Origin: Azolla caroliniana
Taxonomy: Eukaryota; Plantae; Polypodiophyta
Length of the DNA: 64,000 nucleotides
Assembly: GCA_043228905.1 (NCBI GenBank)
Contig: JBHGNT010000009.1
Span: 2,914,001-2,978,000, forward strand
Direction: 5' to 3'
A program made the translations under genes and the position numbers. Positions within the stretch are counted from its first letter, which is position 1; each line of letters starts with the position of its first letter. The notes beneath the pieces are model-generated. The model did no database searches. It saw only the letters and a program-made list of their open reading frames with translations, and was not told the origin of the DNA. Below are positions 1-64,000 of the stretch, piece after piece.

Positions 1-2288
<2,288 letters not shown>

Positions 2289-2677
2289 GGTTTTCAGAAA
2301 GAAGTGGGAGAAATGGAGATTAATCTCACATCATTATCATCATCATCATCCTTTTGATCAATATCATCTTCTTCGTCTTCATCACCATCTGATGGTCAGA
2401 GAAGAAGAGACGAAAAGAGGATTAGGGTTAAAGTTAGGGGTTTGGGTTTAGCGTGAGGGGTTTATGATTAGAATTAAGGTTAGGTGAGGTTGGATTAGGT
2501 TTACAAATGGCTCTGATGAAGAACAGAGTGTGTGTGAGCTGGATTTAATGGAGAAAAGAGGAAGTGGGTTGTGCTTAATTTTCTTCCGTAATGAAAAAGA
2601 AGGGGTGTGGGTAGGATCTCAGAAGCTTTTTTTGTGGCGAAGAAGAGGATGATAATGGTGATGATGATGGCAACGAT

Positions 2678-2729
2678 GAAGAAGAAGAAGAAGAAGAAGA
2701 AGAAGAAGAAGAAGAAGAAGAAGAAGAAG
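2678..2729. repeat. (GAA)n microsatellite upstream of the MAPK start
   Basis: Pure GAA run seen directly. Confidence 0.95.
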
Positions 2730-3520
2730 CTGATTATGATGACGACGAATAAAATGGAGAAGAAGAAGTACAGTGAGGTTAGATAGGGTTAAATAGTGAC
2801 TCTGAAGAAGAACAGAGGAATGTAGAAAGAGTTGGGCTTAACTGCAATGGCTATTTCTTCATCTTCTCCTTCATCATCATCATCTTCTTCTTCTTCTTCT
2901 GCTGCTGCTGCTGTTACTGAGGGAGAAACAACAGATAAAAGTTAGGGTTTTGGGGAAGAGAAAAGGAGATGGAAGGTTTTCTCTGACTGTCAGTAGATAG
3001 ATACCTTTCTTTCTTCTTTTCCTTTATCTGTTTTATGTTCTCCACCATGGAAGGGCTCTCTCTCTCTTCTGTCTTCTCTCTCTTCACATACATAACATAC
3101 ATACATACTGTCATATGTACATACATTTGAGCAGCTATCTGCTTGGAATGGAATAAAAACTGTGAAGAATTTGACAAGTCATCCCAATCTTGTCTGTACA
3201 GCTTTAACATTGAGATTAAGGGAAGGAGCCATGACCATCACCATCATACCTAACACACACACCCCCCATCAATTCTGTAGCTCTGGCTCTCTGGCTCTAC
3301 CTCCTTATCCTCTTATTTGTGTGTTCTTCTTCCATATCCTGCCTTCCTTGGCACATGGCCTGCCTGCCTGCCTGCCCTTATCGATCATCGCCCACCCACC
3401 CCGTCCCATCCATGACCTTCGTCCGGTCACGTAACTCTCACTCACTCTGTGCCTTAACACACAATGCCACGATTCGCTATGCATCCGACCACTATCATCA
3501 GTTTGCACCAGCCCTAGCTT

Positions 3521-4098
3521 TAGCAATGGGCACAATTTCGGCTCGAACCGAACCGAACCGTTAAGCCATGGTTTAACGATTTATTGGTTCCAAAATTTTA
3601 TAATGGTTTGGTTTGGTTTGGATTTTCGATAAACGGTTCGGTTCAGTTCGGTTCTAAACTTGAGTTTATAGGTTTATAGGTTTATAGGTTTGGTTTAAAG
3701 GTTTATAGGTTTTTGGTTAACTTTTGTTTTACCTTAATAGTTTATTGATTGAATGGCTTAATTAATGGTTTTTTTATTGATTTAATAAAATTGACTTAAA
3801 TGTTTATTTAATTAAAGTTTCTTTTATTGATTTAATAAATTCAACTTAAATACTTATTTAATTTAATGTATTTTTGTTTATTTAGATGTTTAATTTCAAT
3901 TTAAGTGGTTAGGTTTAAATTTTTTATTAAATGGTTCGGTTTGGTTTCAACTTTTCCCTAAACGGTTTGGTTTCAACTATTTCTTAAATGGTTTGGTTTC
4001 AATACTGCGAGTTCATAAACGGTTTGGTTTGGTTTTTGTTTTTAAAAAACGGTTTGGTTTGGTTTATTTGCCTTGAAACCGAACCGCGCCCATTGCTA
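3521..4098. mobile_element. MITE / non-autonomous TIR element, AACCG/CGGTT-rich (hAT-like)
   Basis: 11-bp terminal inverted repeat TAGCAATGGGC ... GCCCATTGCTA, many subterminal AACCG/GGTTT motifs, AT-rich core, no ORF. No TSD found. Confidence 0.7.
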
Positions 4099-7000
4099 CC
4101 CCCACCTCCCACCACTCACGTGCCCGTGTATGTAACCTCCTCTTGTTCTCTTTTGTGCCTCGATTTTGCTATTGCCACAATTCGCCCCTTCTTCATTGCA
4201 CGAGCTACGCTTTTGTTGTCCGTCAATGCATGCCCGTTCTGTCTTTTCGCATGATTCTTCAAATCCAACGTCGTGCTTGACTTTTTGAGGCTTTCGTGTC
4301 GTGGCACCACCCCCTAACATGTATCCTCCCGTCAAGGCATGTTGTTGCCCAACGATTGGACATCTATCTTTGACAAGCATCGACCAACCACTCTTTATAA
4401 CTACCCCCTTTTGTCTCATGCAATCGATAAAATCCCTCGACAAGCTTACAGGGAGAATTTGGATGTAGAAGGACAAGTTCTAGATTAGTGTTAACAATCC
4501 TGCCATTTTTTTATTGTTAAGGAAATGTGTTGTCATGAGACGCATTAGAATAACCTTATTGACACAAATCCCTATGAGAATGGTGAGTAAGGGATCACTT
4601 TCTAGGAGGTTTGGGCTTACTCCATGATGTTGATAGGTGGAGTAATTGAAACAAATCTTCTTGACTATTGCTAACCAATGGCCAATTTTGGAGACATGTT
4701 TCTAAATCAAATGAGAGAATAGCCTTACATAAGTCACTCCCTCAAGGATCGATATCTTAAAAGTTAATATGACTAGAGGTCATCGCTCCTTTTGCCAAGA
4801 GTTTGAAAGTGGAATAAAGTTATTCTTGGCATGCAACTCAACATTGAGCAAACATATTGTTGCCACATAGATGTGTCATTGACAATTGGGCCCATTGTTG
4901 AGCCCATTCTGATTTGAGTTGGCATGGGGAGGTTTTCGTAATGGAAAGCAATCTCTCGGGTCGGTTCTCCTTAGAACTTGTCCTTGACATAAATGTCAAA
5001 CACTTTATTTCTAAACTAGTAGATGTTATGGGGGTTTCTATCATGGAAAGCAATCTTTGAGATTGATCCTTAGACTCTTGTCCTGAACGTGGATGCAAGC
5101 TACTTTATTAACGAACAAATATGCAAAGATATTTTTTTGAGGTAAGATATAAGGTAAATGTCATAATTTTCTAAAGAAAGATTAGTTTGCTTAGGTTCCA
5201 ATAGCTAACCAAACAATATTAATTGAATTAGATACCCCCTTTAGTGCTTCATGTTAGTGTATATTTAAGTGGCCAAGTTTCTTTATATGTCATGGACATG
5301 CCAACTAGTCAACTAGCTCAACCAATAACAAAACAATTGTTTTATAAGGTATCCTTATATATATATATATTACAGAGATGCTTTAGAGATGCTCTAACAA
5401 TTGAATGTTGCCAAACTTACAACTAACAAAAACATGGAGGCACCTGTATTCTTCTCGGCCATCCACTAAAACTATGTAGGTTTAACTTTTCGAAATTATA
5501 GACTTCTTCTCATTGTCTTTACGTTTTATAAATGATTAAAATAGTTTCCATCTGCGCACATATTCCTCTCATAGTCTCACCCTACATTCTCAATTGTAAT
5601 GTTCATTAGTCACTACTTAATTCCCCAAGTGTGAAAATGTTCTAGTTTTGGTCACCTATGTTGTATTTGGCCTCCAAAAACATGATAAAATCTCTCTCTC
5701 TCTCTCTCTCTCTCAAAATAAAAAATATAAAAATAAAACAATTGAGGCACTATCTCATATATTGGAATCAATCTCCATTAGACATTGACAATATATATGT
5801 CTATATCACTCACTCTCTCTACACTTGGAAGGTTTTTCTTTTAAAGGTACCCTAAACTCAGGGATGTCTAGACATAGCCAATTCCAGGTTTACCCTTGGA
5901 TCACACATTTTCCTAAGACAAATGGTTACCTGCACCACTCCAATTTGTGACCCTCGTTAAGAAGCCATACATTCATAGAAAACATTCTCATTGTTACTAA
6001 GCAATAATAATGACCAAAAGTGAGATCAATAATCTACAATAGAAGTAATGGCCAATGCACAAGAACAATGGTCGAATTCTTCACGAAATATGCACAAACT
6101 GTCCTCAAGTTTTTTGTCAGAAATTCCTTCATTGTGAAACTTTAGATCAATATTTGTTTTGAGTGGCATTTGGGTGGATATGTTGTACCTACAACACCCA
6201 AAATTCACCAAATTCAATAAAACATGTGATTATTATTGTCGACATGTTATCTAGTCATCCATGATTCTAGATAACGATAAATGAGAAAAGTTTCATGTAA
6301 AATTGGGTCTATTTTTAAGCACAAACATAAGCAAACAAAACATTGTGTATAACTACTCAACCACTTAGGAAAGAGGTTCATATATAATTTTATTGCCTAT
6401 CTATTATGCATTGATTTTATATGAATATTTTGACAAAGAAACAATGACATGTACAACTAAAATTACGATACAATAATGACTTTTTGTGGACAATCAACAT
6501 TAGCATACATAGAGAGAAACAATAAATCTATGCTTTGAAGTAGTTGTGGGGCTCAATATTCATCGATACACTTTGGCACAAACATAAGTTCTTGTTTAAT
6601 AATCTCATCAAAACATATAACAACATTGTGACCATATAGTGCACACAAGAATAATGCATGAGACATGAAGATTGTAGAAGTTATATATATATATATATAT
6701 ATATATAAAAGTTCCTTTGTCCACTTCTTAGGCCCTCGTCAGGAGTATTTGATTCTTTATATGGTTAGGGGATAGGGAGGTGTTGATCACTTAAATACTT
6801 TAATTGATTGTTTAAAAAATTGAAACTTAGTTTGCAAATGATCCAAAACTCAACATAAAACGTGAAATGGCACACAAACTTATACATATGTTGTTATATA
6901 TTATGGTGATGATCCCCAAGAGGGAAACATTTTTATAAGTTCATCAACCAAAAAGCCCAAAGGAACTACATTAGTCCAAGGCACCCTTCCAACAAATGGA

Positions 7001-8661
7001 AACTTGGTATAAGGGCACTGAAAAAATATATGAGCACTGAAAGTAAGATACTATGCTAGATGTATAAAATGTTGACAAACAAGGGAGGACTATCCACCCT
7101 ACCACCTATGCCAATGCTTTATTAGCCTATACTATGTATAATGTATATTCAATTTGGGCACTACCTTAGATTTCTCTACAAGACTAACACTCGAAAAGCT
7201 ATACATATATTTGGCTTCAACCTCCAAAAGACATCAATATCCTAGTTTCTCATTCTTTGTCACACTAGATATTATTCGGTCAAGCCTTGGTCAAACTCAT
7301 CACTCTAGCACTGACATTACACTTGTGATCTAGAATCTAATCAATTTCTACAAGGACGAACCATTTAACGATCACAAGTAGACATGTAAAGGCACATGTT
7401 GGTTGGAACTTCGGATTTGTCTTGATCACCATGTAACAATCACTTCTACATTCTTAGGGGCATTTGTGCATCTAACCTACTCATCTCATGTCCATGTACC
7501 TATAATGTTGTTGCTCAAACTCTAATAAAATATGTCAAGCTATATTATTTATTGTATGGAACTTCAATTGCAATGTGTCTCACTGCAACCATTTGTTTGA
7601 TTACCCTCATTTGTGAAATATGATAATTTCTTTGACAAAGTTGGGTTATACCTTGACACATTGAAATCATGAATGATTATAAATAAAATATCGTGAAAGA
7701 TTATTAATGCAACAACGTTCCTAGTTTCATCAACAAGAGTAATCAGGTGTAGAATATATGAAAGGAATTGAGCCAAGAAACTCATGAAAGTTAAGCTCTA
7801 AACATGCACTTGTATCCAAGTTTCAGGCATCTTGTCTTCATGTACTTTTGAACCCACCTCATGATCCCTTTCACATGCTTGTTTAAGTTGTTTGTTTTGT
7901 TCAATGTATCCAAGTAGCTACCCCTCCACGTTATGATGTCCTTGTTAGTGACATTGCACATTGCACAGTTCTACTTTACCACAATTCTATATAAAGCTTG
8001 TTCTCAAACAGAGCATCATTTCTTTTTATTAAAGTTGCCTTTCAACAAGTCGTAGTACTTTGTGTTGGGGACATTTTCATATTTGATTATTTATTGTAAG
8101 AGGTCTTTTTGTCTGTCAAATTTGTACCATAATTCTAGTGTATGAAAGCAAAAGGTTCAACCTTGTGATTATCTTAATTGCAAAGGCATGTGATGTGTAT
8201 ATATATTGTCGTATTAGATCACGATATAAGCTAATTAGAGGGCAAAAGGATATACATATCAACGTTATTTTGGAAAAACCCCAAGAACTTATTTCTTTGC
8301 CATAGTGCTCAATTTTGATTTGAGATTAATACATTGTTAGACATGCAATTAATCAACTATGTGAAAACGCTCTTTGGAGACGTTCCTTTAAGAAAATAGG
8401 GATAGCAACAATATCTCCCCTTCTTTTACCAAGGCCATACAATGATTATTTGTAGAAATACTAAGGAGTGTATATCGGTATGACCCAAATATATATGGGA
8501 TAATATTAATATTTTCTAAATGTCTACACGTTTATTATGGATAATTGTACAAAACATGGAATGGTGACCTACATTAACCATAGGGTCACGACTATCTCTA
8601 ATAAATGTTTTGTAAAAGTCAAAGAGAAAAACATTTGTGCATGTTATGTAAGCTCCAACTA

Positions 8662-8663
<2 letters not shown>

Positions 8664-8723
<60 letters not shown>
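8664..8723. repeat. (GA)n microsatellite, ~30 units
   Basis: Seen directly. Confidence 0.97.
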
Positions 8724-8726
<3 letters not shown>

Positions 8727-9059
8727 TTTACAAATTTGGGCATCGATAACAGGCAAAATTTTGTCACCTTTTAACTGGGTTTTTATTAATGACGATAAAG
8801 GCATGACCGCACCATCATATAAGGTCGTGTTTGACTACCTTAGGTATTGGGGGATGTGGTTTAATTGGACCATGAGAAATGGGTTCTTTTTTTATGGATT
8901 TCATTGGGTAACACAACAACTACGTAGGATGAAAGGGAAGTTGATGTGACATTTTTCGCAACTATGTTATTTGGGGACGTTGTCCTAAGAGGAGATAGAG
9001 GTATGTGAACTAGTTTTGCAACACTTGAGAGGGTTCCCCTTGCATTATCACTATTCATG

Positions 9060-11835
9060 ATGTAGTGAAGATAGCAAGGGTTGTATTATTATCTTGTGTG
9101 AATAACAAACAATGATTTACGAGAGAGATGTTGTAGACCCAGTCAAGGTTATTGAGTTATGTATTACTCATTTTAAGAATTTGATTGGGCCAGAGTTGAT
9201 TATTAATGAGGATGTCTTGGAAGCATGACAAGAGTTTTATAATGTAATTGGGAGTGCCGTGAATACAAATATTTGTCAAGAATTGGATGCTGATTTTGAA
9301 GAAGCTGAGGTGGAAAAGGTATTGTTACACCTTCCAAATGGTAAAAGCCTTGGTTAGGATGGTGTTACAAATGAAGTTTTTAAGAATTATGCTAACATGC
9401 TCAAGAGTCCATTCACACAAATGTTTCAACAATGTTGGGATTCTGGTTTCATGCCTGAGAGCTGGAAGGTGGGCTTAATCAAATTGATACCAAAGGTACC
9501 CCATCTCCGAAGTCATTTCATCAATGGAGGCCTATTTCATTGATGGGAGAGTTGTACAAAGTGTTTGCAAAGATATTATCCAACAGACTTAAGAAGTTCT
9601 TACCTCAACTTATTCATCCATCTCAATATGGTTTTATTACAAGTAGAAATATATTGCATAATGTTTTGAATGTTCAAATGGCAACCGATTATGCTCGACA
9701 TACACATCAAGAAATGGTTATGGTGCAATTAGATTTGGAAAAAGCATATGATCATGTTAATTGGTCTTTCCTCTCAGGTGTGATGTATAAGATGGGGTTT
9801 GGTCCTCGTATGTGTTGACTTATCTTTTTGCTAAGGCAAAATGCAACCTCCCGTGTGATGGTTAATGGCGGAGTCACTCCGAAAGTGTTTCTTACTAGAT
9901 CCGTGCGGCAAGGATGTCCACTAAGCCCATTGTTATTTGCTATTGTTACACATCCTTTGTTAGTAATGTTGTCAATCTTGCAGTTAGTGGTGATATTGTG
10001 GGTTTGCATCTTCCTTCTGGTGGACAATTGGTGGCACAAGCATTGGCAAATGATTCTTTTATGTTTTTACAAGCCTCAAAAGAAAATCTTAAAAGGAGTA
10101 AGCAAGTTTGGGATCAATTTGCTTTGGCTTCAGGGTTGTATATAAATTGGAGGAAGTCTCGCCTTATTTCTTGTACGGAGAGTGATTTGGACTGTTTGGG
10201 ATGGCGAGGGTCAGTGATTACACGAGGTTCCATTTATCGACATTTGGGTTATCCATTGGGCATTGATGTTACAAATGTTCAATTGATTGATTGGATTGGT
10301 AGTAAATTGAAGGACAAATTTATGTATTGGAAGTCTCAATTATGGCCCTTTCATGTACGACTCAAAGTGGTGCAATGTATCTTGGTACCCATGTTATTAT
10401 ATTTTTTGCCTTTACTTCCTTGGACTAAGAAGGCATTACAAAGCATGTTACAACCTATTCGGTTCATGTTGTGGCGGAAGGGAGAAATGATGGGAGTTAC
10501 ATGGATTTCAAGGGACCATTTGGCTATTCCTAAAAGGTTAGGTGGTGCAACAATATTGGATTTTGAAAGGCATTTGATGGCTCGTAGATTTACATTATTA
10601 CGAGATATATGTCAACAAGATCAACCATGGATATCTATGATGCAATATTTTATTGAGCATGAAGGATTGGTGCATGGGAAAACAAAGATTCAAGCATCAT
10701 GAAGTATTCCTCTAAAGATTCGACATTCTGTATGTGGACAACATTTGGTAAGATCGTGGCAAGATGCATTATCTCTTTTTGAATGGGGACCATCAAGTGA
10801 TCGAGAATATTGTAATTCATTACAAAACGAATTGTTTGTTTCTTCTCGAGTGTTGTTTTGGCATGGGAAAGAGAAGTTGAGATCTCAATTCAATCGTTTA
10901 TTTCGATTGGGGATTGTACATTTGGAAGATGTGGTTGATAATGAATCTCAAAGGTTGTTGGATTTTGAAGATGCCAAGAGATGGTTATGTATTCCCCCAA
11001 ATTATGGATTTATTTGGGAGAAATTACATGATATACCATTGTTGCAAGGATCTTTGCCATTGAAAACCAATTTTGCACCTTGGGTAGATTGGCGGTTACA
11101 AGATGGTACATGCTTGTTATAGGTCACTACAAATATATTGTATCATCATGCGATGGCATCATTATCTTGGCTATCTCCTAAAGCAACGAAGTTGTGGAAT
11201 GTATATAAGTCAGATGCAAGGTGGTGAAAAATATTACAATGTGGTTGGCATTCCCATCTACCATTTCATGCAAAGGTATTCATATGGAGAGTCATGATTG
11301 GTGGGCTCCCATTAGGTTCGGCCTTAGAGAGACGAGGACTAGGGCCTGGCACTTGTTTCTTTTGCACCGTTCCATTGGAGGATAGTACACATAGGTTCAT
11401 TAAATGTCCTATAGCGTGTACCATTTGGAAGTACTTATCGGACATTTGGCAAGTTTTAACCCGTTGTTGTTTATGACCTCAACAATGGGTTTTTTCTCAA
11501 TATGTTCAAAATGGATCAAATGATGAGATGGAGATATTGTTCCAATTTTTACGTTATTGGGGTCTACAACAAAATTGCAATATGCGTAATGCTTTCATGT
11601 TTGTTAATAGACATGGGGTGAAAGCCTATATAAAGAAGCTTAAAGGTATTCTCATGTGGAATTTTTGGATGTTAGAGCATGTGGGGATCATTTCCTCAAA
11701 TGCATATTCAGGTTTTTTAGTAGCATTACAGAACGTCCCTCTCCCTACATAGGCATATGGTAGGTAGAGGAGACTAAGAAGTGTTGTAACTAAGTGGATT
11801 TTACATACAATTAATATAATTGTGTGATTTTACCG
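9060..11835 (+). mobile_element. Decayed, 5'-truncated L1-type LINE (ORF2: RT + zf-RVT region)
   Basis: Frameshifted fragments GKSLG*DGVTNE, LIKLIPK, YKVFAKILSNRL, QLDLEKAYDHVNW, SVRQGCPLSPLLF, ALANDS (degenerate YADD position), YRHLGYPLG, PKRLGG, CFFC...ED..HRFIKC. The 3' end runs into (GA)n. The 5' limit is approximate. Confidence 0.9.
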
Positions 11836-11857
11836 AGAGGGAGAGAGAGAGAGAGAG

Positions 11858-13121
11858 GTTTCACATTTTAGTTTTAGTATTCAATAATATTTTTGAATTA
11901 TCTTTTTGCTTTGATCCCCATTTCCTCCCTTTGTGTGAGTTCCATAGTAAGGCTTTCTAAAGGCAAGGAGGGATGGGCCTGAACATGTCGGGAGTATATG
12001 TCAGAGAGCTCATGTGTGAAAGGTATTGTGGTGCGATGACTTGGTTGACTAGAGTTGGTGATGTTGGAGATATCCCATTTTAGGTCAAAGTATAAGAAAC
12101 TATGGTCTGCACCAATAGGACATGGGGCCACCCGGAAGGAGTTAATCATGTGGCCCCATGTACTTCGGGGCATCCTATTAGATAATCAACTGTGCTTTCT
12201 GCTCCTCCATGTGTGAAACACGTGAGCTCTTCCGAGCATGGCCACTTGGCTAACCCATTATATATGACCATCCGGTGCCGACTACCAAGGACATGGGGCC
12301 ACTTGGAAGGAGTTAATCATGTGGCCCCATGTACTTCAGGGCATCCTATTAGATAATCAACTGTGCTTTCCGCTCCTCCATGTGTGAAACATGTGAGCTC
12401 TTCCGAGCATGGCCACTTGGCTAAACCATTATATATGACCATCCGGTGCTGACTACCAAGTTCGAGCAGATGATGGCCAAAACTTGTGGCATCTGCACCT
12501 TGATCTTTTGATCTACGTGTGGTGCCTATGTCTAAAGGATCGACATTTGCCATTTCTAGGTTTTTATCCATAGGAAATATTGTGCATTGTCGGGATTGGG
12601 TTCTCGCATTGAAATCTCCTACAAGGAAGACTTGTCATTGGGAAGAATATCAAATTATGTCATCCGATAGAGGTTCGTATGGAGAAGGCCTATGTGGCGC
12701 TCCTTCATCAACTAATCTCGCCTCTCTAGCCATATTATAACTTTCGGGGGAAAGTAACAAATGGCCAAAAATATTGCCTGATCCTTGCTAGTGAAGACTT
12801 TCACCCACATAAAACGAGCTTCTGGGTTTGTCCTTAGTATTTCTATCCTATTATGTAACGCTCTCCAAAACAATATTTAGACACCTCCAGATCCTCTGGT
12901 AGTGTGTCGATGTGTGGTTTGTCTAAATACGGACTCCCAACAAAATCCTTCGACTCGTGGGAGTCCTCTATTTGGGCTTTGGTGTGTTTCTGCCAAGGAA
13001 AGTATATCTGATGCCTTTAATATCTCCTCTTGGCGGCCGGGGTGTGTCCAGAGTGTGTCGTTACAATTCCATAAGGTCATCCTAAGTGTATTTTTTGTCA
13101 CATGGACCGCCCACCATCAAT
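11858..13121 (-). mobile_element. Second LINE: APE endonuclease part of ORF2, decayed, no RT downstream
   Basis: Motifs TLWNC, ILSLAETH, RGSGGV, FLVGDFNART, GHHLLEL..MVIYNG..LTCF..STVDYLI, GADH. Confidence 0.85.
12117..12460. repeat. 171-bp tandem duplication inside the endonuclease region
   Basis: AGGACATGGGGCCAC... at 12117 and 12288; the copies differ by a few substitutions. Confidence 0.9.
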
Positions 13122-14018
13122 TAGTAGCGTTTTCGTGGTACTCTACGTGCACGTGTCGGATTGGGAGGACCACTAGGGTCACGGACCAGGAAGAGATGGA
13201 TACCGGGAGAGTGACTCTCCGGAATCGGTCGCGCCGACTGTGGCGCAAACCGGAGAAATTCCGGACGCGTATTGGAGGCTACCAAACAAAAGAGAGGGAG
13301 GGAGAGAGCACATGCGCAACACCAACTCAACACACGCTTCCTATGTACAGAAGCTAAAAAGAAAGAAACGCACCCGACACCAACAAAGACACAAATATGC
13401 ACAACTTCTTATGAATGTATATACAAGACCACGAATTACAACGCCGGTTTCGAGTCGGTCCAATACCAAACAGATACAACGGTCGTCTACAGGCAACCTC
13501 CAGTCGGGGAGCACTCGGGCTTGCCTACGCATGTGGAAGCCTTGCGTTGAAGACGAGCCTTCTTACCGGCGCACAACAATTGTTTGCCGCCAAGCCATCG
13601 GTCGGGAGCACTTAGGCTCGCCTACACGAGTGGGGTCTTCCACAGGACACAAAGCTACGAACAGAAACCCTCAGAGCATACGAGCTCTAAACTGGACTAA
13701 ACCCTAACCAAAAAGAGAGATAGGAATACAGAGAAATGAAAGGAATATAGTTTCCTAAGCTATGCTCGGCCACAACCGAGACGTCAGATCAAGCACAGAA
13801 AGCAGGGATGTGGTGAGATGTATCTACACACGAAACAATAAAGAAGAGAGTGCACTGGATGTTAACGTGGAAAACCCAAATCTGGGAAAAACCACGACAA
13901 CCCTCAGACTGCAAAATATCACTATATCAAGATTACAACAATGGGGCACAGAGGCAATGACCTCTTGCTCCCTCGCTTCGCCACCAGGCGGTTACAACAG
14001 AGACACAATCTCTGGATA

Positions 14019-14051
<33 letters not shown>

Positions 14052-14716
14052 TACGCACTGTACAGGAGTGACACCAATAACTTTATCATCATGCAATTAA
14101 GTTTGCCCTAAGTCATATTTATACTAATATGACTTTCGGGTTATTTACAAATATAGCCCCAGTGGGCTCTCTCTGGAACATATTTACATATATGTCCCTT
14201 CATCCGGTGAGAGGTTCTCACCAGGCCTGCAACATCCGGTTCTTACCGGGTCTTCCATTGTCGAGTACTCCACATCTGGTTCTCACCGGGTCTTCCGTTG
14301 CTGGGTACTCCACATCCAGTTTCGGCCTCGGTCGAGTTGCTCATCAACACTGTTCTTCTCACTTCCCATCCAGAGGAACCTGTTTCCTAACAAGAAACCC
14401 TAAACCTCCACTCCAAGAAGAACACCCTAAAAGAAAGAAGAAGAAGAAAGCTACCAAACCCTAAAGAAAGGTAAAGGGAGGAGACAACTACTATACCTTA
14501 GATCTAACGGTATACCCTCCTAGCTCAAAATGAGCAACCCCTTCACAAGAGACCCCTCCCTTGTTTTATAGTCCAAGGAGGGAAAGACGTTACAATGTGG
14601 GATAAATATCCCCTTTTTATTTTATATACATTTTAGAATGTACATGTGCACACGATGCACATTGCCGACTTTGCCCATTCCACTTGGTTTTCTCACCATA
14701 GCCGGAAATCCTTACA
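13122..14716. mobile_element. Probable solo LTR inserted at the ORF1/ORF2 junction of the second LINE
   Basis: LINE-like sequence stops at 14717 and resumes at 13121. Ends are TAGTAG...CTTACA (degenerate TG..CA); flanks TCAAT/ACAAT match 4/5. No coding signature inside. Confidence 0.55.
13737..14392. mobile_element. Solo LTR (Copia-like), nested in the previous insertion
   Basis: TGAAAGGAA...TTCCTAACA termini, perfect 5-bp TSD AGAAA (13732-13736, 14393-14397), internal AACGTGGAAAACCC...GGGAAAAACCACG motif of a kind common in plant Copia LTRs. Confidence 0.8.
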
Positions 14717-15073
14717 ACAATGGGATAATTTATTATCACTTGTCAGTCTCGATATAAGGCATAAAGACCTTCTTTATGAGCTTGCATGACTCGTGGCATA
14801 CAACTTTTGCGGTGCTCAATTTGCATCTTAGTGAGGTCTTCATCTAGATAGATAGGGTCCCCACCTAATCCTCGAAGAATTGGTCACTTATTAAAGAATG
14901 TGATTCTAGATTCCAAGTCTTTAAACTGAAGGACTAAGGCTCTCTTCCTAATTGTGTCACGTCTGGCCCTCCAAGCTTTGGTGATAGGTAGGGCCTCTGT
15001 ATACCCTAATATTTTGCCAAGTGTTTGTGCATCCTCGTTGGGAGATGCACCTTCCTCGAGCCTAGTGACACGT
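14717..15073 (-). mobile_element. Second LINE: ORF1 C-terminal part (decayed)
   Basis: RVTRLEEG...ALVLQFKDLESRITFFNK*PILRGLGGDPIYLDEDLTKMQIEHRK. Joins in frame to 29092-29255 across the gypsy TSD. Confidence 0.75.
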
Positions 15074-15738
15074 TGTCGCGTTGTTAAGCGCGTGCGTGGA
15101 GAACAAGGCGGGACCACTGGGGTCTTGGACCGAGGAATAGGTGGGGAAAAGAGAGAGAGGGAGAGAGAGACACGCTCACACACGGATAGACAAAGAAGTG
15201 CGCGGGAACGTAGCCCAATCAACACAAGAGACACAAGTTGGGCAGGAGATAGAGTATAAAAACGCGTATATAAATATATGTATGCAGATGACTCGAACGG
15301 TTTCAGCCGACCTGGGTGTCGACGCCTGATCACCCACGCACACAGGAGAGCAAGATGGAGATCCTGCCGGAAGCACACGGGCGTTCCACGGAGCAGAATC
15401 AGCCTCTCGAGAACCTGCGCAAAGAAAGCTTATGGAGAATGACAGAGGAGAAGAGCTCGGTCCCAGTCCGACAACACTTCGTCCCCTCTAGCGCGCTTTC
15501 CCCTCTCTCCCCCCGTCTCCCTCTCCTTTATAGCTCAAGGAGGGAGGCCGTTTCACCTGTTTACATCACATTAATTCTCTGTCCGAAACTCCTTGATTTC
15601 CCTTATAGAATATTGCTACCTAGGATCTAACCTTTGTGCCTACCTATCTACCATACGACAAGGGACGTGCCCATGTGTAAGGGCTGGTTCACACACATAA
15701 CACACGGTTTGCGCCTGGGGACGGTTTTCTTCACAACA
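15074..15738 (-). repeat. 3' LTR of element C (665 bp)
   Basis: Direct repeat of 28404-29091 with several substitutions and two short indels. Confidence 0.95.
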
Positions 15739-15814
15739 TCCGCCCCCACCTAACCGCGCATCCACCGGTATGCGCCAAAATTGGGTTCCTACGGGAGAAA
15801 ACCGATCCTTGCTT

Positions 15815-16184
15815 TTATTCCTCGTTTACCGGTTCATCGTCTGCCTCGAGCTGCTCGTCGTCGCTGTCCATGCCCCCTAGCTCCGCCTCCCCGTCGTGTC
15901 GTTTCTTAAACGCTTTGATCCTCTTCCCCGCTACTGGTATCGCCATTCTCATACCGTCGAGCTCCGCGAGATGGTACGTCCCATTGGCGTTGGCTCCTGT
16001 TACTACGAAAGGCCCGAACCACCTCCTCGCAAACTTCCGCGTGGCCCTGTGCTGATTGTCGGGACTACTGTCGTAGACTAGCACCCAGTCGCTTTCCTTG
16101 ATCTTCCTTGGCCGGAGCCGGTGTGTTCGGTCGAATCGGGCTTTGTTCCTTATCCTCGCTACTCGAAGTTTCTCCGCGGCCCGT
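15815..16184 (-). pseudogene. Integrase C-terminal remnant of element C
   Basis: KFARRWFGPFVV...YHLAELDG matches the end of pol in element D; cut off from the rest by the D insertion. Confidence 0.9.
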
Positions 16185-16992
16185 TGTCAAGATATTACGC
16201 AAGTGCGTGTGGAATCGAGGCGGGACCGCGGGGGTCTCGAACCAAAGAGCAAGCGAGGGAGGAGAAAGAGAGAGTACCGGCTACGCAGGACCGGGGATAC
16301 ACGGGGACACGGCCCTTCAGCACGGAGAACGCGAACAGACACCGACACAGACAGATGCGAATGACTAAATATGTGTATTAACAAAAATGGCTAACACGAC
16401 TACAACCCTCGATGGGGCACAGGTTGGTTACAACCGAACAGGCCGGCGAACAGATGCCGATGCCTGTTCGCTTCGACGCACAAACGGGGGGGGGGGGGGG
16501 GGGTAGCAGGTCGGAGGTGCTGCCGGAAGCACTCGGGCGTTCCTCGAAACAGCGCGAGCCTCCTCGGAACCCTGCACAGAAAGCTATGGAGCTCAAGAAG
16601 GAAGGAAACAGAGAGAGAGAAGCGTCCAGAAACGGTCCGACAGCACTTCGTCCTCTCCGCTCGAGATGCCTACAACAGCTCTTCCCTCCTCTTTTTATAG
16701 CCCGACGAGCAGGCCGTTCTGTCAGCTTTATTCCCTGTCCCTTTTGGACAGGGATCGCTCCGTCCTTCACGCGTCCGCGTAGTTACGCCGCCGACTCGTA
16801 CGGTTCCTTCGCTCGCGCGCGCGACCGAAAAGACTGTTCGCGCGGTCTTTGTCTCCACTTGTGTTAGGGCCCGTTCCCGCCGATTATCCTCCTAATTCGC
16901 TTCTATGTACAACTTGGAGCTTGCGCGCGTGAAGAACCGGTTCCCACGCCTAGGTGCGCCGATTCCGCCTATGGACGGTTTTCTTCGCGACA
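16185..16992 (-). repeat. 3' LTR of element D (808 bp)
   Basis: Differs from 22714-23519 by G-tract length (18 vs 16) and two substitutions noticed by eye. Confidence 0.97.
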
Positions 16993-17063
16993 TCCGCCCC
17001 CACCTAACCGCGCATCCTCCGGTATGCGCCAAGAGAGTTGGGACGGAGAAAACCGGCCCGTCT

Positions 17064-20000
17064 TCATTCCTCGCCCGTCGGTTCTTCCTCGTTTCCGGAT
17101 CGTTCGTCACTGCTGACTAGGAGAGCCGGGTCCGGCTCGTCGTCATGTCGCTTCTTGAGCGCTTTGATCCGCTTCCCTGCAACCGGTATCGCCACTCTCG
17201 TGCCGTCAAGTTCCGCCAGGTGATATGTCCCGTTGTCATTGGCGCTCCGTACCACGTAAGGCCCGAACCACCTTCGTGCGAACTTCCATGTGGCTCGGTG
17301 CTGGTTGTCGAGGCTGCTGTCGTAGATGAGCACCCAGTCACCTTCTTCGATTTTCTTCGGTCGGAGCCGGTGCGTTCGGTCGAACCTGGCTTTGTTCTTT
17401 GTCCTCGCCACCCGGTGCTTCTCCGCAGCCAGTTCCACGTCCTCCGGCCTCCGCCCGAGTTGTCGTATACGCGCGGCCAACAACTCCTCCCGGCTCATCT
17501 CGTCCCTCCAGTCGACCGTTGCCCACGAGGAGATCGTCCGTTCCATCGGCATGATCGGCTTCTGGCCGAACATGAGCTCCGTCGGCATGTACCCGGTTAC
17601 CGAACTGTGCGTGGTCCGGTCTGCCCACAAAGCATACGGTAGCAGCCGCGGCCAGTCACCGACTCGGCCTCCGCATGCCCGGACCAACGCCTTGACGATC
17701 GGTCCGTGTCCGCGCTCCACCTTTCCATTCGCCTCCGGATTGTATGCAGTGGTGAGCGAGAGCTTGACTCCCAGCCGGTCGAACAGCTCCGCGGCTTCTT
17801 CGGCGTCCAACTCCCCTCGGTCAGCCACGATCTTCCCGACGCACCCGTACCGGCATATCACGTCCTCGATTAGGAACCGGCATACGGCCGCAGTCGTTTT
17901 GTTCGGAAGGGCCCGGCCTTCCACCTGGTTCGTCAGATCCTCCCGCGCTAGGACCAGGTACCGCATCTGTCCTACTCCCATTGGCATCGTTACCAGATCT
18001 ACCATCCATTTGAAATGGATGGCCGGAGGGTACGTAGGGTGAAGCTCGTCTCGATGTCGGACTATGGAGTGCATCTGGCAGCTCTCGCAAGTTGTCACGA
18101 ACCGATGCACGTCCTGGTACTGCCCCGGCCACCAATACTTCCCCTTCAGTTTCTCAAACGTAGCCCATGTTCCACGGTGTCCAGCCCAAGGGCTGTCGTG
18201 GTAGGCCGTCAGCAGCTCCTCCTGTTCTTCCTTCATCGCCACCACCCGGAGCGGAGCGCCGTCCCTCTTCTTCGGGTGCTTCCATAGATAGCCATCCCGG
18301 AGAAAGAACCGGTACGCTTTCTTCCGGATCCGGTTGGCCTCGTCCTTCGTCCATGACGCATCGGGCGTCATTGTCTTCAAAAACCCACCGATCTGCAGCC
18401 ACTCCCCGTCGTACTTGCTCGCGTCGAAGTCGTTAAGCGCCGGAGCGCTTGTTCCGTCGGTTGTTACATACGCAGTTTCGAAGAAGTCCACGCCGACCTC
18501 TTCGTCCTCCGAAACCATGCCGCCCTCGTCATCGAATCTCGCCCTTGAAAGCATGTCGGCCATGGCGTTGTCTTTCCCGGAAATGTGTCGTATTACCGGG
18601 TCTAGGGACTTGATGTACGCTATCCACCTGAGCATTGCCAGGTCCGGCGTCGCGCATCCGGAAACCATGCCGAGAATCGGCATGCAATCCGTCTCTATGA
18701 TTACCTCCGTCCCGATCAGATAGTCCTTGTCGGCCTTCACCGCCGAAACGATACCCCAGAGTTCGCGTTTAACCTGGGCGTATCCTCGCTGCCGTTCGCT
18801 GAGGACCTTCGCGCCGAATCGGATCGGAAACCGATTGCCGTCCTCGTCTTCTTGGTTGACGACCCACCCGATTCCGGTCGGACTCGTGTCAACCGTTATG
18901 TACACTGGGGTGCCCTTCCTGTAGACGGCCTTTCGGAGCGCCGGTGCTGCCGAAAGAGCCTCCTTCAGCTTCCGGACCGACTCCGTGTGCTTGTCTAGCC
19001 ATTCGAATCTTCGCCCTTTTCTCAATAATCCGTATAGCGGCTCCGCAACGTGGGCGTAATGCGGGATCCATATGTGGTAGAATGCGCATGCCCCCAGGAA
19101 TCTTCGTACTTCCGTGACCGAGCTGCAGTCGGGCTTCATCGCGGAGATGGCTTCTACCTTTGCCGGAGACGGTTTCCGGCCATATGGCCCACATAAGTGT
19201 CCGACCACCATGATTTCCGACTGCCCGAAGGCTGATTTCTCCCCCGAGAAGGTGAGCCTCGCATCCTCTAGCCTTTGCAGCACCTTCTCGCAGTCGTCGA
19301 TGTGCGCTGTCACGAATCGCCGGCATCCGTCCGGCCCGACCGTCTCGTCCTTCTCTTCTACCGGGCATCCCTTGATCGGGATGTCGTCCAGAAACGGCAT
19401 GGTGATGTCCGGGATGCAGTCCCTCAGCACCTTGTTCATTGCATTCACCATGTGGGCCACCGAGTTGGTCCCTCCTTGCGGCAGCGTACACATCCGCACT
19501 AGGCCGAGGGGAGTTCGCATCGTCGTAATGTCTCTGCTTTCCACGGCTAGCTGGAACTGGTCGTACCCTGAGTATAGATCACCGACCGAGTAAATCGACC
19601 TTCCGGCGAAGGCCTCCGCGAACTCGTCTATGGTCGGTCCGATCCCTGCGTTCCGAATGGTCACTCTATTGACCGGCTGCAGGTCCTGAATGAAGCGCAA
19701 TGATCCGTTTTTCTTTGGTACGGTAAACCAGCGGTTTGAATACGGGGCGCTCGACGGCTCGAGAATGCCCATATCAACTTTCTGCTTCAACAGCTCCATC
19801 AACTTCGGGATGTGAGCTCTCGGAACCGAAATTGGCTTGAGATTCCACGGTACATGAGGTACCGTGAATATCACCATCGGCTCTACGATCGTCGGGTCCA
19901 CGCACCCGATTTCCTCCGGCGAGAATGCGAAGGCTTTCCCGTGCCTTCCGAGCATTCTCCGGAACCGGTCTTCCTCCGCCGGCAGTAGGAACCCGCCCCC

Positions 20001-20546
20001 ACCTATCTTCAGCTCGCGGAGCGTCTCGTTGGTGAAGGTGTGTCCTATGCAGGCCGGATCCCGTAAGCTGGGGTCCGATGCAACCCCTTTGATTCGGGAT
20101 TCGCTGCCCTCCGGTAAGGGCGCCGCAACTGGCCTCACCTTCCGGTCCACAGTCTTGTACTTGGTGCTAACTCGGGCTGTCCGTTCCGACTCGAGCCCTC
20201 AACCGAAGTCCGCGATGACTTCGTACATTTCTTCGGAACATACCGGTATCGTCCGGTCCTCGATAAGGTCTTCTTCGACTACCCTCCCCAGCATTCCCAA
20301 GGTGTCGTCGAAGGAGACTGCCTCCACGGCTCCGTTGATTTCTTCGTCAGGGCCGAGAACTCCGCACGCCCGAAGTCTCCCCTCCGTCTTTGTTTTCTCT
20401 CGGCCGGCGATGCCGACCAACATACATGCTCCGCTGTCGGAGAAGCAAAATTTCCTACCTATTGTACACGGTTTTATCGTACAGATGTGGGGTTTTCCCG
20501 GAGCATCCGGACTGTCGCGACCCCACGCCTTGGCAGTCCTCTCTAA
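17064..20546 (-). CDS. pol: Pol (RT-RNase H-integrase) of element D, -1 frame relative to gag-pro; one in-frame TGA at 20199-20201
   Basis: RT: RFIQDLQPVN, GDLYSGYDQ, LPQGGTNS, PFLDD. RNase H: VDTSPTGIG, ELWG, IETDC, ADMLSR. Integrase: H..H..CESC, then D, D, E residues. No chromodomain seen. Confidence 0.93.
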
Positions 20547-20552
20547 AAATCC
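20487..20552 (-). promoter_or_regulatory. Predicted -1 ribosomal frameshift signal (G GAU UUU + pseudoknot), element D
   Basis: Heptamer at 20552-20546 just before the gag-pro TAG; 6-nt spacer; stem 1 GGACTG/CAGTCC; stem 2 GTGGGGT/ACCCCAC; -1 frame open downstream. Confidence 0.8.
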
Positions 20553-22669
20553 TCTCGGTTTTCGGAACCGAGGGAGTCGCGGTTACGTTCGTGGTTCGGC
20601 CGTACCGTCAGAAACTGGACCGAATGGCGCCCGTCTTGGCTTTTGACCCTCGCGTAGGCCGAACCGTTGTCCAACACCTTGGTCTCCATCCGCGCCGCCG
20701 TGATGTACGGCTCTCCCAGTATGACCGGATGCGAAGACGTCTCCTGCACGAAGAAGTGCTGGTCAATCTCGACGTCGCCGATCTTGACTCGCACATTCGG
20801 ACAGGCCCCGTGCAGCTCCTCGGTGGCGCGCGTTGCCGCCCTTATTTTCCACCCGTGCTTGGTGTTGATCGGCCATTTGCCCTTTTTATAGAAGTCCATG
20901 GACATCAAGTTGATCTCCGATCCGTGGTCCACCAAAGCTATCACCGGTTCCTGGACATCGCCGATCTTCACCGGGGTTTCCGTGGTCGCTCGGGCCCAGT
21001 GTGGTCTCGAATAGTGGCTTTCCGCCCACTCGTCTCCCAGCGCCATGTCGTCTAGGTGCGTCGTCCGCACTTCCACTGGTCTTTCCGGTTCTGTCTCTGT
21101 CAACAGCCTCTTCCGTTTCACCAAGTCCACGATGGAGTCGTGGAACTCCTTCTTGGCGATTCCCAGCACCTCTCGTAACGACAGCTCCACCTTGCTGTCG
21201 AGGATCCATTCCTCTAGGACCTTTCGTAAGTCCGTGGTCCTTTCTATCTCCGTCCCCAGACGGTACCCGCCCTTCTGGGGTTTATCTTTCGTACCGGCCC
21301 CGCCGGCTTCGTCCCGTCGTGGCCCGGACCGGGTCTCGTATCGTTGTGAGGGCCCGGTCATCCCGGGTTTCCCCACCCGCTTCTCTTCTACTAGAGCCTC
21401 GTAGTTCTGGCAAGCGGCTTCCACGAAGCCCGTCCTTTCCTCGACCGGGTCGCTCCACCCGGTTATCTCCCGTACCCGTTTCTCCGCGCGGTCCGATTCC
21501 TCCCCTTTAAGCCTCGCACCGGCAAGGCCTCCCAGCATCGTCGGCCAGAACCCGGCTTCGCTTTCCCTTCGGGCCTCGCCGCCCCCGACTCGAATGCCGG
21601 CCGACGCCGAGTAGTGGACGGTTTCCGCGTGTCGGGCCGCCGCCTCTTCCATCAACCTTTTCATACCACCTCGCCCGTCGTTTCGGCTCAGGGCCCTTCG
21701 GGTGTCGCTGTCATGCACTCGCCCTTCCCACAGGTACACCACCCTGTCCCTTAGCGCCTCCGCGAAGTCGCCGCAGTCCTTCCGAATGTGGCCGACTTCA
21801 TCGCACCACATGCACCTGTTTCCTGCCGCCGGCCGTCGGTCACGAGCCGGTTCGCCACCTTCCCTTCGGGCTTGCGCGATTTGGAGGTCCTTTACCGCCC
21901 TCGTCAATTCCTCCAGTGCCGCTCCTCCAGTCGAGCCTCTGACTACGCCGGTCGAAGCCGAACCGGTTTCCAACCACTCTCGGGTCTCTTCCTTTCGCAC
22001 CTGTGGCGCTGGTTCGAACTTCCTTGCTGCGACCGAGCCCGACCCGGTTACCCCGTTATCCGCCCATTCTCGCCGTTTGTCGAAACGGCCACAGACCTTC
22101 TTGACAGCCGCCCAGTCGGTAGTGAGCCCGTCTTCGGTTTCCAGCAAGAGGCCCACTTGCTCCCGATCCCGCTCGTCGACCGACTTGACAAACAGCAAGA
22201 CCCGGCTCGTGTCCAGGACGGTTCGGTCGAGCGCCGAAAGGCGCGCAAAGTTTTCCTCGAACTCCCGGAGGAGCGCCGACGCGTTTCTTCCCTTCCCCGG
22301 GGACTCCACCCATTCTATGAACCTTCGCTTCGAAAGCCGGAGCGCGTCGTCCAGCCCGTATTTCTCTAGGAGCCGACCTTCGAACTCCTCCCAGGTACGG
22401 CTCTCCGTCCGCACCTCGAACACCTCCGCATGGATGCTCGGCATCGCCACTCGGGGAAATCCGGCAAGACGCCTTTCTTCCGGAATGTCCCGCATCAGCA
22501 TCTCTGCACCGTAGGACGCCAAATACTTCGTGGCATCCTTCCCATCGAACCGGCCGATCGTGCCGACGACCGCCTCAATAGCTCTGTCGAGGGCACCGGT
22601 GCTCTCGCGCGCGTTTACAATCCGATCCACGGCCGAAGCCATGGCCTCTGCGAGATCCGACCCCCTCAT
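20543..22669 (-). CDS. gag: Gag-protease polyprotein of element D (~708 aa from ATG 22669)
   Basis: Uninterrupted ORF with CX2CX4HX4C knuckle (CMWCDEVGHIRKDC) and retropepsin-like ALVDHGSEINLM...VILGEPY. Confidence 0.93.
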   Translation of the reverse strand: MRGSDLAEAMASAVDRIVNARESTGALDRAIEAVVGTIGRFDGKDATKYLASYGAEMLMRDIPEERRLAGFPRVAMPSIHAEVFEVRTESRTWEEFEGRLLEKYGLDDALRLSKRRFIEWVESPGKGRNASALLREFEENFARLSALDRTVLDTSRVLLFVKSVDERDREQVGLLLETEDGLTTDWAAVKKVCGRFDKRREWADNGVTGSGSVAARKFEPAPQVRKEETREWLETGSASTGVVRGSTGGAALEELTRAVKDLQIAQARREGGEPARDRRPAAGNRCMWCDEVGHIRKDCGDFAEALRDRVVYLWEGRVHDSDTRRALSRNDGRGGMKRLMEEAAARHAETVHYSASAGIRVGGGEARRESEAGFWPTMLGGLAGARLKGEESDRAEKRVREITGWSDPVEERTGFVEAACQNYEALVEEKRVGKPGMTGPSQRYETRSGPRRDEAGGAGTKDKPQKGGYRLGTEIERTTDLRKVLEEWILDSKVELSLREVLGIAKKEFHDSIVDLVKRKRLLTETEPERPVEVRTTHLDDMALGDEWAESHYSRPHWARATTETPVKIGDVQEPVIALVDHGSEINLMSMDFYKKGKWPINTKHGWKIRAATRATEELHGACPNVRVKIGDVEIDQHFFVQETSSHPVILGEPYITAARMETKVLDNGSAYARVKSQDGRHSVQFLTVRPNHERNRDSLGSENREDF

Positions 22670-22691
22670 CTTCTGCTCTTCTGCCGCCTCT

Positions 22692-22709
22692 TTCACGTCG
22701 GGTTCACCA
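22692..22709 (-). promoter_or_regulatory. Primer binding site complementary to tRNA-Trp, element D
   Basis: Minus strand TGGTGAACCCGACGTGAA, 4 nt after the 5' LTR. The plus strand reads TTCACGTCGGGTTCACCA, the 3' end of plant cytosolic tRNA-Trp(CCA) as I recall it. Confidence 0.88.
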
Positions 22710-22713
22710 AATA

Positions 22714-23519
22714 TGTCAAGATATTACGCAAGTGCGTGTGGAATCGAGGCGGGACCGCGGGGGTCTCGAACCAAAGAGCAAGCGAGGGAGGAGAAAGAGA
22801 GAGTACCGGCTACGCAGGACCGGGGATACACGGGGACACGGCCCTTCAGCACGGAGAACGCGAACAGACACCGACACAGACAGATGCGAATGACTAAATA
22901 TGTGTATTAACAAAAATGGCTAACACGACTACAACCCTCGATGGGGCACAGGTTGGTTACAACCGAACAGGCCGGCGAACAGATGCCGATGCCTGTTCGC
23001 TTCGACGCACAAACGGGGGGGGGGGGGGGGTAGCAGGTCGGAGGTGCTGCCGGAAGCACTCGGGCGTTCCTCGAAACAGCGCGAGCCTCCTCGGAACCCT
23101 GCACAGAAAGCTATGGAGCTCAAGAAGGAAGGAAACAGAGAGAGAGAAGCGTCCAGAAACGGTCCGACAGCACTTCGTCCTCTCCGCCCGAGATGCCTGC
23201 AACAGCTCTTCCCTCCTCTTTTTATAGCCCGACGAGCAGGCCGTTCTGTCAGCTTTATTCCCTGTCCCTTTTGGACAGGGATCGCTCCGTCCTTCACGCG
23301 TCCGCGTAGTTACGCCGCCGACTCGTACGGTTCCTTCGCTCGCGCGCGCGACCGAAAAGACTGTTCGCGCGGTCTTTGTCTCCACTTGTGTTAGGGCCCG
23401 TTCCCGCCGATTATCCTCCTAATTCGCTTCTATGTACAACTTGGAGCTTGCGCGCGTGAAGAACCGGTTCCCACGCCTAGGTGCGCCGATTCCGCCTATG
23501 GACGGTTTTCTTCGCGACA
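22714..23519 (-). repeat. 5' LTR of element D (806 bp)
   Basis: TG..CA ends, adjacent to the PBS; TATA-like GCTATAAAAAG on the minus strand near 23220. Confidence 0.97.
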
Positions 23520-26237
23520 CCGTTTTACGTCCTCTGGCCTCCGCTCAAGCTGTCGAATCCGCGTCGCCAACAGGTCCTCCCAGCTCATCTCGTCCCTCCA
23601 GTCCACCGTGGCCCACGAGGAGATCGTTCGCTCTGTTGGCATGATCGGCTTCTGTCCGAACATCAGCTCGGCCGGCATGAACCCGATTACCGAACTGTGC
23701 GTAGTCCGGTCCGCCCACAAGGCATAAGGTAGCAGCCGTGGCCAGTCCCCGACTCGGCCTCCACACGCCCGTACTAGCGCTTTGACAATTGGCCCGTGCC
23801 CGCACTCCACCATCCCGTTCGCCTCCGGATTGTACGTTGTGGTGAGCGAAAGTTTGACTCCTAGTCGGTCGAACAGCTCTTCGACCTCTTCTGCGTCCAA
23901 CTCACCACGGTCAGCCACGATCTTCCCTACGCACCCGTATTGGCATACTACGTCCTCAATAAAAAACCGGCACACGACTGCCGTCGTCTTGTTCTGCAGG
24001 GCTTGGCCTTCAACCTGGTTCGTTAGATCTTCCCGAGCCAGCACCAGATACCGCATCTGCCCTACCCCCATTGGCATCGTCACCAAATCCACCATCCACT
24101 TGAAGTGGACAGTTGGAGGGTAGGTCGGGTGAAGCTCGTCCCGGTGTCAGATCATGGAGTGCACCTGGCAGCTTTCACAAGTCGTCACGAACCGATGGAC
24201 GTCCCGGTATAGTCCTGGCCACCAGTACTTCCCCTTTAGCTTTTCGAACGTGGCCCACGTTCCACGGTGTCCAGCCCACGGGCTATCGTGGTACGCCGCC
24301 AACAAATCCTCCTGTTCCCCCTTCTTCGCCACCACTCGGAGCGGGATGTCGTTCCTCTTCTTTGGGTGCTTCCAGATGTGTCCGTCCCGGAGAAAGAATC
24401 GGTAGGCTTTCTTCCGAATCCGGTTGGCCTCGTCCGTTGTCCATGCCGCTTCCGGTGTCATTGTTTTCAGGAACCCGCCGATCTGCAGCCACTCCCCGTC
24501 GTACTTGCTCTCGTCGAAGTCGTTAAGCGTTGGAGAGCATTCCCCGTTGGTTGTCACGTAAGCCGCCTCGAAGAAGTCCACGCCGACTTCCTCGTCCTCT
24601 GAAACCATGCTGCCGTCGTTTTCGAACCTCGCCCTTGAAAGCATGTCGGCCATGGCGTTGTCTTTCCCGGAAATGTGTCGTATTTCCGGATTCAGGGACT
24701 TGATGTACGCTATCCACCTGAGCATTGTCAGGTCCGGCGTCGTGCAACCGAAAACCATGCCAAGAATTGGCAGGCAGTCCGTCTCGATAATTACCTCTGC
24801 CCCGATCAGGTAGTCTTTGTCGGCCTTTACCGCCGAAACGATACCCCAGAGCTCGCGTTTAACCTGGGCGTATCCTCGTTGTCGCTCGCTGAGGACCTTC
24901 GCGCCGAACCGGATCGGGGAACGCATGCCGTCCTCGTCCTCCTGGTTGACGACCCATCCGATCCCGGTCGGACTCGTGTCTACCGTTACGTAAATTGGAG
25001 TGCTCTTTCCGTAGACAGCCTTTCGGAGCGCCGGAGCCGCAACAAGTGCTTCCTTCATCTTCCGGACAGACTCTGTATGCTCGTCTCTCCACTCGAATCT
25101 TCGCCCCTTTTTCAGCAACCCGTATAACGGCTCCGTGACGTGAGCGTAATGCGGGATCCATATGTGGTAGAACGTGCACGCTCCCAAGAACCTCCGAACC
25201 TCCGTGACCGAGCTGCAGTCGTTCTTCATCGCAGTGATGGCTTCTACCTTAGCCGGAGACGGTTTCCGGCCGTATGGCCCGCATAGGTGTCCGACGACCT
25301 CCGCGAACTCGTCTATTGTCGGTCTGATTCCTGCGTTTCGAATGGTCACCTTGTTGACCGGCTGCAAGTCTTGAATAAAGCGCAGCGTGCCGTCCTTCTT
25401 CGGCACGGTAAACCACCGATTCGAGTATGGGGCACTCGACGGTTCGAGGATTCCCATCTCGACCTTCTGCTTTAACAGCTCCATTAGCTTTGGGATGTGA
25501 GCTCTGGGTACTGGAATCGGTTTGAGACTCCACGGTACATGCGGTACCGTGAATATCACCATCGGTTCCACGACTGTCGGGTCTACGCACCCGATCTCCT
25601 CCGGTGAGAATGAGAAAGCCTTTCCATGCCTTCCGAGCATTTCCCGAAAACGGTTCTCTTCCGCTAGCAGTAGGAAGCCGCCCCCACCGATTTTGAGCTC
25701 CCGCAGCATTATGTCGGTGAACGTGTGTCCTATGCGGGCCGGATTTCGTAAACTCGGGTCCGACGCAACCCCTTTTATTCGCAACTCGCTGCCCTCCGGC
25801 AAGGGAGCCGTGACTGGCCTCACCTTCCGGTCCACAGTCTTGTACCTCGTCTCCACCCGGGCCGTCCGATCCGACTCGAGCCCTCTACTGAAGTCGGCGA
25901 TGACTTCGTACATCCTTTCCGAACATACCGGAATCGTCTGGTCCTCTTTAAGGACTCCTCCGACTACCTCTCGTAGCTCCCCCAAGGTATCGTCGAAAGA
26001 GACCGCCTCCACGGCTCCGTTGATTTCCTCTCCAAGGTCGAGGATACCACATGCCCGAAGTCGCTCCTCTGCCCTTTTCTTCTTCCGTCCAACAACGTCG
26101 ACTATCGTACACCCTCCGTTGTCGGAGAACCAAAATTTCCTACTTATAGTACAGGTCTTCTCCGCTATCGTACATTTGTGGGGTTTTCCCGGAGTGTCCG
26201 GACTATCGCGGCCCCACGCCTTGATAGTCCTCTCTAA
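23520..26237 (-). pseudogene. pol: Pol of element C: RT core deleted, premature TGA at 24147-24149, interrupted by D
   Basis: Colinear with D pol but joins PTIDEFAE directly to VVGHLCGPY (junction 25298/25299). HSMI*HRDE stands where D has HSIVRHRDE. Confidence 0.92.
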
Positions 26238-26243
26238 AAATCC
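26178..26243 (-). promoter_or_regulatory. Predicted -1 ribosomal frameshift signal, element C
   Basis: GGATTTT TAGAGA GGACTATC..GTGGGG..GATAGTCC..CCCCAC; -1 frame open into the 26012 ORF. Confidence 0.8.
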
Positions 26244-28360
26244 TCTCGGCTTTCGCCCCCGAGGGTCTCGCGGTTCCGCTCATGGTTCGGTCTCACCGTC
26301 AGGAACTGGACCAAGTGACGCCCATCCTGGCTCTTGACCCTTGCATAGGCCGAGCCGTTGTCCAACACCTTGGTCTCCATTCGTGCTGCCGTGATGTACG
26401 GTTCTCCGAGTATAACCGGATGTGAGGACGTCTCCTGCACGAAGAAGTGTTGCTCAATCTCGACATCGCCGATCTTTACTCGTACGTTCGGGCAGGCTCC
26501 ATGCAGTTCCTCGGTGGCACGCGTTGCCGCCCGTATTTTCCACCCGTGCTTGGTGTTGATCGGCCATTTCCCCTTCTTATAGAAGTCCATGGACATCAAA
26601 TTGATTTCTGAACCGTGGTCTACCAACGCCACCACCGGTTCATGAACATCTCCGATCTTCACGGGGGTCTCCGTGGTCGCTCTAGCCCAGTGCGACCTCG
26701 AATAGTGGCTCTCCACCAACTCGTCTTCCAGCGCCATGTCCTCTATGTGCATCGTCCGCACCTCCACCGGCTTTTCCGATTCTGTCTCCGTCGACAGCCT
26801 CTTCCTCTTCACCAAGTCTACGATGGAGTCGTGGAACTCCTTCTTGGCGATCCCGAGCACTTCCCTCAGCGATAGCTCCACCTTGCTGTCGAGGATTCGT
26901 TCTTCCAGGACCTTTCGCAGGTCCGTGGATCTTTCGATTTCTGTGCCCAGCCGGTACCCGCCCTTCTTGGGATTATCCTAGGCGCCAGATGCACCGGCCT
27001 CATTCCGTCTTTGCCCGAATCGAGTTTCATATCGCTGCGAGGGCCCGGCCCCTCCGGTTTTCCCTATTCGCTTGTCCTCCACCAGAGCCTCGTAGTTTTG
27101 ACAAGCGGCTTCGACGAAGCTCGTCTTTTCTTCCACCGGGTCACTCCACCCGGTTACCTCCCGGACCCGTTTTTCCGCGCGGTCTACCTCTTCTTTCCTC
27201 AGTCGTGCGCCGGCGAGGCCTTCCAACATCGTCGGCCAGAACCCGGCTTTGTTCATCTTCGGGGCCTCGCCACCTCCGACTCGAATACCAGCTGACGCCG
27301 AGTAGTGGACGGTCTCCGCGTGACGAGCCGCCGCCTCCTTCATCAGCCTTTTCATACCCCCTTGCCCGACGTTCAGGTTCAGGGCCCTTCGAGTCTCGCT
27401 GGCGTGCATCTGACTGTTCCACAGGTACACCACGTTGCTTCTCATCGCCTCGGCGAAGTCCCCGCAGTCCTTCCAGATGTGCCCAACTGCGTCACACCAC
27501 ATGCACCTGTTTTCAGCCAGAGGTCGTCGGTCACGGGCCTGTTCGCCACCATCCCTCCGTGCCTGGGCGATCTGGAGATCCTTTACCATCCGCGTCAGCT
27601 CCTCCAGAGCCGCTCCCCCGGACGAGCCATTGACCATGCCGGTTGAAGCCGACCCGGTCTCGAGCCAATCTCGGGTCTCTTCCCTTCGCGTTGGTGGTGT
27701 TGGCTCGAGCTTCCTTGCTGCGACAGAGCCCGTCCCTGTCGATCCTTTGTCAGCCCATTCCCGCCGTTTGTCGAAACGGCCACAAACCCTTTTCACTACG
27801 GCCCAATCGGCCGTCAGCCCGTCATCAGCCTCCAATAGGAGGCCTACCTGCTCCCGATCCCGCTCGTCAACCGACTTAACAAACAATAGGACACGGCTTG
27901 TGTCCAGAACGGTCCGGTCAAGCATCGAGAGGCGCGCGAAGCGTTCCTCAAACTCCCGAAGGAGCATTGATGCGTTCCTTCCTTTGTCGAGGGTCTCCAC
28001 CCACTCCATGAAGTCCCGCTTCGAAAGTCGAAGCGCATCTTCAAGCCCGTATCTTTCGAGGAGCCGACCTTCGAACTCCTCCCAAGTTGGGCTCTCGGCC
28101 CGTACCTCGAGCACCTCCGTATGGATACCCGGCATCGCCACTCGAGGGAATCCGGCTAGACGCCTCTCTTTCGAAATGTCCCTCATTACCATCTCAGCCC
28201 GGTAGGACGCCAAGTAGCTCGTGGCATCCTTCCCACTAAACCGGCCGATCGTACCGACAACCGCTTCGATAGCCCTATCAAGGGTGTTGGTGCCTTCGCG
28301 AGCACTCACTATACGGTTCACAGCCGAAGCCATGGCTTCTGCGAGGTCCGATCCCCTCAT
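26234..28360 (-). pseudogene. gag: Gag-protease of element C with one premature TAG (26978-26980)
   Basis: ORFs 26978-28360 and 26234-26881 share a frame and align with D gag-pro; CMWCDAVGHIWKDC knuckle; ALVDHGSEINLM. Confidence 0.92.
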
Positions 28361-28381
28361 CTTCTACTCCTCTGCCGCCTG

Positions 28382-28399
28382 TTCACGTCGGGTTCACCA
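28382..28399 (-). promoter_or_regulatory. tRNA-Trp primer binding site, element C
   Basis: Same 18-mer as in D, again 4 nt from the LTR. Confidence 0.88.
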
Positions 28400-28403
28400 A
28401 AGA

Positions 28404-29091
28404 TGTCGCGTTGTTACGCGCGTGCATGGAGAACAAGGCGGGACCACTGGGGTCTTGGACCGAGGAATAGGTGGGGAAAAGAGAGAGAGGGAGAGAGAGA
28501 CACGCTCACACACAGATAGACAAAGAAGCACGCGGGAACGTAGCCCAATCAACACAAGAGACACAAGTTGGGCAGGAGATAGAGTATAAGAACGTGTATA
28601 TAAATATATTTATGCAAATGACTCAAACGGTTACAGCCGATTAGGTCGGCGAGACGGGTGTCGACGCCTGATCACCCACGCACACAGGAGAGCAAGATGG
28701 AGATCCTACCGGAAGCACACGGGCGTTCCACGGAGCAGAATCAGCCTCTCGAGAACCTGCGCAAAGAAAGCTTATGGAGAACGACAGTGGAGAAGAGCTC
28801 GGTCCAAGTCCGACAGCACTTCGTCCCCTCTAGCGCGCTTTCCCCTCTCTCCCCCCGTCTCCCTCTCCTTTATAGCTCAAGGAGGGAGGCCGTTTCACCT
28901 GTTTACATCACATTAATTCTCTGTCCTTTCGGGCAGAGATACTCCTCGATTTCCCTTATAGAATATTGCTACCTAGGATCTAACCTTTGTGCCTACCTAT
29001 CTACCATACGACAAGGGACGTGCCCACGTGTAAGGGCTGGTTCACACACATAACACACGGTTTGCGCTTGGGGACGGTTTTCTTCACGACA
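28404..29091 (-). repeat. 5' LTR of element C (688 bp)
   Basis: TG..CA ends, followed by TSD ACGT at 29092-29095. Confidence 0.95.
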
Positions 29092-29255
29092 ACGTACATT
29101 TAAGCGTCGGGCTTAACACATTTTCTCTTCTTCAAGGGTAGTGTTAACAATATTTTTCATCTTTTATTTCTTTTTAATGTTTCTCTTTTTACCACGTCTA
29201 CCCAACCCGTTTTAGCTAACTCCATGTCATTTTTAACTTCCTCTTTAACTTTTTA
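29092..29255 (-). mobile_element. Second LINE: ORF1 upstream part
   Basis: NIVNTTLEEEKMC*ARRLNVR continues into VTRLEEG beyond 15073 once element C and one TSD copy are removed. Confidence 0.7.
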
Positions 29256-29270
29256 GAGAGAGAGAGAGAG

Positions 29271-29486
29271 ATGCCCATATGGATGTAGCTTAGTTGGTAA
29301 GGTTGCCCAATGGAGACCATGTGGTCATGGGTTCAACCCCTACATTCCACAAAATGACATCTAGTGAATAAAGAGATGTGTATGAAGTATATAATAGAGA
29401 GGTGAGTAAATTTGTGTTTCAAGCCCACCACATAGTGGCTTGTAATATAACAACTTACCAATAGAGTAAGCTAATTACGATAGAAA
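29271..29486 (+). mobile_element. tRNA-derived SINE-like element
   Basis: A box TAGCTTAGTTGG (29286), B box GGTTCAACCC (29330), acceptor-like pairing GGATGTAG/CTACATTCC, no clean anticodon arm, (GA)n on both sides. Confidence 0.6.
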
Positions 29487-29519
29487 GAGAGAGAGAGAGA
29501 TTACAGTCTAAGGAACATA

Positions 29520-32140
29520 AACTATATTAAATGCAAAGATCATAAAGTTAATGTTGAGCTTGATACAAACATATGCTCCAAGGAGTGTGTTGATATATCA
29601 ACAAGCTTGTTACCTCAACGCACCTCTTCAAGTTCCAATTGTGTTGAACCGAGGAGCTTCATTTTCTTTTACTATCCCATGAGCTTGCCGAATCTAGCAA
29701 ATGTAGGTTGAGTATTAATAAAATATTCTCCAACCTTATCCACTCAAAGTACTTTGTTAAAAACGTTTGTCATTTCTGGATTGCTCAAAGTATGTCCCCA
29801 AATATGTTCCATCAAGTGTTGTTGGAAATTGTCTGAGTTTGCCCACTCAAAGCATTTTGGTACAATATTTTTAATTTGTGAATTGGTTTGGATATGCTAG
29901 ATATCTATGAATCTAGGCACAACCCACTATTGGATGTAGTTGCAATCCACCTCAATCTGCTTTATCTACATATGGAACATTGAGTTCCATGTCAATTGAT
30001 GCTACAAAGGTGCTACAATATAGTGGAAGGGAGCTATTGATTGAGATGTTGAAGTCTTTCAAGATCCATTTGAGACCTAGGGCTTCAAAAGTGGCATGCC
30101 CTTATAAGTTGTGTCTTTGCATGAAAGAGGCGCAATCATTTGTTTTTGCTACTATGAGATATGGCACCACTTTCCAATGAAAATGTGAATGTTAATAGGT
30201 GATATGTTGAGCTACTAAACCAATTGGCATATGTGTGGCCTTTTAATTAGAGTAGAACTCTTGCTTATAGAATATTTTGCGCTTCACAATGCCGCACAAA
30301 TATCATGTCACCCATTAATTAGAATTTAGTACAAGCTAAATGTCCATTATTTGGAGACCAACCCTTTAGATAAGGTCGTGACAGGTGATTCCTAGGTAGA
30401 TAAGGCCATTGATTACTTTTTGACATTGTATCAAATTGAGAATTATTATAGCTAGAGTCAGCTTGTATCTTCAAATTATACTTGAATAGGATCGTGGACA
30501 TCTTCGAATCCTTCATCTTGAATTTGAACAAGTTAAAGATGTAACTGTGTCAAGAAAGCAAAATCCAAAGATGTGTGCATATGATCTCAATGCCAAAGAG
30601 GTACTAAAGCTTATCCATATATTTCATTTAGAACTTGGCGGCAAGTAAAGGTTTTACTATCTCGATAGTAGCCACGTGTTATCCACCAATCACTAGGCCA
30701 TCAAATTACAAGAGGATGAATGTAGTAGTGTGAGGGTTAGCTTGTACGTAAAGAGAGTTTTTTTATTTGAACATAGAAAAGCTTATGCCATCCAAATAAG
30801 GTGTGATCTTTTAGAATTATACCCTCGATGCTTGCTTGAGATTTTGCCACCCCTTGTGGCAAGTGTCAATTCACATGATCGTCATCTTCGCCAAAAAAGA
30901 GAACATCTCATCATATTCAACGACACGCATTTGTGAATAACCCTTGGCAATAACCGGTGCTTTGCAACAATTGAGTAAACCCTCAAAGTATACTTTACCT
31001 TGTAGACCCATTGACAACCACTTGTGCGGTAGAGATGGGACAAGGTGCCATGTGTCATTGTCGTAGAGAACTTGCATCTCTTCATTCATTACTTTTACTT
31101 AAAGAGCATGATGGGCCACTTTGGTGAAGCTTTCTAGGTTAGGGACAATTGTTACTTTCATCTTGAAAGTGTAGTGTTGTATGCCATGTAGTTGTTGTAG
31201 TCAAACATAATGCCCCAATTCTTCTCACAAGTGAAATGGTGCGGTTTAGTTTGTGCCTTTGACAAGTCTCTCTTCACGTTGGGTGTCACCATGATAAGCA
31301 TATGAAAATCATCATTAATTGATGGAAGTGAGGTGGTAACGTTGATGGATCACACACACTTCCTCACTAAAACTCTTGTAATTGTCTTTATACTCGAGTA
31401 GCTTAGACTTGCCTTTGCAAGGCTCAATGACTCATCTAAGATGTTGATTAAAAAAAATAGGGTCTTTAACTTGATCGAGCAATGTTCAGCTTGCCTTGAT
31501 ATCAATACTAGCATTGGCACCATCTTTGAATGTCATGAATGTGACTGAATACTTGTCACAAGACAACTTATTCAAAGATAACAATACCCATATGTGGGTA
31601 AGTAGATTGAAGTGTTTGTAGCTCTTTTCTTCAAGTGAGTACTTGTCGAAAATGTATTTCTCCAACTTGAGTTTGAACTTTGTCTACACCTCATATAGAC
31701 ATGCACATACATCATGCATCCCAAAACCTTGGCAATGGAACAATCTACAATTTTTTATTGTATTGCTACAACTTTCTTAGATTGATGTGGCCAATTGTAC
31801 TTCTGCCACAACTCAATGAACATCTTTAGTTTTTTGGTTAACATCACAAACTTCACTAGTTACCTTTAAGAATGAACATATTGCCTTCTCTTGGTCTACA
31901 TATGGCCACCCAATCCCTTGTCATTGAGGTTTTCAATGAAGCAACCTCATTGGTTGAAGTGAACTTGCATCTCTTGTTCATTGATTTTTTCAACACAAAC
32001 TAAATTCTTCATTAATTTGAAAACACACAAGACATTCGTTATACATTTGCAATGGTCATCACCATGTCCATGCAAAACATCTTCAAATTCAAATGTAACC
32101 TAGAAAAATATCACTTGAATATATTTAGTGACTTCAAAGA
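29520..32140 (-). mobile_element. Heavily decayed Ty1/copia internal region
   Basis: Fragments MNEEMQVLYDNDTWHLVP, GCQWVYKVKY (RT start) and KQIEVDC (RNase H, ~29945-29965); many stops. Limits approximate. Confidence 0.75.
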
Positions 32141-33321
32141 TAAGAAAACAAGGAGTATTGTCTTAGATCCAAGGTTATATATGACATGGAATTGTCATAG
32201 CTCTTGCCCTATTAAGGGTTTTGGGTCAATATATAATGTGAAGACTCTTGAATTGGTGGTGATAGAAGTGAATACTTGAGACCTATCCTCAAGCAAATGA
32301 GACACACAAACCCAATCTAAAGTACCTAAGTGATTTTGTTCATAAGTGGGGAACTAAAATATTTCAATTTGTGATATGACTATACTACATGGAATGCATA
32401 CAGCTTGTATTAAAGCTTTCTCTAAGCAAGAGATTTAACATTTTTAAAAAAACACAACTTGTGGATCTCCCAAGTGAGCTCCTTAGTAACTACCAGATAT
32501 TTTGTAAAAGTACAAGTAATCATGTAAACCTAGTATTCATGAAATGAGGCCCGAAGATACCAATCTAAAAAACCTTTGAAATAAGCAAAGACCAACAAAG
32601 CCATAAGTGTTGTCAACTACTATCTAAATGAAGCAATGCCATCATGGGAGTTGTCCACCACAATAGGCTAAATTTGTTTACTTATTTAAATTCAATTTCT
32701 CATGTAGATGAATGAAATTCTTCTTTGGAGTTATGGATGTGGCATACACATCCAGATTACCAAACAAATGATGAGTTCTTAACAAAACAACCACAGATAT
32801 TTACTCAAAAGAAACTAGAAAAAAACGCAATAGATCCAGGGCCCTCTTTTTTTTTGGATTGCTAAAAGAAAGAAACAAAGAATAGAGTTATGCCATTTTC
32901 ATATGTAAGCCTTGGGCCAAAACAAGTACCACCACTCTTTCCTACTCTGACCAGACCAACCTAACAAAAAAAGGTCAGGAAGTTTGGCGGCAACACATAC
33001 ACCGTATGTTCTTATCTTTTCTTAGCATCAATGATCCGGCCCTTTATAAAAACAAGGGAAGGATGGCATTTCAAAAGAATATGGGGATATACAAGTTTTT
33101 TTCTCTCATCTTTTTTCTCTTTCATGACATAGTAAAACCAGAAGAAACTATACACTCAAAAAGGTTGAATCATCGTGCTCCATGTGTGAGAAGAATAGGA
33201 AAAAAAAGGAAGATCTGTAATCCCTGCCGTAAGAGCCCATGCGAACAACCCCTTTTTACTTCCTTAAATCCATAAAATGATATGATGAAAATATACAACC
33301 TCGGTCAGCATTAAGACCTTA

Positions 33322-36300
33322 CTAGGCAAGCAAGAGATGTTGAAGCAGGGGATCTGATCTCATCTGGCATGTCAAAATGAACATAAAGTATGTGAATTAA
33401 ATCCCCTGTTAACTATATATCATTCAGCCACAATTCCAAAGCTATTACTCTTATTATTATTATTATTATCAGTATGATGTTATAGAGTACATGGAAACAG
33501 CTAGACCTTACTCTGACAGCAGAAAGTTCTTGCACCACTTTGTCTTCGCTTGGCTGGAAAAAACAAATACTTATATAAAGAGAATTAATAAATAGATTAA
33601 AAAAACATCTTATCATCAAAGAGAAAATAAAACATCTAACCAAGCCCTCCCTTGTGAGGAGAAAAAAAGAAAATTTCCATATGACAAGCTTCGGTATAAT
33701 TAGAGGGAGAAACACAAAAATACCCATGATCTTCCAGATATTTACTAGAAATACCCCTCCCTTGTCTTGAAAACAATTACAAAATTACCCTGCGTTCTTT
33801 AAAATTTAAAGTTCAAAAACAGAGGGATATTCGGGCTATTTAGATAGGTGCAAATTAAATCCAAGATTTAAGTACTTGCTTTCTCTCCTAATTGGACAAA
33901 TTAAAGTTCCTCTTTGAAAGTGCCTTAAGTTTGTCATTAGGATGGAAAACCAGTTTTGGTTCAAGCATATAGAGGTGATTTTGAAAATAAGCAAGCGTAC
34001 TTTTGAAGTTTCTGATTCATATAAAAATTTATATTTAATAATTTTCACTTATTTATCAATCAGTCTAAAAGATACTCGCTCACCTCCGTTAGCAAGTCTT
34101 TTCTCGTGATTATCCCAACAACTTGAGAAGGTCGAGGCACAACAAGTGCATGCCTAAGACCAAGTTGCCGGAAAAGGTTGTAAACCTTGTAAAATTACAA
34201 AGATGTAGTCAGGAATTGATTGAGAATTCAGTGTAAAATTGCTGAGTTCAGCTTTTGTTACCTTTGTTAAGGACATATCTTCAGGCACAATATAAGGAGA
34301 GGGGTTGACAAATGGCTCTAGATCTAGATACATTTCCATCTCTTCAGGGGTTAAGCAAACATCTTCTACTGACAGACCTTTGCTTGAAACTGGTTTTACA
34401 AATTCAGTCACGTTGTGCCTGTGCCAAGAGATAGCTCAGCGAAAAAACAAACATATCCTAGTGGTTGTAAATGATTTACCAATACCAACAAAAATATTAC
34501 AGGTTGATTAAGACAAACCTAGATGAGATCTGTGTTTGGGTGTTGCCATGAGAATCATCCAGCTGAAAGTCTTTCTTAGATTGTAAAAGAACCAGCAAAT
34601 AACTGTCCATAAAAGAAATTTATCTAAAAGTTTATAAAATAGAAAAACATAGCATTGTAGAGATCAGTCTGAAACTTACTTCCGCAAAATCAGTCCAATT
34701 ACAACAGTTTCACCACTCTGTAGTTTATCAATCACCTATACAGTCACAATTGGTCAAGGAACAGCATTAGTTGAAAACCTTGTGTTCACTTTATAAAATA
34801 ATTTGCTATGGTCTAAAGCACAATGGAATTCTAAACCAGAGAGTAGAACTCACAGGAAACCCATGATGTTGATTGCTGCGAAGCACTGACAAGATATACC
34901 CAACCTTTGATATGCGGTCAAAGGTAACAACCTATTGCCAGTAAAAAGGCATCTTTGAATTATCATAACTGAGATGCAACTAATCTCAAGAAGTAGAGCA
35001 TATAAATGAGAAAATAAATTACCTTCTGCGATTGGCATGTTTCTTTCACTTGTGTTTTGCGCATGAAATGTTTTGGCCTTGATTCAAGTAGAGGGATACC
35101 TCTAAGGTGAGCTTGCTCTTCATAGAAACCTGCATTGAATATATCACCGACGGCCTGTCAACAAACAAACAACTGTTTTAGGTCTCACAAATCCTGATCC
35201 CGAAAACTTATAAAATTGGCAAAAAGCACATTTCTAAGACTTGCCTTTGAGATCAGAAGGACCAACATAATCAGGGGAAGTAGCTTCAAGTTATTGGTAA
35301 TTTCAACCATTATGACACAAAGAGACACCGTCATCCGCATAGAGCCACCAAGAAAAGAAGCAGCTCCAAGTAATGCATAACTGTTAAAGAGAAAATTTAC
35401 TAATTTGTATTTAGATGCATGCCAGATCAAGCATATGTAATAATTACAGATATAGCAATCCTTTAAAAGCATGACTAGCACAAATATCTTACGTTCCTTC
35501 GTCGATATTTAACTTTTTATAGACTTTAACCACAAACATTCCCACAAGTCGACCATATGTAGCCCCAATCATAATACCAGGCACAAACTGTCCGGATGGT
35601 ACAGCTGTGCCATATGTTATAACTGCAAGGGAAAAGAACATTGCCTGCAGAAAACCAATGCTAGAAGATTTCAGAAGGCTATATTTTATATGCAACTTCT
35701 ATGATCCCTGCATCGTGTATTGAGTATTCAGATAATCTTTCTTTGCTTACCAGATAAGTAAGAAGACTACTTGCACTATATTCATGAACCGTTTTTGTAC
35801 TGAAAAGATTCCGAATTGCATCATCCTAAAGAAGAAATGTGGTTTGCATCACGTTCACAGAATTGGCTTTTTATGCTTGGATACAGTTCCAGATATTATT
35901 AAATATGCAGAGAGAATTTTCCTGATGCTATTAAATAAGTATTTTACACACATTCCAGCCAAATTGTTGTTTAAATCTGACGTCAGACCCGTCATATTAA
36001 ACTACAATGAAGATAAATTCTTGAAGTTTCTAAAATTTCCAATGATGACTGCATGTAAGCTCAAGGTGCTGAAGGATTATTTCCTAAAAGATGTCATTTA
36101 TAAGAACATATATTATAAAAGAGAGCTCTGATTTACCTGTGTGTTAAAAAAGATTGTAGCAAGGTCATTGTATTCATTGTCTCTTGAACAATAGAACTAC
36201 AGATAATAACAGTACATAAGAAATGCTGAATTTGCATCAATATCAATCAATGTACATGGTGCCGAAACCCATAGTACTATATAACTTACATTTACATAGT

Positions 36301-39300
36301 TTCCATAGGTTCCTTCAGGTCGAGGACAGATTATGTCAGGATACTTTTCTGGATCTGGACATGGTGTGCATTTTGTTAATAGCGGCAAACCAAATGAAAG
36401 AATTGATGTCAGTAATGATACAAGGCATGCTTCTATAATCTGAAATATACACAGAGCATGTTAGTTACTGAAGTGTATAAATACAGAGAAAATATGTAAA
36501 AAAAATTATCAGTACTTTGACACGATCCCCTTTTTTGTGCAGTGTGTTTCGGCGCCATGAAGACAGGTATAAAGTAAGCTGATTGAAAAGTGCACCTGTA
36601 TTCAATAATTGTGTCAATGCTGATCAATATTCATATTTTTATTACATTGTCATATCATATCAAGATACAAGAAATAATGTAATGTGTACCTAAAAGTCCT
36701 CCAATTACTCCAAGCATCGCCATAGGTAAGAGCTCATAAAAGGAGTAGTCTTCTTGACCACTATAAATGCATCACAAGAAGATTCTGGATTTCAGAAAAT
36801 GTACTTCAAAATTGTACACCCTTCAATAATCTGAATGATTGAAGAGGTGAACTCCATGAAAGATTTTAGTTCATATCCAATATTTATTAGAGAATCTACC
36901 CAGATATATCCCAAATTATAAATCCACCAGATCCAAAATGTCCACACTTCCCACTTTTGCACCAGCCCATTGCTCCTCTCACAACAACAGCTACCACAGC
37001 AGAGGTGAAGAAGACCCTCCAAAGCAACTGACTTCTCCACCTACAAAATAAAGAATGATAATGGTCCAGAACATCATAATGGTCTCCTGAATGCCCAAAA
37101 TATCACCATGCCCAAATTACACCGAAACACGGTATGCAAATACATTTATGTGCAACTTTTATGCATAGTAAAAAAGATCCATAATCGAATCCCAAGTCCT
37201 AAGCTGGATCAACCATCATTAGACCGAAATGCTACATCAAGAGTTATGTCTTGGGTGAATTATCAGAATGCCAGTCCACTTCAAGAAATTCCCAAAACAT
37301 TGGGGCATTTAATTTGTAGGAGCATTTTTATACCTATATTTGTAGGAGCACACCTCAAACATTATTCCCCTCTCACCTACTTAAGTTTATTCTCACTAAG
37401 AACACTGCTAATTAATTTGCCATGGAACTTCCAGAAATCCTGAAATGTGTGGCATTATTTCTAAAAGTTGAGTGGCATAATTGGAAATTATGGCATAGTT
37501 GAGTGGCCCTCGATCCTTTCCCCTCTGTTCTTATCTAAATTCAAAATTTTGAGATTTTGGCTGCCATACATGAAATAATGTTTAACAAAAAACACATCTG
37601 TCTCTTCTATATACACAGAAAGAAGCAGTGCTAGCTCTAGCTGAAAATAGCATTAAGGTACATCATTGTATACTATCTAATATCTTTGTAAATCTTTAAT
37701 TTTCTCCTAATCCACACATAATCTTTAGATGGTTTAGGATTATAGCATGTTACACTATCTCATTTGAGTCCTCCTTCATAGGTTATAGTGAGTTGGTAAT
37801 ATAGCATGTTAAACTTGGCAATGAGGTAGTGCTCATTGTTAATATCTTTGAAATGCAAAAAATTCAATCGCTTGCAAGATTTCCTGGGCATACAGCTAGT
37901 GATTGATGTCATCAACAAGATATCATATTCACTTACCATGAAGTAACTTCTTCTAAAGCAAAGAGTACACCACCAACTGGTGCCCTAAAAGCTGCAGAGA
38001 CACCAGCAGCACATCCACAAGTCACCTATCAACAAAATATGAATGAACATAAAATGTTCTGAACTATAGGACCATATCACGGAAACATAAAAGGACAGCA
38101 ATGCATGCTATCACGCTCTCACCAAATCTCGTCGATCTCTGTCATTTTTGAAAACTCGCAACCATCTCCAATTCACATAATGCTTTGTAGATCCTCCCTA
38201 ATAGTTTAACACATGTCAGTATCATCCTCTAGTTGATACATTGTAAAGATATATTACAGAAATCTTTTCTGCCTACAGGGAGACCAAACGTTCTAACCTA
38301 ACATTCAAATATGTTAATTATGCTTGCATTGAAAAGCCCACAACAAAACAACCAGTTGATATAAACATAAGCTGAAATAAATGGAACGACGGTAGAGCAT
38401 CTTGTGATCTCCAAAAAAATTGTTGTGGCTGCAGGCAAAGCAGAAATAAAAACAGCAAAACCACCAAAGAGAAAACTACAACTTATCAAGAAGTGCACAT
38501 ATTCACCGGCATTCAAGATATTCCTTTTTCTTTTTCTTATTCTCATTCTTTTTCCCCTTCGCCTTCCTCTCCTCCCTCTAGACAATCTCGCCTCAATCCA
38601 ACCTATTTTGTGGATTCTTGCCAAGATCTTCAATAGAGTAATTGCAATGGTAAGTTCCCCCACTCCTTTGCTTCAGTTAAGGTGAGTCTCTCAACTGGAA
38701 TGATACTTACGAACCTATCATTATCTATCAATTCTGTACACTTTAGGATCTAAACAATTAAATCATGATTCACTACTGACAAGACAATTTCAGAAACTGC
38801 TAATTCTCCATTCATAAAACTTCTTGAATTGGAGAGATCTTATGAGCCCAAAGTTGAGCCTTAAACTCACATTCTTGGAAGGCTAGGGAAAAATGTGAAA
38901 ATAATCAGGTGCATGGTGCCTTATTGATGAGATGATAAAACAGGAAAATATCAAGAAAGGAACATGGACTTCCCAAAGCTATCTAAGGCATAAACATTTT
39001 GAAAGAGACTATCACTCTTGCCTTTTAGAATTCTACTGCTGATTTTTTACTTTATTTGTAAAGTTGATCACTTGTAGATACTTTTGGCTATCCCTTTGTT
39101 CTTGAATAACTCAAATAGCATTTAGACCTAATTCTAATATTTAGCAATATTTGTTTTCTGATGTTTTCGCTTGTTTTCTTGCACAGAATTCAACCAATAT
39201 ATTGCATATGGCAACTTCCAAGGAAAACTGCATACATGTAATCAACCAATGAATAAAAATGGTGCAAGTTTCCAAGGAAAATTGCTTACATACAAGTCAA

Positions 39301-42300
39301 TAACGCATGATTATTAGATGAAAGCTTGTCTCAAGATGTATATTAATAATGCAGGTTTAGGTAGATATGTTCAAGGTAGTTGGAAGAGACTTTTGCTAAC
39401 CTGGCCCACTAAAGATGCAATGCATGCTCCGGTATGTACAAGGGGACCTTCTTTGCCAAGTGCCAATCCTCCTCCAACAGACCCAATGCTACCAAAAATC
39501 TGGATGTTTGGAGAGAACACTTTCACAAAAATAGACAACAAAAGGTAAAGCCATATTCATTTAGCTGGGATTGAAATTATCATTACTACCTTCCCAACAA
39601 GTGTCCTGAACAGTAAAATTCCTGGGGTGTCTATTCCTGGCAGTTGCAGACATCGAGGGGTAAATGTCTGAGATCTTGAAAATAGTTTATTTCTAGTGAA
39701 AATGAGCTTACCATTTAGATACCCTTTGATTTCTGGAATTCCAGAACCAGCTGCCGCTGGCGCATATTGCGTGACAATATAGACAGAAGAGAACACTAAT
39801 GCACCATTGAAAATCACATACACAAGAAACCCAGCAAAATAAGAATGCTGCATGATGGTAAAAGTTGCAGAAAACTTCCATCCAGAGAAGTTCTCCACCG
39901 CAATATTTATAAAGAAGGCTGAAAATCCTGTCGCTGCATAATAACAGTAGAAATTAACCTTCAGTGCATATTGGATGACATCCAGCAGATTCTTCATATT
40001 ATTCAAGCACTAAGGCAAATTCAACATCAATATATTGGATGAAAATCAGGCATAACATTTATCTAAGCTTTCAAATTGAACAGTGTAATTTCCCAAAAAC
40101 CAGGAGGGAAAATATATAGATAGATAAACACTGATCACTGTCTGAATAAATGGGTCCACTACAGTTGCTTGTAAGAAATTATAATTTTCACGTTAAGAAA
40201 AAATACAAAGAAAATGTAACCTAGTTTATAAAACAAAAGATCTGATCATGTATGTAAAGAAACTATCAAAGGATACTGTTGGTAACCAATCACAAATGGT
40301 GTAGACAACAAAAAATAGGTTTTTCTGATTAGAAATTAGAACAGAGGGAGAAAAAGGGATTATGCAAGTAAAAAACTTCAATAATCCGCATTACTGGCCA
40401 TTTGTAACGAATCTGCAAAAGATTGATGAAAGGAAAATCATATTGACACACATGTCAGTAGTTGCTATATATACACATTCACCTCACAAGTATTCGTTGG
40501 CTCCTTTACTCTCACTTACAAAGAGTTCTTTCTGAGGGACTGACATGAGCAAGAATGAGCAGTGTCCATTAAAAGAATAGTCTCTCACAATTGAATTTCT
40601 TTAAGGGAGAGCAACCAATGGAAGAAGATGATCAATTCAGTGTGCTCAAATTCCATTAGCAGCATCTCTAGAGCTAAATTAGAACACTTCACACTCCATT
40701 AAATATACTTTCAGTTTACCCCATTAGAATACTTAATCTGTTCCATAGTTTCACATGGTAACTAGATCTTACCAATTTCCAAATCGCCAATGAGAGGGAA
40801 CATGAAAGCAATATTTATAATACAAACAAAATCACTCATTAACAAAAATGAAAAGTTGATTGAGTAGCAAAAGAAGACTTACCGACACCAATCATAAGAA
40901 CAAAGATCCACTTGAGCGACACATACGATACATAGTGGAATTTCCCCCTGGAAGCCTGATACATAAAACGAGATGATATGAGTGCTGAACAAGAAAGAAC
41001 ATTGCAGAAACCTAAACAGTGAGATGGATGAAAAAGTATTTAAAGATCCAGTGACTCGAGAGGTGAAAGTTTTGAGATTGAAATACAATATCAAAGTATC
41101 AGATTGGGTATTATTTACCTGTATCTCCCAATAGGGGAGGGGTGGATTAAATGCAAAATCAAAATGTATAGATTAGGTCTTTAACTCTCCTTGAGATAGA
41201 CTGGAATGTAAGATCAAAGTAAAGGATTGGTATTACTTGCTACTCATAACAAGAAAGGATCAGATCAAGATGAAAGAAAATAAGTATGGCCATTGGGTCA
41301 TTCGCTTCTGCTTGTCGAAGTAAAGGAATTACGTTCTACCCGTTCCTCGCAATCAGGCAAGATCAAACATATGGGAATGGGGTTTTTGTCTTCTTCCCTC
41401 AATAGAGCGAAGATTGGAACCAAAATGTAAGAACTGGGTATTCACATGCCTTTCATGATCGGCGAGAATCAGATTGAAGTACAATATCAATATATTGAAT
41501 GTGGTCTTTACCAACTTCACCTGCTCCTTGAAGAATTTGATTGAAATACGAGATCAAAAATACTAGAACAAGTCTTCCCCCAAATATGGACAGGAATTAG
41601 ATTGAAATACAATACGATATATAGAAATTTGGTATTCATCCGCTTCTTACGATAGGCAAGAATTGGATAGAAATACAATATCAAACTATTCATCTTTACA
41701 TTCTTCTCCTGATAAGGCAAGAATTAGGTCAGAAATAGATTATCAAGTATAGGAGTTAGGTATCCTCATGCTTTGAGATAGTAAAAAATGGATTGAGGTA
41801 CGAGATCAAAATACTCAAATGGGATCAAGATTAAAATATAGGAATAGTGTCTTTACCTTCTTGTGCACGGTGAGATTCCGCAATTGAACTGAAATGTAAG
41901 ATCGAATATAATCTAGGGCTTGGTTAATCATGTAGTGAAATTTGCTAATATGCCAATACAACTATGAGAATCTATCAAAAGATTATCCAGTTTTTCCTCA
42001 AAATTACCAAACCCCGCATTAAACGCAATTAATACCACATTAGCAGAATTAAGCTATTAAAGAATTGCTACATCTTCTCAAATCAGTGCAATTTAACATG
42101 AATGGATCATTATCTCCTTCAAAGTATGAATAAGAAAAGAAACATAATTAGCCTGTATTTTGTTTGTTTTTATGCTACTTTTGTTCATGATGAATGGTTA
42201 ATTGTATTTTTTGACTAATAATTAGTCCCTGCAAGAACTAGCAACGCATTAATGGCCACTCAAATACATTAATATGGTTCTAATTAGGTTTGTGAAAGTG

Positions 42301-43105
42301 GTGTTGGGCATAGATACTTTCCAAACTTTGGATTCTTTGGTAAATTCCATACCTATAGAGAGTGGTAAATCAGTAAGTTTTCCTTTTGTATACATGCTCT
42401 TCTCAACAGGGCGAGAAACTGATTGGAATGCAAGAATCAAATATATTGGAATCAGAAGGGCCCAAAACTGGCTGGAAACTTTTGGGCAAATGTAATATAG
42501 GCATTTCGCCTTTACTATAAATTCAAGGTCAAAGAAAATATCAAAATTATATCATTAAGAATCAAACTGAAATGTAACAATAAACAAAGTATAGGCATTG
42601 GGTCTTTACACTGTCCGTGCAAAAGGTGAAAATTTGATCAAAATGTAAGATCGATCAAAACATGGGAAGTAATACATATGGGGTTTTACCTGGCCCTTGT
42701 GAGAGGAGAGATTCGAGAATCTAATCAAATATTAAGATCACAAATTTACAAATTGGGTATTTATCTTACCCCGCAAACTAGGCAAGCGTTGGATCAGAAA
42801 TATTGCAACCAGGTAATGATTATCTCCTCTTTTCGGAATGGTATGATTTACATGATTCTTGCAATAGGTGGGATCAGCAAGAATTGGGTCCAAATGCAAA
42901 TACAATTATACAAAATACAAGATTTGGGTGTGTTTTTCACCTGCTCCTCCCTGTAGGCGAGATTCTCAATGACTTCATAATCAAGGCTTTCCATGGTAGA
43001 TGAGTCAGATTCCTCAAGATGCCCATCAAGGCCATCCTCAGTTGTCGGATCTGAGCTCCGAAGAGGTGACCATCGAGGCCAACGGTAGGCATGTTCAACA
43101 TCCAT
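33322..43105 (-). CDS. CLC-d: CLC-family chloride channel/antiporter, CLC-d-like, more than 20 exons, C-terminal CBS region
   Basis: Exons encode [10 protein letters not shown] (43105-42941), [11 protein letters not shown] (40955-40883), [114 protein letters not shown]. Probable last exon [13 protein letters not shown] ends at 33322. Start and terminal exon are less certain than the core. Confidence 0.93.
41070..42935. repeat. Highly diverged ~60-80 bp tandem repeats in CLC intron 1 (blocks ~41070-41910 and ~42415-42935)
   Basis: Recurring AGATTGAAAT(A/G)CAAGATCAAA...ATTGGGT(A/C)TT..TTACC pattern. Confidence 0.65.
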
Positions 43106-43659
43106 GATGATGGCGATGGAGATCGAAAAGCTAAATATGAATAATAATAATAATAATAAATATGTCTGAGGCAACAAGTGGTATCACTTATCTTATTGAG
43201 AATAGTATCTATATTATAAGAAGTACAGTCTTCTCTGTTAATTTCTATGTTAATGTTCAGCACCGTGGTTGGTGCTAGATGAGTCCATGAAACGGTGGGT
43301 GGAGGCATGAAAGGGATGAAAGCATGAAAGATCAGGGTAGAGCTGGAATGGAGTATCTCTGGACTAGTCCTCTGTCAACGCTTCTTTCTGGCTTCCTTTC
43401 TTCCCTTCATTTCAGAATCACGAGATGAGGTGAAGGAAAGACAAAGGAAAAAGGAGGAGAAGAAGAAGCGCAGGGCATGGCATGGCATGTGACATGAAAG
43501 AAGGCAGAGCTACTGCAAGACCATCGGATTTCCTCTTTGGTGGGCGATGTGTCGTTGCTTCCTCTGTTCTCCTCTGTTCTCCTCTGGGAAGGGCACAAAA
43601 AGGGGGAGGGGGGGGCAGGGGTACTTTTTTTAGAGAGAGGAGAGGAGGCGAGGATCCCA

Positions 43660-43819
43660 TGGATGGATGGATCGATGGATCGATCGATCGATCGATCTTA
43701 TGCTGTCTGTCTCTGATTTTTCTTCACCTTCACTCTCAAGCTCACGTGCCTCTCCATCCGTCCGTCTGTATGTATGCCCGTCCATCCGTCCGTCCGTCTA
43801 TATGTCCGCCCATCCGTCC

Positions 43820-43850
<31 letters not shown>

Positions 43851-44040
43851 TGTCCATCCATCCATCTGTCCGTCCATGCACTCGTCCACCCGTGACCCGT
43901 CCATCTATATGTTCGTGCCCATCCGTCCATCTATATGTTCGTCCATGCATCCGCCCATCCGTCCATTTGTATGCCCGTCCATGCACCCGCCCATCCGTCC
44001 ATCTGTATGTCCGTCCGTGCACTTGCCCATCCGTCCCTCA
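43660..44040. repeat. Compound low-complexity tract (GATG/GATC, CCGT/CCAT, TATG) upstream of CLC
   Basis: Seen directly; explains the overlapping spurious ORFs. Confidence 0.85.
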
Positions 44041-45570
44041 CGCCATTCACCTCCCCTTGATGTCATTACAGGCATCCCCGCTCATCATCTTCCAATCTTT
44101 GTCTTTGTGTGGTGCTTTCAAGATATCCTTCTATTGTAAGTTTAGATTAGCCAAATCGGCTACAACATACCTACCAATTAGATGGACAAAAAGGAAACCA
44201 AATGGCTTCCAAAAGTTGACTCAGACCATAGTATGAACCATATGTACCATATGTGCATTTCGAGTAAGAAAAACATCCTCAAAGAATGATAAATACCATA
44301 CTTTTGGATTAACTATTTTATTATTAGGTAAATAAGCCAAAAAAATGGAAAAAAAACATTAAAAAAATGGGGGGAAAACAAAAAAAAAAACACAAGAATG
44401 TTTGAATAACATTCGCATTCGTTTTCCGACGTAGGAAAGCGAATGTTATGCTATACGAACACGAATTTTACGTACTAGGACCAAAACCATCATGTGAAAC
44501 AGTCAATGGCCAGCCATATATCCTTCCTTTAAACTAGCTAAGGAGATGACTCTATATGCATTTAGAGGAGCAAAGAACAACCAAGAAAGGGGGAGAGATT
44601 TGCAATATCGTCATGTACTCTGCCCCATCTAGAAAATTGGATCCTTGCCTTTCATATTGTAATCTCACGGGATTCCTCCTTTACCTATGTATGTCATGCT
44701 TATTGAATCTTAGCATAATGTCGTGTTTTAATCTATCAAGATTCACTTTTAATCGTCTATGTTTATGAGATTTTATTCCATTTAACATTCTCCTAGCATA
44801 TTTTGTATCAATGTTTTGATGTCCTCTTTATACAAGGAACATTGTGTCCACACATAGCTACATCGTTACATGTCTATGAGGAATATCACATGTTTCATCA
44901 TTCCAATATATTGCATGTTTGCATGCATATCCCCAGGTGATTGCGAGCATCTTGCACATGTGTAGACCCCCATTTCCATGCATTGCATTGACCTTTGCAT
45001 TATTTGTACATGTGCTCCAAAGTGGGCACCCATTGCATATACAAAGTCAATTCATATTCATATATGTGACTAAATTTTTTTCTTGACAAATGATGAGTAT
45101 TTTTTCTTGTTTGCTCATAGCATTCTAGTTTTTATTTGTAAATTCACGACAATTTGAATTGGAATCCTTTACATTGTTCTACCCTACTTCGAGCCAAATT
45201 TACTCTTTTTTCATATTTGCATTGTTGCTATATTGCAACAAGGAAGTGATGACATCCTTGTCACGATAAATCTAGCAATTTGCTTAAATATGCCAATAAA
45301 AGTTATTACTAAATAACTCAAAAAGTGAGTAGCTTCTCATGCATCCATGTTAATTAATTGCAAAGTGATACTATTGGAACTTAAAATTTATTTTTCTCGA
45401 GAGACTAGAGGACACTCAAGAGATTCTTTGATCAATTTGATTGATTACCTAGCTCCACCATCATCGATAAAATGTTATGGATAGTATAAGAGCTAGAGAA
45501 TATAGTTCCATTTGACAAACTCAATCAAATAAGATGTGTACACGAGTAAAAAAGAAATAATTATTAACTA

Positions 45571-45724
45571 ATTACGCATAACGGGTGGTGATTATAAAAC
45601 AAAGCTAAAATTAATACTAAAAATAAGATAAGCTAAATTACGCATAACGGGTGGTGATTATAAAACAAAGCTAAAATTAATACTAAAAATAAGATAAGCT
45701 AAATTACGCATAACGGGTGGTGAT
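45571..45724. repeat. 66-bp tandem repeat, ~2.3 copies
   Basis: ATTACGCATAACGGGTGGTGAT starts at 45571, 45637 and 45703. Confidence 0.92.
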
Positions 45725-46207
45725 AACTATAAATCAAGAATAATCAACACCTTTATGAATGGAGGGATTTGGTTTATACAAGAGTTATACGCAAGTGCAT
45801 GCAAAAGTTGCAATCAATCCAATTATGACAAGTTGTCTAAAGTATCCACTTCCTTCTATACAAAGGCACCTTCCACTCATTGGATCAACAATTTACTTGA
45901 AAACCCACATGCTCGAAGATTTGTGTGGTTGAGTTTGTATCAACAAATACATCAAGTGATGATGTTGCCCCACATGATTTCTTCATTCTTTTCAACAAGG
46001 TTAGTATAGTTTTTTGTGTTTCACAAGTTAGAATCTAGGTTCATAGTCGTCACAACTTAACTTCATTGTGCTCAACAAATGCTTATTTCATGGATCTTAT
46101 GCTTGTTTTTGAGCATGTAATTCCCACAAAGAAACCCATGTCAAGAATAAGAGTTAGAAGGAGTAATTCTAGTATGCATGTGAGTATGTGTGTCGTGTTG
46201 TGCATGA

Positions 46208-46208
<1 letters not shown>

Positions 46209-46259
<51 letters not shown>

Positions 46260-46270
46260 TAGAGAGAGAG
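46209..46270. repeat. (GT)n followed by (GA)n microsatellite
   Basis: Seen directly. Confidence 0.95.
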
Positions 46271-46289
46271 ATGTACACAACAAAAAGAG

Positions 46290-49200
46290 ATTTTGTTAAC
46301 AAGGAAGGAGGTCGTGCACCTCATTGTGCTTCTTGCAATCCTTCCCAACATAAAAGATCAAGTTTTGCTCTAGTTGGATGTTGGGCATGTTGTCACGAGG
46401 ATCCAAACCAATCATTTTATGGGGATGCTAAAGTCCTTGAGGATTCACTTTAGCCCCTTTGCTTGGCATGCAACAATGAATGTGTCTTGATATTTCGTCT
46501 TTGTGCTCACGAGAACCATAATAGGGTACTCATGCCTAATCTACATAAGTGTATCTTTTTATGGTTGTGCTTGACCTTGTACAACATCCAATAGCTTTCT
46601 TATGTTGGGGAGTGAGACAATATCCTATGTATCATTGTCATAAAGGCTTTAATCTTGTGGTTCATTAGTTCCACCCATTTTGGGGTTTGTATCTAGATTT
46701 GGAATGACCACCACATTCATGATGAAGGCATAATCATGAGTCATATGTTCATTGTATCTAAATCAAGAAACAAGATTATCCCCTTACTGTTATACTTGTT
46801 ATTTTCTTCATTGAAGGACCTTCTTCATTCTTGGTCTTGGCATAATGGGCATAAACTCATTGTTGATTGATGAAGTGGAGTCGTCCTCGTAGCTTCCTTC
46901 AAAGTTGTTAGAGACTTCTTGGACCATCTAAGTCTTACCTTTGTTTGGACATCCACACTATGTAATGTTTGCGTCGAACTACTCCACAATTCTCTCTAGA
47001 GTTATATTCCTCATTATTTGATTTGTTATATTCCCAATGAGTGCATCCATCTAATGATTTGTTGGGTATGCTCATCCAAGTCGAAGATGCAATATGTGGT
47101 CTAATTCAAAGCAGTCAAAATGTCCTTGGAATCATTTGATGTGGAGGGGGTTTTCATGGACACATCAAACATGACAACCCTACTTGTATATGTTTTTCTT
47201 ATGGATGGGTTATAGCAATTGTACTTGTTTTGCCCATACGAGTTACCCACATGAAAATTGTCATGTTGTATTCCTTCATGCTTGAGGAAGTTTGAAAATT
47301 CATCAGAGAAGTATTCTCCCCATCCATGCAATCAACTTCATTTATGCTCTCTTTCTCTACAAGGCTATTGAACTTTTGAAATTGGGTGAACACCTCACTC
47401 TTCACTTACATTGGGTAGACCCAAGTGTGCCGAGAGGGTTCATTGATGAAGGTCACGAAGTATTGACAACCTCTAAAAGTAGTCATTCATGTGATACCCC
47501 ACACCTTCAAACGAATGTGATCGAGAAGTTTGTAATTCACATTCTACTCCTTCACAAATGGTTGTTGGTGTTGCTTCCTGAATTGACATGCTTCACACAT
47601 GCATTGATTGTTACCCCACCCTCAAGTTCTAAGAGTCTCCTCATGACTCCTCTTGCTTGCCTCCTTCAAAGATTTTGCAAGTTCACGTGCTTGATCCTCT
47701 CATGCCACGTTTCAATTTTGAATGAGAACATTTTCCCCTTCCTAAACATGGTCAAGTTCATCGTATTGTTGTCAAGGCTAAACTTTTTTTTTTTGTTGTC
47801 TTCCTTGACCCACAAACTTCCTTTATTTTTGAGGTCTTTGATGAACACCCTTTATCATAGAATCACATTTGAATTCCTTGTTTGAAATGTTTTCTAAAAA
47901 AACACCAAGTTCTTTGTGATAGTTTGGACATGCAATACATTCTTGATGCATTTCGTCTTACAACAAAGGAGTGATACATCATCAACAAGTTGTATTAGTT
48001 TATTGCATCATCTCCACTCTCATGTTGCCATATATCGTTTGCTATGATTCTTCATCCACTCTTGCGAACCTTCACGAATTTGGCTTGGCGAATGATCACA
48101 AACATGCTTCCATAGTCATCCAGTTTGTTTGGATTTGGAAGCATAGTTGCACGCTTCGTCTTCCAAGTTTTGCCTCATTATGATTGTGTTTACCCCCAAA
48201 CCAATATTTTGGTTTTGTTTGGTTAGTTTCCACTTCCATCGTAACTCCTTGTAAATAATTACATGTGTCCGGAAGCGTATTAGAGGGGTGTGTGTGTGCG
48301 CGCGCACGTGTGTCACAGTGTATGAGAGAAGAAAGCCACAAGATAGACAAAAGATGAACTGAAAATTGTATAGTCACAAGAAGATTAATGGCAACCAACA
48401 ATTACAAAAGGAGAGAGGAGGGTGCTTATAAGGTCACCCTCTCTCCACATTCTCTCACTAGAATGCACTCTCGAGTCTCGGGAAAGGGGGAAAAGCTTAA
48501 CTAATGTGTCACGTTGCATTCTATGACATATAGTTATGTTACAAGGTGGTGGTGTGTTCACACACATTACCTACTCAGGTATGTTCACACTCTAGTTGAG
48601 TTTGATTCTCAACACCTCCCTTCCTTGATTTTTCTCTTCCTCTTCCATTCATGTGATGGGCAATTTTCCACCCCCACATGGTTTCCTACCTTTGTTACTT
48701 CTTCCACTCACCCTTATTCATCTTCTAAATATGGATCCACCATCCACTCGTGATAATAACATTTGTCATCCACACCCGAATTTCAATTAATGTTCGAAGA
48801 ACAATGTCAAAATTTATATTGTGAAAGCATTAAGACATGTCCACACCATTTCTCCTTCTTCAATATGGAAACTCATCGACCAACTACTTCATAAAGCCAA
48901 AACATTTCTATGGTGTAGTTGTTGATACTTGTGTCTCTTTGTTGAACTTATTTAAACTCTTGTTGGAGTTGAAGCTTCCAAGTGGCGAATATCTTTTTGA
49001 GGTTCTCCCAATATACCTTTTGGTGTCTTTTCATCATGAACATTGTTGAGTATATGGTCATGCATGCACATTGCAAGACAATAAATTACTTTGTCTCGCC
49101 CCTTGTTGCCACGTTGGAAACATTGGTTGCAAGGTCACTGTTATTATAACTATATTATCCTTTGTTGAGTCGATATTTAGTCTTCTTGTACTTATATGAA

Positions 49201-49786
49201 ACCAAGTTGTTGTGGTCAAACTTCTCGATGGTAGAATGCTTCCCAAATTTGTATGTATACATGGATAATCTCCTCGAACAACAATGACACGACACAACCA
49301 CATAAGAGCTAGCGAACAAGCTTAAACTTATTTGACTTCATACTTTAATACCATGCAAATAATTGGAATTGGAAGGTATAATTCTAGTTGCATGCAATGG
49401 AGTCTTTGTGATAGTTTGTTTGTGAAAAATAAGAGATTGTATTAACCAGGCGAGAGCTAGAACAAAGGGAGACGTTATCAACAAATACAACCAAGAGGGG
49501 AGGAGAGTGCTTTATATGGAGTCACCATTGCTCTATATTATCTCTACAATGGCCAATGTTAGAGAGAGTGGGATAAAGAATATTCTCTCATTATATTGTG
49601 GTGTACCTTTGTTCTATGTGCATTTCACAATATACATATGATCTTACATATTCTCTAATTAAGTGCATCTCAGATGTTGGTTACAATGTTCTCTTCTCAA
49701 GGATAATTAGAATTAAACTTTTAATGCTCATAACTCATTGAGCATACATATTCACACATTACGCATGTTGAGCTTGTTTCCTAACA
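46290..49786 (-). mobile_element. Decayed Ty1/copia element with probable 5' LTR at ~49354-49786
   Basis: WHERIKHVNLQNL (pre-integrase-like), KSEVFTQFQKF, GEYFSDEFSNFLKHEGIQH (integrase). Degenerate Met-type PBS TGGTATTAAAG at 49353-49343 lies next to a TG..CA bounded segment. Confidence 0.7.
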
Positions 49787-49807
49787 ACCCATGCATTCAA
49801 CAATTGT

Positions 49808-50121
49808 CGATGTCGGCAAACCTTCTCAAGTGGATTTTGGAACATTTGGAGCCTCAACGGATTCATTTCGAGAAAGCTCCTTGCATATTTTCATTCAATC
49901 TCATTGCTAGTCTACACATTCTTAAGGGTATCGGGTCTATATTGGCTTGAAGTCAACAACCCCACGATGTCGGCAAACCTTCTCAAGTGGATTTTGGAAC
50001 ATTTGGAGCCTCAACGGATTCATTTCGAGAAAGCTCCTTGCATATTTTCATTCAATCTCATTGCTAGTCTACACATTCTTAAGGGTATCGGGTCTATATT
50101 GGCTTGAAGTCAACAACCCCA
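49808..50121. repeat. 157-bp near-perfect tandem duplication
   Basis: CGATGTCGGCAAACC at 49808 and 49965; the same peptide appears twice in the ORF track. Confidence 0.93.
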
Positions 50122-50980
50122 TTATGGATTGTTGGCAAGCTATTTCCATCAACTTGATTGTAGTATTATGAATTCCATCTTTCTCAATCCTCTTCTATGA
50201 GCTCTCAATGTTGACATCACGTTTGCTTCTACAAATCTTTTGTAATTGGGTCAATGTTTTATCCTTTTTTGTAGGTATTTTGTAGGCCATAGGATCCATC
50301 CACTCCCACAGGCACTCTTCGAGTTAATGACTCATTTATAAAACCTTGAGATCTCATTCTTTGGAGAAACTCCTTTCCTGCACGTCATTAAAAACATCCA
50401 AGTGTATCTTCTCCATGTCAGCCAACCAAATCCTTTATGCCCTTTGCAATTGCAAAGCTACCCATGAAGTAAAAAGATTCCATGATTTGTGTTCACCCAT
50501 CGTTCTGTATCTCTATCTTGGAGATCCTTTTCCACATCGTAACTCTACCTCCACTGCAATGCTGAGATTGGTGATCATGTGGAATTTAAAGTTTAAGAAT
50601 GTTTGAAACTTCCAACTCTACAAAACCATAATTATTGTTTAGTATATTAGCAATATTATTATTCTAGAAATTGCACTTGGGAACCTACAAAAAATGTGGT
50701 CAATGCTCTTGGTAAGGTTGTGATCTTCCATCACCTCTATCCATAAAATCCTAGTGTGAGTCCTCAAGTTCTACATTCAACATCATTTTTTTGTCGTTAT
50801 GTATGTAATTGTTTCCAAAAGGCCATGAAACATGTTAGAAATCAAGAACTATAAATAAAGGAACCTTGTTACTATTGAACCGATATCACTTCCAATGCTA
50901 GTTGTTAATCTCTCTTGTCGAGTTTCCTCATTCAATTGTGCCCTTTCGTGGCATCGTACATATCATGCCCCCAACATATT

Positions 50981-51256
50981 TTCTTGTAATCTTGTTGGCA
51001 ACTTTCTCGTGATTCATCTCATCCTTGATATCCAACATTGCCCGTTAATTCCTTTCATGATACCTTTCATGATACCTCACATTATCTGGATGCATTTGTT
51101 GTTATGCATGTAGCAAGTCACTACTTTCTTGCAATCTTGTCAAAGCTTTCTCGTGCTTCATCTCATCCTTGATTTTCCAACATTGTCATTGAATTACTTT
51201 TATGATACCTTGCATTATCTGGTTGCATTTGTTGTTATGCATGTAACAAGTCACTA
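50981..51256. repeat. Older ~145-bp tandem duplication
   Basis: TTCTTG(T/C)AATCTTGT...CAAGTCACTA occurs twice with mismatches and small indels. Confidence 0.8.
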
Positions 51257-51658
51257 TGTGCTAGAGTAGAAAAGGAACCACACATATGTAAAATTATGCT
51301 TATGTAATTGACCCTAAAAATGATTTTGTATAATATTATGGACATTCGTCAAGCATGTGCAAGTAATTTTAAAATTTAACAAGCACAAAACTTCAATTTA
51401 TGATAGAAGTTTAAGCATCTTGAGAATGATGACCAACATCAAAGCATAGGAATTTTGTATTTTCTTTGACTAGGGAAAATGATCACGATTAATTATTCAA
51501 CATTTCATCATTGAACTACATTGTTAATGTGTAAAAAGAGCATATGGCCACCCTCTCTATTAATTCATAATTCCTCAATCTTTATGGTCATATTACATGT
51601 GCAATTATCAAGCATTTTGTGACAAAAATTCCACTATTTATGTGGTCTTCTCTCTATA

Positions 51659-53930
51659 TCAATGTTGCCTTTGAGAAGCATGTGTCATGTTATTGTCATG
51701 CGTGTATGGTGTTGATGCTGAATGCGATGGTTTTCTAGCTTTATGAATACCAGCTCTATTATTGTTGCTATTATTATTATGCTCTTTTGAGGAGGTTTGT
51801 GCATCATTTAAACTAGTTTCATATTGCCCCACTTTTGCAACATTTCCACCAACATTGAGGCTTCTTTGATCATGGTTATTAACTGCATTCCGTGCATATG
51901 GAGTCTTTTGAGCTTCCTGCTTATATGTAGAAGGGATTATGTTGATATGTTGTTCATTTGAGACCATAGGTTGTCCAATAGAGTACACATTTGAACTTCC
52001 TTGATTGTTACTTCTATTAGCTACATCAATAGTTCCATTTGAATATGCCACTTTCCTTATAGCGGCCACTTGCAAGTTGTATGCTATCCCAAGACCAATT
52101 GTGGTAAAGGCAAGCAAAGCTGCTCCCGTGAACACTCCAGATTTCAATATAAAGCATCCACTAGAGAGATTATCGGATGCGTCATGCCGATCATTGATGC
52201 CAGCACCCGCAAAAAGGAGAAGAAATGCAATTGAAAATGTGATCCTACATTAGGATAATCAACATGACATTTTAAATAGGATAGATAACTGTTCTTGCTA
52301 GGTGAAAAAACACTACATGGCCCTAGTTTTTTTGATATTAACCATAAAATCCCTTTATTTTGACAACATTTCAAGAATATCCTAATGTATTTATACAAGT
52401 TTAGTAAACTGGAGAATCCCAAAACGCTATTAAGTTTGGAACCCAAAGTTGTTTTCTAATTTTTTGTAAATATCGTGCTTTTTATCATCGAATCATTGGA
52501 CTCAATAGAGAATTGAGATTTTGAAACCATAACATGTTAGATTTTTATCCTTTTTCTTTACCATGAGATGACTAAGAAGCTAACTGCGAGAACAGTAGAG
52601 GAGTTCTTCATTGAAGGATTATTAGGTATAGGTTCACAGCAAATACAACCTCCCAACACATTAGACATCATTTGAGCTATGAGTAGTGAAATGGCTGACA
52701 ATACTCCAAGAACTAATGCCGGACTCTTTGGATGCACGCATTCGGTCAACGACAATTTCGTGATGTCACTTTCCTGGAAAACAAAGTTGAGTTCTTATAG
52801 GGTAAAACAATATGAAACCTAATGGATGCACTTTATATAAATGTCAAAGAAAAACAATGTCATCATCATTTGCCATGTCCTAAGGTCATTAAGATGACAC
52901 ATCGTTTTATAGAAAGATATTTTAGCTTGTCAAAAGCAATGTAGAGCATAGTTTCCTCTAAGGGGAAATTATGTTATGGAAACCAATAACTTCATAGGAC
53001 GTTATGAGCCCTAATTTTCCATAGACACACAACATGCACCTCATTTCTGGCGTCCAGGGTCAGGTCATCAAGATGACACACTATTTCATAGAAAGATGTT
53101 GTAACATGGTTAAAAGGGAATGTATCAAATAATTTCATCTCAGATGAATTTATGTATAACTTCATCCATTGTTAGAAACCCTGATTTGCCACAGAAACAC
53201 AGTGGCACTGTCATTTCTAGTGTCCTAAGGTCGTACAAACAAGACAATGGCACCATCATTTCTAGTGTCCTAGGGTCGCCAAAATGATACATTGTTTCAT
53301 AGAATGATGTTGTAACGTGATCAAAAGGGAATGAAACATATAATTATTTGTCAAACATTATGTTGTTAATTCATATTTATGTGAATCCTCTTCTTCTACC
53401 AAAGAAACAGAGTTGTGTGGCACCATCATTTCCCATGTCATAGGTCCATCAAGGTGATGGATGATGAACTGTTGCATAGAAAGATGTTGTAACATGGCCA
53501 AGAAACTAAGATGGAATGTAGGCCACAATTTCCTCTCCAGAACTGTCACACACACATGATTTCATCCATAAATTTATGCGGCTTCTTTTTTCTTCTTCTT
53601 CGCCTTCTTCTTCTTCTTACAAGAAACAAATCCACATCAAATTTCTTTCCATGCCCTACGGTCGTCGAGCTTCTTCTCATGAACACAAACAAGAACATAC
53701 AAACCCTGAATATTATTTACTAATCAGAAGGTCCCTCTTTTAATTGAGTGGAGAAACTCGGGCAAAAGATAATGTGTCACAATCCGCTGGATGAATAAAA
53801 AAAAAGAGTGAATAGTATAAAGAAAGAAGGTGAATACCGTGAGCTTTTTCGCCTCTGCGATGAGGGCGAGGAGGCCTGAGAGGAATCCGAGAAAAGCGAC
53901 GGAAGACAAGAGGACGATCCGTGTCTCCAT
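51659..53930 (-). CDS. DUF1218-family four-TM plant protein (MWL/VCC/DEAL-like), ~296 aa; exons 53930-53838, 52773-52562, 52244-51659
   Basis: LLALIAEAKK, CVHPKSPALVLG, GGCICC, ISW|ITFSIAFLLL.AGA, CFILKSGVFTGAA are typical of DUF1218. GT-AG introns keep frame. Long Asn/Gln-rich tail. Confidence 0.9.
52850..53540. repeat. Diverged tandem repeats in DUF1218 intron 1
   Basis: About four copies of CATTT..TGTCCTAAGGTC...GATGACAC...TTTCATAGAAAGATGTTGTAAC. Confidence 0.75.
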
Positions 53931-55875
53931 GGCCCCGACACTGTGGAGTCAGACGAAGGAGAAGACGATGGCGAAGGCGAATATGGCGACAGTTAGCAGA
54001 AGCAGTAATGCCAGAAGAAGACGTTTGTTAATCTCCGGGAATACCCCTGAGATTTTCTTTATTTCCAATAATGCCCCTCCTTAAGATTTTCTTTATTTCC
54101 GATAATGTCCCCCCCCCCCAAGAGCCCTAAAGGAATGGGAGATAAATAAACAAACGTAATGACATCAATTTCCAACATTCAAATAATATTGGCACTTGTT
54201 AGTGCCGGATTAGACAAGAAAATCACTAACCATTAATTACCAACTAGATATATCCATCATTAGAGAGATGATCCTAGCCCCGAATAGATACTTGGATTGG
54301 TTTTTCGACACATTATATGCAACAAATCCCCTCGTTGACTACTTTTTTTTCTACGTCCAGTTTTCCCTCTCGTGGACCGGATAACAAATCAAGGTTCTAT
54401 GGGAATCAGATTTTACCTCACTTATGAGCTCTAAAACTAAATAGCCTATAATGTTCCTATTACTAAAATAGGAATGTAGGTCCTAACAGTCTATCAACTT
54501 CCAGCCAATTCGGCTTATGACTTCTTTGGCCAACTTTCCTCGGTCGATCCGGCATTCGACGTCTTCAATTGACTTTCAGTTCATGTTGAGCTTGTCAGTG
54601 GTCACTCAACAAAATCGTTAATCCTTGTCCTAATATTTCCCTTCCTTCATACCCTAACTATCCATGATAGAGATTGACATTGAACTTAACTCGTTGGTTC
54701 CTTTCCTCTCTTCTTCCAAAACTCTCTCTCTCTAGAGTTCATACTAGGAATGGTTAATCGTGTTTCTCCAAAGCCATATGCAAGAAATGTTGGGGTGTGT
54801 GCTTATGAATTTGGTCTACGTGACATTTCTGGATTGTTGAGAGATCAAGCTCAACTTAGTTTAGTTAGTTAGTCAACCATGTAACTTCGTAGTTACTTAG
54901 ATAGAATCTAGTTGGAAGTGTTGACTACAACGCCTTAAATAGGACCTTGTACTTAAGCGGGATATTCTAGATCCTCCACTCCTAAGTACATTTAATATAG
55001 GACTTACACCTTAGTACCTATATTCCACTCACACATGTGCACCCTTGCACATGAGATGTATATATACCTCATTGTGGGTATTTTTGTATTTGATGATGAT
55101 AGTTGATGATATGTACCTTTTAATATACTTTATCATCCCCCATCTTGTTTTTGTGTTCATAAGTGTACTTCTCTCTCCCTTCCTCTCACGGACACATACA
55201 CACACATATCACTTAATCTTCCGCTACGTAATCGCTTAACTTAATCACATAATTAGGTATATAATTATTCCTTAATTAATTGCCTAATCCTTAACATGGA
55301 CCACTCATGTTCAAGGCGACAATAACTCCAACCCATGAAATTCAATCTTTCGCCACACACCAATCATCAATTCTCATAAGTTCACAAAATGACATTTCAA
55401 TCTCCAAACCACTACCTCCCCCCTACGACTCATGGCACCAATCGTCTCTCATTCTCCATTATGTGTCGTACTCTTTTCCATGCGATGCTCATCTGCAAAT
55501 TGATCTGTTGTATTTGGTAGTCACTTTGACAACTTACATGCAAAAACATTTCACATCTGGAAATGGTTTGGCCTCATAATGCCCATAGCTTGCGTTTCGG
55601 ACGTTATCACACATTTCAGATGACTATTCATCTATCTATTCCTCTTTCACATTAGTGTGGTACTACAGTTATAAAAGCATGCATTTCCTACATCTTCTCT
55701 GAAACATGCCATTTTGGTCTTAATGAAACAACCAACCTAAGCAACTAGGTGCCTCCCATTCATGACCTGCTCTACATCATCGTGTCATTAGCAAGTCAAG
55801 AGACGGACATGAGGCCATATATGCATGTGTCCATGGACAATTAATTGGTAGGAGGACATATGTTCGTGTGTGTGT

Positions 55876-56325
55876 AACAATCGGCAATGGTTCAGTTCGA
55901 TTCGAGAGGGTAAAAATCGAATCGTTTAAAATTTTTGAAACCTGAACCAAACCGAACCGAACCGAATCACGAAACTGTTAAACCAAACCATTACAAAAAT
56001 TCAAACCGTTAAGCCATTAAACCGATAAAACTGTGGTTTCGGTTTTCAACTTAGGTCAAAATTAAAAAGTAAAAATTAAAAAAAAATAAAAAATTCATTA
56101 TTTAAATTTTAAATATTTTAAAAATATTCCAAAATGTGAGAACAAAGCATGAAACTGAAGCGATTGTTTAAAAAACAAAAAAAAGCCATTAAACCGTTTA
56201 AACCGCAGTTTCTAACAGCCGAAAACAAACCGAACCGTTAAAAAAACCCCGAACCGAACCGTTTAAATCGTTAAGCCGCGATATCACGGTTCGGTTCGGT
56301 TGAAACAGAACCGTTGCTGATTGTT
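55876..56325. mobile_element. MITE, AACCG-rich, immediately upstream of eL41
   Basis: Imperfect 18-bp TIR AACAATCGGCAATGGTTC / GAACCGTTGCTGATTGTT. Flanks GTGTGTGT/GTGTATGT are a possible 8-bp TSD but low complexity. Confidence 0.7.
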
Positions 56326-56330
56326 GTGTA

Positions 56331-56368
<38 letters not shown>

Positions 56369-56428
56369 GGAGGTTCTGATGAGGCCATGTCCGGACAGTT
56401 CACGAGACAGGTGTGGAACCAACAGAAG

Positions 56429-56437
56429 TTAGGGTTT
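56429..56437 (-). promoter_or_regulatory. Telo-box (AAACCCTAA) upstream of eL41
   Basis: TTAGGGTTT ~140 bp before the ATG, between GA and CT tracts. Telo-boxes are established features of plant ribosomal protein promoters. Confidence 0.65.
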
Positions 56438-56464
56438 TGGAAACATGTGGTGGTAGCTTGTTTG

Positions 56465-56498
<34 letters not shown>

Positions 56499-56576
56499 CC
56501 TGCACTGCGTAGCGGAGCAAAGTGAAGCTTTCTTCTCCCAAATTTCTGCAGAGTTGTCGCCCCTTCCTCAGACATC

Positions 56577-57445
56577 ATGAGGGCCAAGGTTTGCCTCTCT
56601 CTCTCACTCTGTCAATTTGTTTCCGTAAGTCTCTTTCTGTTTTTTCTATGTGCTGTGTATATACCGATCAAACTCTTCGCCTGAATCGCTAAGCTTTCAA
56701 AGGTTTCTGTAATGGTTCACAATTAGAGACGGTATATTATACTCACTATTTATGTAGTTATTGTTCCAGGCTCGTTTGAAGTTTGAGTTTATATGTTTGC
56801 TTTCTATACTCATGGGTTATTCTAGTTTTTGCATTGTTTTCTGAGGAAACATCAGTGTTTCTGGTACCTTCATGTGAGAAATAGGTGAGATTTGTTCGAT
56901 CCAGAAACTCGTTATAAGGTTTCAGTTTTTCTTTGAATTATACAGAACTTGGTGTACTTCCCTACGAAATTTACATACTATTCCTATCTCTGTGATTAAT
57001 TTGAAGGTTTTATCATGTTTCTGTTGGAGGTCTTTGACCTTCAGAGCGTGTTGTGAGATTGATCGTCGCTTGTTTAGCACGTGATTTATGCGTAGTTGTT
57101 TATCATCTTCCGGAGGTAGATGTAAAGAATTTGGTCTGAGTTTTGGTGGGAAATCTTGAGACCTCGTCATTTTATCGTAAGAAGAAATTGACGGCTGCTA
57201 GGGTTTTACTGAAATATATCTGAAATTTCTGTTTTCAAAGTGATCTTATGCCATTATTCCACAGTATTGTCTCCAGCAAAGTTTTCCCTAGTTGCATGGA
57301 TTGTTTACGTCAACGTGGTATTAATATTTGTAATCTGACAAAGCCTGCAATTTTATGCGATTTGATTTTTGTAATGCAGTGGAAGAAGAAAAGAATGCGT
57401 AGGCTTAAGAGGAAACGCAGAAAGATGAGGCAAAGGTCGAAGTAG
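56577..57445 (+). CDS. RPL41: 60S ribosomal protein eL41 (25 aa); exons 56577-56588 and 57380-57445
   Basis: ATG AGG GCC AAG|GT...CAG|TGG gives [25 protein letters not shown]. Confidence 0.98.
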
Positions 57446-59745
57446 AACCAAGAAGGTTGCTCAGGGAGCGAGGCTAGGCAAAAGCTTTTTGAAACCACCT
57501 TAGATTTTTCTGATGTTATTATTTGGATAAGAAACAGTAACAAAAGCAACGCATTTTCTTTCATGAGAGATATTCGGCTTTTCTAAATCAATTATGAGTT
57601 TTACTTGTCTATATGTCTTGGTTTATGCTGAATTCTTAAATCTAATGGGTTTTCTGGTGTTATTACAGATTTTGAATTGAATGGAAATCCTTGAATATGT
57701 CCTAATTTCTTTTTAGTAGGTTAAGTAATAGAGACTGAATTGATTATATCTTATTATATCTGTCAGGGATTTCGTAAATGATTTTCTATCTTCTTAAATC
57801 TATAGATTGTGAAATGGTTTTTTAAGCATGTGATGTTTCTTTCGTTGATACTGGAATTGCATTATTTTTCTCAGTGATCCTGAATATAATACAGATGCTC
57901 TCATTCCAGCTATTCTTCTTATTTCCTCAAGGCATTGTTTCTGGATATAATATTTTGATTTCTTTATATAAAATTCATCATTACAATATGTATATCTTTC
58001 CTCAGTACAGTGATTGTGAATATAAGATCAATTTCTTCTTCGTTTTAACTATTGTGAATATTTTAGTTTGACCATAAAATATTTTTGATTTCGTTGTGGA
58101 TTTATGTATATATATTGAATGTGATTCTTTAATATGATAATAGTCAGATCCCAGGGCTTGTAGACCTTCCCCTTGAGTGTGGTTGCTGTTGGAAATTGTT
58201 AAAATTTTGTTAATGAAAATTGGAAGTGAAGTTGAATTCCTTCAGTTGGAATAGGTCAGTTTCAATTAATTTTGCTCTGTCAGGGTGTCTGTGGTACTCG
58301 TGAAATCAAGTTGAAATTTTCTGCAGTATTTGTCCTGTTTGGAATCAGCTTTAATGTTAATCAACTATTAGTTTTGCGTTTGAGATCCACAGATAATTGG
58401 AGCAGCTTTATCATTGTTTTGTTTTTAAAAACCAATATAATTTGTAGTTAGTCTGTGTTTATGTAAGATTAGCAGTGGTATGGGTAAGGTGGGTTACTGT
58501 GGTTAGCTTGGCATGCCATGCCACAAACGGAAGTTGGGCAATGGAAACAGTTACAGTAAAAGAGAGTGAAAACAGCATTGCTTTTGTTAATGTGTGAGCC
58601 ATGTAGGAAGGAATTTAGCTGTTTTATGTGTAAACAAGCACTCTCTACTGACTACTTCCTGGTAGCTTCCCACTAGTTAAATTAAGCCAACGGCCTGGGA
58701 AGAGCTAGCCAGCATTGCTTTTTGAAATGGGTCAGCTGTGTAGGAATTTTAAGTGGTTATATTATCACAAGCACTGTTTGTTGACTATGTTTGTCGTGGT
58801 AGCATTGTCGAAAACCAGTTGTATGTCTCTCGTCTTTAATTGTCCTAAAATCTCATCTCCAAGAGTCCCTGATGTAGTAGAATGTTTGTCGCTTTTAATT
58901 GTCTGAAAATCTCATCTCCAAGAGTTCCTGATGTAGAGTAGAGTGTTTCGAATCTATTTTGGGAAATATGGGTAGGCGTTAGTAATGTAAGCAGTGAATG
59001 GCCCAACAAATAAAATGGAGTTTTGAATTAAGGAAAAGATGGAAAGACAGAATAAAAGAGATAAAGAAGGAAGCGAAGGGATGATGAATAAAATAGTAAG
59101 TGGTATGAATGAATAGTAATATAGGAAGGAGGAGTTTTTTAAAAGCTCTGTTCTGCCAGAAAGTTAAAGTAAGGAAAGCAGAGGAAAAGATAATTGAATG
59201 GATTATATGGATTATGGAATGGGTTATGAAATTAATAAAGAAAAGAAAAGAAAGGAAGAAAGGAGGAAGAGGGGCTCTTGACATTTAATTTTCTGATGTT
59301 CATTTTTTTTGTAACGGTTCTTCAAGGAAAGAACAGACAGACAGAGATAGAGAGAGAATACAGAGGGAACAGAGTCTCCCCTGTTCCCACCTTCTCCAAC
59401 GGCTACTTTTCTTCCACTTCATTCATTTGCTCACAACACCACTCAATTCATATTCATATATAATATATATATATATACATATACATATACATATATATGT
59501 ATATACTCAGACACTCATTCATTCTCTCACACAACTGTTTTCTTCACAACCAGAAACCTTCAATCAACTGTCTCTGTTCTGTCTCCCCTGTTTCTCTCTC
59601 TCTTCACCTTAATTTTGAAGCAGAAATCACCCACGATATAATTACCAAATCAAAACCCTCATCATCACTCAGGATAACAAACTCATCCCCCCCAATAGAA
59701 GACTAAGACAAACACTCAAATTCTCTGTCTGTCTGTCTTTGCCAA

Positions 59746-60282
59746 ATGGCCGCCTCCAAGGCTCATTTGACCTTCAATTCAACTGCGTACAACCGCAGAG
59801 ACTCATTTGGCCTTGGCTGGGCTGATCAGTGGGACTACAAATTCAACGATGAGAAGCTCATGAAATCCAGCTCTCACAGTTCATGCAATAAAGTGGCCAA
59901 TCCATCATCATTATCATCATCATCATCATCATCAACAGCAGGAGCAGAAGCAACAGGAACTGGATTGTTTAAATCAAAACTCGGTATTGGAAACATCGGA
60001 GCCAAGTCTTTGTCATCATCGTCATCATCATCGGCACTGTTGCGCCCCGCGAAATTCGGTAAAGAAAACAGGTCCTCAAATTCTTCATCTTCATCATCTT
60101 CATCATTGGTTCATAAGAGTCCCCTTGGTAGCAGCAAGAAGCTAGCAGACATCAACAAGAAGGTCACATCGGCCGCCAATTCGAGTGCCCACAAGGTGAA
60201 GTCCAGCACTCACATGGGCATCAAATGGCTCAAGAAGCAATGCTCCCTTAAGACCTTGAAATCATCGGATCATTCATCTTAA
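59746..60282 (+). CDS. Uncharacterised small plant protein, 178 aa, single exon
   Basis: Good start context (CAAATGG), N-terminal FGLGWADQWD motif, Ser-rich linker, basic C-terminal KVK...GIKWLKKQC. Resembles a widespread plant family of unknown function. Confidence 0.85.
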   Translation: MAASKAHLTFNSTAYNRRDSFGLGWADQWDYKFNDEKLMKSSSHSSCNKVANPSSLSSSSSSSTAGAEATGTGLFKSKLGIGNIGAKSLSSSSSSSALLRPAKFGKENRSSNSSSSSSSSLVHKSPLGSSKKLADINKKVTSAANSSAHKVKSSTHMGIKWLKKQCSLKTLKSSDHSS

Positions 60283-63200
60283 TGTCATTTTGCAATTCAT
60301 CTAAAATCTTTAGAGAACCAACCCCAAACCAGGAATTGTAATCAAAACGCTTTTTGGTCTTCTCTTTTTTGGGCTCTATGATTCCTTCCTATTTCAGAGT
60401 AAAATTATATAAGATTAATGCTCAGAATATCAGTCATTTGCTCATTAGCGTTGCCTTGAAGAAGCAAATCCTCACACAGAATGTTCAAAGACTAAGAAGC
60501 AAATCCAAAACTAGGAATTGTAATCAAAACATTTTTTTTGTATTCTCACTTTTTGGTTTCTTCTCTTTTCTATGTAGATTAACGTTCAGAAATCCTCTCC
60601 ATTAACCAATGTAAGATGCATTCATTCATTCATACATCCAATATTAGTCTCCAATCAAGTTTTGAACCAATTGTTGGTTGCTTCTATTTATTGAAGGTAT
60701 ATTTGGGCTTTCATACTGATATTAAAAAGAAGTAATACACAATGCACCTAATTTGAAGTTAATATTAAAGACATACCATATGAAATGCATGTAGTCTTTA
60801 TTATTTCTGAGGGTGATGGTACTAACATTGTCCGACCGAAGGCCCCACAACATTTGAAGAACCAATCAACGTAATTTTGTTTTCTCCAGTTATAACATAC
60901 CTTCTTATGCAAATCCATCTCGAAAACTAGAACAATACATTTTTTTGTTTGTTAGCTTGTAATTTCCAAACGAGATAGATAAGCACAAAACTTAATGCTT
61001 GAGTAACCAACAATTACAGACCATATGTTTATTATGTTATTGTCTTTGTAGGCATATACATAGTAACAAGAAAATCACATTATGGAATGGAGATGGCAAT
61101 TTTCCTTGATTACTCTGAAACTAGGAGAACTTTGAAGATAATTATGCATGTCTTCTTTCTCCACCAATAATTGTTTAGCTTTTCTCTTTTCTTCATAACG
61201 CCAAATACATTCTCACCATAATCTAATGTGGTGTTGTTTTGATATTCCCATATTGCATCTTCTGGGATTAAGTGGGAATATGATAGTGCAATGTGCCTCC
61301 TTTCTTTCACTCACATCAAGGGATCAATAAAGTCGCTATTGCTTGGTGCTCAACTCAACAAATAAGAGCTTGGCCATTTTCACCTTTAAGTTTTGGTATT
61401 TCCCATATCTTGATCGAGCATGAAATGTCTTATTCCTAATCAAACATTCACATTACCTTTTAAAATACACATGTAAGTGACATATATCCTTCCGCTTCCC
61501 AACTTCTTTACAATGATAATCTAGCATCTCTCCTTTTGGGTAAAAAAGTGGTATGGATTGTTGTAAAGTTGCATTAACTACACTATTGCAAGTTACTGTA
61601 ATCAGTGATCACCTAAATCTATCAAGATTGATGAGCATTTATTGGTTTCTCTCCCTCTCTCTAATAGGACATACCAAAAACATATGAATGTGCTATTGAA
61701 AACAAGATATAGATAAGCTCTCTATTACAAATGGTGCATATTTATATATTGCATCGCGTTTTTTTCTTGGTATTTCAAGGATCTAATTGTCAATAGTTGG
61801 ATGATGTGCACACCTAATTCATTTACATATTTACCAAGTCCATTTCAATAGTTAATATGATTATGATATGGAAATCTAGTGGTATTGGATGAATAATGTT
61901 TGAATGGTTCATCTACCTTTGAACGGACTTTGGATTGTTCATCTACCTTCTAATATGCATTCACAAATGCAATTAATGTATGAAGGCGAGCCCTTATCTT
62001 TTTGGTTGCATGGTAAAATGTTGTGTTTCATAACATATTGATTATTGAAGTTTTGAGGACAAATGATTGGCTCTCATGATTGAGTTACAAAGAGTGCTGA
62101 GGTGTCTTTCCAATGTAGTATCCATCATTGGCATTAATTGGACAAGAATTAAGGCAACCTATGTGCCTAATGAGCAAATGCCATGTCATAAACAATTTTA
62201 GAAGCTCTTTAGGATGACCCAAACACTTTTTGAAGCAAATGTTGTGATGTGTATAGTAAAAAGGGACGGGAGAAGTTATAATGGTGAAGCAAGGTCCTAT
62301 TAATCACTCCAACATAACTCTCAAGACGAAGTCACAGTTTACTGTCAATTCATATAGTTCTTTTGTCACCTTTGTTGTGACTCTAATTAGTCGAGACCAA
62401 ATCTTTTTCCGTTCTTCGTTCTTTTATACTTTTGATTGCACAACTTTTTCCTCAATGCCTTGCATTCACAATTTACACTAACTCTTTCTTTTTGCCTTAC
62501 CCTTTCTAAGTTTCTATGCATTAGCCATTCATGTCTAAGATGATTATCCAATGTGAGTTTCTTGAGTTGCATACTATTGATCATTGATCCTTGATCCTTG
62601 TTTAGCACTCAGAATTGGGATTGCATACACTTACTCTTGCACATCATTCTTAGTTATGATCTCATGCTTTCACCCTTTGATTGCCCTCCCATGAGTGCCA
62701 GGAGTTTATGATAGTTATAATAATGAGAGTAAAGATATATCGTGCATGTCCTAGGGTTGGTTTGGCATCACCACATTGCCACCCTTATCAAGTTAAAGTA
62801 TGAAAATTAATAAGAGATTCCCTTATGATTTCTTGATGAGACAAGACATAAAGGCCTCCAAACCCAAACAAGTTTGTTAAGGAAGATGACAAGCGACTAG
62901 AGAGAGAGAAAATACTTATCTAACTTATTTATGTAGTAATGGCCTAGTTGCATCATGCTCCAAGGGGGTTTTCTTTTGTAGCTTTATTGGACCAATTCCG
63001 ATCGATGTTTGATTACGTATATTTCATACAGAGACCTATCATAAACATTGGTATAATCTCCATCATTAAGTTGCTTACATTTCCTACGTACAAACCTAAG
63101 CCTACAACAATGACGGCTTTATAAAGTTAAATGAACTGTCTTTATAGTTATTATAATTAAACAATTTCCAATAACCGTTACAATAAACTCCACTCATTAA

Positions 63201-64000
63201 TAACATTTTCATGTGTTCCAAACCCATTTTGATTTGGATTTATTTGGGCCTTCTTCAAACATAAGGATAAATAATACGACCCTACTCTTTGTTCAAGTTG
63301 ATGCCTTACTTTGTAGGGCCCATTCATTCTAAATGTACACATGAAATGTTAGATGAATTTAAAGCGAACAACTAAAAAGTATTTTATTTGTATGACATGT
63401 AAAGCCTACATGTTCTGACGGGTTTCCTACATTTTACAACTTACCCTTTAATTTACCATATATCAATGTTAGCGGATCAAATATGGAAATGCTAACAAAT
63501 GAATCAACCTACTAATTACTAATTGCTTGCTCAATAACCTTATGAAATGGTCTCTAAATAGAACCAAATTAATCCTGCTCAATTTACTGATGATTCAAAA
63601 GGGTAATTGAATCCAAATGATGCTTTGGTAGATTCTAATAGCAATGTCATTTGTGGTTAATGTTGAAACTTGAGGGAAAACTTGGTACATTTGGAAAATC
63701 CAGGATCTTATTTGCAAAAGGTGTGTGCCAATTAAGAGTGTGGAAAAGAAAAGCTCGAACAATAGTCCAGATATTCTTGAACATGAATGAATGGCATCCG
63801 TAAAAAAATAAATTACATGCATTTAGTTCTGTCCACCCAAACATTTGTAAATGATTAACTAGGGAAGGCCGGTCGGAACATATTTGAGGAAGGTAGATAT
63901 AGTGCTACTACAGAGGTTCTTTTCCCTTTCAACTTACATGCATTGAGATTGGTGATGGCTCAAAAAACCAAGACAAGTTGGGGGAAGGAAGGAAAAAAAT

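Follow-up and report, generated by a model that had tools for sequence, protein, structure and literature searches.

A predicted -1 frameshift signal located after the protease in Phygy-like Ty3/gypsy retrotransposons of Azolla caroliniana

In Rous sarcoma virus, the protease is encoded in gag and frameshifting is stimulated by a pseudoknot, whereas the mammalian gene PEG10 shifts upstream of its protease, and the umbraviruses, dianthoviruses and insect flaviviruses employ downstream stimulators of another kind. The Rous sarcoma virus shift is a -1 shift into pol (PMC5009743, excerpt; this source, like PMC5580714, PMC4937337 and PMC3458567 below, is cited from partial text), as proposed here for a fern retrotransposon, although the slip site of this retrovirus is unrelated and no common origin of the two signals has been demonstrated. 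PEG10 and PNMA3 likewise combine gypsy ancestry with a heptamer and a pseudoknot, but both are domesticated mammalian genes and PNMA3 is without a Pol domain (PMC5009743, excerpt). Shift sites of the G_GA type function in plant and insect viruses: the umbra- and dianthoviruses use the same G_GAU_UUU heptamer that is considered below, the umbravirus site also having a nearby stop that matters for shifting, and insect flaviviruses use G_GA sites, all of these differing from the present elements in being RNA viruses (PMC5009743, excerpt). The usual spacer for -1 frameshift signals is 5-9 nt (PMC5009743, excerpt).

Plant retrotransposons, by comparison, are said to have, for the most part, a single ORF and no translational recoding (PMC5580714, excerpt), and a 2003 survey found separate frames in just two types of plant element, +1 in both cases (PMC5009743, excerpt). 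The lineage table of PMC6317226 lists an overlap of GAG-PROT with pol for no plant lineage. Ogre and Retand, of the plant Tat clade, resemble the elements described here in placing the protease in ORF1 with Gag, apart from RT-RH-INT, but Ogre relies on a spliced intron and Retand on a single in-frame stop, and neither is listed with an overlap (PMC6317226); they also possess an extra RNase H and 5-bp target-site duplications (TSDs), unlike the present elements. Tcn1 and Selgy do have two overlapping frames, but their overlap lies between GAG and PROT rather than after the protease (PMC6317226). Finally, Phygy, a non-chromovirus Ty3/gypsy lineage of Physcomitrium in REXdb, has its polyprotein organisation listed as "ND" (PMC6317226).

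The window analysed here is the whole 64,000-nt stretch of Azolla caroliniana contig JBHGNT010000009.1 (positions 2,914,001 to 2,978,000), and it holds two nested elements, of which D has inserted into the integrase of the older element C (Table 1). The hallmarks of Ty3/gypsy elements are present, namely an LTR pair with TG...CA ends, a TSD, a primer binding site (PBS) and a polypurine tract, and the domain order is GAG-PROT-RT-RH-INT. The 808-bp LTR pair of D is 99.5% alike, and matching host tRNA-Trp genes for its primer site were found in 4/4 scanned loci. In both copies the protease was called by its DHG motif, the Pfam protease families matching C below threshold (E 0.007). D and C are separate subfamilies, 86% alike at the junction. 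D carries a premature stop in the pol frame that is missing in 10/10 full-length D-family copies, and C has stops in both gag and integrase, a deletion of ~400 nt in RT and the D insertion itself; full Pol cannot be made from either copy.

The D and C elements appear to be Phygy-like, matching that lineage in their 4-bp NCGN TSDs, a tRNA-Trp PBS, the absence of a chromodomain and a coding region that fills the interior (PMC6317226), as well as in their nearest named homologues, which are Physcomitrium proteins. The window TSDs are CCGT and ACGT, and NCGN was found in 9/10 D-family copies, the tenth having an imprecise LTR end. Searches with Pfam returned no chromodomain or extra-ORF match in the pol of D or in that of a sister family (see below). 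The D family measures 7.2-7.3 kb and the sister family 7.7-8.0 kb, Phygy being listed at 7.7-10 kb; other named relatives come from Riccia and Adiantum.

Table 1. Features of elements D and C, and one example from the sister family. Coordinates are window positions unless another locus is given.
Feature	Position	Strand	Basis or remark
Element D, Phygy-like Ty3/gypsy LTR retrotransposon	16185..23519	-	TSD CCGT; LTR pair, ends
D 5' LTR	22714..23519	-	LTR pair and ends
D 3' LTR	16185..16992	-	LTR pair and ends
D primer binding site	22693..22709	-	complementary to 3' end of host tRNA-Trp(CCA)
D ORF1: Gag (CCHC knuckle, DUF4100) and aspartic protease (DHG motif)	20543..22669	-	ends REDF-stop
D junction cassette, whole	20552-20487	-	slip site, stop, two interleaved stems
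D slippery heptamer G GAU UUU	20546..20552	-	sequence
D ORF1 stop UAG	20543..20545	-	first half of 6-nt spacer
D predicted pseudoknot stem 1, 5' arm	20532..20539	-	covariation
D predicted pseudoknot stem 2, 5' arm	20521..20526	-	controls
D predicted pseudoknot stem 1, 3' arm	20509..20516	-	covariation
D predicted pseudoknot stem 2, 3' arm	20487..20492	-	controls
D start of pol frame: ~117-codon linker, slip site to RT	20202..20552	-	-1 frame
D premature stop, pol frame	20199..20201	-	private to copy D
D remaining pol: RT, RNase H, integrase	17064..20198	-	domain search
Element C, older, host of D	15074..29091	-	TSD ACGT
C LTRs	15074-15738, 28404-29091	-	93% alike
C primer binding site (tRNA-Trp)	28383..28399	-	sequence
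C ORF1	26234..28363	-	ends REDF-stop; broken by in-frame stop 26978-26980
C junction cassette	26178..26243	-	slip site 26237-26243, stop 26234-26236
C predicted stem 1	26223-26230/26200-26207	-	C cassette
C predicted stem 2	26212-26217/26178-26183	-	C cassette
C pol	23520..26243	-	-1 frame; cut by D, remainder near 15709-16184
Sister-family example	L326:4037-4100 (G000:C8, near 1484840)		AG GUU UUU cassette

Several further observations concern the window and the rest of the genome. The leader of D is very short, the first gag AUG lying ~25 nt 3' of the PBS (window 22669-22709), and the pol-frame linker (window 20202-20480, minus strand) encodes a ~95-residue domain ahead of RT that has no Pfam match and whose conserved motifs are EAVSFDDTLGE-like and VIPVNSIDMYE-like. 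Outside the elements, two-copy tandem duplications occur at 12117-12460 (171 bp, 96%) and 49808-50121 (157 bp, 100%), and Pfam matches mark host gene exons at 39560-40009 (CLC chloride channel, weak), 51662-52249 (DUF1218) and 59707-60279 (DUF3511, weak). At G000:C8:17796786-17823371, C16:4989495-5105657 and C5:10105608-10112201, tRNA-Trp-like 3' ends also occur in dense clusters, in part at intervals of ~1.2 kb or 0.87 kb; these are possible tandem tRNA arrays.

The original prediction for this locus held that gag and protease form one ORF with RT-RH-INT in the -1 frame, and that a G GAU UUU heptamer, a 6-nt spacer and two interleaved stems follow the protease, with a G-C pair of stem 1 swapped for A-U between the two copies. 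Both the layout and the cassette were found in D and in C, and the swap is real; the transframe peptide, given earlier as RED(F/L)LERT, is here predicted to be REDFLERT. The G GAU UUY sequence is an in-frame heptamer of the X XXY YYZ type with a G_GA deviation of the accepted kind, situated inside the ORF overlap, and the structure 6 nt downstream is a predicted pseudoknot that is backed by covariation. Stem 1 comprises 8 bp in C and 7/8 pairs in D, and the 6-bp stem 2 crosses it. Both strands of the window together contain 27 GGAUUUY sites, and only those of D and C are accompanied by a stop and at least 7/8 stem-1 pairs, the remaining 25 having 0-6 such pairs. No curated frameshift family of Rfam matched the cassette, the only hit being a chance sRNA match (E 6.8). 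The nested minimum-free-energy fold includes stem 1 in C (z -1.8 to -2.8) and lacks it in D (z +0.27), favouring stem 2 and a competing hairpin in the latter, and such single-sequence folding, which yields nested folds only, is uninformative for the knot. By themselves, D and C are weak evidence for it. Two broken copies, one of which folds no better than its shuffles, are what might be expected from chance or decay, with the frame offset as a mutation common to dead copies and the stems as accidents.

A wider set of junctions speaks to this last reading. Loci were gathered from the window's own genome (175 best-scoring matches, a non-random sample) and from metagenomes (80 of 126), and 214 of the 255 were kept once duplicates, loci at contig ends and those with an incomplete protease match had been removed; the copies are related, so that the junction counts given here are not independent. 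RT was seen at 195 junctions and lies in the -1 frame at 170 of these; over the linker, that frame is open in 137/154. Two patterns that the original prediction had named as telling against it, gag-pro-pol in one frame and a motif missing from most members, were not encountered: ORF1 ran into RT in 0/214 junctions, and GGAUUUY stands immediately 5' of the first stop in 186/214. Clustering at 90% divides the 214 junctions into 33 groups, whose protease DNA is as little as 51% alike, and the -1 offset is common to about 25 subfamilies, the ORF1/pol overlap ranging over 13-124 nt. The offset is also found in young, intact copies, both long ORFs being unbroken in 7/10 full-length D-family copies; the LTR pairs of these ten are 98.6-99.9% alike, and the D/C family is young. 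Together with the stem-1 covariation and stem-2 controls described below, this breadth argues against chance or decay, a reading that we judge to have practically no probability and to be already refuted by the comparative sequence data.

The spelling of the junction is similarly constrained. ORF1 ends in D-F at 192 junctions, 186 of which are spelled G GAU UUY, as against 52% GAU among Asp codons elsewhere in ORF1, and all three stops, UAG, UAA and UGA, are used. Among rows chosen because they contain the site, the codon before it has a final G whichever of 8 amino acids it encodes; this choice of rows is also why printed probabilities for the G and GAU letters were set aside. Across the genome, one junction pattern gave 1765 exact matches and its reversed control 0, the former being a lower bound because the pattern leaves out the D-type spelling. 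At the protein level, DF closes 56/76 ORF1 homologues and lies no more than 12 residues from the end in another 18, the sister-family protein P0044 being included in this tally; gene models of Physcomitrium, Riccia and Adiantum also end ORF1 at or just after D-F. Among more distant proteins, 30/72 end at or near DF, and many gene models run on.

Some relatives were noted in their own right. A second group of ORF1 proteins (P0074-P0130, from ENA, JGI and Logan contigs, some of which reach 1 Mb) is 800-900 residues long and also DF-ending. In L230:925-1010, Physcomitrium and Adiantum, the ORF1 stop falls 5-6 codons past DF, inside stem 1, giving ends such as DFGEVPL, DFHRMPL and DFLGVPL. At G000:C20:9726719-9739790, three matches of one related element lie 6185 bp apart, a likely tandem array of LTR retrotransposons.

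The alignment of many family members that had been proposed as a check on the knot was made ungapped, from 25 intact representatives and both window copies (27 junctions), and stem-1 covariation was found in it. Of the 216 cells in the 8 pairs of stem 1, 207 are paired, with two-sided changes at 6/8 pairs; 0/500 shuffles reach the observed value on any measure, slid registers pair only 19-39%, and RNAalifold predicts the stem unaided. Stem 2, whose register differs from family to family by at most a few bases, was scored per sequence, because MAFFT opened no gap in loop 3. Its mean score is 16.0, vs 11.8 when the 3' segment is shuffled and 11.5 after synonymous recoding, with 0/2000 controls reaching the observed score, and when partners are swapped between families only 1/20000 does so. 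Stem 2 has only 4-5 bp in 7/27 rows, and its covariation rests on few families because most arms are a G-run facing a C-run. Both stems are rebuilt from other letters in L236 and L230, and the stop of L230 lies 6 codons further on, with slip site and knot unmoved.

The region downstream of the ORF1 stop bears on two further explanations. Synonymous divergence dips at the cassette (pS 0.18 vs 0.35-0.58). Across the linker, frame 0 contains 3-14 stops in 25/25 representatives, and the -1 frame has a dN/dS of 0.47, a sign of purifying selection, with no conserved AUG near the linker start. The linker, to judge from its sequence, is translated. A role for splicing, in which an intron spanning the ORF1 stop would be removed from some transcripts and the conserved letters would be splice signals, has a precedent in plants in Ogre (PMC6317226). 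In its favour, UUUUUAG resembles a splice acceptor, an AG is present in the 3' arm of stem 1 in 20/23 representatives, and some Physcomitrium and Riccia gene models splice at the junction. Yet the stop is UAA or UGA in 76/187 tallied junctions, which removes the acceptor AG, no GU donor is conserved in the ORF1 tail, and the linker is open in the -1 frame over its full length and under selection there, being coding and overlapping where the intron of Ogre is noncoding; nor does pol follow in the same frame behind a single stop, as in Retand. Spliced pro-pol RNA, the third outcome named against the original prediction, was looked for among 670 polyA reads from three runs, and no splice joint was found, a weak test given reads of low depth, from both strands and mostly 90-95% alike. 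In several gene models of Riccia and Physcomitrium the protease is joined to pol, at points that vary and with predicted acceptors that differ from model to model; these bridging models look like predicted introns spanning a frameshift, although some may reflect real splicing. Splicing is disfavoured, then, because many junctions lack the stop AG, a conserved donor is missing and the reads show no joint, and we consider it very improbable.

A slighter possibility still is that ribosomes reinitiate, or initiate internally, past the ORF1 stop, with the hairpin serving in packaging or reverse transcription. The constant position of the stop would suit reinitiation, and a stable stem 1 could serve another role, but the first AUG of the pol frame ranges from codon 3 to codon 111 among the 25 representatives, the residues upstream of it are conserved, and neither the fixed heptamer nor the fixed 6-nt spacer is explained.

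Programmed -1 frameshifting in these Phygy-like gypsy elements, driven by a conserved signal that follows the protease instead of gag, is very probably the correct reading, and the comparative data back the position that had been claimed for it. From the layout, conservation, covariation and -1-frame selection observed, we infer pausing and slippage in the following manner. Most ribosomes would read Gag-protease and terminate just past Asp-Phe. The H-type pseudoknot, 6 nt downstream, would stall a minority of them, which would move back by one base through tandem slippage on G GAU UUU, this heptamer having been cited as a working site in umbra- and dianthoviruses, in agreement with PMC5009743 (excerpt). 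Reading would then resume as ...REDFLERT... through the ~117-residue linker into RT-RNase H-integrase, giving a minority Gag-PR-linker-RT-RH-IN product. Because only a minority would slip, protease would be made at the level of Gag, and RT/IN at the frameshift rate.

A divergent sister family in the same genome appears to have taken a different course. Its ORF1 ends QVFD-stop, and its cassette consists of CAG GUU UUU, a 5-nt spacer and a predicted 10-bp stem 1 and 7-bp stem 2. A stop closes the -1 frame after two codons; pol occupies the -2/+1 frame, starting R-F-L-T-R-T, homologous to G-F-L-E-R-T. A pattern search located the family at 59 distinct places, with the short spacer in all, and 20 stretches were sampled, 19 of them anchored. 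Among these 19, a 1154-codon pol is unbroken in 13 and both ORFs are unbroken in 10 (one of the 10 with an altered slip site); RG GUU UUU, a long -2 ORF and an immediate -1 stop occur together in 17/19 copies, plus variants. The family is young, with LTR pairs at least 99.4% alike in 14/17, and its pol is under selection and has been translated, to judge from a pN/pS of 0.09 (13 vs 42) for variants common to several copies. Relatives at 94% and 78% identity end QVFD and QVFY, and in one outside contig all four cassette changes sit in loops.

We think it probable, on these comparisons, that the sister-family pol is reached by a -2 shift: the knot would be kept, and a spacer shorter by one base together with AG GUU UUU would lead to a -2 slip. 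The closest parallel is the -2/-1 site of arterivirus nsp2TF (GG_GUU_UUU), which the sister family resembles in its AG GUU UUU, its -1 stop just downstream and its long -2 ORF, although the arteriviruses use a protein complex on a C-rich motif ~10 nt away and the sister family a predicted pseudoknot at 5 nt (PMC4937337, excerpt); no CCCANCUCC stimulator of the protein-bound kind was found ~10 nt downstream in the sister family. A +1 shift, or splicing to an UUUUUGACUAG acceptor-like site, would be an alternative for this family only. It draws on the fact that +1 and -2 lead to one frame, on the poor P-site re-pairing that would follow a -2 slip (GUU to AGG), on the resemblance of the sequence to a 3' splice site and on RNA reads, none of which spanned this junction. 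Besides the match to the arterivirus site, it is opposed by the shorter spacer, since spacers 1-2 nt shorter favour -2 shifts with pseudoknots in vitro (PMC3458567, excerpt), and by the product, a -2 shift giving F-L-T-R-T in agreement with the F-L-x-R-T/A of most -1 families where +1 drops a residue. We regard this alternative as unlikely, though far less so than those discussed for the main junction. The tree of the families has no root and weak support; a change from -1 to -2, rather than the reverse, is suggested by the majority state alone.

The sister family has also given rise to a deletion derivative of ~3.4-4 kb (L354, L356 and L357, also L286-L288 and L290), which keeps the LTRs, PBS and gag-protease but lacks everything between a point ~20 nt 5' of the slip site and the vicinity of the polypurine tract. 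From its sequence it would be a non-autonomous, gag-pro-only element. Its use as a negative control was dropped, the site having been lost through plain deletion.

A literature search, with subscription papers and theses outside its coverage, found no description of this signal, nor did the accessible portions of PMC12786077, PMC7466625, PMC5580714 and PMC11963269 contain one. The class of mechanism is textbook; its place after the protease, its lineage and the -1/-2 switch appear to be new. The original prediction regarded the whole scheme as undescribed in plants, and this stands for an overlap with slippery site and pseudoknot after the protease, the part not found described, but not for the placing of protease in ORF1, which Ogre and Retand share.

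We lean towards the view that a lineage spanning mosses, liverworts and ferns makes its RT/IN through a pseudoknot-dependent -1 shift positioned after the protease, and that one recently active family has been converted to -2. A concrete mechanism is thereby offered for a lineage whose ORF layout was left "ND" in REXdb, and the signal suggests why gene predictors put introns in these elements. Roughly 25 natural variants of one pseudoknot are also supplied. Finally, the -1/-2 family pair is a natural test of the in vitro spacer result (PMC3458567, excerpt) and, if the reading is true, would be a natural test of the spacer-tension model within a plant genome.
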